Of a DNA stretch of 64,000 bases, positions 1 through 64,000 are shown piece after piece. Positions within the stretch are counted from its first letter, which is position 1; every line of letters starts with the position of its first letter. Origin of the DNA: Bacteroidales bacterium (GTDB lineage: Bacteria > Bacteroidota > Bacteroidia > Bacteroidales > VadinHA17); assembly GCA_038245405.1 (NCBI GenBank), contig JBBRSO010000001.1:9199-73198 (forward strand), given 5' to 3'. The notes under the pieces are model-generated. The model searched no databases, was not told the origin of the DNA, and saw nothing but the letters and a program-made list of their open reading frames with translations. The translations under genes were made by a program, and so were the position numbers.

Positions 1-792
1 CCTGTGACAATTCAAAAAACAATAAGGAACACCGACAGAACTACAGGGGCCATGCTATCAGGAAAGATTGCAAGACTTTATGGTTCTGAGGGATTACCCG
101 ACGGGACGATAAAATGCAGATTCAATGGTTCTGCCGGTCAGAGCTTTGGTGCATTCCTGTCACCGGGTATAGAGCTATATCTTGAAGGAGAAGCGAATGA
201 CTATCTTGGCAAAGGACTATCGGGTGGCAGAATTATTGTTATGCCTCCTGTTGGTTCTACATTTGAACCCGATAAAAACATAATAATCGGTAATACTGTT
301 TTGTACGGTGCTACGAAAGGAGAATTATTCATTTCTGGAGTTGCCGGCGAACGGTTTGGTGTGCGTAACAGTGGTGCATATGCTGTTGTAGAAGGTGTTG
401 GAAACCACTGTTGTGAATATATGACAGGCGGGCGGGTAGTAGTTCTTGGTTCAACCGGAAGCAACTTTGCAGCAGGGATGAGCGGTGGTATTGCTTATGT
501 ATTCAATGAAAATGGTGATTTCGACTATTACTGCAACATGGGAATGGTAGAATTATCACTTGTTGAAGACTATGGTGATGTTAATGAACTAACTGATTTG
601 ATATCAAAACATTTTCAATATACAGGTAGTAAGAAGGCAAAGATGATACTTGACGATCTTTATAAATACATTCCAAAGTTCATAAAAGTTGTACCTTACG
701 ATTACAGGAAGGTTCTGCAGGAACAAAAATTAGAAGAGATCAGAAAGAAGATTGCTGATGTTGAACTTGACCTTGAGATCAGTGCTGTATAA
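1..792 (+). CDS. gltB: Glutamate synthase large subunit, C-terminal GXGXG domain (5'-truncated by window edge)
   Basis: ORF is open from base 1. It shows the typical GltB C-terminal repeat motifs (GQSFGAF, GEANDYLGKGLSGGRI, GNTVLYGAT.G, GERFGVRNSGA, VVEGVGNHCCEYMTGG, AGMSGGIAYV) and is followed 23 nt later by gltD. Confidence 0.9.
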   Translation, partial: PVTIQKTIRNTDRTTGAMLSGKIARLYGSEGLPDGTIKCRFNGSAGQSFGAFLSPGIELYLEGEANDYLGKGLSGGRIIVMPPVGSTFEPDKNIIIGNTVLYGATKGELFISGVAGERFGVRNSGAYAVVEGVGNHCCEYMTGGRVVVLGSTGSNFAAGMSGGIAYVFNENGDFDYYCNMGMVELSLVEDYGDVNELTDLISKHFQYTGSKKAKMILDDLYKYIPKFIKVVPYDYRKVLQEQKLEEIRKKIADVELDLEISAV

Positions 793-815
793 CGACAAAC
801 TATAAACGATAAAAA

Positions 816-2234
816 ATGACTGATATAACCGGATTTCTCAGAATAAAGCGGAAGGAAGCTGGCAACAGACCCTTGAATGAAAGGATCGGTGACCACAGTG
901 AGGTAGAACAGGTTTTAAATAGTGAAGACAGGATGCTTCAGGCTGCACGATGCATGGATTGTGGTACTCCATATTGTCATTGGGCTTGTCCGGTCGACAA
1001 TCTGATTCCTGAATGGAATGATTTGTTATACAAAGGTGATTGGAAAGGTGCATATATGCGTCTGGCGGCAACAAATAATTTTCCCGAATTTACCGGAAGG
1101 ATATGTCCTGCTCCATGCGAACATGCTTGCGTTCTGAATATCAATCAGGAACCTGTAACAATAAGGGAGAATGAGGTAGCCATCATAGAAAAAGCATTCG
1201 CGGAAGGATATATAAAACCAGAGCCTCCTAAAACAAGAACTGGTAAAAAAGTTGCTGTTATAGGAAGTGGCCCTGCGGGAATGGCTGCAGCCGACCTGTT
1301 AAACAAATCAGGCCATCTGGTGACTCTTTTCGAAAAAGATGAAAAGGCAGGTGGACTTCTGAGATTTGGCATTCCCGATTTTAAACTCAATAAGGCTACT
1401 GTTGACAGAAGGCTTAATATTATGATGCAGGAAGGTGTAGTAATAAAAACAGGAATAACTATCGGGAAAGACATTACAGGAAAAGATCTCCTGGAGCAGT
1501 TTGATGCAATATGCATAGCTATTGGCTCAGGTCACCCGCGTGATATTACCGTCGAAGGGAGAGAGATTAAAGGTGTACATTTTGCAATGGATTTTCTGCC
1601 CTTGCAGAATCGTGTCAACTCCGGACAAATGGCATCTTCAGCCAACCCTATAACTGCAGAAGGGAAGAAAGTGCTTGTTATTGGAGGCGGAGACACAGGT
1701 TCAGACTGTGTCGGTACCTCAATCCGGCAGAAAGCGGTGAGCGTAACACAGATTGAAATTTTGCCGAAACCACCACTCGAAAGAGCCATAAATAACCCGT
1801 GGCCCTATTATGGAAAAATTTTAAAGACTTCCACTTCTCACGAGGAAGGATGCGAACGATTATGGAGTCTTTCAACAGTAAAATTTCATGGAAATGATAA
1901 TAAGATAACCGGAGTTGAGGTTGAAGAAGTTGTTTGGAACCCTGTTAATGACAAATATACAATGCTGGTTGTTAAAGATACAAGGAAGATAATTGAAGCT
2001 GACCTGGTTCTCCTTGCTATGGGTTTTATACATCCAGCTCTTGAGGGCTTGCTGACTGAGCTTGATGTTGAACTCGATCAGAGAAAAAATGTGAAGATTA
2101 ATGAGAATTATCTTACAAACAGGGAGAAGGTTTTTGCAGCTGGTGATTCTGTAAACGGAGCAACACTTGTGGTTACGGCTATTGCTTCAGGTAGAAAGGT
2201 TGCAAAGGAAATTGATCTGTTTCTGAGGAAATAA
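816..2234 (+). CDS. gltD: Glutamate synthase (NADPH) small subunit
   Basis: N-terminal Cys clusters (CMDCGTPYCHWACP, RICPAPCEHAC). Dinucleotide fold VAVIGSGPAGMAAA and a second fold VLVIGGGDTGSDC. Size is 472 aa and it lies directly after gltB. Confidence 0.92.
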   Translation: MTDITGFLRIKRKEAGNRPLNERIGDHSEVEQVLNSEDRMLQAARCMDCGTPYCHWACPVDNLIPEWNDLLYKGDWKGAYMRLAATNNFPEFTGRICPAPCEHACVLNINQEPVTIRENEVAIIEKAFAEGYIKPEPPKTRTGKKVAVIGSGPAGMAAADLLNKSGHLVTLFEKDEKAGGLLRFGIPDFKLNKATVDRRLNIMMQEGVVIKTGITIGKDITGKDLLEQFDAICIAIGSGHPRDITVEGREIKGVHFAMDFLPLQNRVNSGQMASSANPITAEGKKVLVIGGGDTGSDCVGTSIRQKAVSVTQIEILPKPPLERAINNPWPYYGKILKTSTSHEEGCERLWSLSTVKFHGNDNKITGVEVEEVVWNPVNDKYTMLVVKDTRKIIEADLVLLAMGFIHPALEGLLTELDVELDQRKNVKINENYLTNREKVFAAGDSVNGATLVVTAIASGRKVAKEIDLFLRK

Positions 2235-2282
2235 TGAAAATAATAAGAAATTTAGGCTACAAAGGTCAAACACATTCCCTGA

Positions 2283-3434
2283 CTACTCGTCGGGGAATTC
2301 TTTTTTAAGCCTTACTCTAAAGATGGTTCCTTCGGACTCATTGCTTACAAAACTTGCTTTCCCAAGCAAATAATTTTCAGTTAATAATTTTATGCTATAG
2401 GACCCAATTCCCCTGCCATTGCCTTTGGTACTGAATGATCTGTGAAACATCTGCAGCTGGATCTCTTCCGGCATAATATCATCATTTTTCACCCAGAATA
2501 TAATTTCATCACCATCTTCTTCAACTCCTGCCGTAACTATCTTATTTGCCTCAGTAGCTTCCATGGCATTCTTAAGAAGGTTTATTAAAACCCTCTGAAT
2601 CAATGTCTTGTCCGTATGGAAATCGACATTTACAGACTTTTCATCGCGTATTAATCTTTTCTCTTTCCCGGCTTCATGATAACCAATCTTTTTTATAGCA
2701 GAATCAAGTACTTCAATGCTGTTTGCCGACTCTATATTTACAGAGAGTTCGCCGTTCTCTGCAACTCTTATCTGTCGTTGAGCCAAAATCTCTTCAACTA
2801 AATTCCGGCTGGCCTCTTCAGAAAGACTTATCAATTCCCTTGCCTGTTCCGGAGAATTGAGTTCATCTTTAAGCACGGAAAGCAAGCCATAAAGCCCGCC
2901 CACGCTATTCAGCAAATCATGAAAAAAAATCTTTTCAAGTGCGGCCCTTCTTTTTAAATCACTGATGTCCTGTAAGATCAGAATATAAAAAACTTCACCA
3001 TTAAATGAGATCGGCGTTGAAACAACACTAAAATCCCAACTTTTATATTTCTTTTCTACCAAAGTTGAAATTTGGGCTTCCTTCATTACTTTTACGCCCG
3101 TTTTCTGACTTTCAATAATTGTATTTACTATACCACAGTAAGCACACGCTTTGGACGTTCCGCACCCGGAAGGGGTTTCCTCAGCATGTTCACATGAAAT
3201 AACTTCACCAGGCCGTCTTCCTAATAACAATTCCAAGGAGTTAATACCCAGTGCCCTAAGAAATTCATTATTTGCGTATACAACCTGACGATTCTTGTTA
3301 ATGACTGCACCTATGCCTGTCATTGCTCCAAAAATCTCTGTAAAAAACTTCTGAGATCCTGCTACTTCATATTCGAGTAAAATCTGTTCTGTTGTAGACC
3401 TTTCTGCTGAAGCAAAATGTGTTTTATCCTCCAT
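2283..3434 (-). CDS. Orphan PAS-like sensor histidine kinase with a Cys-rich insert
   Basis: H-box-like FFHDLLNSVGG. C-terminal GHKL boxes (LINLLKNAMEAT, GRGIGSYS). N-terminal PAS-like region carrying C-x9-C-x5-C-x2-C (SCEHAEETPSGCGTSKACAYCG). No adjacent response regulator. Confidence 0.8.
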   Translation of the reverse strand: MEDKTHFASAERSTTEQILLEYEVAGSQKFFTEIFGAMTGIGAVINKNRQVVYANNEFLRALGINSLELLLGRRPGEVISCEHAEETPSGCGTSKACAYCGIVNTIIESQKTGVKVMKEAQISTLVEKKYKSWDFSVVSTPISFNGEVFYILILQDISDLKRRAALEKIFFHDLLNSVGGLYGLLSVLKDELNSPEQARELISLSEEASRNLVEEILAQRQIRVAENGELSVNIESANSIEVLDSAIKKIGYHEAGKEKRLIRDEKSVNVDFHTDKTLIQRVLINLLKNAMEATEANKIVTAGVEEDGDEIIFWVKNDDIMPEEIQLQMFHRSFSTKGNGRGIGSYSIKLLTENYLLGKASFVSNESEGTIFRVRLKKEFPDE

Positions 3435-3562
3435 AATACCACAATTATAGCTTTGGTTGAACCTGATGTTTTATAATGCCTGTGAAGATAACCGATCAGA
3501 AACGATTCCAAAGATTAAAACAGTGATCTTGCAGATAAAGTTCAAATGCGGAATAATATTTT

Positions 3563-6500
3563 TTAAGTGAGAGGTATAATGAATTTAAATGTGCTGCCTT
3601 TCCCTTGCTCACTTTCTGCCCATATCTTGCCTCCGTGCTTCTCAACAAATTCCTTGCATAGGAATAAACCAAGGCCTGTTCCGTTTTCATCATCAGTTCC
3701 CCTTGTAGACAGATTTGCATCAATTCTAAAAAGTTTTCCCATTAAATCGGCTGACATTCCTATGCCATTATCTGATACGGAGATTTCCAGTATGTTTTTA
3801 TAGACAACAGCATTTACAATGATATTCCCGTTTCTCCGGGTAAACTTTATAGCATTAGAGATCAGATTCCTGAGGATTGTTCTGAGCATATTAATATCAG
3901 CCTTTATCATAAGGTCTTCATAGAGATAACTTTTTAATTCTATCTTCTTCCCTCCTGCCAGATCGCCAAGCAAAAGAAACTCCTCATTTATGAGATCCTT
4001 CAAATTCAGATGCACAGGAACGAACGGGACTTTTCCACGCTGGGAAGTAGCCCATTCCAGTAGGTTCTCGAGCAGACGGTATGTCTGTAGCGAAGAATCA
4101 TTTATAATTGTTGCATATTGATAAACGACATCGGTGTCTTTTGACAAAGCAGCTTCTTTCAGTATTTCACTAAAACCTATTATTGTATTGAACGGGTTTT
4201 TGAGATCATGGGCTATTATTGAAAAGAATTTATCTTTTGAAGCATTGAGTTCTTTCAATTCGGCAGTCTTAATTGATACTGATTTTTCGAGAAGAAGCTT
4301 TTGATTTTTCAATTGGTTGATCCTTGAAAAGAGAAAACTTGTAACTATGAAAATTATGGCAGCAATCATTGCAATTCTAAACCACCATGTTTGCCACCAT
4401 GGAGGCAGAATAATTATTTTAAGGGAAGCTCCGGTCTCATTCCAGACGCCATCATTATTTGACGCTTTTACCTTGAAAGTATATTCACCCGGATCAAGAT
4501 TTGTATAAGTAACATACCGACGGTACGCATCGGTATGATTCCAGTCTTTTTCAAATCCATCCATGATATAGGCATACTGATTCTTTTTTGGATGGTTATA
4601 ATTAATGGCTGCGAAGGAAAATGAGAAGACCGACTGATCCCACTTAAGCTTAATCTCTTTTGCTTCACTTATATGTATCGGAAATTGTGAGCTGTTATAA
4701 TCAACCGGTTTGTTGAATATTTGAAATTCAGTGATATAAACAGGAGGTATAATGTTATTATCTTTCAGATTGTCAGGATTGAAAGAACTGAATCCACTGT
4801 ACCCCCCAAAGTATAATTCCCCGCTTCTGGTCTTCAGGAATGATTGCTGATAGAACTGATCGCCCTGCAACCCATCTTCTTCTGAGTAGTTTCTTATACT
4901 TTGTATTTCAGGATTCAAACGACTTATACCTAAATTAGTGGAAATCCAGATGTTACCCATATAATCCTGAGTGATGGCATGTATTCTGTTGTTAGGCAAA
5001 ACATTTGTCATATCGTAAGTCTTGAGAATAGTACCATCCTCGTTGCACATAAATAAACCCTTGGTATTGCTGCCGACCCAGATATACCCTTTTTTGTCTT
5101 TAAAGAAAGCGCCGATATCGTCGTCAGGAAAATGCATCACTTTAAAGGTGTCTGTCGAACGATCAAACAAATCGAGGCCATTTTGTGTACATATCCACAT
5201 TTTGTTGCCTGAGTCTTCAAAAAAGAACCAGCTATTTTTGCCGCTTAAAGAGCCCGGGATTTCTGGATTGGATCTGAATCGCTGGAAGACTCCTTTTTTT
5301 ACGTCAAACAGATCAATCCCAATGTTGTAGATGCTAATCCATAAAATATTATTATGATCGATAAACAGATTCCAGATTGTTTTATCCGAAATGCTTGATG
5401 AATTTTTGTTATCATGAGTATACCTGATAAACTTACCGGTCTTCCGGTCATACTTATTGAGTCCGGCACCCCATGTACCAATCCACATATTATTATCCTT
5501 ATCCTCCGCAATTCCGCGTATTACATTTCCACTAATGCTGTATTTGTCTGATGGGTCATTTTTATACGTCTTAAAAAAGCCAGTCTCAGGATCATAAACA
5601 TTCACTCCTCCACCATCAGTACCGATCCAGATAACTCCCTGATGGTCTTCAAAAAAATTAATAGTAAAATTGTATGATAATGATCTGGTATTAAGACTAT
5701 TATGTGTGAATAACTTGAATCTTTCTTTTACCGGACTTAGATAATTAATTCCTCCACCTGAAGTTCCTATCCACAGAACCCCTTCTTTATCACGATGGAA
5801 GCACCATACACCGTTATTATTCAGACTTCCATCGACTGAATTATTGTTCATTATATACTCAAACTTCTTTGAAACCTTATCAAACCGGTTTATGCCTCCC
5901 TGATCAACTGCAAGCAGAAGGAAGCGATCATTTTCAGGAATAATATCCAGTACAAAATTCAGATTTGTACCTGTTCCATCACCTTTCAAGTTAAAATGTT
6001 CAAATTCACCTGATTGGGGATCATAAGAAAAAAAGCCAATACCGTCTGTGGCTATCCAGATTTTATCCTGTTTATCAATATAAAGACTTTTATAGCTGTA
6101 AGTGTCATAGCCGGGTGAAGGGTCATCAATTTTTTTGAATTGGCCTGTAGTGGGATCGAAACGTGTAACTCCAGCATTTAATGAACCAATCCAGATATAT
6201 CCATGGGAATCTACCGCTGCCATGCGTGATGGTCGTACTGAAAGGCCATGCATTGGCGTCGCGAAAGGATACCTTATAAAACTACCGGTACCTGGTTCCC
6301 AAAGATTAAGGCAACTTCCGTCAGTTACAACCCAGAGCTTACCATTTTTGTCTTCAACAATCCCTGTTATAAGATTACTATTGATACTTTCAGGTGCCGA
6401 ACTGTTGTATTTGAAAACTTTAAAATTATCATGCAAAGGGTCGTAAAGGTTCAGACCATCATAAGTACCGATCCAGAGATTCTTGTTTCTGTCCTCATAA

Positions 6501-6808
6501 ATACACGTAGTGATATCACTGGTGATTGTACCTGAAACTCTATCGAGATGTCTGTATTTCTTTACCTGGTAGCTGTCGTATTTATCCAGTCCTACATCGG
6601 TTCCCATCCAAAGATAATTCTTACTGTCTTTATATATGCACCTGATACGGTTGCTCGACAGGCCATCATTAACAGTAAGATATTTGAATCCTGAATATTG
6701 TATTTGTGCTGACAACCCGTGCAAGCATGAGAACCAAACCAGAAAAATCGATAAGAATCCTCCGAGCTTACGATTTTCTAAAATAATACGACTATTAAAA
6801 ATAACCAC
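3563..6808 (-). CDS. Two-component-regulator beta-propeller / Y_Y_Y sensor histidine kinase (no receiver, no HTH)
   Basis: N-terminal signal/TM segment. Many repeats of the W(I/V)GT..G(L/I)..(Y/F)D type. Y_Y_Y-like segment (YAYIMDGFEKDWN...YTFKVKASNNDGVWN). TM segment, then H-box FFSIIAHDLKNP and GHKL boxes (LRNLISNAIKFT, DNGIGM, GTGLGL). Confidence 0.85.
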   Translation of the reverse strand: MVIFNSRIILENRKLGGFLSIFLVWFSCLHGLSAQIQYSGFKYLTVNDGLSSNRIRCIYKDSKNYLWMGTDVGLDKYDSYQVKKYRHLDRVSGTITSDITTCIYEDRNKNLWIGTYDGLNLYDPLHDNFKVFKYNSSAPESINSNLITGIVEDKNGKLWVVTDGSCLNLWEPGTGSFIRYPFATPMHGLSVRPSRMAAVDSHGYIWIGSLNAGVTRFDPTTGQFKKIDDPSPGYDTYSYKSLYIDKQDKIWIATDGIGFFSYDPQSGEFEHFNLKGDGTGTNLNFVLDIIPENDRFLLLAVDQGGINRFDKVSKKFEYIMNNNSVDGSLNNNGVWCFHRDKEGVLWIGTSGGGINYLSPVKERFKLFTHNSLNTRSLSYNFTINFFEDHQGVIWIGTDGGGVNVYDPETGFFKTYKNDPSDKYSISGNVIRGIAEDKDNNMWIGTWGAGLNKYDRKTGKFIRYTHDNKNSSSISDKTIWNLFIDHNNILWISIYNIGIDLFDVKKGVFQRFRSNPEIPGSLSGKNSWFFFEDSGNKMWICTQNGLDLFDRSTDTFKVMHFPDDDIGAFFKDKKGYIWVGSNTKGLFMCNEDGTILKTYDMTNVLPNNRIHAITQDYMGNIWISTNLGISRLNPEIQSIRNYSEEDGLQGDQFYQQSFLKTRSGELYFGGYSGFSSFNPDNLKDNNIIPPVYITEFQIFNKPVDYNSSQFPIHISEAKEIKLKWDQSVFSFSFAAINYNHPKKNQYAYIMDGFEKDWNHTDAYRRYVTYTNLDPGEYTFKVKASNNDGVWNETGASLKIIILPPWWQTWWFRIAMIAAIIFIVTSFLFSRINQLKNQKLLLEKSVSIKTAELKELNASKDKFFSIIAHDLKNPFNTIIGFSEILKEAALSKDTDVVYQYATIINDSSLQTYRLLENLLEWATSQRGKVPFVPVHLNLKDLINEEFLLLGDLAGGKKIELKSYLYEDLMIKADINMLRTILRNLISNAIKFTRRNGNIIVNAVVYKNILEISVSDNGIGMSADLMGKLFRIDANLSTRGTDDENGTGLGLFLCKEFVEKHGGKIWAESEQGKGSTFKFIIPLT

Positions 6809-6935
6809 AATTCTTTTTAGTATTTAGAGTAGTACCAGATAAAACTTTTGAAAATTAAAGATATTGCTTTTACTCAATTACTCTAAGAAACTTCTCTTAA
6901 ATTATCGATGAGCTTGAAGGATGGAACAGAATAAA

Positions 6936-9900
6936 TTACGTTGTCGTGATGGATGGCAGTTTAAAATGGAAAACACTACCTTTTCCCTGTTCGCTTTCAG
7001 CCCAGATCTTCCCGCCATGCTTTTCCACAAATTCCTTACAAAGGAATAAACCTAGTCCTGTGCCCTTTTCATTTTCAGTTCCCTTTGATGAAACATTAGC
7101 ATCGATTCTGAAGAGTTGAGCCCTGGTGACCTCAGACATTCCCATGCCATTATCACAAACAGCGATTTCCACCATATCATTATTTACCGATGCTTTCACT
7201 TCTACTTTGCCGTTTCGATAGGTGAATTTTATAGCATTTGAGATCAGGTTTCGCAATACAGTTTTGAGCATGTTTCTGTCCGCCATAACTGTTAACTGTG
7301 TATTTATCAGATTGTTCAGTTGTATGTTCTTTCCGATAGCCATGTCTTTTAAAAGAAGCAATTCTTCTTCAACAAGCTCATTAACAGCTAGCTGTTGCGG
7401 ATCAAATGAAATTTTACCTCTCTGCGATTTTGCCCATTCTAGCAGGTTCTCCAGTAATTTAAGCGTCTGAACTGCAGAAACATTTATCAAATGGGCATAT
7501 TCATGACTCCTTGAAGATTGGTCACTGTTCAGTTCTTCATTTAGCATCTCGCTAAAACCAATAATTGCATTGAACGGATTCTTAAGGTCATGTGCAATAA
7601 TTGAGAAAAATTTATCTTTTGAAGCATTTAATTTTTTTAATTCTTCTGTTTTAATTGAAACTGTTTTTTCAAGAAGCGTTTTTTGTCTTTCCAGCTGGCT
7701 TACACGGATAAAATAAATGGATGCCAATATCAAAACAACCAAAAAGCTTCCAATCAGTTTTGACCACCATGTCAGCCACCAGGGTGGAAGTATCGTAATT
7801 TTGAGTGAAGTCCCCTTCTCATTCCATAAACCATCATTATTTGAACCTTTTACATGAAATATATAATCTCCGGGGTTCAGGTTTGTATAGGTCACTTCTG
7901 ATTTATTTCCGGAATAGATCCATTCCTTGTCAAAATTTTCCAGCATATAAGCGTACTGGTTCTTTTCCGGAGCTGAAAAGTCCATAACGGCAAAATTGAA
8001 TGTCATTACTGTAAGAAGATGTGATAATGACAGCGATTCCAATTCCGAAATGTTCTTTTTCAACACGGAGCTGCTACCTGCCCTGGCACTTTTATTAAAT
8101 ATTTTCAGATCAGTAATTACTACTTCAGGAATTACTTTATTTTCAGTAATTTTCTCAGGATATAAAATATTGAATCCTTTTGTACCTCCTATCAAAATTT
8201 CTCCTTCAAGTGTTTTAAAAATACTTCTTTCAGAGAATTCATTGCTTTGAAATCCATCGGCTCTGGTGAAATTTTTAAATTTGCCTTTTCTGCTGTCAAA
8301 CCTGCAAACTCCATTGTTTGTTGTTATCCAAAGAACCCCTTGCTTATCCTCTTCAATTCCTTTTATATAATTATCTGGTAATCCTTCTTTTTCATAATAT
8401 CTTATAAAGGAGTTGTTTATCGGATTAAACCGGTTAAGTCCGTTCGGAGTTCCGATCCAGATACACGAATCACTCTCTATAAGAAAATCGGTAACCCTGG
8501 GATAACTCAGACTATTTTCATTTTGCGGATCTGCTGCATATGTTACAAAATGATTTTCATCTGGCGAAAAGATCTGAAAATTCGTTGATGTTGCTATCAA
8601 TAGACGACCTCCAGAAAACTTAGAAATTTTTACTACCATTTCATTGCCCAGACCGCTATTTTGGGGAGTATACTGAGTAAACTTCTTTTTTTCTAACTGA
8701 TAATTAATTAAACCATGTTCAAAAGTTCCAAGCCAGAGATCATTATGGTAACCTTCCTCAATAGAAAATATATTATTGTCCTTTATTCCGCTTTTACTAT
8801 TGTCCAGCAATGTTGTCTTTCCTGAATGAGGATCTAACATAATAAGTCCTCCTTCCCATGTTCCTAAGAAGAGGTGCTCATTGATATCTTCATGTATACA
8901 AATTATTACATTACTGCTCAAAAATGAATTACTGATATTATAGCGCCGGAAACGCTCAGTATTCCTGTCAAACAGATTCAGACCCCCACCGTCGGTCCCT
9001 ACCCAGATCCTGCCAAGATGATCTTCCGAAAAACAGGTTACAGTATTATGGCTGAGGCTCTGAGCAGCTCCGGGAATATTCTCATACTTAATAATTGCAT
9101 TGCGGTTACGCAATGATATATTGACACCCCCTGTATAGGTGCCAAGCCATAAATTTCCTGTTTTGTCCTGGTAAATTGATTCAATCGCTTCGTTGCTTAT
9201 ACCCTGAGGATCGTAGTCATTTTTCCTGTAATGCCAGAAATTCTGTTTTTCCTTATTAAATAAATTAAGTCCGCCATTATCTGTTCCAATCCACAGATTA
9301 CCTGCATCATCAACATAGCTACATCTGACCGAATTAATAGATAAGCTGTTCTTATCAATCGGATCATGACTGTAATATTTCAGGTACTCCTTTCCCGGCT
9401 CCAGATCATTTTTCAGACAGTAAAGACCTTCAGTGCCTCCAACCCATAAGTTGCCATCATTGTCTTCAGCTATATTAATAAAAATATTGCCTGACAGGTT
9501 ATTCCCTTTTTCATCCCTGGTTAAATGCCGGAATGTTCCCGTTGCCTTTTCAAAAAGGTTCAGGCCTCCTCTGGTAGCGATCCATAGCCTGCCTTTTTTA
9601 TCCATAAGTACGGACTCAACATTCGAATTGCTGATACTTCCCGCAATATTATCATCGTGTATATATCTGTCTATCTTATTTTTCTGACGGTCAAAATATA
9701 ATAATCCAATGTTTGTGGCAAGCCATAAGTTACCCACAGGATCTTCAATTATCCGTGAAACAGTACAGGATAGACCAAACAATGGAGATGATTTATCCAG
9801 TACAAAATTCAGAAAACGATCGTTATTCCGGTCATAAATGCTGAGACCGCTTTCGGTGCCAACAAATAAATTCATGTTATGGTCCTCAAAGAGAGTTTTA

Positions 9901-10232
9901 ATTACATTATCTGCAAGGCTTGCCGAATCTTTGGGAACATTCTTGTATACAACAAAATTAAAACCATCATAACGGTTCAGGCCATCGGGGGTACCGATCC
10001 ACATAAATCCTTTATGATCCTGAATAATACATGAGCCAATGGAAGAAGATAAACCGTTATCCGGGGTGAGATATTTAAACTGAAGACGATTCGGCTGGGC
10101 ATCACTTTCCGGCAGGCAAATAAATAGAATAAAAATGGTCTGAATAATCAGAAATATGAATTTACGGTTCTTCAAAGTTTGATCTTTGGGTAAATCAAAG
10201 ATATGTAAATTAAAGTACGATAAACAAGTCAA
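6936..10232 (-). CDS. Paralogous beta-propeller / Y_Y_Y sensor histidine kinase
   Basis: Same architecture as 3563-6808. The kinase core is near-identical in places (FFSIIAHDLKNPFN, LENLLEWA.SQRGK, GTGLGLFLCKEFVEKHGGKIWAESEQGKGS). Confidence 0.85.
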   Translation of the reverse strand: MTCLSYFNLHIFDLPKDQTLKNRKFIFLIIQTIFILFICLPESDAQPNRLQFKYLTPDNGLSSSIGSCIIQDHKGFMWIGTPDGLNRYDGFNFVVYKNVPKDSASLADNVIKTLFEDHNMNLFVGTESGLSIYDRNNDRFLNFVLDKSSPLFGLSCTVSRIIEDPVGNLWLATNIGLLYFDRQKNKIDRYIHDDNIAGSISNSNVESVLMDKKGRLWIATRGGLNLFEKATGTFRHLTRDEKGNNLSGNIFINIAEDNDGNLWVGGTEGLYCLKNDLEPGKEYLKYYSHDPIDKNSLSINSVRCSYVDDAGNLWIGTDNGGLNLFNKEKQNFWHYRKNDYDPQGISNEAIESIYQDKTGNLWLGTYTGGVNISLRNRNAIIKYENIPGAAQSLSHNTVTCFSEDHLGRIWVGTDGGGLNLFDRNTERFRRYNISNSFLSSNVIICIHEDINEHLFLGTWEGGLIMLDPHSGKTTLLDNSKSGIKDNNIFSIEEGYHNDLWLGTFEHGLINYQLEKKKFTQYTPQNSGLGNEMVVKISKFSGGRLLIATSTNFQIFSPDENHFVTYAADPQNENSLSYPRVTDFLIESDSCIWIGTPNGLNRFNPINNSFIRYYEKEGLPDNYIKGIEEDKQGVLWITTNNGVCRFDSRKGKFKNFTRADGFQSNEFSERSIFKTLEGEILIGGTKGFNILYPEKITENKVIPEVVITDLKIFNKSARAGSSSVLKKNISELESLSLSHLLTVMTFNFAVMDFSAPEKNQYAYMLENFDKEWIYSGNKSEVTYTNLNPGDYIFHVKGSNNDGLWNEKGTSLKITILPPWWLTWWSKLIGSFLVVLILASIYFIRVSQLERQKTLLEKTVSIKTEELKKLNASKDKFFSIIAHDLKNPFNAIIGFSEMLNEELNSDQSSRSHEYAHLINVSAVQTLKLLENLLEWAKSQRGKISFDPQQLAVNELVEEELLLLKDMAIGKNIQLNNLINTQLTVMADRNMLKTVLRNLISNAIKFTYRNGKVEVKASVNNDMVEIAVCDNGMGMSEVTRAQLFRIDANVSSKGTENEKGTGLGLFLCKEFVEKHGGKIWAESEQGKGSVFHFKLPSITTT

Positions 10233-10272
10233 TTTATAAAAACTGATTATTTTTACAGCTCAATTTCGCCGC

Positions 10273-12276
10273 ATGATATTCACAACATTCAGAGTCAGTG
10301 TAATTTTCTGTATTCTATGTATTTTACCAACGGGTTTAATTCAATCACAACCCGTTGATTCTGTATCATATACTATAGTTTCACGTCAGAGTTTTTATTC
10401 TTTTGAAAAGACAGGTGAATTTCTGATTAAAATCCCAAAAGGAGCATCGTGGCAGCATTTGAATGTCATTATTAAAACAGGAGATCAGAATCTTGTCTCA
10501 TGGGAAGGGATACCAGGCAGGGGCATTTTGAGAATAGTCTTCACTCTGCCTGTAAAGCCATCCTCATACAATATAGAGGCACGGATAAATTCTTTTAATA
10601 ATCAAGTAACATATTTTGCAAGAACCAAGCTTTTCATACTGACATATAAATCGAATGAAGTAAAAACCGACAAATACACCGGTGGACTGATAGTAAATAA
10701 GTTGCAATTTTTCCCTTTTGGTTTTTATTGCTACTCACCCGTCTTTGAGACGCTTCCTGAAGAGGAGGTAGTAAAAGGCTTTAATCTGATGTCACCATAT
10801 CAAAAGATTGCGCCTGAAACGCTGAGTGAAAGAAAAGCCTATATGGATCGGTGCGCTGAACTTGGGATGAAAGTTCATTTTAACCTTCTTTCAGTATCAG
10901 GAGGCGGAGGTGTAGGATCAAAAATAGAAGGTTTGAGCGATGCAGATAAAAGGGAAAGACTGGTTAATGAAATAAAGACTTTCAGGGATCATCCTGCTTT
11001 GCTGGGGTGGTATATTTCCGATGAGCCCAATGGATACAAAATCGCTCCTGATCGATTGCTGGAAATCTATAATACTGTAAAGGAGAATGATCCATGGCAT
11101 CCTGTTTCTATAGTTTTCATGGCCCCTTTCCTTTCGGCGAGGAAGTATGCAAATGCGCTTGATATTGTAATGGCAGATCCTTACCCTGTTCCAAATCTTC
11201 CGGTGACAATTGTGGGTGATGTGGCAGAAGCGCTCAAAACGGAATTCAACGGCAGAAACCCTGTATGGATTGTACCACAGGAATTTGGCGGCGGTGAACT
11301 CTGGTCGAGGGAGCCAACAATACAGGAAATAAGATCGATGACATGGCTGTCAATTATTAATGGAGCTACCGGGATTCAATATTTTGTAAGACAGGGATTG
11401 AATTATTTCCCAAAATCTGCAGCCACATGGGGTGAATGCGGAAGAATGGCTGTGGAGGTGGCAGAGCTTACGCCATGGCTTCTGTCGGATGAGGAATGTA
11501 CGCCGGTTATATCGACCTCGAAAAATATAGCCGTTTCATCGAGGATGCATAATGGTCAATTGCTGATTATTGCTGTGAATAAAATTAATGAACCCGTAAG
11601 TACTTCCTTCAGGTTCAATGGGAAATATGTAAGTAAAGCCAGGGTCTTATTTGAAAACAGGTTTCTTACATCTACGGGAGGTATTATTTCAGATCAGCTT
11701 GCACCATTCGGCTCACAAGCATATCTGATAAATTCAGTACCTGAAAATCAGACACCAGTGGGATCTTCAACGAATATGATTATGGATGGCAGCTTTGAGG
11801 ACCTATCAGGACCCGGTCTGCCTTCAGCATGCTACGCCCGACCCGGAGGTGACAGGGGAGCAACATATTTTCTCGATTCAAGAGATCATACCGAGGGCAA
11901 TCATTCACTGAGAATTGTAACGCCTGTTGATAATAAGAGCATGGCAATCAGATTTTTTCCTGTTACAGTAAGAGCCGGGGCGTCATATACTATTTCTATA
12001 TGGGCGAAATCTGATCCGGAAAGAAGACTTGATCTGTTACCAAAATCAAATAATGAGACTCAAAGTTTAACAGAAGATATGCCACAATATGTTGAAATTC
12101 TCCTAGGCGATTTCAAAAGAGCCAGGTTCGTCCCGGACAATAAATGGAGGCAGTATGTAACCTTCGTTACAATACCCACAGATACACTGGCACGTGTGAA
12201 GACCAATCTCATACTTAAAATGCCAGGTCACGGAGTCGCCTGGTTTGATGAAGTGAAAGTGGTGGAGGATAAATAA
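10273..12276 (+). CDS. Secreted putative glycoside hydrolase (TIM-barrel-like core plus C-terminal CBM4/9-like beta-sandwich)
   Basis: Signal peptide. Central segment with GWYISDEPN (clan GH-A-like acid/base context). C-terminal DGSFE...HSLRI...W..V module typical of carbohydrate-binding jelly rolls. The family cannot be assigned by eye. Confidence 0.5.
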   Translation: MIFTTFRVSVIFCILCILPTGLIQSQPVDSVSYTIVSRQSFYSFEKTGEFLIKIPKGASWQHLNVIIKTGDQNLVSWEGIPGRGILRIVFTLPVKPSSYNIEARINSFNNQVTYFARTKLFILTYKSNEVKTDKYTGGLIVNKLQFFPFGFYCYSPVFETLPEEEVVKGFNLMSPYQKIAPETLSERKAYMDRCAELGMKVHFNLLSVSGGGGVGSKIEGLSDADKRERLVNEIKTFRDHPALLGWYISDEPNGYKIAPDRLLEIYNTVKENDPWHPVSIVFMAPFLSARKYANALDIVMADPYPVPNLPVTIVGDVAEALKTEFNGRNPVWIVPQEFGGGELWSREPTIQEIRSMTWLSIINGATGIQYFVRQGLNYFPKSAATWGECGRMAVEVAELTPWLLSDEECTPVISTSKNIAVSSRMHNGQLLIIAVNKINEPVSTSFRFNGKYVSKARVLFENRFLTSTGGIISDQLAPFGSQAYLINSVPENQTPVGSSTNMIMDGSFEDLSGPGLPSACYARPGGDRGATYFLDSRDHTEGNHSLRIVTPVDNKSMAIRFFPVTVRAGASYTISIWAKSDPERRLDLLPKSNNETQSLTEDMPQYVEILLGDFKRARFVPDNKWRQYVTFVTIPTDTLARVKTNLILKMPGHGVAWFDEVKVVEDK

Positions 12277-12301
12277 GAAGAGTAACTATACACATAAAAC
12301 C

Positions 12302-14371
12302 ATGAAGAAAAACCCATTTCTGATTTTGCTTATCACATCACTTTTTTTTTCCGGATGCGCAAAAGACGAAATCAATATAAACTACAGGGGTAATCCGGAA
12401 CCGCTACTCAAAAATGCATATATAAAATTACCTCTCGGTACCGTAAAGCCTGCCGGCTGGTTACAGACACAACTACAGCTTCAGGCTTCAGGGCTCACCG
12501 GAAATCTTGATGATTTCTGGCCCGATCTTGTAAATTCAGAATGGAAAGGAGGAACAGGTGAAGCATGGGAAAGAGGACCATATTTCCTCGACGGTCTGGT
12601 ACCTCTTGCATACCTTTTGGATGATGAACATCTGATAAGCAAGGTAAAAACCTGGATTGAGCCTATTCTGGCAAGCAGCAGTGATTCAGGATGGTATGGT
12701 CCAGCAAAAAACAAGGATCGATGGCCTCTGGCGGTATCTAATAAAGTTTTGATGCAATACTATGAAGCCACAGGCGATAAACGGGCAATTGATGTTCTTA
12801 CAAAATATTTCAGATTATTACACGATACACCACCTGACTGGCCAGATAAGGAATGGAGAGGCGTCAGGGCAATGGAAAATGCAGTCACCGGTTACTGGTT
12901 ATACAGGCAAACAAAAGAGCTATGGATACTTGAGACCATCAGATCAATCCAGAATAATAGCTCTGACTGGACAGGCTTTTATGAAAAATTTCCATGGGAT
13001 TCTGCTGCCGTTGCCGACAAAAAGATACCACTTAACTGGGACTCCGAAGGATTAACAGCTCATGTTGTTAATAATGCAATGGCTATTAAATATCCGGGGT
13101 TATGGTATCAGCAATCGAAAGATGAAAGATTTAAAAATGCCGTTTTCGCTGGTATTGCGAAATATGATCTGAATCATGGTCAGCCCGGAGGAAGGTTTTC
13201 AGGTGATGAACATCTGGCAGGAAAAAATCCTGCTCAGGGTTCTGAATTATGTTCTGTAGTTGAATACATGTTTTCTCTCGAGGAATTATATGAGATCTTT
13301 GGTGAGAATAAACTTGCCGACCGGATTGAGCTTCTCACATATAATTCACTTCCGGGCACTATAACTCCCGACATGTGGGCTCATCAGTATGACCAACAGG
13401 CAAATCAGGTTCTGGTTACCGGGGCGCCGCGTAACTGGACAACTAATAAAGAGTATTCAAATATCTATGGTTTGATGCCAAACTTCGCATGCTGCCTTGC
13501 AAATATGCACCAGGGGTGGCCAAAATTCGTTGAAAGTATGTGGATGGCAACTAATGACAATGGACTAGCACTGGTTACATACGGACCATCTGTAGTTAAA
13601 GCATTTGTAGCTTATAAAAAAGAGGTTACAATATCGGAGGAAACAGATTATCCATTTAAAGGAGCAGTCAGACTTACTATAAATACAGCCAAACCTGTAA
13701 AGTTCCCCATTGATCTGAGAATTCCGGGATGGGCAGATTCGGTAACAATAAGATACAAAGACAAAATCTTAAAACTAAAGGATCTGTCAACTTTCAGACT
13801 CAAAGAGCGATGGAAAAATGGTGATGAAATAAATATTGAGCTGCCGATGCAGCTTCGTTCAGAAAAAGAATATAATAATTCAATAGCACTGCTAAGAGGC
13901 CCGCTTTATTTTTCATTGCGGATTGACAAAATTTACAAGAGCGTAAAAATTAATTATGATAATTTCAGTTATAAAGGAAGCGTTGACTGGGAGATTTATC
14001 CGAAGGGCGCATGGAATTATGGCTTGCTGATCAGTACCTCGAATATTATGAGGGGAATAAAAATTACTGAAAATCCTGTAGGCAAGTATCCATTTTCTGA
14101 CAAAGGTGATATGATCTGGTCTGCTGATTCAGGAAAATATATTGTGTCTCACCAGGACGCGCCGGTTTTGATAAGTGCCAGGGGAATGAAGATCCCTGAG
14201 TGGACTACTAAAGATAATTCTGCAGATGTTCCTCCTCTCAGTCCGGTAAAACCTGAAGGTGATCCGGAGTTGATTACTCTTGTTCCGTACGGATGTGCCA
14301 GACTGAGGATTACGGAATTTCCTGTTATGGATATAGTTCTGATGGAAGATGTAATGAGACCGTCGAAATGA
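12302..14371 (+). CDS. Glycoside hydrolase family 127-like (DUF1680, beta-L-arabinofuranosidase family) lipoprotein
   Basis: Lipobox LFFSGC. The pattern GSELCSVVEYM plus NFACCLANMHQGWPKF matches the E-x-C ... CC zinc/catalytic-cysteine signature known for GH127. Size is about 690 aa. Confidence 0.75.
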   Translation: MKKNPFLILLITSLFFSGCAKDEININYRGNPEPLLKNAYIKLPLGTVKPAGWLQTQLQLQASGLTGNLDDFWPDLVNSEWKGGTGEAWERGPYFLDGLVPLAYLLDDEHLISKVKTWIEPILASSSDSGWYGPAKNKDRWPLAVSNKVLMQYYEATGDKRAIDVLTKYFRLLHDTPPDWPDKEWRGVRAMENAVTGYWLYRQTKELWILETIRSIQNNSSDWTGFYEKFPWDSAAVADKKIPLNWDSEGLTAHVVNNAMAIKYPGLWYQQSKDERFKNAVFAGIAKYDLNHGQPGGRFSGDEHLAGKNPAQGSELCSVVEYMFSLEELYEIFGENKLADRIELLTYNSLPGTITPDMWAHQYDQQANQVLVTGAPRNWTTNKEYSNIYGLMPNFACCLANMHQGWPKFVESMWMATNDNGLALVTYGPSVVKAFVAYKKEVTISEETDYPFKGAVRLTINTAKPVKFPIDLRIPGWADSVTIRYKDKILKLKDLSTFRLKERWKNGDEINIELPMQLRSEKEYNNSIALLRGPLYFSLRIDKIYKSVKINYDNFSYKGSVDWEIYPKGAWNYGLLISTSNIMRGIKITENPVGKYPFSDKGDMIWSADSGKYIVSHQDAPVLISARGMKIPEWTTKDNSADVPPLSPVKPEGDPELITLVPYGCARLRITEFPVMDIVLMEDVMRPSK

Positions 14372-14388
14372 TTACACAGCCATATTAC

Positions 14389-14452
14389 GGTGCGCTGCAC
14401 CTTTAATCTGCCTAACGGGCATTTATCTACAAAGATTTTGGTGCGCTGCACC
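14389..14452. repeat. Two copies of a GGTGCGCTGCACC mini-hairpin (14389-14401 and 14440-14452) between convergent genes
   Basis: The exact 13-mer occurs twice, 51 bp apart. Each copy has a GGTGC/GCACC stem with a GCT loop. Confidence 0.5.
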
Positions 14453-14488
14453 ATAAGGCTCCTAAATAAAGTATCAGAAACAACCTCC

Positions 14489-16270
14489 CTAAAGAGCTGA
14501 AGTTTTATGTTTTAACCATTCATTTTCCTCTGATGTAAGAAAGGGGCTGAGTTTTTCGTATACATCTACATGATAGGAATTCAGCCAATCTATTTCTTTC
14601 CTGTCGAGCAATGAAATGTCAATCAGTGTTTTATCAATATAACAAAGCGACATTGTTTCAAATTTCAGAAACTGCCCATACTGAGTTTCATTATCCAGGC
14701 AACAGAGTATAAGATTCTCTATCCTGATACCATATTCACCTTCCCTGTAAACAGCAGGTTCATCGGAAGTCAGCATACCGGCTTCGAGAATAGTTTTGGT
14801 ACCTTGTCCGAAACCGGGACCGATACTCTGTGGACCTTCGTGCACATTCAGACAGAACCCGACCCCATGGCCTGTTCCATGTCCGTAATTCAGGCCATTC
14901 TCCCAGAGAGATCTCCGAGCAAGCATGTCGAGCTGAAATCCTTTGGTGCCTGAGGGGAATCCAGCCATTGCCAGGTCAATGGTTCCCTTAAGTACAAGTG
15001 TATAATCTCTCCGTTGCTTTTCAGTTGGAGTACCGATAGCTATGGTCCGGGTAATATCGGTGGTCCCATCGAGATACTGGCCTCCCGAATCAACCAGAAG
15101 AATACCATTTCCCAGTATAGCACTGTTCGTTTCGGAAGTTACTGTATAATGGGGCAAGGCGCCATGTTCATTAAAACCAACTATCGATTCGAAAGAGGGA
15201 CCAAGAAAATTCTCATTCAGGGACCTGAGAGTGTTCAGCTTTTCGCATAAGAAAAATTCTGTTAAAATTTCCTTGTCAATATTCTGCTCTACCCAGAAGA
15301 AAAATCTGGTAAGCGCTACACCATCCTTTATCATTGCCTTACGGATATTCGCGATCTCAGCTTCGTTTTTTATTGCCTTTAAACGAGTAGTAGTGTTTAT
15401 ATCCTCTACGCGATTCATTCCTGAAGGAATTGCCTGGTATAAATTTGAAGAAGTAATAACAGGATTGAAAAGGATTGAAGAGGCGGCTGATAAAGAAGAA
15501 ATTATTCCCGCTGTTTCTTCATAAGGAAGTATGACAATCGCCAGGCGGTCAAATTCTGCGGCCATTCTTAACGGAAACTTACTTTCGTCAGCAAAAAGCA
15601 GGATCTGTTCCACTCCTATAAGTGCAAAAGATAAAACCAGAGGGCTATACCTGATATCGCCTCCTCTTATGTTTAGCAGCCACATTATATCATCTGGCGA
15701 CGTAATAAGCTGGTAATCAGCCCTCCTGTCTTTCATTATTTTCCTTACCTCAGAAATCTTCTCTGAGCGGTCCCTTCCGCAATACAGAATTTCGTGATTA
15801 AAAGCTAATGAATGTGGTAAGTCCGGTCGTTCAGTCCATATATCAGAAATCAAATCACAATTAAAATCAAATGAAAAATGCTTATTGTCCAGTAATTTCT
15901 CAAGTTTTCTTGTCTGTTCGATTGAAAATATCCTTCCATCGAGTGCAATCTTTTCATTTGCATGAACATTAGCGCTTATCCACGAAATATAATCTTTTTT
16001 CTCAAGTGGGTTTATGGCTGTAAACTCAGATCCTTTGAGTTGATTTGACGCCTGGATAATATATCTTGAATCAGTCCATACTCCTGCAAATGTGTCAGTA
16101 ATTATCACTGTTCCTGCTGATCCACTAAATCCTGTAAGCCATTCTATTATGCGCCAATGATCTGGCACATTTTCTCCAAGATGCGGATCTGTTGATGGTA
16201 TGATATAAATCGCTATACCACTGTTCTTCATTAATTTTCGTAATTCTACAAGTTTTGCTTCAGAACCCAT
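14489..16270 (-). CDS. pepP: Xaa-Pro aminopeptidase (M24B, aminopeptidase P family)
   Basis: Creatinase/prolidase-type N-terminal domains. M24 metal-ligand context (VDSGGQY, DITRT, HGTGHGVG, EPAVY, IRIEN). I prefer the start at MGSEAKLVELRKLM (16270); the longest ORF extends to 16327. Confidence 0.85.
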   Translation of the reverse strand: MGSEAKLVELRKLMKNSGIAIYIIPSTDPHLGENVPDHWRIIEWLTGFSGSAGTVIITDTFAGVWTDSRYIIQASNQLKGSEFTAINPLEKKDYISWISANVHANEKIALDGRIFSIEQTRKLEKLLDNKHFSFDFNCDLISDIWTERPDLPHSLAFNHEILYCGRDRSEKISEVRKIMKDRRADYQLITSPDDIMWLLNIRGGDIRYSPLVLSFALIGVEQILLFADESKFPLRMAAEFDRLAIVILPYEETAGIISSLSAASSILFNPVITSSNLYQAIPSGMNRVEDINTTTRLKAIKNEAEIANIRKAMIKDGVALTRFFFWVEQNIDKEILTEFFLCEKLNTLRSLNENFLGPSFESIVGFNEHGALPHYTVTSETNSAILGNGILLVDSGGQYLDGTTDITRTIAIGTPTEKQRRDYTLVLKGTIDLAMAGFPSGTKGFQLDMLARRSLWENGLNYGHGTGHGVGFCLNVHEGPQSIGPGFGQGTKTILEAGMLTSDEPAVYREGEYGIRIENLILCCLDNETQYGQFLKFETMSLCYIDKTLIDISLLDRKEIDWLNSYHVDVYEKLSPFLTSEENEWLKHKTSAL

Positions 16271-16467
16271 ACTTGTAAAACTACAAATTAAACGGGAATT
16301 GTAAAAACGAACCTGTTTCCCAAACACAATAGGAATAATGTAATTTTTAGAAATAGTTATGTAATATTTACTGATATATATTGCCTAATTTTAGGCACAT
16401 TTTATGAATGTCAGGGAATATACTCGTGGCTAATGGCAGCATTAAGCCCAAATAGGACTAATCAAGT

Positions 16468-19400
16468 ATGAAAGTATCAAGCACTATTATTAACGAATCA
16501 TTGGTTCGCCTCAAAACTGACCTTTTCAAAACGGGATTCTCAAAGAAATATATTGGGGAACCTCCGCTGCGGTCTGAATTATTCAGTTCAGATCAAATGG
16601 AAAGCCATGGCAAAAAGCTTGCAGCATCACATACTATTGGTCCTGATATTACTCCCGACCAATATCTGCTGACAAGGCTTGCTGAGAATGAAGACGTTTT
16701 GATTCAGGTACGCAACATAGTTACTGAATCTGTTAAAGCAAAAAGGCAGATTACACCGGCGGGAGAATGGCTCCTCGACAACTTCTATCTAATTGAAGAA
16801 CATATCCATACAGGCAAAAGGCATCTGCCAAAAGGTTATAGCAGGGAATTACCGCGTCTTCTTAATGGCTTATCGAAAGGTCTTCCGCGGGTCTACGATA
16901 TTGCGATAGAAACAATTTCGCATGGAGATGGAAGAGTAGTTCCGGAAAGCCTTAGTCTTTTTGTTATAGCTTATCAATCTGTAAGTCCATTAAAACTTGG
17001 TGAATTATGGGCGATCCCTATAATGTTGCGTATTGCATTAATTGAGAATCTACGTCGCGTGGCAACGCGAATAGCATATAGTAGCATTGATCGTGATCTT
17101 GCTGATACATGGGCTGATCAACTTATGGAAACAACCGAGAAAGATCCCAAAAATCTGATCCTGGTTATTGCAGATATGGCAAGATCGAAACCACCGATGA
17201 CAACTTCCTTCGTTTCAGAGTTTGCACGCCGGTTGCAGGGACAAAGCTCAGCGTTAGCTTTGCCACTCACATGGCTGGAACAGCAACTATCCGAATCGGG
17301 TCTTACAATCGAACGCCAAATCCAGATTGGAAACCAGCAGCTGACTGCTGACCAGCTTTCTATCAGCAATAGCATTGACAGTCTCCGTTTCCTTGGCTCA
17401 ATGGATTGGAAAGAGTTTGTTGAAAAGACGAGTATCATCGAACAGATATTACGTACTGACCCGGGAGGTTATTACAGCCATATGGATTTTGCCACAAGAG
17501 ATCATTATCGGCATATAATTGAAAAAATTGCAAAACACAGCACTCTGTCGGAAGGGGAAGTGGCAGCAAAGGCCATTTCGCTTGCCAGTCAGAAGGCTTC
17601 CGCGACAAGCAAGAATGACAGAACAGCACATATCGGTTATTTTCTTATCGACAAAGGCTTGCCGGAGCTTGAAAAAGCAGTAGAGGCAAGGTATTCGGTT
17701 TTAAAGGCACTTAAGAGGGTGACAGGAAGGAATAATTTTCTGGTATTTATAGGGTCTATCTTAATTCTTACCGGTCTTTTAACCTGGGGTTTACTTTCTA
17801 AATCGTATTCTGAAGGAGTGCATGGCTGGCAATTAGGACTGATGGGAATTTTATTAGCCTTATGCTCAAGTCACCTCGCTATTCCGCTCATAAACTGGCT
17901 TGCAACATTACTGGCCACACCTAAACCTTTACCAAGAATGGATTTCTCTCATGGAATTCCTGCAGGTTCCCGTACTCTGGTTGTAATTCCATCAATGCTT
18001 CTGAATAAAGAGAATATTGATGAACTAATCGAAGGAATTGAGGTGCGGTTTCTCGCAAACCGTGATAAGAACCTCCATTTCGCACTTCTGACTGATTTCA
18101 AAGATTCTGATAAAAAAGATCTACCGGAAGATCAATCACTCCTTCGGCTTGCAAGTGAGAAAATTGAAGATCTTAATGAGAAATACAGGGATATCAAAAG
18201 TCAGACATTCTTTCTTTTTCATCGACCCCGCCAATGGAATAATAGTGAACAATTATGGATGGGCTATGAACGTAAGAGAGGAAAGCTTTCGGAATTAAAT
18301 TCTTTTCTCCGTGGAGGCACAGAAAACAATTTCTTAAAGATTACCGGAAATACTGAAATTCTTTCAGAGGTTAAATACGTTATCACACTAGATACTGACA
18401 CACAGTTACCAAGAGACTCTGCCAGGCAGTTTGCCGGAACAATGTCTCACCCTTTAAATCTCGCTATTTACAATGAAACTAAACACAGAGTTTGTGAAGG
18501 ATATGGAATTCTTCAGCCTCGTGTTGCGATCAGCCTGCCTTTGTCAAATATGTCGGCATATGCCAGACTCTATGGAAGTGAACCTGCAATAGATCCATAC
18601 ACACGCACAGTATCAGATGTTTACCAGGATGTATTCGGGGAAGGCTCATTCATAGGAAAAGGAATTTATGATGTTGACATATTCAACCAAGTATTCGAAG
18701 CGCGTTTTCCGGAAAATAAGATTCTCAGCCATGACCTCCTTGAAGGGTGCTACGCAAGATCCGGGTTAATAAGTGATGTACAATTGTTTGAAGAATACCC
18801 TTCAAACTACTATAGTGATGTTAAACGAAGACACCGATGGATTAGAGGAGACTGGCAGATAATCAGGTGGCTGTTCCCAAGAGTACCGGTTCTGCATGGC
18901 CGGATGCAAAAGAATCCGCTCTCAATGCTTTCCCGCTGGAAAATTTTTGACAATCTGCGTCGAAGCCTTACTCCCATTGCGCTTACGATTCTGTTACTTC
19001 TGGGTTGGTCTTTCCTGCATAATGCACTTTTCTGGACGATGGTAGTGATAGGTATTATAATAATACCCTCAGTAAGTATATCAGTTTTGGATTTGTTCAA
19101 TAAGCAGAAAGATGAATTTCTGCAACAGCACATTATTACATCTACCCGTTCAGCTGGAAGACATTTTGCGCAAGCTGCATTTATGTTCGCCTGTTTACCT
19201 TATGAAGCATACTATAGTCTGGATGCCATATTCCGGACCTTATGGAGATTAATATTCTCCCACAGAAGACTTCTTGAATGGAGTTTGACGGGTAAAGCAG
19301 ATCGGACAAAACGACCAGGATTGATAGCAATATACCGGTCAATGTGGATAGCGCCTGCTGTTTCATTAGTCTCAATAGTTTCACTCGCAATATCTCAGCC

Positions 19401-22400
19401 AATAATGCTGGCTCTGGTCTGGCCCATACTGGCATTATGGTCAGCTGCACCATTTATCAGCTGGTGGATAAGTCTGACATTCAGTCATCACAAAACAAAA
19501 TTATCAGGGTATCAAATAATGTTTTTACGGGAGCTCTCGAGAAAGACATGGGGATTTTTTGAAGCTTTTGTAGGTGCAGATGACAATTGGCTTCCGCCGG
19601 ATAACTATCAGGAAAATCCAGATCCGGTAATTGCGCATCGTACATCACCTACAAATATGGGTCTGGCTTTACTCGCAAATTTAACTGCGTATGATTTTGG
19701 TTATATTCCTACTGGCCAGCTTATTGAAAGAACTGCAAATGCGTTCAGTACTATGGGTAAAATGGCCCGCTTTAAAGGCCATTTCTTTAACTGGTATGAT
19801 ACAAAAACATTAAGTCCGTTACACCCTCCTTACATTTCTTCAGTTGACAGTGGAAATCTTTCAGGTTATCTGATGATTTTGCAACCAGGACTACTATCTC
19901 TCCCTGATCATAAAATACTCGATCAAAATCTGTTTGCCGGGATTGATGACACGCTCCGCATTCTTCTGGGCCTTACTGAAAAAAACTCAATGGCCAGTAT
20001 GATCAAATTCCGCAAACAGCTAAAAGTTTTAACAGAATCACAAATTCCTTCACTTATTTCATTTTATAATATTCTCATTGCTTTATCCGCCTCCGCTCAG
20101 GAAGTAAGAGAAAGTTTTGTCACAAAAGAAGACTCTCAGGAGTTTTGGTGGGCTGACTCATTATACTGCCAGTGCAAGAATTTTCTTGACGAACTAATTT
20201 TCCTTGCTCCATGGATATTGCTGCCATCGTTTAGTGATAATCAAATTAAGTTCCCGGCATTGGGCCAGATACCAACACTACGCGAAATTTCAGACTTTGA
20301 AATTGGAATACTACCTGAAATAAGAAGTTCGATTAATCCTGATTCAAAACCTGAAACAATACAAGAGATTAATGAGTTGGCACTGTCTTTAGCAAACGCT
20401 GTTGTCAGGGCGAAGGAACGTATTGAAATTATCGGGAATCTTGCTGCAATCTCAAATGAGTTTACTCATATTGAATATGACTTTCTATATGATAAGGTAC
20501 GTCATTTGCTTTCTGTTGGTTATAATGTCGATGAACGAAGAAGGGACTCAAGTTATTACGATTTGCTTGCCTCCGAAGCCAGGTTTGCAAGTTTTGTAGG
20601 GATTGCTCAGGGACAGATACCGCAGGAAAGCTGGTTTGCCCTCGGAAGATTGCTCACTTCAAACGGAGGTGATCCTGTTCTGCTATCCTGGAGTGGATCA
20701 ATGTTTGAGTATCTCATGCCTCTTCTTGTTATGCCGACTTATGAAAACACCTTGCTTCACCAGACTTATGAAACATCAGTTAAAAGACAGATTGAATATG
20801 GAAAAAGACGTGGTACCCCATGGGGAATTTCTGAATCAGGTTATAACACTGTAGATGTACATCTTAATTATCAGTATAGAGCTTTTGGGGTACCGGGAAC
20901 AGGTTTAAAGCGTGGACTTGCAGAAGATCTGGTGATTGCTCCATACGCGTCTATGCTGGCTCTGATGGTTAACCCCGACGAGGCATGTAAGAATCTTGAA
21001 CGGCTTGCCAAAAATAATATGATAGGAAAATTTGGATTTTATGAAGCAATTGATTTCACCCCTTCACGTCTGCCCCGTGGCCAATCAAGCATTATCATTC
21101 ATTCATTCATGGCACACCATGAGGGAATGAGTTTACTGTCAATGGCTTATCTTATTCTTGATCGTCCCATGCAAAAGAGGTTTGAATCCGATCAAATGTT
21201 CAAGGCAACAATGTTGCTTCTGCAGGAAAGGATACCTAAGGCAACGGCATTCTATTCATATACCTCGGGTGTTTCAGATATTCAATCATTCTCCAGTACC
21301 GCCGACATGCCTGTCAGGGTTCTCAAAACTTCTGACACACAAATACCTGAAGTGCATTTATTGTCAAATGGAAGATACCATGTGATGGTTACTAACGCTG
21401 GCGGAGGTTATAGTAACTGGAAAGATCTTTCGGTAACCCGATGGCATGAAGACAGCACATGTGATAACTGGGGCTCATTCTGCTATATACGTGATCTGAA
21501 GACCAAGGATTTCTGGTCAAACTCTTTTCAGCCAACACAGAAGAAACCGGAAAATTATGAAGCTATTTTTTCTAAGGGACGTGCTGAATTTCGTCGTCGC
21601 GATAATGATCTTGATACTCATACGGAGATTGTTGTGTCGCCTGAAGATGACATAGAACTAAGGAGAGTCAGGATTACGAACCGATCAAGAATAAGAAGGT
21701 TAATTGATGTGACAAGCTATGCAGAGGTAGTTCTTACATCGGCAGTATCTGATACAATCCATCCGGCATTCAGTAATCTTTTTGTTCAGACTGAGATCTT
21801 AAATCAACAACAGGCAATATTGTGCACACGTCGTCCACGCTCCATCGACGAGCGTGTTCCCTGGATGTTTCACCAGATGACTGTTCACGGAGCAGAGACT
21901 GGAGAAGTGACATTCGAGACAGACAGAATGCAATTCATCGGAAGAGGAAAAAGTGTTGTTTCACCGCAGGCAATGACCGGAATTGAAAGCCTTTCCGGCA
22001 GCCAGGGCTCAGTCCTTGATCCCATTGTTTCAATAAGGTTCAAACTGACATTGGAACCGGAAGAATCAGTAAAAATTGATATAGTTACCGGTATAGGTGA
22101 AACCAGAGATGCTGCCTTAAGTCTTATAGATAAATACCTGGACAGAAGGCTTGCAAACCGCGTTTTTGAGCTTGCATGGACATATAGCCAGGTAATATTA
22201 CGACAGATAAACGCAACAGAAACGGATGCTCAGTTATATGGACGTCTGGCAAGCTCGATCATTTATGCAAATTCATCTCTGAGGGCTGAATCGGGTACTA
22301 TTGTAAAGAATCGCCGGGGTCAATCTGGTTTATGGGGATATTCCATTTCGGGTGACTTGCCTATAGTACTCTTAAAAATTGAAGACCCTGGCAACATAAA

Positions 22401-25191
22401 TCTTGTCAGGCAACTTGTACAGGCACATGCCTATTGGCGATTAAAAGGTCTTGCAGTGGATCTGGTAATCTGGAATGAAGATAATGCTGGTTACCGTCAA
22501 TTACTCAATGATCAGATAATGGGATTGATAGCGGCCGGAATGGAAGCCAACACCATAGACAGGCCGGGTGGCATATTCGTACGGCTTGCCGATCATATTT
22601 CCGTTGAAGACAGGATATTAATACAAACTGTTGCCCGTGTTATCATAAGTGACAGAAGGGGTACTCTGGCTGAACAAGTCAACCGCCGGCCCTTCGCTGA
22701 AGCTCAGATTCCATTATTTAAACCTGTGCGTTTATCTAAAATCCAGACAAATTCTGAGCAACTAGTCCTTAAGAAATCTTCTGAACTAAAATTCTTCAAT
22801 GGTATGGGGGGATTTACTCAGGATGGACAGGAGTATGTTATTACCACATCGGATGATAAAACAACACCTGCCCCTTGGGTTAATGTTCTGGCAAACCCAC
22901 GATTCGGAAGTGTCATCTCTGAGAATGGATCAGCATATACATGGAGCGAAAATGCACACGAGATACGCCTTACACCCTGGAACAATGACCCTGTTGCAGA
23001 TTCTGGCGGTGAGGCAATGTATCTAAGGGATGATGAGAATGGAAATTTCTGGTCGCCAGCTCCTTTTCCAAGGTGTGGGACAAAAGATTATATTAGCCGA
23101 CATGGATTTGGTTACAGCGTTTTTGAACACCTTGAAGACGGAATCCGATCCGAACTTACTGTTTACGTAGCAATGGATGCTCCGGTAAAGTTCTCAGTAT
23201 TAAAAATAAAAAATGAATCAGGAAGGCAACGCAGACTTTCTGTAACAGGTTACGTTGAATGGGTTTTAGGAGATTTGCGACCGAAATCAGCTATGCACAT
23301 TTCCACTCTTATTGAATCCAATAGTGGGGCCATATTTGCCAAAAACCCATACAATGCCGAATTTGGAGAAAGAATCGCATTTTTTCATACTGACGACACT
23401 TATCAGACTGTTACCTGCGACAGGACTGAGTTCATTGGCCGGAACAGAAGTCTTAATAATCCTTCTGCATTGACACACTCACAACTTTCCGGAAAAGCAG
23501 GATCAGCAATGGATCCCTGTGCCGCATTACAAGTAACCTTCGATCTGGCAGATAAAGCTGATCGTGAGATAATTTTCAGGCTCGGTGTCGGAAGAAATGC
23601 AGAAGATGCACGTAAAATATTGAATCAATCTTCCGGACCGGCTGCAGCCCGTAATGCTCTGGAATCAGTAAATAAGTTCTGGAATCACACTCTCAGTTCG
23701 ATTCAAATAGAATCACCTGACAGTTCACTTAATATGCTGGCAAATGGTTGGCTATTGTATCAAACCCTTACATGCAGAATGTGGGCAAGAAGCGGATTTT
23801 ACCAATCGGGTGGAGCATTCGGATATCGCGATCAATTGCAGGACTCCATGGCATTGCTGCTCTCAGTTCCTCACCTGGTAAGAGATCATTTGCTGCTTTG
23901 TGCCAGCCGTCAGTTCAAAGAGGGCGATGTACAGCACTGGTGGCATCCGCCAACAGGAAGGGGAGTACGGACACATTGCTCGGACGATTATTTATGGCTG
24001 CCTCTTGTTGTGAGCCGTTATGTTCAGCAGACCGGAGATACAGGGATACTTGATGAAAAGGTTCACTTTCTGGAAGGCAAAGCTTTAAAACCGGAAGATG
24101 ACTCATATTATGACCTTCCAAACAGATCAGAAGAGGTAGCCAGTTTATATGATCATTGTGTGCGCGCAATTGACCTGGGCCTAAAATTCGGAGTACACGG
24201 CCTGCCATTTATGGGAACGGGTGACTGGAACGATGGTATGAATTTGGTTGGGAAAGAGGGACAAGGCGAAAGTGTCTGGTTAGGATTCTTCTTATATGAA
24301 GTACTTAAGCAGTTTGGAAGGATTGCTGAGATAAAAGGAGAGCCGACATTCGTAGAACAGTGCAAAAAGGAAGCTGCCAAACTTCAGGAGAATATTGAGA
24401 AAAATTCATGGGACGGAGAATGGTACCTGCGTGCCTGGTTCGATAACGGACAACTACTTGGATCTGCGACAAATCCTGAATGTCAGATTGATTCAATAGC
24501 TCAAAGCTGGTCGATATTGTCAGGCGCGGGTGAACCAGGTCGCTCACGGGTTGCCATGGAATCACTAAATAAGCACCTGGTAAACCGTGACAAAGCTTTC
24601 ATCCAACTCTTAAATCCGCCATTTGACAAGTCGGATATGAATCCTGGTTATATAAAAGGTTATGTACCGGGAGTCAGAGAAAATGGAGGACAATATACAC
24701 ATGCAGCAATATGGGCTGCCATGGCGTATGCAAAATTGGGAGATAGACGTAAGGCCTGGGATCTTCTTAACATTATTAATCCGGTTAATCATTCTTCTTC
24801 TGTGGATGGTAATGCAATTTATAAAGTAGAACCCTACGTTGTCGCAGCGGATGTATATGCTGTTTCACCCCACGTTGGGCGTGGAGGCTGGACCTGGTAT
24901 ACGGGTTCGGCAGGGCTTTTGTACAGACTTATAACTGAATCACTTCTGGGGATCAGGCTTGAATCAGATAAGCTCTTTATTGAGCCATGTATACCAGCTG
25001 AATGGAATGAGTTCTCCATTCATTACCGCTACAGGGACACTATTTATCAACTATCAGTAACTTCTGAATCAAATGTTGCAAGAGACATAAGTATAAATGT
25101 CGATGGGAATGAGTTACAAGATCAATGCATTCATCTTATTAATGACCTTAAAAATCATAAAGTAATTGTTAAAATAAAGAAAGTTATTTAA
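16468..25191 (+). CDS. cgs: Cyclic beta-1,2-glucan synthase-like giant protein (GT84-like glycosyltransferase, central glucan-binding/cyclisation region, C-terminal GH94 phosphorylase-like domain)
   Basis: 2907 aa. Hydrophobic TM blocks at roughly aa 430-480 and 830-1000. GT motifs ITLDTDTQLPRD and RRHRWIRGDWQ. C-terminal YQSGGAFGYRDQLQD and GGQYTHAA segments typical of the GH94 (cellobiose/cellobionic acid phosphorylase-like) fold. Length and order match Cgs/NdvB/ChvB. Confidence 0.85.
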   Translation: MKVSSTIINESLVRLKTDLFKTGFSKKYIGEPPLRSELFSSDQMESHGKKLAASHTIGPDITPDQYLLTRLAENEDVLIQVRNIVTESVKAKRQITPAGEWLLDNFYLIEEHIHTGKRHLPKGYSRELPRLLNGLSKGLPRVYDIAIETISHGDGRVVPESLSLFVIAYQSVSPLKLGELWAIPIMLRIALIENLRRVATRIAYSSIDRDLADTWADQLMETTEKDPKNLILVIADMARSKPPMTTSFVSEFARRLQGQSSALALPLTWLEQQLSESGLTIERQIQIGNQQLTADQLSISNSIDSLRFLGSMDWKEFVEKTSIIEQILRTDPGGYYSHMDFATRDHYRHIIEKIAKHSTLSEGEVAAKAISLASQKASATSKNDRTAHIGYFLIDKGLPELEKAVEARYSVLKALKRVTGRNNFLVFIGSILILTGLLTWGLLSKSYSEGVHGWQLGLMGILLALCSSHLAIPLINWLATLLATPKPLPRMDFSHGIPAGSRTLVVIPSMLLNKENIDELIEGIEVRFLANRDKNLHFALLTDFKDSDKKDLPEDQSLLRLASEKIEDLNEKYRDIKSQTFFLFHRPRQWNNSEQLWMGYERKRGKLSELNSFLRGGTENNFLKITGNTEILSEVKYVITLDTDTQLPRDSARQFAGTMSHPLNLAIYNETKHRVCEGYGILQPRVAISLPLSNMSAYARLYGSEPAIDPYTRTVSDVYQDVFGEGSFIGKGIYDVDIFNQVFEARFPENKILSHDLLEGCYARSGLISDVQLFEEYPSNYYSDVKRRHRWIRGDWQIIRWLFPRVPVLHGRMQKNPLSMLSRWKIFDNLRRSLTPIALTILLLLGWSFLHNALFWTMVVIGIIIIPSVSISVLDLFNKQKDEFLQQHIITSTRSAGRHFAQAAFMFACLPYEAYYSLDAIFRTLWRLIFSHRRLLEWSLTGKADRTKRPGLIAIYRSMWIAPAVSLVSIVSLAISQPIMLALVWPILALWSAAPFISWWISLTFSHHKTKLSGYQIMFLRELSRKTWGFFEAFVGADDNWLPPDNYQENPDPVIAHRTSPTNMGLALLANLTAYDFGYIPTGQLIERTANAFSTMGKMARFKGHFFNWYDTKTLSPLHPPYISSVDSGNLSGYLMILQPGLLSLPDHKILDQNLFAGIDDTLRILLGLTEKNSMASMIKFRKQLKVLTESQIPSLISFYNILIALSASAQEVRESFVTKEDSQEFWWADSLYCQCKNFLDELIFLAPWILLPSFSDNQIKFPALGQIPTLREISDFEIGILPEIRSSINPDSKPETIQEINELALSLANAVVRAKERIEIIGNLAAISNEFTHIEYDFLYDKVRHLLSVGYNVDERRRDSSYYDLLASEARFASFVGIAQGQIPQESWFALGRLLTSNGGDPVLLSWSGSMFEYLMPLLVMPTYENTLLHQTYETSVKRQIEYGKRRGTPWGISESGYNTVDVHLNYQYRAFGVPGTGLKRGLAEDLVIAPYASMLALMVNPDEACKNLERLAKNNMIGKFGFYEAIDFTPSRLPRGQSSIIIHSFMAHHEGMSLLSMAYLILDRPMQKRFESDQMFKATMLLLQERIPKATAFYSYTSGVSDIQSFSSTADMPVRVLKTSDTQIPEVHLLSNGRYHVMVTNAGGGYSNWKDLSVTRWHEDSTCDNWGSFCYIRDLKTKDFWSNSFQPTQKKPENYEAIFSKGRAEFRRRDNDLDTHTEIVVSPEDDIELRRVRITNRSRIRRLIDVTSYAEVVLTSAVSDTIHPAFSNLFVQTEILNQQQAILCTRRPRSIDERVPWMFHQMTVHGAETGEVTFETDRMQFIGRGKSVVSPQAMTGIESLSGSQGSVLDPIVSIRFKLTLEPEESVKIDIVTGIGETRDAALSLIDKYLDRRLANRVFELAWTYSQVILRQINATETDAQLYGRLASSIIYANSSLRAESGTIVKNRRGQSGLWGYSISGDLPIVLLKIEDPGNINLVRQLVQAHAYWRLKGLAVDLVIWNEDNAGYRQLLNDQIMGLIAAGMEANTIDRPGGIFVRLADHISVEDRILIQTVARVIISDRRGTLAEQVNRRPFAEAQIPLFKPVRLSKIQTNSEQLVLKKSSELKFFNGMGGFTQDGQEYVITTSDDKTTPAPWVNVLANPRFGSVISENGSAYTWSENAHEIRLTPWNNDPVADSGGEAMYLRDDENGNFWSPAPFPRCGTKDYISRHGFGYSVFEHLEDGIRSELTVYVAMDAPVKFSVLKIKNESGRQRRLSVTGYVEWVLGDLRPKSAMHISTLIESNSGAIFAKNPYNAEFGERIAFFHTDDTYQTVTCDRTEFIGRNRSLNNPSALTHSQLSGKAGSAMDPCAALQVTFDLADKADREIIFRLGVGRNAEDARKILNQSSGPAAARNALESVNKFWNHTLSSIQIESPDSSLNMLANGWLLYQTLTCRMWARSGFYQSGGAFGYRDQLQDSMALLLSVPHLVRDHLLLCASRQFKEGDVQHWWHPPTGRGVRTHCSDDYLWLPLVVSRYVQQTGDTGILDEKVHFLEGKALKPEDDSYYDLPNRSEEVASLYDHCVRAIDLGLKFGVHGLPFMGTGDWNDGMNLVGKEGQGESVWLGFFLYEVLKQFGRIAEIKGEPTFVEQCKKEAAKLQENIEKNSWDGEWYLRAWFDNGQLLGSATNPECQIDSIAQSWSILSGAGEPGRSRVAMESLNKHLVNRDKAFIQLLNPPFDKSDMNPGYIKGYVPGVRENGGQYTHAAIWAAMAYAKLGDRRKAWDLLNIINPVNHSSSVDGNAIYKVEPYVVAADVYAVSPHVGRGGWTWYTGSAGLLYRLITESLLGIRLESDKLFIEPCIPAEWNEFSIHYRYRDTIYQLSVTSESNVARDISINVDGNELQDQCIHLINDLKNHKVIVKIKKVI

Positions 25192-25213
25192 AACAATACA
25201 GGATTATGTTTTT

Positions 25214-26647
25214 TTATAAACTTTTAACTTCATTAACCAGGCTCTGGAGGGTGCTTTTTGCATCTCCAAAAAGCATCTTTGTCTTATCATTGTAAAATAG
25301 CATGTTTTCGATTGCAGCATATCCCTTCCCCATCCCACGTTTCATCACAATGATGTTTTTCGCGTCGCGGGCTTTAATGATTGGCATGCCGTAGATAGGA
25401 CTTGAAGGATCATCTTCCGCTGCCGGATTGACGACATCATTAGCACCAATAACTACAAGAACATCTGTATTTGGGAGATCAGGGTTTATTACTTCACTTT
25501 CAATAAGCTGTTCGTAAGGAACATCAGCTTCTGCCAGCAGAACGTTCATATGTCCGGGCATACGACCGGCAACGGGATGAATAGCATATTTTACTTCAAC
25601 CCCTTTTTCCTCAAGCAGCTTATCGAGTTCATGACATATGTGTTGTGCCTGAGCTACTGCCAGACCATACCCGGGAACAATAACCACTTTTTTGGAATAT
25701 CCCAGCAAGACAGCTGCATCAGATATTGAGATTTCTTTTATGGAACCTGTCACATTCTCATGAGTAGCTCCACCGCCGCCAAAAACACCAACGATTACAT
25801 TCAGCAATGACCGGTTCATAGCTTTGCACATAAGAATAGTTAGAATTGTTCCGGCCGATCCAACAAGGATACCACCAGTGAGCATAACCTGGTTATTGTA
25901 TAAAAAGCCACCCATTGATGCTGCTACACCTGTGAAGGAGTTTAACAAAGAAATCACTACGGGCATATCGGCGCCCCCGATTGGAAGGACAAACAATACT
26001 CCGTATATTGCTGAAACAATAAACATAATATATATCAGGTAGGTAAGCTGGCTGATTGATTCAACATGACGTGTCATAATAAAAACTATGAATCCTATAA
26101 GTACGGCGAGAATAGTCAGATTCACATATTTCATGGCTTTTATCCTCATATCGCCAATCCATCCATCGAGTTTTCCAAAAGCAATCATACTTCCTGCCCA
26201 TGAAATAGTACCTATCATCAGTCCAACTAATATTGCAAGCACGTATCCGTTAGCCATGCCGCTTTTAGCAATCTGCACGGGACTAATATGCTGAAACTCG
26301 ATGATTGAAATAAGCGCTGCTGCTGCGCCTCCCATACCATTAAAAAAAGACACCAGCTGTGGCATAGCAGTCATCTTAACTTTTTTTGCTATTGCCCATC
26401 CGATAAATGTTCCTATTGTAATCGCAATTAATATATATACTACGTTACCGATTGGTTTACCATCTTTCTGATGAAACAGTATTGTAACAATTATTGCGAG
26501 GGCCATGCCCACAGCGGCAAGTGAATTTCCCCTGCGGGCGGTAAGAGGATGGCTCAGCATTTTAAGACCTAAAATGAACAATACTGATGCAATAAGATAT
26601 GATAATTCGAGTATTGTGATCCCGGCTAATTGAGGTAATTGTTCCAT
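25214..26647 (-). CDS. pntB: NAD(P) transhydrogenase subunit beta
   Basis: Polytopic N-terminal half. C-terminal dIII NADP(H) domain (VPGYGLAVAQAQH, HPVAGRMPGHMNVLLAEA, GANDVVNPAA). Confidence 0.92.
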   Translation of the reverse strand: MEQLPQLAGITILELSYLIASVLFILGLKMLSHPLTARRGNSLAAVGMALAIIVTILFHQKDGKPIGNVVYILIAITIGTFIGWAIAKKVKMTAMPQLVSFFNGMGGAAAALISIIEFQHISPVQIAKSGMANGYVLAILVGLMIGTISWAGSMIAFGKLDGWIGDMRIKAMKYVNLTILAVLIGFIVFIMTRHVESISQLTYLIYIMFIVSAIYGVLFVLPIGGADMPVVISLLNSFTGVAASMGGFLYNNQVMLTGGILVGSAGTILTILMCKAMNRSLLNVIVGVFGGGGATHENVTGSIKEISISDAAVLLGYSKKVVIVPGYGLAVAQAQHICHELDKLLEEKGVEVKYAIHPVAGRMPGHMNVLLAEADVPYEQLIESEVINPDLPNTDVLVVIGANDVVNPAAEDDPSSPIYGMPIIKARDAKNIIVMKRGMGKGYAAIENMLFYNDKTKMLFGDAKSTLQSLVNEVKSL

Positions 26648-26668
26648 AAGTAAGGCTATATTCAGATA

Positions 26669-26974
26669 TTATGGTTTCCTCTTTTTAAACATCTCCAACA
26701 TCCTGTCAGTTACCACAAAGCCGCCCACAACGTTTAGCGTTCCGAGTACTACTGCCACAAATCCCAGGATCATTGAACCTGTTGTCTCGGCATGACCCAT
26801 CACAATTATTGCCCCGATAATCACAACTCCATGAATTGCATTAGCACCTGACATAAGCGGTGTATGCAAAATAGCAGGAACGTGGCTTATCATTTCAACG
26901 CCAAGAAATATCGACAGGATCACTATGAAGATAATCTCTCTGTGCATTACAAAAAAATTCAGGATATTTTCCAT
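26669..26974 (-). CDS. pntAB: NAD(P) transhydrogenase subunit alpha, membrane part 2
   Basis: 101-aa three-helix membrane protein between pntAA and pntB (SGANAIHG motif). Confidence 0.85.
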   Translation of the reverse strand: MENILNFFVMHREIIFIVILSIFLGVEMISHVPAILHTPLMSGANAIHGVVIIGAIIVMGHAETTGSMILGFVAVVLGTLNVVGGFVVTDRMLEMFKKRKP

Positions 26975-26982
26975 AATTTGAT

Positions 26983-28113
26983 TTATTTAATATTCAGAAG
27001 CTGTTTAACTCTCACACTTATATATTCTCCAGCATGAACTGCAGTAGTTCCGTTAATAATATCATCCTGCAGGTTCAGATTAAACTTTCCTTCTTTATCT
27101 AACATTATCTTCAACAGATTTATAATATTGCATCCGAACATTTTACTCGCATCAGAAGACATATCCGAAGCGAAATCAGTTTTTCCGATAATGTTCACTC
27201 CATTTATTTTCACATTTTCCCCATTCTCGGTTAATTCGCAATTACCGCCTGTAGAAGCTGCAAGATCGACTATCACTGATCCGGGTTTCATAGAATGTAC
27301 CGTCTGGCTGGTTATCAAAACAGGTGCTTTCCTGCCGGGAATCTGTGCAGTGGCAATTATTACATCAGATAATATTGCACGTTGCTGTATAAGTTCCTGT
27401 TGTTTCCTTTTGAACTCTTCAGTCTGTTCAACTGCGTAGCCTCCGGCAGCACTGTCTTCACTGGCCCCTACAACCTCTATAAACTTCCCTCCAAGGCTCT
27501 TAACTTCCTCTTTAACAGCCGATCTAACATCGAATACCTCAACCACAGCTCCGAGTTTTCTGGCAATTGCAAGTGCCTGTAAACCAGCAACGCCTGCACC
27601 CAGGATAAGTACCCGTGAGGGTTTGATAGTCCCGGCTGCTGACATAAACATTGGAAAGAATCGAGGCAATAATGAGGCAGCTTCAAGCACAGCTTTATAT
27701 CCTGCGACAATCGCCATTGAGGAGAGAATGTCCATAGACTGCGCCCTTGAAGTTCGTGGGATAAGATCAAGAGCAAGAACAGATAGTCCCTGAAGACGCG
27801 CTTTTTCAAGCCAGCTTCTGTTTATCACTGGATTAAGTACAGAACAAAGAACCTGTCCTTCCCTGAAAGATTTAATATCGTCTTCAACCGGCGGATTCAC
27901 TGACAGCAACAGTTCCGATTCTGCTATCAGCTTTTTACGGTCAGAGATTCTGGCACCAATCTTTTCGTACGCAGAATCGGGGGCGAAGGCACGATCACCT
28001 GCATTTGATTCAACAATCACATCGATGCCCATGTTTTTCAGTGTCCCAACTTCAGCGGGTAGTAATGCTACCCTGTTTTCATTTCCAATTTCTTTGAGGA
28101 CGCCTACTACCAT
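26983..28113 (-). CDS. pntAA: NAD(P) transhydrogenase subunit alpha part 1 (dI, alanine dehydrogenase-like)
   Basis: E..E.RVALLP, QSMDILSSMA..AGY and VLILGAGVAGLQA motifs. I prefer the start at MVVGVLKE (28113); the longest ORF runs to 28197. Confidence 0.88.
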   Translation of the reverse strand: MVVGVLKEIGNENRVALLPAEVGTLKNMGIDVIVESNAGDRAFAPDSAYEKIGARISDRKKLIAESELLLSVNPPVEDDIKSFREGQVLCSVLNPVINRSWLEKARLQGLSVLALDLIPRTSRAQSMDILSSMAIVAGYKAVLEAASLLPRFFPMFMSAAGTIKPSRVLILGAGVAGLQALAIARKLGAVVEVFDVRSAVKEEVKSLGGKFIEVVGASEDSAAGGYAVEQTEEFKRKQQELIQQRAILSDVIIATAQIPGRKAPVLITSQTVHSMKPGSVIVDLAASTGGNCELTENGENVKINGVNIIGKTDFASDMSSDASKMFGCNIINLLKIMLDKEGKFNLNLQDDIINGTTAVHAGEYISVRVKQLLNIK

Positions 28114-28216
28114 AAGTTTAATGTTTGAAGATGAAGTGCCTTTTGCTTCAACAAAATTTGTTAGCAATATAATAAACAATTGCTTTTCTGCATTCAATTA
28201 GATACAAAAATGAAAC

Positions 28217-30619
28217 TCATCGGGTGACTTTGACAAGTGAGACTTCCAAAACCAACGTTTCCCCCGGCGATATCACAAAGCGTTTCTGACCAGCAGTTTC
28301 CTTGCCATAATATGCCGATTTTTTCCCATAACCCAGTTCCGGCGGGATTACAATCAACCTCTTCTCTCCTGCTGTCATATCTTTTAAAGCCTCATCAAGA
28401 CCTTTCACTAATCCATCTTTCCCAATGAGGTGTGAAAAACTGGTGCCTTTCAGACCTTTCACTGGCTTGCCATCATCTGCAGAACTTGCAAATTCCAAAC
28501 CGCTTATCAACCTGCCTTCATATCTGGCAATAATTTCGGAACCATCTGACGGTTTATTTCCCGAACCTGGGACAAGTATTTTATATCTCAATCCGTCGGG
28601 GAGCAAAGTCAGTCCCGGATATCTGGCAGAGATAAACTTCGCGTCTTCAGATTTTTTAAGTTCCGCTTCACGATTTATCAATTTCCATTGTTTATCAACC
28701 ATTGCCTTGAATGTTTCGTCATTCACAATAAATTTTTCGGCATCGGCACCTGCCCTGACTATAGTAACAGATAGAGTGGTATCGCCCTGGACGATCTTAT
28801 TCACTACATCCATTCCGTCAACCACTTCTCCAAAAAGTGTATAGTTGTCATCGAGGTATGAGCGTTCGGCAAGAGTGATATAATATTCACATGTATTAGT
28901 ATTAGGGCCGCCATTAGCCATCCCTATCATTCCTGCCTTGTTATGTCTGAGTGAAGTAATTTCGTTAGGGATCTCATATCCTGTAGAATTGATATCGGCT
29001 GTTGCAGGGTCTTCTACTGTTGATGGTTCACCGCCCTGGATAACATGTCCTTTTACCACTCTGTGCCAGATCGAGCCTTTAAAAAATGGCGTTCCCAACG
29101 GATAGGTTGCATTTGAGATTGTACCGTCAGCCAGACCAATAAAATTTGCGACTGTCATCGGAGCCTTTTTATAGTCGAGCAATACTGAAATTTTTCCTTT
29201 GCTGGTATTAAAATCTGCATAGATTCCATCGGGCAGAAAGTTGTCATCTCTTGGGAGGAGATGGTTAAGATTAGCGACACCGTATGCAATAACTGCAGTC
29301 ACCATCGACGAATACTCTTCGTATTGTGGTATTATCTCATCGTAAGTATCGAGAGTGGTATGCCAGGTACGTCCATACACCTGCTCACCTTTTGTACTGA
29401 ATCCGAATGCAGGCACTTCTTTCTGTAGAAATGAAAAAGTATCCGTACTGCCCCGGCCTCCTTTTCTTAAGGGTTTTGTTCGTTCTGTAAGCTCAAACGG
29501 GTATTTTGCGTTGAGCTTCAGAACTGGTTTTGTAACTTGCAGAAAATCAGGCATCATTGCTTTTGATACTGATAATCCTGTTATGCAGTTTGTTCCGCCG
29601 TCGCGATTAAAAACCGCAGATATTCGTGGAAGCTTATCCGGATTTTGATTCACCCACGCAGCTGATCCAAGCAGACCATATTCTTCCCCTGCCCATAAAT
29701 GAACCATTATTGTACGTCTGGGCTTACCTCCGGATGCCAGAATGAGACGTGCTGATTCCATTGCAACTGTTGCACCCGAGGCATTATCGACAGCTCCTGA
29801 ACCTCCGTCAAATCCGTCGAGATGACCACCAAGGATGACATATTCATCGGGCAATTCAGATCCCGGGATCCAGCCTATTACATTATGATATTTTACCGGT
29901 CCGGGTCTGAAATAATTTCTTATATCAAATTCAAGGACAACTCTTTTACCTGCTGAGACAAGGTCCCTTATTTGATTATATTGTTTATCTATGAGCTTAA
30001 TATCGGGAAGAGTAGGAAGATGTTCCCATGAATCAACTTTCTGATATAATAGTCTGATCGGAAAAGCAGATAGCTGGATTGTACCCAGGGCGCCTGCCTC
30101 ACGCATAAGACGAGTCAGTTCAGTTTCTCCTGCCCTGTCACGAGGCCATCCTGTATTAGTGCCATCGATCATAACCCATGCATCTTTTATGCTATCGCGC
30201 AGCTTCCAGAATTCTTCCACAGTTTTGGGTGACATGATAACATGACCTTTCTGCCGGCCTTTTGTTCCTGAAGTATAGGAAGGAGTTCCGAAATCAAGAG
30301 TGATTTCCGTTGGTGATAACAATTTCCCGAACCAGGCGCCGCGATTGAAACCAACTGGCAATTCTCCCGCTTCCTGCATCTCTGCCATCATACCCCATGA
30401 ACGCATTGTGTTTACTGCCCATACACATGCGCTGTAGTAGCCATTGGACCCAATAATCCGGTCGCCAAACCGGTTTGTAAGGTAATCGATGTGTTCCATG
30501 ACCTTGTTATCGTTTTTTCCAAGGTCAATGATTTTGTCAACAACAGGGTCGTTTTGAGCAACGGCTGAAAGTGTGATTATTAAAAAACAATTCAGTAATA
30601 AAATTTTAAAAAAACTCAT
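28217..30619 (-). CDS. Secreted triple fusion: M28 zinc aminopeptidase, cyclophilin-type PPIase and FKBP-type PPIase
   Basis: Signal peptide. M28 ligand context (GGHLDGFDGGSGAVDNASG, HLWAGEEYGLLGS). Cyclophilin core (TVANFIGLA, FHRVVKGHVIQGG, GMIGMANGGPNTNTCEYYITL, LFGEVVDGMDVV). C-terminal FKBP (RYEGRLISG.EF..S, GLDEAL..M..GEKR...IPPELGYG). Confidence 0.8.
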   Translation of the reverse strand: MSFFKILLLNCFLIITLSAVAQNDPVVDKIIDLGKNDNKVMEHIDYLTNRFGDRIIGSNGYYSACVWAVNTMRSWGMMAEMQEAGELPVGFNRGAWFGKLLSPTEITLDFGTPSYTSGTKGRQKGHVIMSPKTVEEFWKLRDSIKDAWVMIDGTNTGWPRDRAGETELTRLMREAGALGTIQLSAFPIRLLYQKVDSWEHLPTLPDIKLIDKQYNQIRDLVSAGKRVVLEFDIRNYFRPGPVKYHNVIGWIPGSELPDEYVILGGHLDGFDGGSGAVDNASGATVAMESARLILASGGKPRRTIMVHLWAGEEYGLLGSAAWVNQNPDKLPRISAVFNRDGGTNCITGLSVSKAMMPDFLQVTKPVLKLNAKYPFELTERTKPLRKGGRGSTDTFSFLQKEVPAFGFSTKGEQVYGRTWHTTLDTYDEIIPQYEEYSSMVTAVIAYGVANLNHLLPRDDNFLPDGIYADFNTSKGKISVLLDYKKAPMTVANFIGLADGTISNATYPLGTPFFKGSIWHRVVKGHVIQGGEPSTVEDPATADINSTGYEIPNEITSLRHNKAGMIGMANGGPNTNTCEYYITLAERSYLDDNYTLFGEVVDGMDVVNKIVQGDTTLSVTIVRAGADAEKFIVNDETFKAMVDKQWKLINREAELKKSEDAKFISARYPGLTLLPDGLRYKILVPGSGNKPSDGSEIIARYEGRLISGLEFASSADDGKPVKGLKGTSFSHLIGKDGLVKGLDEALKDMTAGEKRLIVIPPELGYGKKSAYYGKETAGQKRFVISPGETLVLEVSLVKVTR

Positions 30620-30680
30620 CTCTGGTCAGATTTATGGTTTTATATGTTTATCCTAATTTATTATTCCTTTTACCTCCTTG

Positions 30681-30749
30681 CAACCCCCAACCCCCTGAAG
30701 GGGGCTTGAAATCAAGATTCTGGTGGTTCTTAAACCCCCTTTAGGGGGC
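30681..30749. repeat. C5/G5 double-hairpin intergenic element, copy 1
   Basis: GCAACCCCCAACCCCC-tgaa-GGGGGC ... CCCCC-ttta-GGGGG. Same architecture and shared ends as 46595-46662. It overlaps the last codons and stop of the DPP-IV ORF. Confidence 0.6.
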
Positions 30750-32909
30750 AGGGGGTAAAAAATTCCTAAGCCAGAAGTTATTGGCCTCTCTTTTTGAATG
30801 AACTGACTTTGCTCCGCTCCAGCCATGCCGACCTTCGGGATAAAGCATAAATTCAAATATTTTCCCTTCATCCTCTAGTCTTGAAATCAGATGTATAGAG
30901 TTCTGAAGATGGACGTTGTCATCCATATCACCATGTGTTATGTATAATTTCCCTGTATAGTCTTTTGCGAATGTGAGTGTAGATCCTTCCTTGTATCCTT
31001 CGGGATTGTCCTTTGGAGTGTCCATATACCTTTCCGTATAAACATTATCATACAGCCGCCAGTCGGTTACCGATGAGCCGGCAAATCCGTGAGTCCAGTA
31101 GCCTGCCCCCTTTGTAAGAGCCAGACATGTCATATATCCACCGTAAGAACTCCCGGTGATGCCGATTTTTGTGGAATCAACATACGATTTTGCTCTTAAC
31201 CATTTAATGGCATCCTCGTAGTCGAGGATCTCCCAATTTCCGAGAGAACGATAAAGGTAGTCAAGCCCTTTCTTCCCAAACTGGCCTGATCCGCGATGAT
31301 CAACAGCAAAAGTAATAATCCCATTTTGTGAGTACCACGAAGGAGTATTGCCCACCCATCTGTTGCTTACATTTTTGGAATCGGGTCCTCCATAGATCGT
31401 AAATACAACAGGGTATCTTTTTAGAGAATCAAAATTAACGGGGTAGGTAATAATAGCTGGCATATTGAAAAGACCATCGGATGTCGGGATTTTCACCATT
31501 ACTGGTTTTGATTGCGCAGCAGGATCATACACAGGCTGATCGAACTTATAGATCTCTTTCAGTTTCTTTCCGTTTTTAGTGAAGGCAATCATTGAACCAG
31601 CATTGTTTATGCTGTTCCATGTGTCGATATAGAACGACCCGTCTGGTGAAATACTTACAGAATGCTTACCGGCACCAGTTGTCATTCGGAGGAGGTTATT
31701 GCCATCCAGACCAACTCTGAATGCGTGATTATCTGTCGGTTCTGTTCCTGTGGCTGAGAAATATACCACCTTTTGATCTTCATCTACCCTGTCAATTGAA
31801 GTAACTCTGAAATTCATATTAGTAAGCTGAGAAATAAGCTTGCCATCCCATGATTGATAATAAAGGTTTTCCCAATCATTTCTGTAGCTTCTCAGAATAA
31901 AGCCCGAGCCGTTCTTTAATACGTGCACACCTTCATAAAATTCAACCCACGTCTTTCTGGTTTCATTATAAATCTGTGAGTAATCGCCTGTAGAAGGATC
32001 AGCAAGAATAATTTTCAAATCATTCTGGTCGCGGTTTAAAACCTGGATTGCAAGTTTCCGGCCATCAGGTGTCCAGAATGGCCATGCAATATACTGATCA
32101 ACATTATCATCAGTTTTTACCCAGGTTATTGAAGATGATGCAATGTCAGCAATACCCATTTTTACTTTTGGATTCGGATCACCGGGTTTTGGATAAGGAG
32201 TAGCTTCAATAAGTCCGTGAATGCCATCAGGCTCATCCAGTCTGTTCAGCGTAAAAACCGGAACATCTGTTTCATCAGTTCTCAGAAACGCAAGCTTCTT
32301 ACTATCGGGCGACCACCAGAATGCAGTATAATGGCCTGGTCTTCCAAGAATCTCTTCCATATAAACCCATGAAGAATATCCATTGTATATTTTTTCTGAA
32401 GCATCTTTTGTTAACCTGACTTCCTTATTATTAGTCAGATCAAAAACATAGAGGTCCTTATTTTTTGTGTAGGCCAGCATTTTGCCATCGGGTGAAAACT
32501 GAGTATTTACTTCTACTGTTCTGTCATTAGTAAGCCTCTTTATTTCGTGGTCTCCAATAGTGAAAAAAGAAAGATCATTATCTGTCATAATAATTGCGCT
32601 CTTCTTATCAGGACTAAGAAGATCTGTTGTACTCAATGTAATACCATTCGGAAGCGCTTCTGAGATTTTCTCCCTGTCTGTCTTTGCGGGTTTGATTACT
32701 TCGCTTTTTCCGGTTTTAATATCAATATTTTGAATTACAGGCTTTTTATCAGAATCAAAATTTCTTACCTGATAATGTGAATTATCTGTCCAGCCAATAA
32801 TGGAAGTCTGGCTTCCTCCCCGTTGTGGCAACTGTGCGTAAACCGGAATTATCAAAAAAGCAAAAGATAGAATGCTAATCAGAAAATGAAGAGTTTTTAA
32901 TCTTCTCAT
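30741..32909 (-). CDS. dpp4: Dipeptidyl-peptidase IV (S9B prolyl dipeptidyl peptidase)
   Basis: Signal peptide. N-terminal beta-propeller region. C-terminal alpha/beta hydrolase with GSSYGGYMT nucleophile elbow, HGDMDDNVH and GRHGW. Confidence 0.9.
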   Translation of the reverse strand: MRRLKTLHFLISILSFAFLIIPVYAQLPQRGGSQTSIIGWTDNSHYQVRNFDSDKKPVIQNIDIKTGKSEVIKPAKTDREKISEALPNGITLSTTDLLSPDKKSAIIMTDNDLSFFTIGDHEIKRLTNDRTVEVNTQFSPDGKMLAYTKNKDLYVFDLTNNKEVRLTKDASEKIYNGYSSWVYMEEILGRPGHYTAFWWSPDSKKLAFLRTDETDVPVFTLNRLDEPDGIHGLIEATPYPKPGDPNPKVKMGIADIASSSITWVKTDDNVDQYIAWPFWTPDGRKLAIQVLNRDQNDLKIILADPSTGDYSQIYNETRKTWVEFYEGVHVLKNGSGFILRSYRNDWENLYYQSWDGKLISQLTNMNFRVTSIDRVDEDQKVVYFSATGTEPTDNHAFRVGLDGNNLLRMTTGAGKHSVSISPDGSFYIDTWNSINNAGSMIAFTKNGKKLKEIYKFDQPVYDPAAQSKPVMVKIPTSDGLFNMPAIITYPVNFDSLKRYPVVFTIYGGPDSKNVSNRWVGNTPSWYSQNGIITFAVDHRGSGQFGKKGLDYLYRSLGNWEILDYEDAIKWLRAKSYVDSTKIGITGSSYGGYMTCLALTKGAGYWTHGFAGSSVTDWRLYDNVYTERYMDTPKDNPEGYKEGSTLTFAKDYTGKLYITHGDMDDNVHLQNSIHLISRLEDEGKIFEFMLYPEGRHGWSGAKSVHSKREANNFWLRNFLPPAP

Positions 32910-33057
32910 GACCTATAATTAAAAGTGAATATTTAAGATGTGAAAAACAAAAATAGAAAAATTTACGATGTATCCATCCTTCCGATTAATGGCGCGTAAC
33001 AGGAATTTGCAATCTTTTTGTATTTTTACAATAATTAACAGGGGGAAAATTGGATAA

Positions 33058-34362
33058 ATGACGGGAAATGGGATAAATGCCAAATCTGTCCGTGAAATCG
33101 GATGGCTTAAACTGGACAACGCAGCCAAACTCTTTCCTGCAATTATGTCGGGCGAACTGACAGCGGTCTTCAGAATAACAGCTAAGCTTAAAAAGCCTAT
33201 AAACTATTCGAATATCAAAGAAGCCGTCGAAATTACTTCAGGCCGCTTTCCATATTTCAGTGTTTCGCTGGGTAGTGGCTTATTCTGGCATTATCTGGAA
33301 TTCAATAACAAAATGCCACGGATTCAGACTGAAGAAAATATACCATGCACAGCATTTGCAGCCAAAAGAAAAAACGAACCTCTTTACAGGATTCTGGTTA
33401 AGGAAAACAGGATTTCTGTTGAATTCTTTCATATACTTACTGATGGCGGGGGAGCATTCGAATATCTCAAGTCGCTTCTTTATACATACCTCACACTGAG
33501 CGGGAATACAATTCGAACCAGTGAAGGGATCATATTACCCGGAAGTCCAATAACCGAAGGAGAATTTGAAGATGGATATAAAAGGTTTTTCAGGAAAAAA
33601 ATACCGCCTCCCGGTAAGCTTACCAAAGCCTGGCACCTGCCATATAGCCTGAATGAAAAACCACGACTGAAAGTTATCGGGGCTGAAATATCCCTTGACA
33701 AGCTTCTGGGAAAAGCACGTGAACATGAGGCATCAGTGACAGAGTTTCTGGTGTCAGTCTATCTGTATACTCTGCAAAAAATTTTCCTGGAGGAAAAAGA
33801 AAATGTAAAAAAACAGAAAACGGGAGTATTACGAATAGAAGTTCCGGTTAACCTGAGGAAAAAGTTTCCGAGTATCACAATGCGTAATTTTTCTCTTTTT
33901 GTGCTCCCGGAACTCGATCTCAGGCTTGGGGAGTACTCTTTTGAAGAGATCCTTAAAATAACAAGGTATCAGCTTCAGACAGGGGCCGATGTAAAACAAA
34001 TCACAAGATTCCTATCACAAAATGTTGGTCACGAGAAGAGCCCTCTTATCAGGGTTCTGCCTCTGTTCATTAAATCACTGGCGATTTCCGCTGTGTACAA
34101 AAGGCTGGGTTCTAATCAGTGTTCAGGGATCCTTACCAATATGGGTGCAATTAAGTTACCACCTGAAATGGAAGAGCTTATTGATTCATTTGAATTAGTG
34201 CCTACTCCGCCGAATACACATGTTAAAGTAACGTGTGCAATGGTAACCTTCAAAAATCATATGCGTATTAGTTTTGGCAATATTTCAAATTCTACAAAAT
34301 TCGAAATGCATTTTTTAAGATATCTCACTGAAGCAGGGATACCTGTAAGGATCCTAAAATAA
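33058..34362 (+). CDS. HxxxD-motif acyltransferase-like protein (condensation / alcohol acetyltransferase-like superfamily)
   Basis: FFHILTDGGGAFEYLKSL carries the HxxxDG catalytic signature of the CAT/condensation/WS-DGAT-like superfamily. Size is about 430 aa. The family assignment is tentative. Confidence 0.45.
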   Translation: MTGNGINAKSVREIGWLKLDNAAKLFPAIMSGELTAVFRITAKLKKPINYSNIKEAVEITSGRFPYFSVSLGSGLFWHYLEFNNKMPRIQTEENIPCTAFAAKRKNEPLYRILVKENRISVEFFHILTDGGGAFEYLKSLLYTYLTLSGNTIRTSEGIILPGSPITEGEFEDGYKRFFRKKIPPPGKLTKAWHLPYSLNEKPRLKVIGAEISLDKLLGKAREHEASVTEFLVSVYLYTLQKIFLEEKENVKKQKTGVLRIEVPVNLRKKFPSITMRNFSLFVLPELDLRLGEYSFEEILKITRYQLQTGADVKQITRFLSQNVGHEKSPLIRVLPLFIKSLAISAVYKRLGSNQCSGILTNMGAIKLPPEMEELIDSFELVPTPPNTHVKVTCAMVTFKNHMRISFGNISNSTKFEMHFLRYLTEAGIPVRILK

Positions 34363-34376
34363 CTAACAAAAGCAAC

Positions 34377-35081
34377 ATGAATAATTGTATAAACTGTGGG
34401 GTAGAGCTCGATGAAACTTTATCATCATGCCCTCTCTGCGGATTTAATATTGGAAATGAAGAACTGGTTGAATCAAATAAAAAGTCAGAGTTCTTTCCTT
34501 CCGACATAATTCTGTTACATAGAAAAGAGACCAGAACCCATATCTGGGAACTGTCAGGCATAATTTCATTTTCAGGAATTATTGTCTGCTCTATTGCAGA
34601 TCTGGTGATTATGAAGAAATTTACCTGGTCGCTATTTGCTGATACTTCCATTATGGCCTCATGGTTAATCCTTACCCTTAGCCTGCTCGCATTCAGAAAG
34701 TATTATATTGTTCTCCCCGGATTTCTGATCACGGTCCTCACAATGTTGTTTCTATTTGATATTTTTTCACCACCCGTCAATTGGTTTTTTGGTCTGGGAT
34801 TACCGTTAACAGTCACTCTTTTTATTGCTGCGAGTATTGTATTAATACTTTGGAAATTCGCTCATTTCAAAGGATTTAATATATTGGCCTTCGCATTTCT
34901 CATCCTGTCGGGGTTTTGTATTATAACGGAAATGTTCATCGATAAATTCCTGTTTAAAAGAGTTGATATCCAGTGGTCAGCAATTGTAGCGGTTTCAATA
35001 CTTCCAATTGCGTTTATACTGTTGTTTGTGCATTACAGGATGAAAAAAGGGAACAGGCTTGATAGCTATTTTCATATGTAG
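34377..35081 (+). CDS. Zinc-ribbon (CxxC...CxxC) N-terminal, multi-pass membrane protein of unknown function
   Basis: The CINCG...CPLCG ribbon is followed by about five hydrophobic helices. It starts 14 nt after the preceding gene. Confidence 0.6.
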   Translation: MNNCINCGVELDETLSSCPLCGFNIGNEELVESNKKSEFFPSDIILLHRKETRTHIWELSGIISFSGIIVCSIADLVIMKKFTWSLFADTSIMASWLILTLSLLAFRKYYIVLPGFLITVLTMLFLFDIFSPPVNWFFGLGLPLTVTLFIAASIVLILWKFAHFKGFNILAFAFLILSGFCIITEMFIDKFLFKRVDIQWSAIVAVSILPIAFILLFVHYRMKKGNRLDSYFHM

Positions 35082-35112
35082 AAAGGCGCAAAGGCGCAAA
35101 GGCTCAAAGGCG
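35082..35112. repeat. Octamer array (AAAGGCGC x ~3.9)
   Basis: The sequence aaaggcgc aaaggcgc aaaggctc aaaggcg begins at the base after the stop codon of 34377-35081. It is the same unit, reverse-complemented, as 44643-44698. Confidence 0.6.
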
Positions 35113-35134
35113 TCCCCTGTTTAGTCTTATTTCA

Positions 35135-35359
35135 CTAGTGGCACTGAATTCCCAGGAAATTTGTTGCTGCGACAGGACGATTTACACTTTCTAATATGGA
35201 ATTTGTGATGGACATTTCCATTCTTAATGTGCTGTTATTAAGAAATATATCCTTCAATTTCTTTTCAGATTTTGAACCGTGTCGCAATCTTGGCATTGAT
35301 AAAAGTTCCTTTGACATAATTTCTTTGGCCTTTGCCATTAACGGGTCAGTATTTTTCAT
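35135..35359 (-). CDS. Small hypothetical protein (74 aa)
   Basis: ORF only, with no recognisable motif. It occupies an otherwise empty gap and is divergent from the hydrogenase operon. Confidence 0.3.
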   Translation of the reverse strand: MKNTDPLMAKAKEIMSKELLSMPRLRHGSKSEKKLKDIFLNNSTLRMEMSITNSILESVNRPVAATNFLGIQCH

Positions 35360-35637
35360 TTTCGATAATTTAAATTCCTATTACAATATCGTCTTACAAA
35401 GATTGTAATGTTACAATCTGAATATTTACATAACTATATATATAAGTTGCATCATTTACAGTATCCGGAACAGACAATAAATCATTTTACTTATTACTAT
35501 TGATCCCCGCTGCTGTTTGTATTAAAAGTATCCCCATTTACCAGGTTTCATGTTACATAATTAGATCATTATGTTATAGAATTTCATTATAATAATAACT
35601 GTTATTCATAATCTTATTTAGAATAAATATAAGTTAG

Positions 35638-35670
35638 TGTTATTATATTCACAATGTTATTTTATTCACA
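35638..35670 (+). promoter_or_regulatory. Tandem direct repeat TGTTATT(A/T)TATTCACA x2, candidate regulator binding site
   Basis: Two 16-mers (35638-35653 and 35655-35670) match at 15/16 positions with a 17-bp period. They abut the putative -7 box. Confidence 0.35.
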
Positions 35671-35679
35671 CTAAATGAT

Positions 35680-35687
35680 TATATTTG
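35680..35687 (+). promoter_or_regulatory. Bacteroidota-type -7 promoter box (TATATTTG) for the 35749-44138 operon
   Basis: Matches the TAnnTTTG consensus, 62 nt upstream of the first ATG, in a ~390-bp AT-rich gap. Confidence 0.4.
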
Positions 35688-35748
35688 CACTCGAAATTGA
35701 GCTTCAAAAAAAAATAGCTCAGTAAATCACAAGCTTACAAGTACTGAA

Positions 35749-36093
35749 ATGACAATTAAAGAAATAGCAGAGATTATTGATGGAAGGGTGATTTGTTGTG
35801 AAGAAAGGTTATCTACTTGTGTTGAATATGCTTTCTCATCTGATCTCATGAGTGATGTCCTGACGATAGAAAAAGAAAACATGTTGCTGATAACGGGTCT
35901 GGCAAATGTTCAGACAATAAGAACATCCGAAATGTCCGACATAAATTGCATAATTTTTGCGCGCGACAAAAAAATTGGTAACGAAATGGTGGCTCTTGCT
36001 AAAGAGAATCATATGATATTGGTTGAGAGTCCTCATTCTGTCTTTCACATTTCCGGTGAATTATATAAAGCAGGTATTAAATCGATCTATTAA
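35749..36093 (+). CDS. DRTGG domain protein
   Basis: 114 aa. SSDLMSDVL ... LLITGLAN ... context typical of stand-alone DRTGG proteins. Paralogue at 37887. Confidence 0.75.
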   Translation: MTIKEIAEIIDGRVICCEERLSTCVEYAFSSDLMSDVLTIEKENMLLITGLANVQTIRTSEMSDINCIIFARDKKIGNEMVALAKENHMILVESPHSVFHISGELYKAGIKSIY

Positions 36094-36096
36094 AAT

Positions 36097-36522
36097 ATGC
36101 AATTCAGGCATAAAATATCCGGGGGCGATTTCTCAAAAGCCGGGAATATTGCAAGTTCAGTCAAGAAAATTCTTCATCAGCTGAATATTGACCATTCCAT
36201 CTCAAAACGGATAGTTATTGCCTTGTATGAAGGTGAAGTGAATGTTGTAGCGCACGCATATTCAGGAATAATTGAAGTTGATATAGACGAAGAAAAGATT
36301 GCAACAAAAATATCGGATATAGGTCCGGGGATAGATGACATTGATCAGGCTATGAAAGAAGGATATTCGACAGCGACATCACAGGTAAGAGAAATGGGAT
36401 TTGGTGCAGGAATGGGCTTATCGAATATGAAAAAAAACAGCGACTCAATGACGATCTCGAGCATACCCGGTGAAGGAACGATTGTGGAACTGATAACATA
36501 CATAAAGCCCCATGCAGGATAA
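36097..36522 (+). CDS. GHKL-type ATPase / anti-sigma-factor-like serine kinase (RsbW/SpoIIAB-like)
   Basis: 141 aa. N-box-like EGEVNVVAHAY, G1 DIGPGIDD, G2 GFGAGMGLSNM. No HisKA domain. Confidence 0.75.
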   Translation: MQFRHKISGGDFSKAGNIASSVKKILHQLNIDHSISKRIVIALYEGEVNVVAHAYSGIIEVDIDEEKIATKISDIGPGIDDIDQAMKEGYSTATSQVREMGFGAGMGLSNMKKNSDSMTISSIPGEGTIVELITYIKPHAG

Positions 36523-37900
36523 TACTCAAAATAGAGATTTTCATCATGCATTAACGGTACATGAAGATATATGTATTGGTTGTACTCATTGTATGACGGT
36601 CTGCCCAACACAAGCTATCAGAGTGAGAAACGGAAAAGCCAGTATCATTGCCAACCGTTGTGTCGATTGCGGGGAATGTTATAAAGCCTGTCCTGTTTCC
36701 GCTATAGGTGTAGAGCAGGATGATCTCGATATGATCTTTAATTTCCCGGTTCGCGTAATACTTATACCGAGTGTTCTTATAGGTCAGTTCCCGAGAAAAA
36801 TAATGACTTCAAGTATTTACAATGCGCTGAAGGAAATAGGATTCACGCATATTTATGAAGTGGAGAACAGCGTTGATATGGTTCTGGAAGCAAGCCGCCA
36901 ATACATGCATGAACATAAGGAACGTCCGATGATCTCATCATACTGCCCGGCTATAATACGACTCATCCAGGTGAAATATCCATCACTTGTAGGCAATATC
37001 ATGAAGATCAACCCTCCTATCGATATGTCAGCCATGTATTACAGGGAGAAGCTGAAAGCATCGGGTATCCCTGAAGAACAGATCGGACTCTTTTATGCTA
37101 CACCATGCGCTGCAAAGATAGCCGCTGTTAAAAGTCCGGTTGGCGATACAAAATCAGCGGTAACAGGAGTAATAAATATCGACTTTTTATATAACAGGAT
37201 CTTCAGATTTTTACAGAGGAAGTATAAGGAATCAGAGCCTCCTGTGACAGACGATCTTTTAAGCTCAAGAGGAATACTCTGGAGTCTTACCCGTGGTGAA
37301 GTGATACACTCAAATGGCCGCGCACTGGCAATCGACGGGATAAAGAATGTGAACGAGTTTCTTGAGAATATTAAAAATGAAAAGCTTGATGAGATTGACT
37401 TTCTTGAATTAAGAGCTTGTGATGAAAGCTGTGCCGGCGGTATATTGATAAGCGGGAACAGATTTCTAACTGTTGAGAGGCTTAAAATCAGGGCTGAGGA
37501 ATACAGGAACAGGGAAGATGATAAGGAAAGAAAATTAAAAGATAGATATCTGAGTGTAAATGAACATGGGTTTCTGGGCGACATCGAACCAAGGCCAATG
37601 GGCAAGCTTGATAAAGATTTTTCGACTGCCCTGAAAAAGATGGAGAGACAACGTCGTATAATGTGTTTTTTGCCCGGATTCGATTGTGCTGGTTGCGGCG
37701 CTCCCGACTGTCAGACCCTTTCGGAAGATATAGTACTTGGAAATGCACAGATTTCACATTGTATTTTCATGCAACATCAGATGATAAAACAAAATGTACT
37801 CAACCAGGAACAGGCTACAAGGGTGACTGAAAATATCTGGGGAAAAGAACGATTGGAAAAAAACTGTAATAAATTAGGAGCTGAAGATGAAAATATCTGA
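36512..37900 (+). CDS. [FeFe]-hydrogenase-like Fe-S protein with degenerate H-cluster motifs (putative sensor)
   Basis: Two ferredoxin motifs (CIGCTHCMTVCP, CVDCGECYKACP). H-domain-like motifs ISSYCPA, ATPCAAKIAA and ELRACDESCAGG are collinear with TSCCPGW, MPCLAKKYE and EVMACPGGCIGGG of HydA in this window. C-terminal Cys cluster CFLPGFDCAGCGAPDC. Confidence 0.75.
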   Translation: MQDNTQNRDFHHALTVHEDICIGCTHCMTVCPTQAIRVRNGKASIIANRCVDCGECYKACPVSAIGVEQDDLDMIFNFPVRVILIPSVLIGQFPRKIMTSSIYNALKEIGFTHIYEVENSVDMVLEASRQYMHEHKERPMISSYCPAIIRLIQVKYPSLVGNIMKINPPIDMSAMYYREKLKASGIPEEQIGLFYATPCAAKIAAVKSPVGDTKSAVTGVINIDFLYNRIFRFLQRKYKESEPPVTDDLLSSRGILWSLTRGEVIHSNGRALAIDGIKNVNEFLENIKNEKLDEIDFLELRACDESCAGGILISGNRFLTVERLKIRAEEYRNREDDKERKLKDRYLSVNEHGFLGDIEPRPMGKLDKDFSTALKKMERQRRIMCFLPGFDCAGCGAPDCQTLSEDIVLGNAQISHCIFMQHQMIKQNVLNQEQATRVTENIWGKERLEKNCNKLGAEDENI

Positions 37901-38225
37901 TATTGTTACCGAACTTGAACTGAAAGTTATATCAGGGAATAATGGTCTGTCAAAAGAGATAACCGGAGGCTATGTCTCTGATCTCCTTAGTGATGTAATG
38001 GGTAATGCACAAGAAGGCCACGTATGGATTACCCTTCAGACTCACCAGAATATTATTGCGGTCAGCTCATTAAAGGACATTTCAGCAATTATTATTGTCA
38101 AGGGATTTGTTCCCGAAGCCGATACTGTTGAAAAAAGCAATATTGAGAATATCCCTGTTTTAAGCACAGAACTGGATACCTTCAATATTACGGGAAGGTT
38201 ATTTGAATTATTGAAAAAGGAATGA
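37887..38225 (+). CDS. DRTGG domain protein (second copy)
   Basis: 112 aa. GGYVSDLLSDVMGNA ... IIVKG context parallels 35749-36093. Overlaps the upstream gene by 14 nt. Confidence 0.75.
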   Translation: MKISDIVTELELKVISGNNGLSKEITGGYVSDLLSDVMGNAQEGHVWITLQTHQNIIAVSSLKDISAIIIVKGFVPEADTVEKSNIENIPVLSTELDTFNITGRLFELLKKE

Positions 38226-38962
38226 ATTTTTTTAGGGCTGATCTTCATATTCATACAGTCCTGTCACCATGCGGTGACCTGGACATGAGCCCTGTGAATA
38301 TCGTTTCTGAAGCTGCTCTCAAAGGGCTGGATATCATCGGAATCACCGATCATAATACAACCCGGCACTGCAGTCTGATAAAAAAGCTGGCATCAGAAAA
38401 TGGCATTTATGTGATGCAGGGTGCTGAAATTACAACAAGAGAAGAGGTTCATTGCCTCGCGTTCTTTGAAAATACTGATGAATTAATTGAATTACAGGCA
38501 TTCCTTGATGAGAATCTGCCCGACATTTTAAATGATAGTGATAAATTCGGATATCAGGTACAGGTAGATGAGTCTGACATTGTTGTTTATGAGGAGAAAA
38601 AGCTTCTTATCAACGCGATCTCAAAGACTTTTGAAGAAACAGAAGCCTTCGTTCATAGTCTGAATGGATTGTTTATTCCGGCTCATATTAACAAAACGAA
38701 AAACAGTATCTACAGTCAGCTTGGATTTCTTCCTGCAAAAATGAAAGCCGATGCTCTCGAAATCTCAGATTTACCTTCACCAATTTCCTTTACTGCGGCA
38801 CATCCTGAGATAAAGGCATTTCCTTTAATCAGAAGTTCCGATGCGCATTTCCCCGATCATATAGGCTCAACAACTACCACATTTTATATCAACGAGGCAT
38901 CATTTACAGAAATCAGGCTCGCACTTAAAGGTGAAAACGGCCGAATAGTAATTGCAGAATGA
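38222..38962 (+). CDS. PHP-domain phosphoesterase
   Basis: ADLHIHTVLSPCGD start motif, ITDHNT, and later H/D ligand residues (PAHIN, SSDAH). ATGA overlap with both neighbours. Confidence 0.8.
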   Translation: MNFFRADLHIHTVLSPCGDLDMSPVNIVSEAALKGLDIIGITDHNTTRHCSLIKKLASENGIYVMQGAEITTREEVHCLAFFENTDELIELQAFLDENLPDILNDSDKFGYQVQVDESDIVVYEEKKLLINAISKTFEETEAFVHSLNGLFIPAHINKTKNSIYSQLGFLPAKMKADALEISDLPSPISFTAAHPEIKAFPLIRSSDAHFPDHIGSTTTTFYINEASFTEIRLALKGENGRIVIAE

Positions 38963-39558
38963 AAGAATTGTCACTAAACATACTGGATATAGCTCAGAAC
39001 TCAATAAGGGCTGAAGCAGATGAAATTACCATAGAAATCAGAGAATCGGTACGGGATGATCTTTTCAGAATAACAATAACGGACAATGGTAATGGGATAC
39101 CTGAGGAAGTTATGGCCAATGTTACTGATCCTTTTGTAACAACCCGCACAAAGAGAAGAATGGGTCTGGGGCTTCCATTACTAAAATACCACGCTGAGCT
39201 TGCCGGGGGAAAATTAGAGATCAGCTCTGAGAGTGGAGCCGGAACAGAAGTTGTAGCTGATTTTTCATTCAGGCACTTTGACAGACAGCCGCTTGGAGAT
39301 ATTGTGGGTGTCCTTATTATATTAATCGCATCAAATGAAAAAATCAATTTCAAATATATACACATCACTGAAAAAGGACGGTACAGATTTTGCACACTTG
39401 AAACAAAGGAATATTTGGAAATTGAAACACTAAACGACAGAATTTTACTTGAAGAAATACGTTCTATGATAGTGGAAAATCTTAAAGCAATTAATGCATC
39501 AGATATAAGTACAAAAGAAAGTTGCTATGCGCTTTCTAAGATTCTGAAAAATGAATAA
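38959..39558 (+). CDS. GHKL-type ATPase domain protein (histidine-kinase-like ATPase without HisKA)
   Basis: N-box LDIAQNSIRAEA, G1 DNGNGIPEE, DPFVTTR, G2 GLGLPLLKY. Confidence 0.75.
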   Translation: MKELSLNILDIAQNSIRAEADEITIEIRESVRDDLFRITITDNGNGIPEEVMANVTDPFVTTRTKRRMGLGLPLLKYHAELAGGKLEISSESGAGTEVVADFSFRHFDRQPLGDIVGVLIILIASNEKINFKYIHITEKGRYRFCTLETKEYLEIETLNDRILLEEIRSMIVENLKAINASDISTKESCYALSKILKNE

Positions 39559-39624
39559 ATTTAGAATAGCAAATCCTGCAAAGGAAATGCACATAATTAA
39601 AATTAAACTTAACAGATAAAGAGA

Positions 39625-40026
39625 ATGTCAAAAATCACGTCACTCGCGGACCTGAAGAAGAAACGCGAAGAATTAAAAACCGGGTTGGACATCCGGGTTA
39701 AAGCCAATGATCCTGACAAACTGGTTCAGGTAAAAGTTGCTATGGCAACTTGCGGCATAGCCTCTGGCGCCAAGACCGTCATGGAATTTTTCCTGGAACA
39801 GCTTGACAGGAGGAATGTAGCGGCTGTTGTAACGCAAACCGGCTGTATGGGTTACTGCTATGCAGAACCGACAATTGAAGTAAAGCTTCCCGGGCAGGAG
39901 CCTGTGGTATTTGGTTTTGTCGATCTGAAAAGGGCCGACCAGATAATTGAGAAATACATTAAAACAGGTGAACTGGTGGATGGTATCATTCCTGTTAATT
40001 ATCAAACTATTGACTTAAAAGAATAA
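39625..40026 (+). CDS. hndB: Thioredoxin-like [2Fe-2S] ferredoxin subunit (HndB-like)
   Basis: 133 aa. Cys pattern MATCGIASGA ... TGCMGYCYAEP. Lies immediately upstream of the NuoF-like subunit. Confidence 0.8.
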   Translation: MSKITSLADLKKKREELKTGLDIRVKANDPDKLVQVKVAMATCGIASGAKTVMEFFLEQLDRRNVAAVVTQTGCMGYCYAEPTIEVKLPGQEPVVFGFVDLKRADQIIEKYIKTGELVDGIIPVNYQTIDLKE

Positions 40027-40038
40027 GGAGGAAAAAGT

Positions 40039-41832
40039 ATGTCAAAATACAGTATGCATCTTCTGGTTTGCGGTGGCACAGGTTGCCATGCTTCAGAAAG
40101 CGATGCTATTGTCTGCAATTTAAGAGATGAGCTCGAAGCAAAAGGCCTCATGGATACTGTCCAGGTTATAATGACAGGATGTTTTGGTTTTTGTGAAAAA
40201 GGGCCAATCGTGAAAGTTATGCCTGACAATACATTCTATGTACAGGTAAAACCCGAAGATGCGCAGACGATCGTTGAAGAACATGTAATTAAAGGAAGAA
40301 AAGTAACAAGGCTTTTATATAAAGACCCAACAACTAAAGAATCAATTTCCGATTCAAAACATATGGGCTTTTTCAAAAAGCAGATGAGAATAGTTCTTCG
40401 CAATTGCGGATTTATTAATCCCGAAAACATCGATGAATATATTGCTCGTGACGGTTATCAGGCATTGGGTAAAGTTTTGTCGGAAATGACTCCTGAGGAA
40501 GTTATTAAGGAAGTCAAAGATTCAGGTCAGAGAGGACGTGGCGGAGCAGGATTTTCAACAGGATTGAAATGGGAACTTGCACGTAAGAATCAGTCGGATG
40601 AGAAGTATGTTGTCTGCAACGCTGATGAAGGTGATCCCGGAGCATTCATGGACCGTTCAGTGCTTGAAGGTGATCCACATTCAGTACTTGAGGCAATGGC
40701 CATTTGCGGATACAGTATCGGCGCTTCAAACGGACTGATCTATATTCGCGCTGAATATCCGCTTGCTATTGCCAGATTGAAAATAGCAATCAACCAGGCA
40801 AGGGAATATGGCTTGCTTGGCAATGATATCATGGGAACTGGTTTCAACTTCGATATAAAGCTTCGTTTTGGAGCCGGTGCATTCGTGTGCGGTGAAGAAA
40901 CAGCGCTTATTCATTCGATGGAAGGTCTTCGCGGAGAACCGACAGTTAAACCTCCATTCCCGGCAGAAGCAGGTTTTCTTGGCAAGCCTACCAACGTAAA
41001 TAATGTTGAGACTTTCGCTGCAATACCTGCAATTATTCTTAAAGGAGCAAAATGGTTCAGCAGTATTGGTACTGAAAAATCAAAAGGCACAAAGGTATTT
41101 GCACTCGCAGGAAAAATCAACAATGTTGGTCTCATAGAAGTTCCTATGGGAACCACACTGAGAGAGGTGATTTTCGAGATTGGCGGTGGAATAAGGGATG
41201 GTAAAAAATTCAAAGGAATTCAAACCGGAGGACCTTCAGGTGGTTGTCTTTCTGAAAAACATCTCGATACACCTATCGACTTTGATAACCTTATTGCAGC
41301 CGGTTCAATTATGGGTTCAGGTGCAATGATCGTTCTCGATGAAGATGATTGTATGGTATCTATGGCGAAATTTTTCCTTGAATTCACTGTTGAAGAGTCA
41401 TGCGGAAAATGTGCGCCTTGCAGAATCGGAAACAAAAGGCTGCATGAGCTTCTTGGCCAGATCTGCGAAGGGAAAGGCAAAATGGAAGACCTCGACAGAC
41501 TGAAGAATATGAGTATTGTGATAAAAGATACATCACTCTGCGGTCTTGGACAGACTTCACCAAACCCTGTACTTTCAATGATGGATAACTATTACGATGA
41601 ATATGTGGCGCATGTGAGAGATAAGAAATGTCCCGCAGGCCAATGCAAGAGCCTGATGGAATATATCGTCAACATTGAAAACTGTGTAGGTTGCACAGCA
41701 TGCGCAAGAGTTTGTCCTGTGAATGCGATCTCCGGTGAAAGAAAAGAGGTTCATCATATTGATCCTTCTGTATGCATAAAATGTGGTGCCTGCATGGAGA
41801 AATGTAAGTTTGATGCAATATTTATCAATTAA
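40039..41832 (+). CDS. hndC: NAD(P)H-binding flavoprotein subunit of [FeFe]-hydrogenase (NuoF-like; HydB/HndC)
   Basis: N-terminal thioredoxin-like 2Fe-2S (VCGGTGCHA...GCFGFCEKGP). FMN/NADH site GRGGAGFSTGLKW, CNADEGDPGAF. N3 cluster ESCGKCAPCR. Two C-terminal ferredoxin motifs (CVGCTACARVCP, CIKCGACMEKC). Confidence 0.92.
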   Translation: MSKYSMHLLVCGGTGCHASESDAIVCNLRDELEAKGLMDTVQVIMTGCFGFCEKGPIVKVMPDNTFYVQVKPEDAQTIVEEHVIKGRKVTRLLYKDPTTKESISDSKHMGFFKKQMRIVLRNCGFINPENIDEYIARDGYQALGKVLSEMTPEEVIKEVKDSGQRGRGGAGFSTGLKWELARKNQSDEKYVVCNADEGDPGAFMDRSVLEGDPHSVLEAMAICGYSIGASNGLIYIRAEYPLAIARLKIAINQAREYGLLGNDIMGTGFNFDIKLRFGAGAFVCGEETALIHSMEGLRGEPTVKPPFPAEAGFLGKPTNVNNVETFAAIPAIILKGAKWFSSIGTEKSKGTKVFALAGKINNVGLIEVPMGTTLREVIFEIGGGIRDGKKFKGIQTGGPSGGCLSEKHLDTPIDFDNLIAAGSIMGSGAMIVLDEDDCMVSMAKFFLEFTVEESCGKCAPCRIGNKRLHELLGQICEGKGKMEDLDRLKNMSIVIKDTSLCGLGQTSPNPVLSMMDNYYDEYVAHVRDKKCPAGQCKSLMEYIVNIENCVGCTACARVCPVNAISGERKEVHHIDPSVCIKCGACMEKCKFDAIFIN

Positions 41833-41843
41833 CGAATAGAAGA

Positions 41844-43622
41844 ATGGAAACGATAAAGCTTACGATTGATAATAAAGAGATTGATGTACCAAAAGGTACT
41901 ACAATATATAAAGCTGCAAAAGAGCTGGGAATTGAAATCCCAACCTTATGCTATATGGAGTTGCACGATATGAATATTGAAAACAAACCTGCAGGTTGCA
42001 GGATTTGTGTTGCAGAAGTTTCAGGAAGAAGAAACCTTGCTCCTTCATGTTCAACGAATTGCGAACCCGGAATGGTTGTGAAAACACACACCCCAAGAGT
42101 GCTGAACGCAAGAAGAACTGTAATGGAATTTATACTTTCCGACCATCCAAAGGATTGTCTGATCTGTTCCAAATCGGGTAATTGCGAACTTCAGGATATG
42201 GCTCACAAGCTTGGTATCAGAGAAATTCCCGGTACAGAGTATGCTGCAACATCAACATACAGAATGGATACTTCGCCTTCGATCATCAGAAACCTCGACA
42301 AATGTATTATGTGCCGTCGTTGCGAGATGATGTGTAATGATGTGCAGACTGTCGGCGCTATTTCTGCTGTTAACAGAGGCTTCATGGCTACAGTTGCTCC
42401 TGCTTTTGAACAGAACCTTGAGCATTCTACATGTACTTACTGCGGTCAGTGCGTGTCGGTTTGCCCCACAGGCGCTCTTACTGAAGTAAACCATGTTCCT
42501 CAGGTGCTCAGAGCACTTGTTGATCCTACAAAGACTGTAATAGTACAAACCGCGCCTGCTGTTCGTGCTGCTCTGGGTGAAGAATTCGGAATGGCTCCGG
42601 GAACACTTGTCACGGGAAAGATGACCGCTGCACTTAGAGCATTAGGCTTTGACTATGTATTCGATACCGACTTTGCAGCCGACCTTACCATTATGGAAGA
42701 AGGCACAGAGCTACTTGACAGGCTCAGCAGACACCTCAAAGGCGATACAACTGCTAAGATTCCAATTCTGACATCATGCTGCCCGGGATGGGTTAACTTC
42801 TTTGAAGAGTACTTCCCCGATTTGAAAGATGTCCCTTCAACTGCAAAATCACCTCAGCAGATGTTCGGCGCTATCGCAAAAACATACTTTGCCGACAAGA
42901 TTGGCGTAAATAGAAAAGATCTGGTTGTAGTTTCAATTATGCCATGTCTTGCCAAAAAATATGAATGCCAGAGGGATGAGTTTTCAGTTGACGGTAATCC
43001 TGATGTTGATTTTTCAATTTCTACCAGAGAACTGGCTTCATTCATCAAACAGGCGAATATTGATATCAAAACACTTCATGATGAAGAGTTTGATTCACCT
43101 ATGGGCGAATCAACCGGTGCCGGAGTTATTTTTGGTACAACGGGTGGTGTTATTGAAGCAGCTTGCCGCACAGCATATGAACTCTATACAGGCAAAAAGC
43201 TTGAAAGGCTCGACTTCACAGAACTCAGAGGGATGGAAGGTGTCCGTTCAGCAACTATCGATTTCGATGGACTTCCTGTAAAAATTGGTATTGCACATGG
43301 TTTAGGAAATGCAAGAAAATTGCTTAATGACGTCAGAGAAGGCAAATCACAATTTCATGCTATTGAAGTCATGGCCTGCCCCGGAGGATGTATTGGTGGC
43401 GGCGGACAGCCACTGCACCATGGAAACTCTGAGATCCTTAAAGCACGTTCTGCCGCAATATATGCGGAAGACAAGAAAAAACCCCTCAGGAAATCACACG
43501 AGAATCCTTTTATTATAAAGCTGTATGACGAGTTTCTCGGCAAGCCGGGAAGTGAAAAAGCACATCATTTGCTTCACACAGAATACTTTGACAAACAGAA
43601 AAAGGTCGTAATTAAAAAATAG
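41844..43622 (+). CDS. hydA: [FeFe]-hydrogenase catalytic subunit (group A, M3-type)
   Basis: N-terminal 2Fe-2S. His-ligated cluster HPKDCLICSKSGNCELQ. Two 4Fe-4S motifs (CIMCRRCEMMC, CTYCGQCVSVCP). All three H-cluster motifs are intact: TSCCPGW, MPCLAKKYE, EVMACPGGCIGGGGQP. Confidence 0.95.
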   Translation: METIKLTIDNKEIDVPKGTTIYKAAKELGIEIPTLCYMELHDMNIENKPAGCRICVAEVSGRRNLAPSCSTNCEPGMVVKTHTPRVLNARRTVMEFILSDHPKDCLICSKSGNCELQDMAHKLGIREIPGTEYAATSTYRMDTSPSIIRNLDKCIMCRRCEMMCNDVQTVGAISAVNRGFMATVAPAFEQNLEHSTCTYCGQCVSVCPTGALTEVNHVPQVLRALVDPTKTVIVQTAPAVRAALGEEFGMAPGTLVTGKMTAALRALGFDYVFDTDFAADLTIMEEGTELLDRLSRHLKGDTTAKIPILTSCCPGWVNFFEEYFPDLKDVPSTAKSPQQMFGAIAKTYFADKIGVNRKDLVVVSIMPCLAKKYECQRDEFSVDGNPDVDFSISTRELASFIKQANIDIKTLHDEEFDSPMGESTGAGVIFGTTGGVIEAACRTAYELYTGKKLERLDFTELRGMEGVRSATIDFDGLPVKIGIAHGLGNARKLLNDVREGKSQFHAIEVMACPGGCIGGGGQPLHHGNSEILKARSAAIYAEDKKKPLRKSHENPFIIKLYDEFLGKPGSEKAHHLLHTEYFDKQKKVVIKK

Positions 43623-43655
43623 TAAAAATATTCGACAATAATAAAATTCACGGTT

Positions 43656-44138
43656 ATGTCTCATATAAAAATAGAATTAAGAAAAGATGATGTGGACTTT
43701 ATAAAAGGAGTATGCACTACTTTTAATAATGATCCCCAGGAACTCATAAATGTCCTCCATTCATGTCAGGAGCACTTCGGATATCTTCCGGCAGAAATAC
43801 AGGAAGTTGTTTCAGAGGGACTCAACATGCCCGTCGCAAAGGTATATGGAGTAGTAACCTTCTATTCATTCTTCACAATGACTCCAAAAGGCAAACACCC
43901 TATAAGTATTTGCCTGGGAACAGCATGCTATGTAAGAGGTGCTGAAAAAGTTCTCGACGAGTTTAAAAAAGAACTTGGAATACAGGTAGGTCAGTCAACA
44001 ACTGATAACAAATTTTCATTGTCAAGCCTCAGATGCGTTGGCGCATGCGGACTGGCACCTGTTGTGCTTGTTGGCGAAAAGACTTACGGAAGGGTTGCCC
44101 CTGACGATGTCAAAAACATACTTAAAGAATACGAATAG
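43656..44138 (+). CDS. hndA: NuoE-like [2Fe-2S] subunit of the hydrogenase (HydC/HndA)
   Basis: 160 aa. CLGTACYVRGA ... LRCVGACGLAP, typical of the NuoE/HoxE family. Confidence 0.9.
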   Translation: MSHIKIELRKDDVDFIKGVCTTFNNDPQELINVLHSCQEHFGYLPAEIQEVVSEGLNMPVAKVYGVVTFYSFFTMTPKGKHPISICLGTACYVRGAEKVLDEFKKELGIQVGQSTTDNKFSLSSLRCVGACGLAPVVLVGEKTYGRVAPDDVKNILKEYE

Positions 44139-44142
44139 AGGA

Positions 44143-44173
44143 ATTGCAGATTGCACATTGGGGATTGCAGATT
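44143..44173. repeat. Heptamer array (ATTGCAG ATTGCAC ATTGGGG ATTGCAG ATT)
   Basis: Read directly from the sequence. It begins 5 nt after the hndA stop, upstream of the terminator. Confidence 0.4.
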
Positions 44174-44213
44174 TTACATTTCCCCGATATGCATTTAAAG
44201 CTGAATTAGATTT

Positions 44214-44246
44214 AAACCGGGATGAGTTTTCTTCCCGGTTTTTTTT
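44214..44246 (+). terminator. Rho-independent terminator of the hydrogenase operon
   Basis: AAACCGGGA / TCCCGGTTT 9-bp stem, 10-nt loop, then a T8 run. Confidence 0.7.
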
Positions 44247-44304
44247 GGTCATGCCAAGGTGTGGCCAATAATGAAGAAAACCAAAACTTTCTTAGATTTA
44301 CACC

Positions 44305-44619
44305 ATGATCGGAAAATACAAAATCATCACTCTGTGCGGTAGCACAAAATTCAAGGACGAGTTTATAGCTGAACAAAAGCGGCTTACCCTTGAAGGAGAT
44401 ATCGTTATCAGTGTCGGTTTATTTGGTCATTCAGGCGACAAGGAAGTATGGTCTGAGGGAACCAAGCAAATGCTCGACGATATGCATAAGAGGAAGATTG
44501 ATCTGGCGGATGAGATCTTTGTTATCAATGTGGGGGGTTATATTGGTTCTTCGACGAAGAGCGAGATAGAGTACGCAATGAAGACAGGGAAATTTGTGAG
44601 GTATATGGTGGAGCTATGA
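44305..44619 (+). CDS. Small hypothetical protein, possibly of the nucleoside 2-deoxyribosyltransferase-like / DUF4406-like fold
   Basis: 104 aa. The LCGSTKF N-terminal strand-loop and the overall alpha/beta pattern recall small Rossmann-like orphan proteins. This is weak and unverified. Confidence 0.4.
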   Translation: MIGKYKIITLCGSTKFKDEFIAEQKRLTLEGDIVISVGLFGHSGDKEVWSEGTKQMLDDMHKRKIDLADEIFVINVGGYIGSSTKSEIEYAMKTGKFVRYMVEL

Positions 44620-44630
44620 GATTGCTTCGC

Positions 44631-46457
44631 TCATTTTCTTCCATTGCGCCGTTGCGCCGTTGCGCCTTTGACCCGTTGAACCGTTGCGCCTTTGGGCCTT
44701 TCTTTATACCAGAAAAAATATTCCTTCTGACGTCGTTTATCATCAATGCTTCTGGCAACATATACTTTCTTCCCTGTGTAAGGATCAAGCCCTGTATAGT
44801 ACATTAATGTCGAAAGAGTCATCGGAGTCGGTGTGAAGTCCTGAACCTGCTCGGGCTTAATACCCATGCTTTTTACCTCCCTCTCCAACTCTTTCATATC
44901 ATCATCGGTGCAACCGGGATGTGCTGAAATAAAATATGGCATTATTTCGCAGCGGAGATCATTCTTCATTTTGATTCCATCGAAACGCTTTTTAAGTTTT
45001 TTGAAAAGATCGAAGGGAGCCTTTCTCATATATGAGAGGACATGTGACGATGTATGTTCCGGTGCAACTTTCAATCTTCCTGAGACATGATTTTTTATCA
45101 GTTCTTCCAGATATTCACCTTCATCTCTTCCTGCCTTTTTGTTCCATTCAGGAAAGAGAAGATCATACCTCACTCCGCTTCCGATAAATGACTTTTTGAT
45201 TCCCTTTAATCCATCTACCTTGCGGTAAAGGGCAGTAAGCTCTTTATGACTGGTATTCAGATTCTGACAAACGGATGGCCAGATACATGAAGGTCTTGAA
45301 CAAACCTGGCAGATCTTCCTATCGCTGCCTTTCATCCTGTACATATTCGCTGAAGGGCCTCCCAGATCAGTAAGAACACCTTTAAAATCCGGCAGCTTCG
45401 AGATTGTTTCAATCTCCATTAGTATAGATCGCTCCGACCTGCTTATAATCTGTTTACCCTGATGTGATGCTATTGCGCAAAAGCTGCAGCCGCCGAAACA
45501 CCCGCGATGAATATTCACTGAAAACTTTATCATCTCATAAGCCGGTATGTCTTCCTTTTTATTGTAACGCGGATGAGGAAGATACATATAAGGAAGATCA
45601 AATGATCGATCAACTTCGTCTTCCTCCATTGGCGGAAAAGGTGGATTGACCACAATCTTTATATCTCCTGAGATCTCATTCAGCCGTGAAGAATTCAGCT
45701 TATTTGATTCCTTTTCGAACTTTACAAAATTCTCGGAGAAGAGTGCTTTCTCCGTAATGCATTTTTCAAATGAATTAAGAGAGATATCTCTCCACAAATT
45801 TTGTTCAGGAAGTGGTTCATCTTTGCCTATGCTTACTGCTGTTTGGGGTATCGTTTTCAGACTTACAAATGGAGCACCTTTTATCAATAATCGCAAAAGT
45901 TCACGCAGTGGCTGCTCACCCATTCCATAAATCAGTAAATCAGCACTGCTGCTCTGGAGTATGGAAGGTTCAAGCTTGTCTTTCCAGTAGTCGTAGTGTG
46001 TCAGCCTTCTCATTGAAGCCTCAATTCCTCCTATAACCACAGGAACATCAGGAAATAGCTGTTTAAGAATTTTTGTATAAACAATTGTCGGATAGTCGGG
46101 TCTGAAGCCCGATTTTCCACCGGGAGTATAGGCATCATCGGATCTCAGCCTGCGGGCAGCGGTATAGTGATTTACCATGGAGTCCATATTACCGGCTGTA
46201 ACACCGAAGAAGTACCTTGGTTTCCCCATCTTGCGAAAGTCTCTGAGATCGTCCTGCCAGTTTGGTTGCGGAACAATTGCAACTTTTAATCCTTCTGCTT
46301 CAATTATCCTTCCGATAACTGCAGCGCCAAATGAAGGATGATCAACATAAGCATCTCCGCTGAATATAATTACATCAAGATCTTTCCATCCCAGCAGATC
46401 AACCTCTTTATTAGTTGTAGGCAGCCATTTACTATTGAAATTGTTCTGAGTTTTCAC
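44631..46457 (-). CDS. ygiQ: YgiQ-family radical SAM protein (UPF0313)
   Basis: N-terminal LPTT..E...GW...D....SGDAYVDHPSFG signature. Radical SAM triad in HRGCFGGCSFCAI. The last ~22 codons are encoded by an octamer repeat array. Confidence 0.88.
   Translation of the reverse strand: MKTQNNFNSKWLPTTNKEVDLLGWKDLDVIIFSGDAYVDHPSFGAAVIGRIIEAEGLKVAIVPQPNWQDDLRDFRKMGKPRYFFGVTAGNMDSMVNHYTAARRLRSDDAYTPGGKSGFRPDYPTIVYTKILKQLFPDVPVVIGGIEASMRRLTHYDYWKDKLEPSILQSSSADLLIYGMGEQPLRELLRLLIKGAPFVSLKTIPQTAVSIGKDEPLPEQNLWRDISLNSFEKCITEKALFSENFVKFEKESNKLNSSRLNEISGDIKIVVNPPFPPMEEDEVDRSFDLPYMYLPHPRYNKKEDIPAYEMIKFSVNIHRGCFGGCSFCAIASHQGKQIISRSERSILMEIETISKLPDFKGVLTDLGGPSANMYRMKGSDRKICQVCSRPSCIWPSVCQNLNTSHKELTALYRKVDGLKGIKKSFIGSGVRYDLLFPEWNKKAGRDEGEYLEELIKNHVSGRLKVAPEHTSSHVLSYMRKAPFDLFKKLKKRFDGIKMKNDLRCEIMPYFISAHPGCTDDDMKELEREVKSMGIKPEQVQDFTPTPMTLSTLMYYTGLDPYTGKKVYVARSIDDKRRQKEYFFWYKERPKGATVQRVKGATAQRRNGRK
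44643..44698. repeat. Octamer array (KTTGCGCC x7, the complement of GGCGCAAM)
   Basis: attgcgcc gttgcgcc gttgcgcc tttgaccc gttgaacc gttgcgcc tttgggcc. It lies inside the 3' end of the ygiQ ORF. Confidence 0.65.
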
Positions 46458-46493
46458 GGTGCTAATTTAATCAAATATTTTGGCTTTATTTAT

Positions 46494-46572
46494 CTGTGTA
46501 ACTCTGTAGTTCTGTGTGTAACTCTGTGTAAGTTCTTTTATTTTTTTTGTTACACAGAGAAGCATAGAGCAC
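46494..46572. repeat. CACAGAG-type hairpin element, copy 1
   Basis: CTCTGTGTAA (46522-46531) pairs perfectly with TTACACAGAG (46550-46559). The flanking arms are ~10-bp periodic CTGTG/CACAG units. It shares AACTCTGTGTAAGTTCTT with the reverse complement of 53557-53651. Confidence 0.65.
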
Positions 46573-46594
46573 CTATCCCATCAATCTTTCCTCA

Positions 46595-46662
46595 GCAACC
46601 CCCCAACCCCCCATTTGGGGGGCTCCACACACTGGCAGTTTTCAAAGTCCCCCAATTGGGGG
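46595..46662. repeat. C5/G5 double-hairpin intergenic element, copy 2
   Basis: GCAACCCCCCAACCCCCC-attt-GGGGGG ... CCCCC-aatt-GGGGG. Same layout as 30681-30749. Confidence 0.6.
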
Positions 46663-46731
46663 ATTTAGGGGGTTGTCATGGTTAAAGGGATTTAGGGGGT
46701 TGTCATGGTTAAAGGGATTTAGGGGTTGCAT
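46660..46731. repeat. 27-bp tandem repeat (GGGATTTAGGGGGTTGTCATGGTTAAA, ~2.6 copies)
   Basis: Copies at 46660-46686 and 46687-46713 are identical. A third, partial copy has a 1-nt deletion. Confidence 0.7.
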
Positions 46732-46825
46732 CTCTTCATCAGAAACGGTCTGATTATTGCATATATGAATTCTACATGATTTATGATAAATTGTCATTCA
46801 TCATCAAAAGATTAAAAGGAAGAAT

Positions 46826-49063
46826 ATGGATGTTTCAAAAGTTATACAGCAACATAAAAAGCTATGCACATTAATTTCCGAAAAGAAGATTAAACAGAGT
46901 CTTGATATTCTGTCTAATATGATCAACAGTGCATCATCAGGAGACATGCGTAATGAGTATGAAAACCTGGAGATGACCTACCGGAATATGCTGACTTATA
47001 CCATAGAAGGAATCGAGGACCCCGAAAGAAACAAGATTTATCTTAAGCTCATACAATCTATTCTTGGCTTATCGGACAGAGCAAGGCAGGACATATTGTC
47101 ACATAATTCAGGATGGCATACCTACTGGGTAAAACAACAGACTGAGAAAGAAATGAAGCTCAGCGGAAAAACAATTATAGAAACGGTTGATGATCTGGTG
47201 TTTAAGTTAGAACTGGATGAATGGCTCAAATTAAGCCACGAGATCAATCCCGACCCTGATTCGGAAATATCAAGGAAACACAAGCATCTGATTAAGAACA
47301 TGTTCAACCATCTCTGGTTAACAGATTATTATGGTGAGGCTGAAAAGAGTCTTATAAATATTATCCTGAAATCTGGAAAATTCAGATGGTATGAAGCAAG
47401 TCTGTTTACAACAGCTATCACATTGAGTTCTTTCAGAACATGGCAATCGGAAAAACTTATTCATCTTATAAATATCTATAAGGCCGGACAGCAGCAGGTT
47501 ATGGAAAGGGCTCTCACGGGACTAATACTGAATCTTCATTACTACAACAACAGGATCATGCTATACCCCGACGTAACTGACAGGATTATTGAGATGAGCC
47601 GTGAGACAAGATTCAGAGAACATTGCAGGATTATAGTATTCCAGATCATACGTTCCCGTGAAACAGAGAACCTGAGCCGTAAGCTTCAGAATGAGATACT
47701 GCCACAGGTGGCGAAACTAAAGCCTATGATTGAGGAGAAACTTGATCTGGATAATATCCTGCCTAAAGATAAGATGGAGGAGAAAAATCCTGACTGGTCT
47801 GAAATGTTCAGTGATTCAGAGGAGATATTCAAGACCATGGAAGAGTTGACAAAGCTTCAAATGGAAGGAGCGGATGTTTACATGTCAGCATTCGCAAATA
47901 TGAAGCATTTCGATTTTTTTAAGGACTTTCAAAATTGGTTTGTACCATTTTATCCCGACCATGAAACGGTTGATGAGATTTACAGGGACGAGATACTCGG
48001 TCCGGGCACGAATGAGCTTGCAGAGGCTTTATACAAGACGCCATTCATCTGCAACTCGGACAAATATTCTCTGCTACTTAATCTGAAATATCTGCCTTCA
48101 GCACAGAAAAGCATGATGTTAAAAGTATTCAGGATGGAACTTGAAGGCTTGCAGCAGTTAAACGAGGAAGACTCCAGCACAGATCCTTATAAAGAATATA
48201 GGACATCGATAACACAATATCTGCAGGATATCTACAGGTTTTTTAAGCTTTCACCTTATAAAAAAGAATTTGAAGATCTGTTTATAGGTAAGCTTGATAT
48301 TTACAATTCTGAATTTTTCAAACTTACATGCAATGCTTCGGAAGCGGAAGCAGGTCTTGCCGATTATTTTTTCAGCAAGAATTTTTACGCTGATGCTCTT
48401 CAGCTTTTTCTCAAACAACTGAATGAAACGCCTTCTGATATACAGTTATATGAAAAAATTGGTTATTGTTACCAGGAGATCTCAGATTATGAGGAGGCAC
48501 TCAAGTTTTACAAAAGAGCCGACCTGATCGACAGGAAGGTCTGGACAATAAAGAAAATCGGGTTTTGTCTCCGGAGATTAGGTAAGAATGAAGATGCCCT
48601 CGAATACTATCAGCAAGCTTATGAACTTGAGCCTAAGAATATTCATACTGTTATTATGATAGCACACTGCTATCTGGATCTAAGAAATTATGAAGAAGGA
48701 TTGAAGTATTATTTCAGAGTTGAATATAATGAACCTGGTAATCTTAAAATACTCAGACCAATTGCATTCTGTTATTTTGCGCTTGGACGTTTTGACGAAT
48801 CAGAGAAATATTATGAGAGGCTGTCTGCCGGTAAGCTAAATTCTCATGATCTTATAAACAAAGGTCATCTAGCTCTATGCCAGGGTAAGAAAAAAGAAGC
48901 TGTGAATCTATACAAACAGAGTTTGGGAACAGGGGAATTAAAAAAAGATCAGTTTGTAACTATCTTTGCTGAAGATCGCACACTACTCATTTCTCTTGGA
49001 GTTAATCCTGATGATTTGCCAATCCTTCTTGACTATTTACTATTTAATGTCTCTCAACCTTAA
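46826..49063 (+). CDS. TPR-repeat protein with a large N-terminal domain of unknown function
   Basis: The C-terminal ~250 aa show repeated A..Y/F...L..(D/E)P.N TPR-like units (ALKFYKRADLID, ALEYYQQAYELEPKN, GLKYYFRVEYNEPGN). The N-terminal ~480 aa are unassigned. Confidence 0.7.
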   Translation: MDVSKVIQQHKKLCTLISEKKIKQSLDILSNMINSASSGDMRNEYENLEMTYRNMLTYTIEGIEDPERNKIYLKLIQSILGLSDRARQDILSHNSGWHTYWVKQQTEKEMKLSGKTIIETVDDLVFKLELDEWLKLSHEINPDPDSEISRKHKHLIKNMFNHLWLTDYYGEAEKSLINIILKSGKFRWYEASLFTTAITLSSFRTWQSEKLIHLINIYKAGQQQVMERALTGLILNLHYYNNRIMLYPDVTDRIIEMSRETRFREHCRIIVFQIIRSRETENLSRKLQNEILPQVAKLKPMIEEKLDLDNILPKDKMEEKNPDWSEMFSDSEEIFKTMEELTKLQMEGADVYMSAFANMKHFDFFKDFQNWFVPFYPDHETVDEIYRDEILGPGTNELAEALYKTPFICNSDKYSLLLNLKYLPSAQKSMMLKVFRMELEGLQQLNEEDSSTDPYKEYRTSITQYLQDIYRFFKLSPYKKEFEDLFIGKLDIYNSEFFKLTCNASEAEAGLADYFFSKNFYADALQLFLKQLNETPSDIQLYEKIGYCYQEISDYEEALKFYKRADLIDRKVWTIKKIGFCLRRLGKNEDALEYYQQAYELEPKNIHTVIMIAHCYLDLRNYEEGLKYYFRVEYNEPGNLKILRPIAFCYFALGRFDESEKYYERLSAGKLNSHDLINKGHLALCQGKKKEAVNLYKQSLGTGELKKDQFVTIFAEDRTLLISLGVNPDDLPILLDYLLFNVSQP

Positions 49064-49525
49064 AGAATCATCTTTCCCGGGAAACCTGCCACCTCTGCCA
49101 GGGTCGTCGAAGTGACGTCTGCCGCGTCTTATGTCAGCAGTATCATTGTTGTGGTCTTTCCAGTTATGCCTTATCATTTGCTGACGTTTGTCGTCGAGAT
49201 CCTTCAATCTGGCAAGCTGGTCTTTTGTAAGTTTTGAATCGATCTCTTTTCTGAATTCTTTCATACTTTCATCAAGCTCCTTTCTGAAATTGGTCTGGAT
49301 CCCACTGTTTATTTTAGCATATTTATCGAGAATGACTTCAATTTTTGCTTTCTGCTGTTCATCAGGTTGTATTGCGTTGTAAAATCCATCCCTGAATCTT
49401 TCTTCGGAAAAATAAACTCTTACAGGATTTAATCTGTGCGCTCTCAACTGGGCTGAAGTTAGCATACCAATAACAAATCCGATGATAAGAGTGAAAAGGA
49501 TAACGAGTATCGATCTGGTTTTCAT
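49040..49525 (-). CDS. Periplasmic Spy/CpxP-like (LTxxQ-type) protein with N-terminal anchor
   Basis: N-terminal TM/signal segment. Helical, charged body with LTKDQLARLKDL. Third gene of an ECF sigma cluster. Confidence 0.55.
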   Translation of the reverse strand: MKTRSILVILFTLIIGFVIGMLTSAQLRAHRLNPVRVYFSEERFRDGFYNAIQPDEQQKAKIEVILDKYAKINSGIQTNFRKELDESMKEFRKEIDSKLTKDQLARLKDLDDKRQQMIRHNWKDHNNDTADIRRGRRHFDDPGRGGRFPGKDDSLRLRDIK

Positions 49526-49531
49526 TGTATA

Positions 49532-49885
49532 CTAATTACCGGTTAAAAGACTAACAATACTTTCATTATAGTTATCACTTAATCCCAGAAATGAATTGAA
49601 TGATAATGATCCTTCATTTAAAAAAATAGAAATAAGAAGGATAATAATAGCAGCGATACCGGTTAGAGCAACACGGTAGAAGGCAAAATTCATGTATTTT
49701 ACAAATTCAACCTGTTTTGTTAAACTTAGTCCGGCAGAGAATAATTTATTAACTACTTTGTCGCTGAATGCTTCATTGAAATTATATGCCAGACCCACAT
49801 TCTCAAGAACGTCAGGAACTTTTGATGTATCAGTTTCTGCTTTCAGGGAATCGATTATCAGTAGTTTAATTTCTGATGTGTTCAT
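49532..49885 (-). CDS. Single-pass membrane protein, candidate anti-sigma factor partner
   Basis: 117 aa with one C-terminal-half TM helix (VALTGIAAIIILLISIFL). Lies directly downstream of the ECF sigma factor gene. Confidence 0.4.
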   Translation of the reverse strand: MNTSEIKLLIIDSLKAETDTSKVPDVLENVGLAYNFNEAFSDKVVNKLFSAGLSLTKQVEFVKYMNFAFYRVALTGIAAIIILLISIFLNEGSLSFNSFLGLSDNYNESIVSLLTGN

Positions 49886-49900
49886 TGTGGTTATAATATT

Positions 49901-50461
49901 TTATAGTTTTAAAAGAATATTTTTAAGCTGTCCCTGTGCACGGGATAATCTGGAAAGTACAGTACCCAATGGCAGATCGAGTATTTCAGCCGTCTCTTTA
50001 GTTGAATATCCCTGCAGCATCCTCATGGTAACAATAATTCTGAATTTCGGGTCCATTTCTGATAATGCTTTATTAACCAATTCAGCAGCTTCACTCCTTT
50101 CTTCCGAACTATGATCTGCAATTTCAATCTCATGCATTTCATTATTACCTTTGTGCGAGAATGTTGAAAAGAATCTTTTCCGCTTCTTTATCTCATTTAG
50201 TGTCAGATTCACAGCTATTCTCTGAATGTATGTTGAAAGTTTAGCGTCTCCCCTGAATTCAGGTAAAGCATAAAAAAGATTAATAAATACTTCCTGTCCA
50301 ATATCCTCAGCAAAAACAGAATCTCCGAGCATTCCTTTTACCGTACGTGCAACCATTTTCTGATAGCGATTTACAATTACTCCAAATGCTTTTTTATCAC
50401 CATTGAGAGATGCTTTTATCAGATCATATTCTTCTGTTACGATGTACGACTCGTTGATCAT
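49901..50461 (-). CDS. ECF-type RNA polymerase sigma-70 family factor
   Basis: Region 2 (YQKMVARTV..ML.D...AEDIGQEVFI) and region 4 HTH (LQGYSTKETAEILDLPLGTVLSRLSRA). Confidence 0.88.
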   Translation of the reverse strand: MINESYIVTEEYDLIKASLNGDKKAFGVIVNRYQKMVARTVKGMLGDSVFAEDIGQEVFINLFYALPEFRGDAKLSTYIQRIAVNLTLNEIKKRKRFFSTFSHKGNNEMHEIEIADHSSEERSEAAELVNKALSEMDPKFRIIVTMRMLQGYSTKETAEILDLPLGTVLSRLSRAQGQLKNILLKL

Positions 50462-50594
50462 ACTAATGCTATAGACAAATTATGACTACAAAATATTCCC
50501 GATTGTTAATTATTATTAACATAACTTCCCTTTATTACCTCCAAAAAAGTAAAAATCCATTGACTTTTCCAACTGCAAGGGATAAGTCACTGAA

Positions 50595-52562
50595 TTATTG
50601 AGTTTTTTTATTATCATCTTCCAGGATAACTTCGTAGTCTTTTGCATATCTTACCATGAAAAGCTTCTGGTTTTCAAATCCATCGCCCGGATTTCTACGA
50701 ATGAAATCATATTCGCTCTGAAGCAATTCAGGGTAATGAATTTCGGGATGCTCAACAAACCTGCTACCGTTCAATGCTATACCGCTTAAGAAGTAGTAGG
50801 CTATATCATAACCTTGCCATGCATAGCTTTTTTCGAGAGGCTGAGTGTGAAATTTATTCAGGTAATTATTATTAAACTGCTTAACTATCTTTTTAGAATA
50901 ATCAATCCAGTAAGGTGAATAGACGAGGATATCCATATCAAAAAGTTCCTTCTGTTCAAGTCTGTTAAGTTCCCTGATTATCGGATATGCAAAGACCTTT
51001 ATATCAAAACGACGTGAAAGGCTGCTGATATTATCAATTAACTCACTTATTACCGGGGCATCTTCCGAAGCGATAATGATAATGTTTTTTGACTGTTCAG
51101 AAAGAGCATGACTAAGCCTGTTTATTGAATCGTTGTTAAACATCGACTTACTGTAAAACTTAAATTCTTTAAACCTGATATCCTCATATGGAATCTTATA
51201 GCTCAATTCAGAAAATATCAGACTTTTAAACCTTTTGACATCGTAATCTATGCCAGCTGTATCGGCATTGACAAAAACGATATTATGATCGTAGTACTCA
51301 CTGATTTTTTTTGCCAGTGCTTTCTGCGCAATTTCCAGGGATGAACTGGCCATAAAAAGAGTCGGATTCCTTATCAATGCAGAATTATTCATAAGCGGAA
51401 CCGGTGATACGACTGGGATCCCACGTGTGGCAGCATATGATGATACTATTGCAAGGTTATGCGAGTATACTGGTCCAATTATGAGATCCATTGTTGACAG
51501 GTTACCCGAATTTATTAATCTGGTTACTCCAACCGTATCACTCTTAACATCGTATGTATGAATGTTTACATTCAGACCCAGTGAACGCAGCGTATCGGCC
51601 GCAAGCAGAATCCCATTGTACATTTCTATAAAATCAATACTACCGGGATAGATCCAGTCCTCAGAAACAATTGTGGTTTTATATTTTCCCTTTATCAGCT
51701 TAGTTGAGTCAGTGTCGGTACGAGTGGCATTCTTTGAAAGATAGAATGGCAGTAAAACTGCTACATCTAATGAGCCTTTCAGATCTTTTACGGGAGTAAA
51801 CCCTGCTGATTTGTCTACGTTCAATGTCTGTATTTCAGCTACCGGTACAACGGTATCCATCTTTACTTGTTCAGCCTCCTCTTCTATTTCTGCTTTTTTA
51901 GCTCCCGGGATCCTTACATAATCTCCTACCTGAGGAAATCTGACATCCTTGTTATCCTTTCTTACTTGCCTTACCGATAAACCATATAGTCTGGCAATTG
52001 ATGAAAGAGTTTCACCCATTAATACTTTGTGATATATATAGTTATTATCATTATCGTCAAATTTCTGCTGGGTATTCATGAACTCCCGTTTCGGAATAGC
52101 AAGTTCAGTTCCTATGGATAGCTTTGTCAATTCTAGTCCGGGGTTACTCTGCATAATATCATTTTCAGAAACCCCAAATATTTTTGAAAGTGAATATATT
52201 GTTTCTCCGGGATTAAGATTGTGATAGATGAAACGGGTATCATCATGTTTTTTAATTACTGTATCGACGGCGGTTTTAGGATCTGTAACCAACTGGACCG
52301 GAATCCTGAGAGTCTGTCCTTCATTTATTCCATACACGGCGGGAGGATTCTCCCGGGTAAGATCTTCAACGGATATTCCGTAGGCTCTGGATATTGAATA
52401 TGCAGTTTCTCCCTTTTTTACCTGGTGTACAAAATACGCTATACCAGATATGACTACTTTGTTTTTCGATCTCTCAACAGGTACCTGCGAATGTGCAGCA
52501 TTGTTGATGAAAAGGAAACAGAATAAAACCGGCAGAATTTTTATCAGGTTAAAAATTTTCAT
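50595..52562 (-). CDS. Triple-LysM protein fused to a periplasmic-binding-protein type I-like domain
   Basis: Signal peptide. Three LysM units (H.V..GET.YSIS..YG, Y.L.PGETIYSLSKIFG, H.V..GETLSSIARLYG). Followed by an alpha/beta PBP-like C-terminal ~400 aa. Confidence 0.8.
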   Translation of the reverse strand: MKIFNLIKILPVLFCFLFINNAAHSQVPVERSKNKVVISGIAYFVHQVKKGETAYSISRAYGISVEDLTRENPPAVYGINEGQTLRIPVQLVTDPKTAVDTVIKKHDDTRFIYHNLNPGETIYSLSKIFGVSENDIMQSNPGLELTKLSIGTELAIPKREFMNTQQKFDDNDNNYIYHKVLMGETLSSIARLYGLSVRQVRKDNKDVRFPQVGDYVRIPGAKKAEIEEEAEQVKMDTVVPVAEIQTLNVDKSAGFTPVKDLKGSLDVAVLLPFYLSKNATRTDTDSTKLIKGKYKTTIVSEDWIYPGSIDFIEMYNGILLAADTLRSLGLNVNIHTYDVKSDTVGVTRLINSGNLSTMDLIIGPVYSHNLAIVSSYAATRGIPVVSPVPLMNNSALIRNPTLFMASSSLEIAQKALAKKISEYYDHNIVFVNADTAGIDYDVKRFKSLIFSELSYKIPYEDIRFKEFKFYSKSMFNNDSINRLSHALSEQSKNIIIIASEDAPVISELIDNISSLSRRFDIKVFAYPIIRELNRLEQKELFDMDILVYSPYWIDYSKKIVKQFNNNYLNKFHTQPLEKSYAWQGYDIAYYFLSGIALNGSRFVEHPEIHYPELLQSEYDFIRRNPGDGFENQKLFMVRYAKDYEVILEDDNKKTQ

Positions 52563-52590
52563 TGTTTTAATATTATTTAACTCTCCTGAA

Positions 52591-53541
52591 TTATAACGAT
52601 TTAAGAAATTTTATACAATTCTTCTCTATCCTGTCCGGAACGTTTGTTATATCTGCTTTTACAAATTTCTCACCTGTAATCCGTTCAAATAGCTCGATGT
52701 ATCGTTCTGATACCTGGTTTACAAAGTCATCTGTCATATCTGGCACAACCTGACCTGTAAGTCCCTGAAATCCGTTTTGCATAAGCCATTCCCTTACAAA
52801 CTCCTTAGATAGCTGCTTCTGTGGCAAGCTCTTTTCAAAGTTCTCCTGGTAAGAATCAGCATAGAAGTACCTCGACGAATCTGGTGTATTTATCTCGTCG
52901 ATAAGGTAGATCTTTCCATCCTTCTTGCCAAATTCATATTTAGTATCTACAAGAATCAGACCATGCTGCAATGCAATTTCAGAACCCTTAAGGAATACAT
53001 CCATTGTATACTGTTCAATAATACGGTATTCTTCTTCCGGAATAAGCCCTGTTCTTATGATCTCTTCGCGTGAGATATCTTCATCGTGCCTTCCCTGTTC
53101 TGCCTTTGTGGTAGGTGTTATTATGGGAGAAGCAAAACGCTGGTGTTCTCTCATTCCCTCCGGAATTTTAATACCGCAGATATCTCTTGAACCTGAGTTA
53201 TAAGTCCTCCAAGAGCTTCCTGTCAGAAATCCCCTCACAATCATTTCTATCGGATATGGTTTACACCTGTGACCGAAAGTAACTGTAGGATCGGGCGTTG
53301 CAATTTTCCAGTTGGGAACGATGTCACTTGTTGCATCCAGAAATTTTGCTGCTATCTGATTAAGCACCTGTCCTTTATAAGGAATACCTTTGGGAAGCAC
53401 CACATCAAATGCGGAGATCCTGTCGGAAACGATCATGAGAAGATATTTGTCATTTATGTTATAAACGTCTCTTACTTTTCCCTTATAGATACTTTTCTGA
53501 CCCGGGAAATTGTAGCTGGATGTTAAGATTGTCTTTGCCAT
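52591..53541 (-). CDS. purC: Phosphoribosylaminoimidazole-succinocarboxamide synthase
   Basis: [26 protein letters not shown] and DE..TPDSSR motifs of the long-form SAICAR synthetase. Confidence 0.92.
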
Positions 53542-53556
53542 TTTTTTGTTTTTATC

Positions 53557-53651
53557 CTCAGTGGTCCTCTATGTCTCCTCTGTGTCTCTTTGTGTAACTA
53601 AAAAGAAGAACTTACACAGAGTTGCACAGGGAAGCACAGAGGACCACAGAG
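53557..53651. repeat. CACAGAG-type long imperfect hairpin element, copy 2
   Basis: The left arm CTCAGTGGTCCTCTATG... pairs with the right arm ...CACAGAGGACCACAGAG (15/17 at the outer end). The right arm has a 10-bp period (CACAGAGTTG CACAGGGAAG CACAGAGGAC CACAGAG). It fills the phoH-purC gap. Confidence 0.7.
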
Positions 53652-53652
53652 T

Positions 53653-54642
53653 TTATTTATTATTATTTTTCACCTTTTCTGTTTCAATTTCTTCATTTTC
53701 ATAAGCTCTCACTATTCTCTTCACCAGTTTGTGTCTCACGATATCGTCTTCGCCGAATTTTATTATTGAGATGCCTTCAATTCCAGCAAGAATTCTCATC
53801 GCCATCAGCAAGCCTGAATCGGTTTTCTTGGGAAGGTCGATCTGTGTAGTATCGCCTGTCATGATAAATTTTGAGCTAACCCCCATCCTTGTCAGAAACA
53901 TCTTAAGCTGGCTTATAGTAGCATTTTGTGCCTCATCGAGTATGACGAATGCATTTTCCAGAGTACGTCCTCTCATAAAAGCCAGTGGTGCGATCTGCAC
54001 TGTACCATCTTCGAGCCATGTCTCAAGTTTCTTGAATGGCAGCATGTCGTGAAGAGCGTCGTAAAGCGGCTGCAGGTACGGATCAAGCTTCTCTTTCATG
54101 TCGCCCGGAAGAAACCCCAGTCTCTCGCCAGCTTCCACCGCGGGACGGGTAAGAATTATTTTTTTTACTTCCCTGTCCTTGAGAGCCTTTACTGCCAGAG
54201 CAATTGACGTATATGTCTTTCCAGTTCCCGCAGGGCCTTCTGCAATTATCAGATCATTAGACTTATAATCATTTACAAGAAGCAACTGGTTAACAGTCCT
54301 GGCACGGACCGGCTTTCCGCTTGTTCCGAAGATAAGTACCTGTTCAAAATCACCATTTGATGCGGATTTCATATGATCTGCATCAAAGAGGTATTTCTCA
54401 ATATCCTGTATATCGAGTCGGTGGTATTTTCTGTAATACTCAATGAGCTCATTAAATTTCCCGGCAAATAATGTTATCTCGCTCTCCTCTCCCATACATT
54501 TTATCTCATTGCCTCTGGCCATGATTTTTATTTTAGGAAAAAAGCTGCGGATTTTATCAAGCAGCGAATTGTTTGTGCCGAAGAAAACTACGGGATCAAT
54601 ATCTTCAAGAAAAATGCTTATCTCTGTCATTAAACCTAACAA
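53653..54642 (-). CDS. phoH: PhoH-family ATPase
   Basis: Walker A GPAGTGKTY, Walker B FVILDEAQN, and TGD..Q.DLP. Confidence 0.9.
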   Translation of the reverse strand: MLGLMTEISIFLEDIDPVVFFGTNNSLLDKIRSFFPKIKIMARGNEIKCMGEESEITLFAGKFNELIEYYRKYHRLDIQDIEKYLFDADHMKSASNGDFEQVLIFGTSGKPVRARTVNQLLLVNDYKSNDLIIAEGPAGTGKTYTSIALAVKALKDREVKKIILTRPAVEAGERLGFLPGDMKEKLDPYLQPLYDALHDMLPFKKLETWLEDGTVQIAPLAFMRGRTLENAFVILDEAQNATISQLKMFLTRMGVSSKFIMTGDTTQIDLPKKTDSGLLMAMRILAGIEGISIIKFGEDDIVRHKLVKRIVRAYENEEIETEKVKNNNK

Positions 54643-54777
54643 AAATTAAAGGTCGTAATTCCCATATCCCGGATTCTGATCGAAACATGGTAAATAGTTC
54701 ATAAAAAAAATCAATGTACCGTACAAAGTAAGGTTATTTTTTGCTTAGAAGATTATCTTTGTTATAAGTTTTTTAAT

Positions 54778-55572
54778 ATGCCGGTAATTACATTAACAAC
54801 AGAGTGGAAGCCCGATGATGTCTATCATGGAATCATTAAGGGCAAGCTTTGCAGTAAATGCCCGGGAACAATCATTATCGATAATGCAGGCAACATACCT
54901 GCTTTCAATATCTCTCAAGCCTCCTTCATTATCAGGAATACTTATAATAATTATCCAAAAGGGACAGTTCATATCATTTGTGTTCATTCTGAAGCATATT
55001 CTGGTCAGGACCATCTGATAGTCAGAGCCAGAGAGCATTACTTCATTGGGACAGATAATGGTATTTTTAAACTTATTTTGAATTCTGAACCCGACGAGGT
55101 AATAAAAATTGACAATCCGGGAAACATGGATGAGCTTGAAATATTTGCCAAAGCTGCAGCAGATATTATTTCAGGCAGGAAACTGTCAGAACTTGGCAAA
55201 TCCGTTGCAAGTCTCAGTGAAAGAGTTCCACTCAGGGCAACGATCGATAAAGATGTAATAATAGGAAGTATAATATTTATCGACTCTTACGGGAATGCTA
55301 TTTCAAATATCACAAAAGAAATCTTCTATCGTGTGTTTGAAAATAAAGCATACAGGATCCTTATTCAGAGCAATAAAAACTATACAGACAGCATTTCAAA
55401 CAGATATAGCGATGTACCTGTAGGCGAGATGCTGGCAAGGTTTAATCAATTCGATCTTCTTGAAATCTCAATAAACGGTGCAGATGTGTCTGAATTACTC
55501 AGCCTCACAGTCGGATCGGTATTGCGGATTGATAATGCCACCAAAACTGCCTCACCAAACCGTTTGTTTTAA
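54778..55572 (+). CDS. SAM hydrolase / SAM hydroxide adenosyltransferase family protein (DUF62)
   Basis: N-terminal LTTEW/DFG-like start, V.DPGV-like region replaced by ICVHSE, and the diagnostic I.FIDSYGNAISNI segment. Confidence 0.75.
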   Translation: MPVITLTTEWKPDDVYHGIIKGKLCSKCPGTIIIDNAGNIPAFNISQASFIIRNTYNNYPKGTVHIICVHSEAYSGQDHLIVRAREHYFIGTDNGIFKLILNSEPDEVIKIDNPGNMDELEIFAKAAADIISGRKLSELGKSVASLSERVPLRATIDKDVIIGSIIFIDSYGNAISNITKEIFYRVFENKAYRILIQSNKNYTDSISNRYSDVPVGEMLARFNQFDLLEISINGADVSELLSLTVGSVLRIDNATKTASPNRLF

Positions 55573-55582
55573 TACTTACCTT

Positions 55583-56365
55583 ATGAATGATAAAAATAAC
55601 AGCCTTGAAGAGTTTAAAAGGCTTCTTGAGATAATTGATGAACTCAGGATAAAATGTCCCTGGGATATGAAGCAGACAAATGAAAGTCTGAGGAAATTAA
55701 CGATTGAAGAAACTTACGAGCTCGCGGATGCCATATCTTCGGGAAGTAATGAAGAAATAAAAAATGAGCTGGGCGATCTTATGCTTCACCTTGTTTTTTA
55801 TGCAAAAATAGCCTCGGAAAATGGTTTTTTTACTATGACTGATGTGTTGCAAGGCATCAACAAAAAACTGATTTACAGGCATCCTCACGTTTTTGGTGAT
55901 GTAAAAGTTTCAGGTGCTTCAGAGGTTGAGGAGAACTGGGAGCAACTTAAGATTAAAGAGAATACAGGATATAAACCTGTTCTTTCTGGTGTTCCTTCCT
56001 CGTTACCTGCAATAATAAAAGCCAATCGTATACAGGAAAAGGTGAGGGGTGTTGGCTTTGACTGGGAAAACCGTGAGGAGATCTGGGATAAAGTTCAGGA
56101 AGAGATTTCTGAACTTAAAACCGAGATAGAAAACCATGATACCGCTTCGATTGAATCAGAACTTGGCGATGTACTTTTTTCAATCATAAATGCGGCCAGG
56201 CTTTATGATATTGATCCTGAGGCAGCTCTTGAGAAAACAAACAGAAAGTTCATAAAAAGATTTAATTATCTTGAAAATGAAACACTTATAAAGGGTATTT
56301 CATTGCACGATATGAGTCTGGATGAGATGAATGTGATATGGGAGAAAGCGAAGGAGGGTGACTAG
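55583..56365 (+). CDS. mazG: Nucleoside triphosphate pyrophosphohydrolase MazG
   Basis: L..LR..CPWD..QT..SL....IEE.YEL.DAI, E.GD...H and a second EXXE/D repeat. Start chosen at MNDKNN (55583). The longer ORF from 55478 would overlap the upstream gene. Confidence 0.88.
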   Translation: MNDKNNSLEEFKRLLEIIDELRIKCPWDMKQTNESLRKLTIEETYELADAISSGSNEEIKNELGDLMLHLVFYAKIASENGFFTMTDVLQGINKKLIYRHPHVFGDVKVSGASEVEENWEQLKIKENTGYKPVLSGVPSSLPAIIKANRIQEKVRGVGFDWENREEIWDKVQEEISELKTEIENHDTASIESELGDVLFSIINAARLYDIDPEAALEKTNRKFIKRFNYLENETLIKGISLHDMSLDEMNVIWEKAKEGD

Positions 56366-56417
56366 AGTGACTAGAGTGACTAAAGTGACTAGAGTGACTA
56401 GAGTGACTAAAGTGACT
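56358..56417. repeat. Nonamer array GTGACTARA x ~6.7 (a 27-bp super-unit repeated twice)
   Basis: Units read directly from the sequence. 56358-56384 equals 56385-56411. The first unit contains the mazG stop codon. Confidence 0.8.
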
Positions 56418-56433
56418 TTGAGACGGAAATAAA

Positions 56434-57270
56434 TCAGGCAAATTTATAGCTAAGCAGCTGGTAAATAATCTTTGCTGCGATAAAATCGGGAGCTTTATTT
56501 GTTGCTGAGGGGCATAGTTCCACAATATCAAAACCAACTACATTTCTCGATTTAATAACATCCCTCATAAAATGCATTAGTTCAAAATACTCCGGTCCTC
56601 CTGGCTCCGGAGTACCGGTGGAAGGCATGATTGAAGGGTCAAAAACATCGAGATCTATTGTGATATAGACGTTTTCGGAGAGTTTGTCAAGTGCTTTTTT
56701 ATAAAGGTTTTTATCATAAAATAGCTCATGCGAGCAGAACATCCTGTCTTTCTCAGCAAATGGCAATTCTTCTACCGACATGCTTCGTATTCCGACCTGT
56801 ACTATCGGAACGTATTCGCGTGCCCTTGCCATTGCGCAGGCATGATTAAATTCCGAACCCTCATAGGTCTGACGAAGGTCAGCGTGTGCGTCAAGCTGAA
56901 GTACAGAAATATTATCGAAATATTCGGAGAAGGCTTTAATAGCTCCTATTGATACAGTGTGGTTACCACCAATAACCACAGGGAATTTTTTTTCTGTTAA
57001 AAGTGAGATTACCTTATCATGAACGGCTGAAACGAGTCTTCCCGGAGTCTCTTTTTCAAGGACTGGAGGTATTGTATGAATTCCTTTCAGATGAGCTTCC
57101 GATGCTGTTTCAAGGTCGTAGAATTCAAGATTAACTGAAGCACTGAGAATGGCATCCGGACCCATGTCGGCTCCCTTCATCCAGGTACTGGTCTCATCAT
57201 AAGGTACAGGCACAATAATTATACCTGATTCCTCATAATTATAAACTACCTCATGACCTCCAAAATTCAT
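56434..57270 (-). CDS. speB: Agmatinase / arginase-family ureohydrolase
   Basis: Mn-ligand motifs GGNHTVS, LQLDAHADLR and IDLDVFDPS. Size 278 aa. Confidence 0.8.
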   Translation of the reverse strand: MNFGGHEVVYNYEESGIIIVPVPYDETSTWMKGADMGPDAILSASVNLEFYDLETASEAHLKGIHTIPPVLEKETPGRLVSAVHDKVISLLTEKKFPVVIGGNHTVSIGAIKAFSEYFDNISVLQLDAHADLRQTYEGSEFNHACAMARAREYVPIVQVGIRSMSVEELPFAEKDRMFCSHELFYDKNLYKKALDKLSENVYITIDLDVFDPSIMPSTGTPEPGGPEYFELMHFMRDVIKSRNVVGFDIVELCPSATNKAPDFIAAKIIYQLLSYKFA

Positions 57271-57310
57271 AGATGCTGGTCTAAATCCTGCTCAGGCATT
57301 ACCCACTTTC

Positions 57311-57814
57311 TTATCCCTCATTGCGGGAGGGTGGTTTCACTCCTGTAGCTTTTTTCTTTTTCTTATCTGCCACGGGAGCAATTTCTTTCTCAGTGGCTTC
57401 TGATTTCTCTGTTTCGGCAGGTTCAGGTTCATCTTTCTTCAGAAGATCGAGTGTATGGAGGATGTTATACCAGCTTACCAGTTTCTTGATATCGCTCATA
57501 TAAACTTTATCCCTTGAATACTCGGGAAGAATATCCTCAAACCAGGTTTTAAGTTTGGCAGCATCTGATTTAGAGTCTATTGCCGGTCCTCCATTTTCCT
57601 TTTCATAGATCAGGTCAAACACTTTTCCAAGAGGCATATCCTCGGTTTCTGTAAATATTGCAATGTCCTCTAGAGAACTTACTTTAGCAGAACCATATGC
57701 ACTGCTTCTTTTTTTCGTTTCCAGATGCTCAACAATTATAGCATTCTTCCCCTGAGCTATAAATTTAAAAAGTCCAGGTTCTCCGGAAATTGATAGAATC
57801 TCTTTTAATATCAT
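57311..57814 (-). CDS. DUF5606-like protein
   Basis: The N-terminal LKEILSISGEPGLFKFIAQGKNAIIVE pattern is recalled from the Bacteroidota DUF5606 family. Acidic/lysine-rich tail. Confidence 0.6.
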   Translation of the reverse strand: MILKEILSISGEPGLFKFIAQGKNAIIVEHLETKKRSSAYGSAKVSSLEDIAIFTETEDMPLGKVFDLIYEKENGGPAIDSKSDAAKLKTWFEDILPEYSRDKVYMSDIKKLVSWYNILHTLDLLKKDEPEPAETEKSEATEKEIAPVADKKKKKATGVKPPSRNEG

Positions 57815-57895
57815 CTCTTAAGTAATTTATGTGCAAATTTAATTCTTGAATTAGTAATTCTGATCCATAACCTGATTTATTTTCAGATTACCTGA

Positions 57896-58624
57896 TTAAT
57901 TCATGATTCTTTCCCTCTTTATCTTATTATATGCCTCATTAACCCTTGCGAATTTCTCATCGGCCGACTTCCTGATTTCTTCTCCCAGGTGATTGACTTT
58001 GTCGGGATGATATTTGACAGCCATTTTCCTGTAAGCTTTTTTAACTTCATCATCTGTAGCTGAAGGTTCTATTTCCAGAATCTTATATGCAGAGTCTGTT
58101 TCGGGAATAAACATGTTTTTTATTGATAAAAAGTCGCTTGTGTGTACTCCCAGGTAGGATGAAATCTTCTCAATAACCTGAAATTCAAGCGGGTGAATTA
58201 CCGCATCTGCCAGAGAAATATTAAATAAGATATGTAACAGCTGTAACCTCGAAGAATAATCCATGTTCTCTTTAATCTGGAGGCAAACTTCTCTGACAGG
58301 AATTTCCTGTTTTAAAATATCCTTCAGAGTAAGAAGCGCATGCTTTGCCGATTGCTCACCAAACTGCCTGACAAAGAATTGCTTAACATAATCAAGTTCT
58401 GACTTTACCACTTTACCATCTGATTTCATTACCGCTGCCACGAGTACAAGCAGACTCATACCAAAATCGCCCTGGCTGGTTCTGGCAGTACCCTGGTTAT
58501 ATGACGAAGTTTGAATAGTTGTTCCGTCGATCATCGAACCCACCAGAAAACCCAGTAATCCACCAATCGGTCCGCCCATAACAAAGCCAAGGCCACCACC
58601 AAGCCATTTCCCAAATATTCCCAT
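57896..58624 (-). CDS. DjlA-like co-chaperone (Gly-rich membrane anchor, TerB-like domain, C-terminal J domain)
   Basis: J-domain [31 protein letters not shown]. TerB-like [14 protein letters not shown]-terminal G-rich hydrophobic segment. Confidence 0.75.
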
Positions 58625-59220
58625 CAGATCTGAGTATTAATAATTTTTAAGATATCGGAATGAATTTTAAGAATGACAGGGATGATCATATCATTCTCGG
58701 AATTATTTATAATATAATCGGATTGCTTCGAACGGGTCAAGTCATCCATCTGATTTCTCATCCGTTCAGCTATCTGATCTCTCGACAGCATATTCCTCTG
58801 AATTATTCTTGTAATTCTCTCTTCAAGCGGGGCAACTACTGTAGCCACCCTGTCTACAAGCTTGAAAGCTCCACTCTCAAACAGGATTGCAGCTTCCATG
58901 ATAACATAATGTGAGGATTGTTCTGATGCCCATTTTGCAAAAGTATTGAAAACGGCCGGGTGTACCAGCGAATTAACTTTCCCAAGAAGCTCATAATCAT
59001 TAAATATCAGAGCTGACAAAGATGGGCGATCAAGACTTCCGTTAAGATAAATCTTTCCACCGGCAATTGATTTTAAGCCATCAATTATGGTTTTATCAGT
59101 ATCCATAATTTCGTTTGCAACTCTGTCGGCTGAGAATACAGGAATTTTCATAACTTCAAATACCCTGCAGACAGAGGTCTTTCCGCTCCCAATTCCACCT
59201 GTGACACCAAGTTTAAGCAT
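58624..59220 (-). CDS. coaE: Dephospho-CoA kinase
   Basis: P-loop [15 protein letters not shown]...... and the typical size of 198 aa. Confidence 0.9.
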
Positions 59221-59260
59221 GGGATTTGATCATTTTGTGATTATTACCTATTCTGAGACT

Positions 59261-59776
59261 TTAATTTTTCTTTTTACTATCAGTTTTGCTATAAGTGATT
59301 GCAGAGGAATTTGCAATAATCTTAGTAAGACTGAAAAAAAGTGTATCGGGCTTTATTGATGTTATCTCGCAACCCGATCTCATCTGAACATTAAGGCTTT
59401 TTGCAAGTCCTGATGTAACAATATAATAATTCAAACCTTTATCACCCTGAGCTCTTTTATAATTGACTTTTGAAATGTCGATAACCACTGGCGCTTTCCC
59501 CCTTGAAATTTTAAGTTTGAGTATTGAATATCCAGGTCCCTTTAGAAACAATTCCAGTTGGGAAGGTTGATCCTGCACAATGGCTCTTTCCTTTGGCACG
59601 TTGGTATACTTCACCTGGTAGTTAATTTCTGCTTCCACTTCTTTTCCGAGTGAATTAAGGTACCAGAAAATAAAAGAGAGAAAAAGGAAGAATGCAAAAA
59701 CTGCAATATCTCTCTTAATCACTCTTGTTCCCTTTCTGACACGGTTATCTGACCGTATGCCTTCATCCCCTCTCAC
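59261..59776 (-). CDS. YbbR-like single-domain membrane-anchored protein (GTG start)
   Basis: N-terminal TM segment followed by a beta-rich domain (V.Y.NVP, LELFLKG.GY). Its position between yajC and coaE matches the conserved Bacteroidota block. Confidence 0.5.
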   Translation of the reverse strand: MRGDEGIRSDNRVRKGTRVIKRDIAVFAFFLFLSFIFWYLNSLGKEVEAEINYQVKYTNVPKERAIVQDQPSQLELFLKGPGYSILKLKISRGKAPVVIDISKVNYKRAQGDKGLNYYIVTSGLAKSLNVQMRSGCEITSIKPDTLFFSLTKIIANSSAITYSKTDSKKKN

Positions 59777-59782
59777 GCAGAA

Positions 59783-60109
59783 TTATGATTCGTCGGAGGA
59801 AGGATCCTTCAGCAGAGCGTTTTTATCAATTTTCAATTTAACATCACCACCTACTTCAATGGTCACATAAGTATCTTTTATTTCATTTACCCTACCATAT
59901 ATTCCACCGGTAGTGATGACTTTATCCCCTTTTTTGAGAGAACTTCTGTAGTTGGTCATCTCCTTTTGTTTTTTCATCTGAGGTCTGATCATGAAAAAAT
60001 AAAAAACAACAAAAACGAGGATAAGTGGCAGGAACGTTAAGAGAGGATTGGTCTGTCCTGCCGCCCCTGTGGGCTGACCCATCAAATACAAATACGCAAA
60101 ATTGGTCAT
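59783..60109 (-). CDS. yajC: Preprotein translocase subunit YajC
   Basis: FYFFMIRPQMKKQKE ... LKKGDKVITTGGIYGRV. Confidence 0.88.
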   Translation of the reverse strand: MTNFAYLYLMGQPTGAAGQTNPLLTFLPLILVFVVFYFFMIRPQMKKQKEMTNYRSSLKKGDKVITTGGIYGRVNEIKDTYVTIEVGGDVKLKIDKNALLKDPSSDES

Positions 60110-60131
60110 TGTTTAAAATTTTTAATTATTA

Positions 60132-60560
60132 CTATTTATTGGATTGTACAACTTCAGCTGTAATCTTTAATATTATAACAGGTGTTTTGGCATTCGATTT
60201 CACAGTAACAGTCTTTGTTTGCATACCATTTCTTCCTGATGTGTCAAAAACTACCTCAAGACTTCCAACAGATCCGGGAGGTATTGGTTTTTTATCATAT
60301 TTTGGAACTGTACATCCGCATGTTGTTGATGCTGAAGTTATGACAACATCGGATGTCCCCTTATTTTCAAATGTGAATACGTAGCTTATCTTCTCCCCTT
60401 CTGAAACTTTTCCGAAACTATGCTCAAATTCTTTGAAGGCAATTTCTCCGTTTCCCGGTTCAGCTGAAGCAGAGTTCCCGAAATTCTTACTGGCTCCTGA
60501 CCTGCAGCCTGAAGTCAACAACAGAATAAGAACCAATGATTTAAGCAAACTGTTTCTCAT
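60132..60560 (-). CDS. DUF1573 domain lipoprotein
   Basis: Lipobox LTSGC. F....H.FG.V.EGE......F.F.N.G...VVI....TTCGCTVP. Confidence 0.8.
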   Translation of the reverse strand: MRNSLLKSLVLILLLTSGCRSGASKNFGNSASAEPGNGEIAFKEFEHSFGKVSEGEKISYVFTFENKGTSDVVITSASTTCGCTVPKYDKKPIPPGSVGSLEVVFDTSGRNGMQTKTVTVKSNAKTPVIILKITAEVVQSNK

Positions 60561-60581
60561 GTGATAATCTGATTTTGAAAA

Positions 60582-61544
60582 TTATTCATCAGTTAAAGAT
60601 TCTCCTACAAGACCTCTTCCAAACTTATTAAACAATCCTTCTTCACGTATTTCCTTCACAATATTATCGAGAATCCCGTTGACAAATGTACTGCTTTTTG
60701 AGGTACAATAATATTTGGCTATCTCAATGTACTCATTAAGAGTGACCTTAACCGGAATTTCAGGAAATTCCAGAATCTCGGTTATAGCAAGTTGCATCAC
60801 AAGAATGTCCATTAAAGCAATTCTGTCAACCTCCCAGTTTGTGGTATTTTTGTCAATCAGTTCTGAGCATTTTTTAGAATGAACGATTGCCTTCCTGAAT
60901 AATATCTTTACAAACTCCTCATCTTCAGCATTTTTAAATAATGGCATTAAAGCCATTTTTTCCCCTGAATCAGCTTTGAATTTTTTAAGTGTTTTCTCAA
61001 CCATAGATGAAATGTATTCCATATCATCATTCCAGTATATGCTTTGCTCCTCAAGATTTGACTGAAGATCCTCAGAGTTAGAGAAAAAGTCAGTAATAAG
61101 CCGGGTAATGAATTTTTTGTCGGACTGATAGTTATTACTTTCTGCATTCATGTATTCCTCATACACCTCCCAAACTAACATTTTATTGTATAACAGCCGG
61201 GGAATGTGCGGATTATTTACCCACGAAAGTTTTTTGGAGGATATATAGTCCTTGAAATCAATATTTTTTCGAAGTTGTGAAATGAGCTGATTATCTATAA
61301 ACCGTCTTTTGGGATTGAGATCTGCGTGCGAAGGCATCCTCTTCTGCAGTGCCAGATCAATTTTCTCACTGGCTATATCTGCAATTTCCAACACAAGCAG
61401 CAGCAGAAAGTGATAAAGATCGTAACTTTTACTAACACTGAACATCAATTCTGTCTCGGCCTGTGCAAGACTCTCCTCCTCCCGGCGGTTAAAAGCATAA
61501 AGAGCCATCAGAGCTTTTATACGTAATAATCTTCTGCTTATCAT
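60582..61544 (-). CDS. nusB: Transcription antitermination factor NusB (long Bacteroidota form)
   Basis: N-terminal RR.LRIKALMALY and C-terminal INEYIEIAKYY....S..FVNGILD. Confidence 0.85.
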   Translation of the reverse strand: MISRRLLRIKALMALYAFNRREEESLAQAETELMFSVSKSYDLYHFLLLLVLEIADIASEKIDLALQKRMPSHADLNPKRRFIDNQLISQLRKNIDFKDYISSKKLSWVNNPHIPRLLYNKMLVWEVYEEYMNAESNNYQSDKKFITRLITDFFSNSEDLQSNLEEQSIYWNDDMEYISSMVEKTLKKFKADSGEKMALMPLFKNAEDEEFVKILFRKAIVHSKKCSELIDKNTTNWEVDRIALMDILVMQLAITEILEFPEIPVKVTLNEYIEIAKYYCTSKSSTFVNGILDNIVKEIREEGLFNKFGRGLVGESLTDE

Positions 61545-61763
61545 CTGTAAAGAACCTCAATTTTGGCAGCAAAAATACTCTTTTTCCTTTACCTTCAAAA
61601 CACCTGAGAGCATTTTAGATTTTAAAAAACCAGGTCAGAAAACATACCTCTATCATATATTACTACTAGTCAAATGAATATAAATCCTCAGCATAATATA
61701 ATTTCTTTTATATTAACCTAAATACAATTAACAAAAGGCGTTTTGATTTGATAAAATAATTAT

Positions 61764-61771
61764 TACATTTG
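61764..61771 (+). promoter_or_regulatory. Bacteroidota-type -7 box (TACATTTG), with TTTG at 61742-61745 as a possible -33 element
   Basis: Matches TAnnTTTG, 42 nt upstream of the ATG at 61813. A TTTG lies 18 nt upstream of the box. Confidence 0.4.
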
Positions 61772-61812
61772 ACAATACAAAACCCTAAACCCTAACACTA
61801 ACTGACTTATAA

Positions 61813-62214
61813 ATGGAAGAAGAAGCTGGAATACAGGAGGTCATTAATGGGCATGATGATAAGATCATAAAGGAAGAAATATTCACCAAAGTGGTTCGTG
61901 CCGGCAAAAGAACTTATTTTTTCGACGTAAAAGCCACCAGAAAAGAGGATTATTATCTTACTATCACCGAAAGCAAGAAACGCTTAGGGAAAGAAGGCAA
62001 GGTATTTTACGAAAAACATAAAATATTCCTGTATAAAGAAGACTTTGAGAAATTTACAGAGGGATTAAGAGACGCAGTTTCATATATTGGTAACGGTATT
62101 GAAGAAACAAAATCAGCTGAACCATCCTCTTATTCAGAAACCCACGAAGAAAAGATATCTCTGACCACAGAAGAATTTACTAATGTGGAATTTGAAGACC
62201 TTGGCAAGCGATAA
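61813..62214 (+). CDS. PUR-alpha-like nucleic-acid-binding protein (DUF3276)
   Basis: VVRAGKRTYFFDVKATRKEDYYLTITESKK is the hallmark PUR repeat segment of DUF3276. Confidence 0.75.
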   Translation: MEEEAGIQEVINGHDDKIIKEEIFTKVVRAGKRTYFFDVKATRKEDYYLTITESKKRLGKEGKVFYEKHKIFLYKEDFEKFTEGLRDAVSYIGNGIEETKSAEPSSYSETHEEKISLTTEEFTNVEFEDLGKR

Positions 62215-62223
62215 GACGTCTAA

Positions 62224-62703
62224 ATGTCTGATTATATACTCCTTATTCTAGGGATCCTTTTTATGATCGCAGGAATAATCGGATGCCTGGTTCCGGTACT
62301 ACCTGGTCCTCCTCTTAGCTTCTTGGGCTTACTATTCCTTCATTTTACAAGATTTGGGCATTTTACCATTACTACATTAGTCATCCTGGCAATTATTGCG
62401 GTTGTGGTTTCAATACTCGACTACATTGTACCAGTATGGGGCACAAAACAGTTCGGTGGATCAAAATACGGAACACGGGGTGCTACTATCGGGCTCATAA
62501 TCGGGTTATTCCTTGGTCCTTTGGGCATAGTGATCGGTCCACTGATAGGAGCATTTGTCGGCGAAATGATATTCAAAGATGATTTGAGCTATGCATTCAA
62601 AGCCGGTTTCGGAAGCCTGTTAGGATTTCTTATGGGAATAGGTTTAAAACTCGCGGCTTCATTCATTATGACTTACTATTTCATAAAGCAGATAATCATC
62701 TGA
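62224..62703 (+). CDS. DUF456 family membrane protein
   Basis: Four hydrophobic helices with PVLPGPPLSF and GP.IGAFVGE motifs. Confidence 0.75.
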   Translation: MSDYILLILGILFMIAGIIGCLVPVLPGPPLSFLGLLFLHFTRFGHFTITTLVILAIIAVVVSILDYIVPVWGTKQFGGSKYGTRGATIGLIIGLFLGPLGIVIGPLIGAFVGEMIFKDDLSYAFKAGFGSLLGFLMGIGLKLAASFIMTYYFIKQIII

Positions 62704-62724
62704 TTTTCTCAGAGGCTATAGAGA

Positions 62725-63732
62725 CTAAAGTTTATCGCCGAGCGTAGCTACCATAACAGCTTTAATAGTATGCAGACGGTTTTCTGCTTCATGGAAAACA
62801 ATAGAATGCTCTGATTCAAAAACATCCTCTGTTACTTCCATACCATCGAGACCGAATTTTTTAAATATATCCTCTCCTGCTTTTGTATCCCTGTTATGAA
62901 ATGCAGGCAGACAATGCAGAAACTTAACAGATGGATTTCCTGTCAATCTTACAACATTCATATTAATCTGAAAGGGCTTCAGTAATCTGATCCTTTCTTC
63001 CCATACTGAATCAGGTTCGCCCATAGAAACCCATACATCGGTATACAGAAAATCGGCGTCTTTTACTGCCGCTTCAACATTCTCAGTAATAGTAATTTTT
63101 GCAGCGGTTTCCTTCGCAATAGCTCTGCATTGATCTACAAGCTCTGCCGAAGGCTGATAGTCCTTTGGTGCGGCAATTCTGAAATCTATCCCCATTTTGG
63201 CAGAACCAACCATAAGAGAATTGCCCATGTTATAGCGGGCATCACCCAAATAGCAAAATATCATCTTATTAAGTGGCTTGTCCGAATGCTCAATCATTGT
63301 TAGAAAATCTGCAAGGATCTGTGTGGGATGGAATTCATTGGTCAGACCGTTCCAAACCGGGACACCGGCAAATTTACCTAGTTCTTCAACTATTGCCTGT
63401 CCATATCCACGATATTCAATACCGTCATACATTCCACCAAGCACCCTGGCAGTATCTTTCATAGACTCTTTTTGTCCTATCTGGGAACCTGTAGGACCCA
63501 GATATGTAACATGTGCTCCCTGATCATATGCTGCAACTTCAAATGCACATCGGGTCCTTGTTGATGCCTTTTCAAAAATAAGAGCTATATTTTTACCATT
63601 AAGATGCTGTTTTTCAGTCATATCTTTTTTCGATTTCTTAAGGTCCGCGGCAAGATTAAGGAGATAAGTAATCTCTGCAGGTGTAAAATCAAGAAGTTTT
63701 AAGAAATTACGGTTTTTAAGATCAGGTGTCAT
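62725..63732 (-). CDS. argF: Ornithine carbamoyltransferase
   Basis: [20 protein letters not shown] and HCLPA motifs. Confidence 0.9.
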
Positions 63733-63825
63733 AATTGATAATTTGATAATTTAATAACTTGAATATTAATGTTCAAAAATAGACTTATTTGTTCAATATT
63801 ACTTCTGAAAGGATAGTGTTCTTCC

Positions 63826-64000
63826 TCACTCCTCATACTCCATAGTTATCTTTGATCCGTATTTCTTATCGGCGAGCTTGAAGGCTTCAGTGATAACACT
63901 TTTCTTTCCGCCGTTCTTTATGAATTTAAGACAGGCATCTATTTTAGGGGCCATGCTGCCTTTGGCGAACTGACCATCGCTGAGATATTTAAGAGTATCG
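63826..64000 (-). CDS. arcC: Carbamate kinase, C-terminal fragment (5' end beyond the window)
   Basis: My own reverse-strand translation gives DTLKYLSDGQFAKGSMAPKIDACLKFIKNGGKKSVITEAFKLADKKYGSKITMEYEE-stop, with TGA at 63826-63828. GSM.PKI.A...F...GG...IT is the carbamate kinase C-terminus. This ORF is not in the supplied track. Confidence 0.8.
   Translation of the reverse strand, partial: DTLKYLSDGQFAKGSMAPKIDACLKFIKNGGKKSVITEAFKLADKKYGSKITMEYEE

What the first reader, a model, noticed from the sequence alone, without database searches (positions are those of the whole stretch)
35749..39558. Six-gene DRTGG / GHKL-ATPase / PHP / hydrogenase-like module fused into the hydrogenase operon: a candidate H2- or redox-sensing phospho-relay with no DNA-binding output
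Six ORFs precede the hydrogenase structural genes: DRTGG (114 aa), RsbW-like GHKL ATPase (141 aa), a hydrogenase paralogue (462 aa), DRTGG (112 aa), a PHP phosphoesterase (246 aa) and a second GHKL ATPase (199 aa). They are packed with gaps or overlaps of +3, -11, -14, -4 and -4 nt. A 66-nt gap then leads to hndB-hndC-hydA-hndA, and there is one terminator at 44214. The composition suggests two (small domain + serine-kinase-like ATPase) pairs plus one phosphatase-like enzyme plus one Fe-S sensor candidate. That layout formally resembles partner-switching modules (STAS + RsbW/SpoIIAB + PP2C), but with DRTGG in place of STAS and PHP in place of PP2C. No HisKA, receiver, HTH or sigma-factor domain is present in the operon. 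Any output would therefore have to be post-translational, possibly on the hydrogenase itself, or act through a factor encoded elsewhere. From memory, similar blocks sit next to bifurcating [FeFe]-hydrogenase operons in Clostridia and Thermotogae, but I know of no biochemical description of how they work. Finding one in a Bacteroidota-like context is additionally unusual.
Basis: partly seen in the sequence, partly recalled or inferred. Interest (0 to 1): 0.78.

Follow-up and report, generated by a model that had tools for sequence, protein, structure and literature searches.

The report
Hydrogen-sensor signalling cassette before a hydrogenase
Six small genes in front of a hydrogenase operon in an uncultured Bacteroidales bacterium form a widely conserved, undescribed signalling cassette around a known "sensory" hydrogenase, and they are the best candidates for that sensor's long-sought partners.

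Summary
In detail: the six ORFs, their spacing, every domain call and the terminator are as described.

- **Hydrogenase paralogue.** It is a group D (M2e) "putative sensory" [FeFe]-hydrogenase. That family has been characterised in vitro (TamHydS), but its signalling partners are stated to be unknown as of 2026.
- **Conservation.** The ten-gene order holds in 57 of 60 related Bacteroidota genomes with enough flank, so Bacteroidota is a normal host. It recurs in Clostridia with informative variants:
  - DRTGG fused to the SpoIIAB-like kinase, in at least 120 protein clusters.
  - The cassette in front of a [NiFe] NuoEF-type hydrogenase.
  - A hydrogenase-free cassette followed by a CheY-like receiver.
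- **Enzymes.** Catalytic motifs are invariant in both GHKL ATPases and in the PHP esterase.
- **DRTGG proteins.** The two are paralogues that share invariant Ser35 and Thr49.
- **New here.** Two tandem Rex-type operators lie about 100 nt upstream. They are about 108-fold enriched at that position across relatives, and rex lies next to the cassette in several genomes.

My reading is an H2-sensing cassette that resembles partner-switching. I consider the regulatory role likely and the phosphotransfer steps only inferred. It is a new variant of a known kind, with interest about 0.62.

The parts
35638..35653 (+). Rex-type operator 1 (TGTTATTATATTCACA)
   Evidence: Pattern TGTTA-N6-TNACA has only 2 matches in the 64-kb window, both at this spot. 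It is an invariant block in a 9-species alignment of otherwise diverged upstream DNA. It matches the published Rex boxes TTGTTAA-N4-TTAACAA (PMC5886521).
35655..35670 (+). Rex-type operator 2 (TGTTATTTTATTCACA), in 17-nt register with operator 1
   Evidence: The tandem pair is present in 38 of 74 related loci, and at least one site in 53 of 74. Site starts lie a median of 105 nt upstream of the DRTGG1 start. Density is 4.55 sites per kb there against 0.042 per kb elsewhere in the same loci.
35680..35687 (+). Candidate Bacteroidota -7 promoter element TATATTTG (consensus TAnnTTTG)
   Evidence: Read directly from the sequence. The TA..TTTG block is invariant in alignment A6. Its promoter function is inferred from established knowledge of Bacteroidota promoters.
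35749..36093 (+). DRTGG1, 114 aa; partner or N-terminal module of the SpoIIAB-like kinase
   Evidence: Pfam DRTGG. Invariant S31 D32 L33 S35 D36, T49 G50, Q55, R58 T59, E61, R72, K74. It is fused to GHKL1 in at least 120 protein clusters. In the window it lies in the same reading frame as GHKL1, separated by one stop codon and one further codon.
36097..36522 (+). GHKL1, 141 aa; SpoIIAB/RsbW-type GHKL protein, a predicted Ser/Thr kinase
   Evidence: HATPase_c_2. TIGR01925 SpoIIAB is the best NCBIfam hit but is below its cut-off. The orthologous domain in the fusion model matches SpoIIAB with TM 0.84. Invariant: N-box E45/E47/N49/H53, G1 D74xGxG78, R98 and G2 G101-L108.
36512..37900 (+). Group D (M2e) putative sensory [FeFe]-hydrogenase (HydS type), 462 aa
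   Evidence: 2x Fer4, Fe_hyd_lg_C and PF04060, with no PAS domain. Mapped onto CpI: C299->Y144, C300=C145, M353->T197, C355=C199, M497->R301, C499=C303, C503=C307. The C-terminal motif is C392x2C395x4C400x16C417. All 16 cluster cysteines are invariant in 63 diverse relatives.
37887..38225 (+). DRTGG2, 112 aa; free-standing paralogue of DRTGG1 and candidate phospho-acceptor or switch protein
   Evidence: Pfam DRTGG. 25% identical to DRTGG1, E = 9e-9. Invariant Y29 D32 L34 S35 V37 W47 T49 Q51 H53 N55. It always sits directly before the PHP gene, including after rearrangements (L074; L088).
38222..38962 (+). PHP-family metal-dependent phosphoesterase, 246 aa
   Evidence: Pfam PHP. The full metal-site set is invariant: D7 H9 H11 D43 H44 E69 H77 H155 D207 H209, together with S15 P16 C17. 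Nearest relatives are EndoQ (5zb8, 5.9e-8), TrlF, Ppl, TIGR00375 and pAp phosphatase.
38959..39558 (+). GHKL2, 199 aa; orphan histidine-kinase-type CA domain (about residues 1-100) plus an uncharacterised C-terminal domain of about 95 aa; no DHp/HisKA
   Evidence: HATPase_c at 65.5 bits. The profile matches the CA domains of KinB, ZraS and YycG over residues 8-100 only. N, G1, F, G2 and G3 boxes are invariant. The C-terminal part has no Pfam or PDB match. It corresponds to the "histidine kinase" gene annotated in Firmicute hydrogenase operons, such as Cthe_0339 (PMC3990059).
39625..40026 (+). HndB/HydD-like small thioredoxin-like ferredoxin-fold subunit, 133 aa (only three Cys)
   Evidence: Weak NCBIfam 2Fe-2S ferredoxin hits and a weak PF01257 hit. 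Position is conserved in all loci.
40039..41832 (+). HydB/HndC (NuoF-like flavoprotein with an N-terminal 2Fe-2S and a C-terminal 2x[4Fe-4S]), 597 aa
   Evidence: Complex1_51K, NADH_4Fe-4S, Fer4 and 2Fe-2S_thioredx.
41844..43622 (+). HydA, catalytic group A NADH-linked/bifurcating-type [FeFe]-hydrogenase, 592 aa
   Evidence: NF040763 at 896 bits, above its cut-off of 765. Fe_hyd_lg_C at 318 bits plus Fe_hyd_SSU.
43656..44138 (+). HydC/HndA (NuoE-like), 160 aa
   Evidence: 2Fe-2S_thioredx at 170 bits.
44214..44247 (+). Intrinsic terminator (9-bp G+C-rich stem followed by a T-run)
   Evidence: Sequence. Folds at -16.2 kcal/mol, z = -3.94, with 0 of 200 shuffles as stable.

Best explanation
The six genes encode a portable signal-transduction cassette built around a group D (M2e) sensory [FeFe]-hydrogenase. 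It adds H2 sensing to a hydrogenase operon whose transcription is probably already set by the NADH/NAD+ sensor Rex.

**Proposed mechanism**
1. HydS binds H2 at an H-cluster whose proton relay is disabled (Tyr for Cys299, Thr for Met353, Arg for Met497). It therefore reports H2 instead of turning it over quickly.
2. HydS is coupled to the SpoIIAB-like kinase GHKL1. The DRTGG1 module of that kinase is a separate protein here and is fused to it in many Firmicutes.
3. Depending on the state of HydS, GHKL1 phosphorylates a DRTGG protein. The most likely target is free-standing DRTGG2, at invariant Ser35 or Thr49.
4. The PHP esterase encoded next to DRTGG2 removes the phosphate.
5. The phosphorylation state of DRTGG2 decides which partner is bound or released. 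The candidates are GHKL1, the orphan CA-domain ATPase GHKL2, or Rex. The output is either post-translational control of the NuoEF-type hydrogenase or relief or reinforcement of Rex repression.

**Shown here**
- Family identities, intact catalytic motifs, synteny, gene fusions, portability of the cassette, and the Rex-type operators.

**Taken from the literature**
- Group D enzymes have low turnover and high H2 affinity, and H2 induces structural change in them.

**Inferred only**
- Every protein-protein contact, every phosphotransfer step and the identity of the output.
For: **HydS is group D**
- The architecture and motifs match those defined by Land et al. 2020.
- The field treats the family as sensory and states that its partners are unknown.

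**The cassette is a functional unit**
- Gene order is kept in 70 of 72 loci for the six genes and in 57 of 60 for all ten, across Bacteroidota loci down to 48% HydS identity.
- The same genes occur in Clostridia-type loci L082-L089.
- Rearrangements keep two sub-blocks intact: DRTGG1-GHKL1-HydS and DRTGG2-PHP(-GHKL2). See L074 and L088.

**DRTGG1 and GHKL1 work together**
- They occur as natural fusions in at least 120 clusters at 90% identity.
- The AF2 model of the fusion has pLDDT 89 and pTM 0.78, with a disordered linker at residues 114-127.

**GHKL1 looks like an anti-sigma-type Ser kinase**
- By fold it matches SpoIIAB (TM 0.84), RsbW and UsfX.
- The catalytic Glu and Asn, G1 and G2 are invariant.

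**Candidate acceptor sites**
- Ser35 (motif DL[LM]S[DW]V) and Thr49 are the only hydroxyl residues invariant across DRTGG1, DRTGG2 and the fusions in both phyla.
- In the model, Ser35 sits where a strand (27-30) leads into a helix (34-39).
- The solved DRTGG structures that matched aligned only from profile position 42 or 64 onward, so this motif appears specific to the subfamily.

**Active enzymes**
- The PHP metal site is fully invariant.
- GHKL2 keeps all its ATP-binding boxes.

**Regulatory rather than catalytic**
- The cassette also precedes a [NiFe] NuoEF-type hydrogenase.
- It also exists without any hydrogenase, followed by a single-domain receiver.
- Its proteins evolve 2 to 3.5 times faster than the hydrogenase subunits. 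They co-vary with each other more than with NuoE or HndB (exploratory).

**Rex layer**
- Tandem operators are conserved and about 108-fold enriched upstream of DRTGG1.
- rex is adjacent in L053, L065, L067, L079 and L081.
- rex overlaps the start of the fusion gene by 4 nt in L085 and L087.
Against: - No phosphorylation, binding or H2 response was or could be tested here.
- DRTGG is not homologous to STAS. It is known elsewhere only as a regulatory or dimerisation module beside nucleotide-binding CBS domains.
- In Koleobacter a CBS domain lies on the same polypeptide N-terminal to GHKL1, with CBS and DRTGG fragments just upstream across an IS insertion. That favours a ligand-sensing role for this end of the kinase.
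- A kinase fused to its own substrate is atypical for partner-switching.
- The nearest relatives of the PHP protein act on nucleic acids or nucleotides (EndoQ, TrlF, Ppl, pAp phosphatase, RNase RNM). No CpsB-type protein-phosphatase similarity was seen.
- GHKL2 lacks any DHp or His-containing domain. Its nearly conserved His106 is Asn or Ser in 5 of 24 sequences, so its substrate is unknown.
- GHKL2 is absent from some cassettes (L083, L084).
- In TamHydS the C-terminal cluster does not change redox state under H2 (PMC13104023), so even the sensing step is unresolved.
- I could not inspect the model's inter-domain interface, because coordinates are not returned.
Confidence: 0.5

Rival explanations
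1. **Metabolite-gated kinase.** The DRTGG modules are small-molecule sensors (adenylate, energy charge or phosphorylated metabolites), as in CBS-DRTGG regulatory inserts. They are not phospho-acceptors. GHKL1 integrates that signal with the state of HydS and phosphorylates something else, such as HydS, a hydrogenase subunit (HndB or NuoE) or Rex. PHP reverses the modification.
For: - Koleobacter carries a CBS-GHKL1 fusion, with DRTGG and CBS fragments upstream.
- DRTGG is fused N-terminally to the kinase, like an input domain.
- DRTGG1 has invariant basic residues R58, R72 and K74 that would suit a phosphate-bearing ligand.
- By fold, the DRTGG part matches the CBS-pyrophosphatase regulatory region and the N-terminal domain of HPr kinase.
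Against: - It does not explain the second, free-standing DRTGG paralogue, which is always paired with the PHP gene and lacks the basic triad.
- No ligand is known for any DRTGG domain.
- Characterised SpoIIAB-type kinases phosphorylate a small partner protein encoded beside them (established knowledge).
Confidence: 0.2
2. **ATP-dependent accessory or repair machinery.** HydS and the two GHKL ATPases help to assemble, reductively activate or protect the NuoEF-type hydrogenase. Alternatively HydS is a low-rate auxiliary catalytic or electron-input subunit. On this reading the cassette does not signal.
For: - The cassette is co-transcribed with, and tightly linked to, the structural genes.
- In Clostridia GHKL2 is embedded between NuoE and HndB.
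- TamHydS retains reversible, slow catalysis (PMC8163306).
Against: - The same accessory proteins occur with a [NiFe] enzyme that has a different active site and different maturation.
- They also occur with no hydrogenase at all, followed by a receiver domain.
- A five-gene cassette stands alone in Acetivibrio saccincola.
- GHKL1 is structurally an anti-sigma-type kinase, not a chaperone-type GHKL.
- From memory of published purifications, HydABC(D) enzymes do not contain these proteins. I did not check this here.
- The cassette proteins evolve much faster than the subunits.
Confidence: 0.1
3. **Nucleotide-signal module.** The PHP enzyme degrades a nucleotide or oligonucleotide signal such as pAp, a cyclic or linear dinucleotide, or a short RNA. 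The DRTGG proteins are its receptors. Phosphoprotein chemistry is not involved.
For: - The best PHP matches are EndoQ, TrlF, Ppl, TIGR00375, 3',5'-nucleoside bisphosphate phosphatase and RNase RNM.
- DRTGG domains are associated with nucleotide-binding CBS modules elsewhere.
Against: - The cassette has no cyclase or synthetase for such a signal.
- It contains two ATP-binding kinase-type proteins with intact catalytic residues.
- PHP similarity scores are low and confined to the common fold. All NCBIfam hits are far below their cut-offs.
Confidence: 0.08
4. **Rex explains the regulation.** The operon is simply a Rex-regulon member controlled by NADH/NAD+. The six genes add nothing regulatory and are conserved passengers.
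For: - Conserved tandem Rex-type operators lie at the promoter.
- rex is adjacent in several relatives.
- Rex is known to control bifurcating hydrogenase operons in Firmicutes (PMC8579813, PMC5886521).
Against: - Six genes with invariant catalytic residues are kept in order across two phyla, in more than 80 species.
- The cassette keeps its composition when it is moved to other hydrogenases or to a receiver.
- Rex control and the cassette can operate together.
Confidence: 0.04

Closest known systems
Group D (M2e) putative sensory [FeFe]-hydrogenase, e.g. TamHydS of Thermoanaerobacter mathranii (PMC8163306, PMC11803613, PMC13104023)
   Same: - ORF3 has the same architecture: 2x[4Fe-4S], an H-domain, a C-terminal Cx2Cx4Cx16C motif and no PAS domain.
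- There is no Cys at the CpI-299 position and a hydroxyl residue at CpI-353.
- It is encoded upstream of a multimeric NuoEF-type [FeFe]-hydrogenase and next to a histidine-kinase-like ATPase.
   Different: - The Bacteroidota clade has Phe or Tyr (not Ala) at position 299 and Arg (not Leu) at position 497.
- The published work treats the enzyme alone. The DRTGG, PHP and second GHKL partners, the fusions and the hydrogenase-free cassette are not described.
- TamHydS is reported to be flanked by an AraC regulator, which is absent here.
Group C sensory [FeFe]-hydrogenase systems: R. albus HydS and Thermoanaerobacterium HfsABCD (PMC5707799, PMC11837493)
   Same: - A hydrogenase-like sensor is co-encoded with kinase and phosphatase-type proteins and with a catalytic hydrogenase.
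- Genetics in Thermoanaerobacterium shows a regulatory rather than a catalytic role.
   Different: [quoted passage not shown]
- Here there is no PAS domain. The partners are DRTGG, a SpoIIAB-like GHKL protein, PHP and an orphan CA domain.
Partner-switching modules (SpoIIAA/SpoIIAB/SpoIIE; RsbR-S-T-X and RsbU-V-W)
   Same: - A small SpoIIAB/RsbW-type GHKL kinase with an intact active site.
- Two paralogous small partner proteins, each with a conserved Ser.
- A dedicated phosphoesterase and two GHKL proteins, with tight operon coupling.
   Different: - There is no STAS domain; DRTGG, an unrelated fold, takes its place.
- There is no PP2C; PHP takes its place.
- There is no sigma factor.
- One partner is often fused to the kinase.
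- The input is an Fe-S/H-cluster protein.
Regulatory [NiFe]-hydrogenase system HoxBC-HoxJ-HoxA of Cupriavidus necator (described in PMC5707799)
   Same: The logic is the same: a slow, H2-binding hydrogenase homologue controls a kinase that governs hydrogenase genes.
   Different: - None of the components are homologous.
- HoxJ is a PAS-containing histidine kinase and HoxA is a response regulator.
- Here there is no DHp domain and, in this operon, no receiver.
Rex (NADH/NAD+-sensing repressor) regulon of hydrogenase operons (PMC8579813, PMC5886521)
   Same: - The two upstream sites match the Rex-box consensus and sit at the promoter.
- rex genes lie beside the cassette in some relatives.
   Different: - Rex explains transcriptional control by NADH, not the function of the six genes.
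- Rex binding to these Bacteroidota sites is untested.
- In my paper searches I found no description of a Bacteroidota Rex regulon that includes this operon.

Membership tests
Group D (M2e) [FeFe]-hydrogenase | H-domain with the four H-cluster cysteines (CpI C300, C355, C499, C503) | tested here: met
   C145, C199, C303 and C307 by alignment to CpI. All are invariant in 63 relatives.
Group D (M2e) [FeFe]-hydrogenase | N-terminal 2x[4Fe-4S] domain and C-terminal Cx2Cx4Cx16C motif | tested here: met
   Fer4 x2 and PF04060. C392-x2-C395-x4-C400-x16-C417 read from the translation. All are invariant.
Group D (M2e) [FeFe]-hydrogenase | No PAS domain (the feature that distinguishes it from group C/M2f) | tested here: met
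   No PAS hit in Pfam or NCBIfam. At 462 aa the protein ends about 45 residues after the last Cys.
Group D (M2e) [FeFe]-hydrogenase | Proton-relay Cys299 absent; Met353 replaced by Ser or Thr | tested here: met
   Y144 and T197. Across the family position 299 is never Cys, and position 353 is T or S in 54 of 63 sequences.
Group D (M2e) [FeFe]-hydrogenase | Phylogenetic placement within the group D clade | tested here: inconclusive
   No tree with reference group A, B, C and D sequences was built. Placement rests on motifs and on 318 related 50%-identity clusters with E < 1e-30 that share the architecture.
Group D (M2e) [FeFe]-hydrogenase | Low-turnover, high-affinity H2 chemistry | not testable with these tools
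   Known only for TamHydS (PMC8163306).
Partner-switching module (SpoIIAB/RsbW type) | GHKL Ser/Thr kinase of the HATPase_c_2 family with catalytic Glu, Asn, G1 and G2 | tested here: met
Partner-switching module (SpoIIAB/RsbW type) | STAS-domain antagonist carrying the phosphorylated Ser | tested here: not met
   No STAS domain anywhere in the operon. The small partners are DRTGG domains.
Partner-switching module (SpoIIAB/RsbW type) | PP2C-type phosphatase | tested here: not met
   The only phosphoesterase is a PHP protein.
Partner-switching module (SpoIIAB/RsbW type) | Sequestered output protein (sigma factor or equivalent) | tested here: not met
   There is no sigma factor in the operon. An ECF sigma gene at 49901-50461 lies 5.7 kb away on the other strand and is absent from that position in the relative L001. 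Rex is only a hypothesis.
Two-component system | DHp/HisKA domain with a phospho-accepting His, attached to the CA domain | tested here: not met
   The GHKL2 profile matches CA domains only, over residues 8-100. There is no HisKA hit.
Two-component system | Receiver domain | tested here: not met
   None in this operon. A single-domain receiver follows GHKL2 only in the hydrogenase-free variant.
Rex regulon | Rex-box operator at the promoter | tested here: met
   Two sites at 35638-35670, conserved and enriched across relatives. They fit the published Rex boxes.
Rex regulon | A rex gene in the genome and Rex binding to the sites | not testable with these tools
   No rex gene was found in the window, whose stop-to-stop ORFs of at least 80 aa were included in the phmmer search. 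rex lies next to the operon in 6-7 related Bacteroidota loci. Binding is untested.
Anti-phage defence system (considered because of the PHP hits to Ppl and TrlF) | Match to a defence-system protein model and a defence-island context | tested here: not met
   The only hit is a weak PHP-domain match to Ppl (26.6 bits). The other four proteins have no PADLOC hit. The context is a conserved metabolic operon.

The most novel reading that the evidence does not exclude
The DRTGG / SpoIIAB-like kinase / DRTGG / PHP / orphan-CA-domain set is a previously undescribed, portable phospho-switch. It resembles partner-switching but uses different folds for the antagonist and the phosphatase. It takes a group D hydrogenase as an H2 input in most lineages. 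It has been plugged into both [FeFe] and [NiFe] electron-bifurcating hydrogenases, and in one lineage into a CheY-like receiver. One specific version is that the SpoIIAB-like kinase acts as an "anti-Rex" factor, so that H2 and NADH signals converge on one repressor.
Probability: 0.35. Interest if true: 0.8.

Novelty: new variant of a known kind. Interest (0 to 1): 0.62.

Why it matters
H2 partial pressure steers fermentation balances, syntrophy and methane output in guts, sediments and digesters. How anaerobes that use [FeFe]-hydrogenases sense H2 is still not known.

Group D enzymes have been studied spectroscopically since 2020. The latest paper (2026) rules out one proposed sensing mechanism and says that finding the interaction partners is the critical next step.

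This analysis names the likely partners and defines which are core and which are optional. It also gives testable sites (Ser35 and Thr49 of the DRTGG proteins, and the PHP metal site). Three further facts constrain any model: the natural fusions, a hydrogenase-free version with a receiver, and the link to Rex.

If the switch works as proposed, it would also be a new way to build a partner-switching circuit. It could become a handle for engineering H2 or ethanol yield in thermophilic Clostridia.

Tried and rejected
A 16-sequence alignment worked, but only the 80 best loci were kept and all of them were Bacteroidota. The phylum distribution of the 597 or more confirmed hits is therefore unknown.
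- **Structure of GHKL2.**
  - The single-sequence model has pLDDT 43 and is unusable.
  - The C-terminal domain therefore remains unidentified. Pfam at E up to 10 and a PDB profile search also found nothing for it.
- **The DRTGG::GHKL1 fusion model** is confident, but no coordinates or PAE are returned. I could not see whether Ser35 faces the ATP site.
- **PDB profile search with the DRTGG alignment.** The printed alignments were taken up by designed "Pizza" repeat proteins. The real hits (3l2b, 1ko7, 2ioj) cover only the C-terminal two thirds.
- **Rfam** found no family anywhere in the window.
- **The sigma-70 promoter scan** was uninformative, with 30 sites against 26 expected. It also missed the terminator, whose loop is longer than the scan allows.
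- **A defence-system reading** was rejected.
- **The ECF sigma factor at 49901-50461** was rejected as the kinase's partner. It is distant, on the opposite strand, and absent from that position in the relative L001.
- **The mirror-tree analysis** is exploratory only. The pairs are not independent and no significance test was made.
- **hfsABCD** was considered as "already known" and rejected. It is a group C/PAS system with a serine phosphatase homologue.

Full report
**1. Observation**

Every domain call passes Pfam's curated cut-off:
- DRTGG for ORF1 and ORF4.
- HATPase_c_2 for ORF2.
- Two Fer4, Fe_hyd_lg_C and PF04060 for ORF3.
- PHP for ORF5.
- HATPase_c for ORF6.

The genes downstream are, in order:
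- a HndB-like small protein;
- a NuoF-like flavoprotein;
- HydA, at 896 bits against a cut-off of 765 for the NADH-dependent [FeFe]-hydrogenase model;
- a NuoE-like protein.

A hairpin and T-run at 44214-44247 fold at -16.2 kcal/mol with z = -3.9. No HisKA, receiver, HTH or sigma domain is present in the operon. DRTGG1 and GHKL1 share a reading frame and are separated only by a stop codon and one further codon (coordinates).

**2. The hydrogenase paralogue belongs to a named family**

Alignment to Clostridium pasteurianum CpI gives these equivalences.

| CpI position | Role | ORF3 |
|---|---|---|
| C299 | proton relay | Y144 |
| C300 | H-cluster ligand | C145 |
| M353 | second sphere | T197 |
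| C355 | H-cluster ligand | C199 |
| M497 | second sphere | R301 |
| C499, C503 | H-cluster ligands | C303, C307 |

The C-terminus reads C392-x2-C395-x4-C400-x16-C417. Land et al. 2020 give exactly these features for the M2e subclass, group D:
- two N-terminal [4Fe-4S] motifs;
- a Cx2Cx4Cx16C tail;
- no PAS domain;
- no Cys at position 299;
- a hydroxyl residue at position 353;
- a location on the same operon as a group A hydrogenase.

In 63 diverse relatives all 16 cluster cysteines are invariant. Position 299 is never Cys, and position 353 is Thr or Ser in 54 of them. The family is large, with 318 clusters at 50% identity and E < 1e-30.

The Bacteroidota clade is a distinct variant. It has Phe or Tyr at position 299 and Arg at position 497, where TamHydS has Ala and Leu.

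The literature calls group D "putatively sensory" because of its low turnover, high H2 affinity and CO tolerance. The 2026 paper finds that the C-terminal cluster does not respond to H2, and it states that identifying the interaction partners is critical. [quoted passage not shown]

**3. Conservation and anatomy of the block**

A scan of one genome per species found at least 597 genomes that encode a relative. The 80 best were all Bacteroidota. They include Bacteroidales MAGs, Anaerophaga, Thermophagus, Carboxylicivirga, Labilibaculum, Ancylomarina, Sunxiuqinia, Saccharicrinis and Lentimicrobium.

Searching the ORFs of those loci with the ten window proteins gave the following:
- the six-gene order in 70 of 72 loci with enough flank;
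- the ten-gene order in 57 of 60;
- both down to 48% HydS identity.

The exceptions are informative. In L074 the order is DRTGG2-PHP-GHKL2 and then DRTGG1-GHKL1-HydS, with the structural genes transcribed divergently.

Clostridia-type loci show these arrangements:
- Koleobacter, a Thermoanaerobacterales MAG, Thermovenabulum and L089 have (rex)-DRTGG/GHKL1-HydS-DRTGG2-PHP-NuoE-GHKL2-HndB-NuoF-HydA.
- L084 lacks GHKL2.
- Acetivibrio saccincola has the five-gene core alone, with no hydrogenase nearby.
- In L088 four sugar-metabolism genes split DRTGG1-GHKL1-HydS from DRTGG2-PHP-NuoE-GHKL2.

The unit is therefore a five-gene core made of two sub-blocks. GHKL2 sits at the border with the structural genes. 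It is the "histidine kinase" long annotated, and ignored, in Firmicute hydrogenase operons such as Cthe_0339.

**4. Variants that bear on function**

*(a) Fusion.* DRTGG1 and GHKL1 form one polypeptide of about 270 aa in at least 120 clusters at 90% identity. These include Thermosediminibacter, Caldanaerovirga, Thermovenabulum and Tepidanaerobacteraceae. Koleobacter instead has a CBS-GHKL1 fusion, with DRTGG and CBS fragments upstream of an IS insertion.

*(b) A [NiFe] host.* In L086 the cassette (fusion-HydS-DRTGG2-PHP-GHKL2) precedes this gene series:
- NuoE;
- HndB;
- NuoF;
- a NuoG-like protein;
- an MvhD-like protein;
- the [NiFe] small subunit;
- the [NiFe] large subunit.

This is the layout of the bifurcating NiFe-HydABCSL enzyme (PMC8880783, listed).

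*(c) No hydrogenase at all.* Two related contigs carry fusion-DRTGG2-PHP-GHKL2 followed by a 123-aa single-domain receiver, with neither HydS nor any hydrogenase.

Together these variants show that the four accessory proteins form a self-contained device. It can take different inputs and serve different outputs. That is the behaviour of a signalling cassette, not of enzyme subunits or maturases.

**5. The parts**

*GHKL1.* The best NCBIfam hit is SpoIIAB, below its cut-off. The AF2 model of the fusion has pLDDT 89.1 and pTM 0.78, with a disordered linker at residues 114-127.
- Its GHKL half superposes on SpoIIAB with TM 0.84 and rmsd 2.2 A, and also on RsbW and UsfX.
- Its DRTGG half superposes on AF1212, on the CBS-pyrophosphatase regulatory region and on the N-terminal domain of HPr kinase.
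- Glu45 (four residues before Asn49, the position of the SpoIIAB catalytic base), Asn49, His53, D74xGxG78, Arg98 and G101-L108 are invariant.

*DRTGG1 and DRTGG2.* They are paralogues at 25% identity, E = 9e-9.
- Across both families, the fusions and both phyla, the only invariant positions are D32, L33, S35, V37 and T49.
- Ser35 lies in the motif DL[LM]S[DW]V, where a strand leads into a helix in the model.
- The solved DRTGG structures that matched aligned only from profile position 42 or 64 onward. The motif therefore appears specific to this subfamily.

*PHP.* All canonical metal ligands are invariant, as is an S15-P16-C17 motif. Its nearest relatives are EndoQ, TrlF, Ppl, TIGR00375, pAp phosphatase and RNase RNM. 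All are distant.

*GHKL2.* It is a minimal histidine-kinase CA domain with N, G1, F, G2 and G3 boxes invariant over residues 8-100. An uncharacterised domain of about 95 aa follows. It has no DHp domain. The His in its H-x-D-R-x-P-L-G-D motif is not invariant.

*Rates of change.* The cassette proteins evolve 2 to 3.5 times faster than the hydrogenase subunits. In an exploratory mirror-tree analysis they co-vary with each other more than with HndB or NuoE. For example GHKL1-HydS is 0.45 and GHKL1-DRTGG2 is 0.42, whereas GHKL2-NuoE is -0.01.

**6.

Aligning the upstream DNA of nine species showed one invariant block in otherwise diverged sequence. It consists of two tandem 16-mers, TGTTATTATATTCACA (35638-35653) and TGTTATTTTATTCACA (35655-35670). 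A TAnnTTTG promoter element follows at 35680-35687.

- The pattern TGTTA-N6-TNACA occurs only at these two places in the 64-kb window.
- Among related loci, 53 of 74 have at least one site within 300 nt upstream of DRTGG1, and 38 of 74 have the tandem pair in 17-nt register.
- The median distance is 105 nt.
- Density is 4.55 sites per kb there against 0.042 per kb elsewhere in the same loci.
- The same palindrome precedes the second trimeric hydrogenase in many loci. In Firmicutes it precedes rex, DRTGG1 or NuoE.
- It fits the Rex boxes listed for T. saccharolyticum, TTGTTAA-N4-TTAACAA.
- rex homologues lie directly upstream of the cassette in Bacteroidota loci L053, L065, L067, L079 and L081.
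- rex overlaps the start of the fusion gene by 4 nt in L085 and L087.
- No rex gene is in this window.

The operon is thus very probably a Rex-regulon member. That covers transcriptional control by NADH. It does not explain the six genes.

**7. Most likely mechanism and its rivals**

*Best explanation (confidence about 0.5).* This is an H2-sensing phospho-switch that resembles partner-switching.
1. HydS reports H2.
2. HydS controls the SpoIIAB-like kinase GHKL1, which is recruited or regulated through its DRTGG1 module.
3. GHKL1 phosphorylates DRTGG2 at Ser35 or Thr49.
4. PHP resets the switch.
5. The state of DRTGG2 determines what GHKL1, GHKL2 or Rex do to hydrogenase activity or expression.

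I rate the general claim that the cassette is regulatory rather than catalytic at about 0.8. Each step of the specific phosphotransfer scheme is inference.

*Rivals.*
- DRTGG as a metabolite sensor, with the kinase acting on another target: 0.2.
- An ATP-dependent accessory or repair role: 0.1.
- A nucleotide-signal module centred on PHP: 0.08.
- Rex explains everything: 0.04.

*Main weaknesses of the preferred model.*
- The kinase is fused to its supposed substrate family.
- Koleobacter has the CBS-containing variant.
- The PHP protein has nuclease- or nucleotidase-like relatives.
- GHKL2 has no known substrate.

**8. Comparison with known systems, and novelty**

- ORF3 is a member of group D. 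All sequence-level criteria are met, and only a formal tree and the biochemistry are untested.
- The cassette is not a member of the partner-switching family. STAS, PP2C and a sigma factor were tested for and are absent. It may still work like one.
- It is not a two-component system, because it has no DHp domain and no receiver.
- It is not the group C Hfs/HydS system, which has a PAS domain and a serine phosphatase homologue.
- It is not a defence system.

My full-text searches found no paper that links DRTGG or PHP proteins to hydrogenases, and none that discusses partner-switching in connection with HydS.

What is new is the definition of the cassette and its variants, not the existence of the genes. 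They are annotated in hundreds of genomes. I rate it a new variant of a known kind, with interest 0.62.

Noticed in passing
window 35638-35670 and 35680-35687: Two tandem Rex-box-like palindromes lie just upstream of a TAnnTTTG promoter element. They are conserved and about 108-fold enriched at this position in related loci. No rex gene is in the window.
   Followed up: yes
L082 17010-19380; L085 17537-19350: Just downstream of the Firmicute hydrogenase operons lies a protein of about 870 aa. It combines Fer4, Fe_hyd_lg_C, PF04060 FeS, PAS and a sigma-54 activator AAA+ domain. It looks like a one-component, hydrogenase-domain enhancer-binding protein, so the same locus holds a second kind of putative H2 sensor.
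   Followed up: no
contigs of P0509 and P0490 (no DNA held): A hydrogenase-free version of the cassette: DRTGG::GHKL1 fusion, DRTGG2, PHP, GHKL2, then a 123-aa single-domain receiver. It lies next to genes for glucokinase, an FAD-binding protein and DUF2148.
   Followed up: partly
L086 6685-18831: The cassette sits between HdrC/B/A-like genes and a [NiFe] NuoEF-type hydrogenase (NuoE, HndB, NuoF, NuoG-like, MvhD, small and large subunits). The sensor is an [FeFe]-type protein while the enzyme it accompanies is [NiFe].
   Followed up: partly
L017, L019, L022, L026, L028 and others, about 1-9 kb upstream of the cassette: A second NuoE-NuoF-HydA gene set with a short NuoF lies near the cassette in 23 of 80 related loci, nearly always upstream of it. 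Many of these sets are preceded by the same Rex-like boxes. Some loci also have an ORF of about 620 aa that matches HydS weakly. This second set is absent from the window.
   Followed up: partly
window 35082-35111 (+) and 44656-44701 (-): Short tandem AAAGGCNC octamer repeats occur on both sides of the operon region: 6 matches against 0.11 expected. The downstream copies lie inside the 3' end of the radical-SAM gene and encode a repetitive Lys/Arg-rich tail.
   Followed up: partly
window 33058-35081: Two ORFs (434 aa; and 234 aa with an N-terminal Cys-rich motif and hydrophobic segments) have no Pfam match. They lie between the S9 peptidase gene and the operon in a low-GC stretch (0.35). The related locus L001 has the peptidase directly upstream instead, so this may be an insertion.
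   Followed up: partly
window 25214-28197 (-): PntAB-type NAD(P) transhydrogenase genes lie a few kb upstream, as they do in L001. This is another redox-balancing function kept near the operon.
   Followed up: no
window 39625-40026: The HndB-like subunit has only three cysteines (C43, C74, C78), where thioredoxin-like [2Fe-2S] proteins have four. Whether it binds a cluster is doubtful.
   Followed up: no
window 36512-37900, residues 144 and 301: The Bacteroidota clade of group D enzymes has Phe or Tyr at the proton-relay position (82 of 86) and Arg at the Met497 position (82 of 86). TamHydS has Ala and Leu. No second-sphere variant of this kind has been characterised in the papers I read.
   Followed up: partly
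window 49040-50461 (-): An ECF sigma factor gene (186 aa) is followed by a 161-aa ORF with no Pfam match, possibly its anti-sigma factor. It appears unrelated to the cassette.
   Followed up: partly
window 16468-25191 (+): A very long ORF of 2907 aa, which I did not examine.
   Followed up: no
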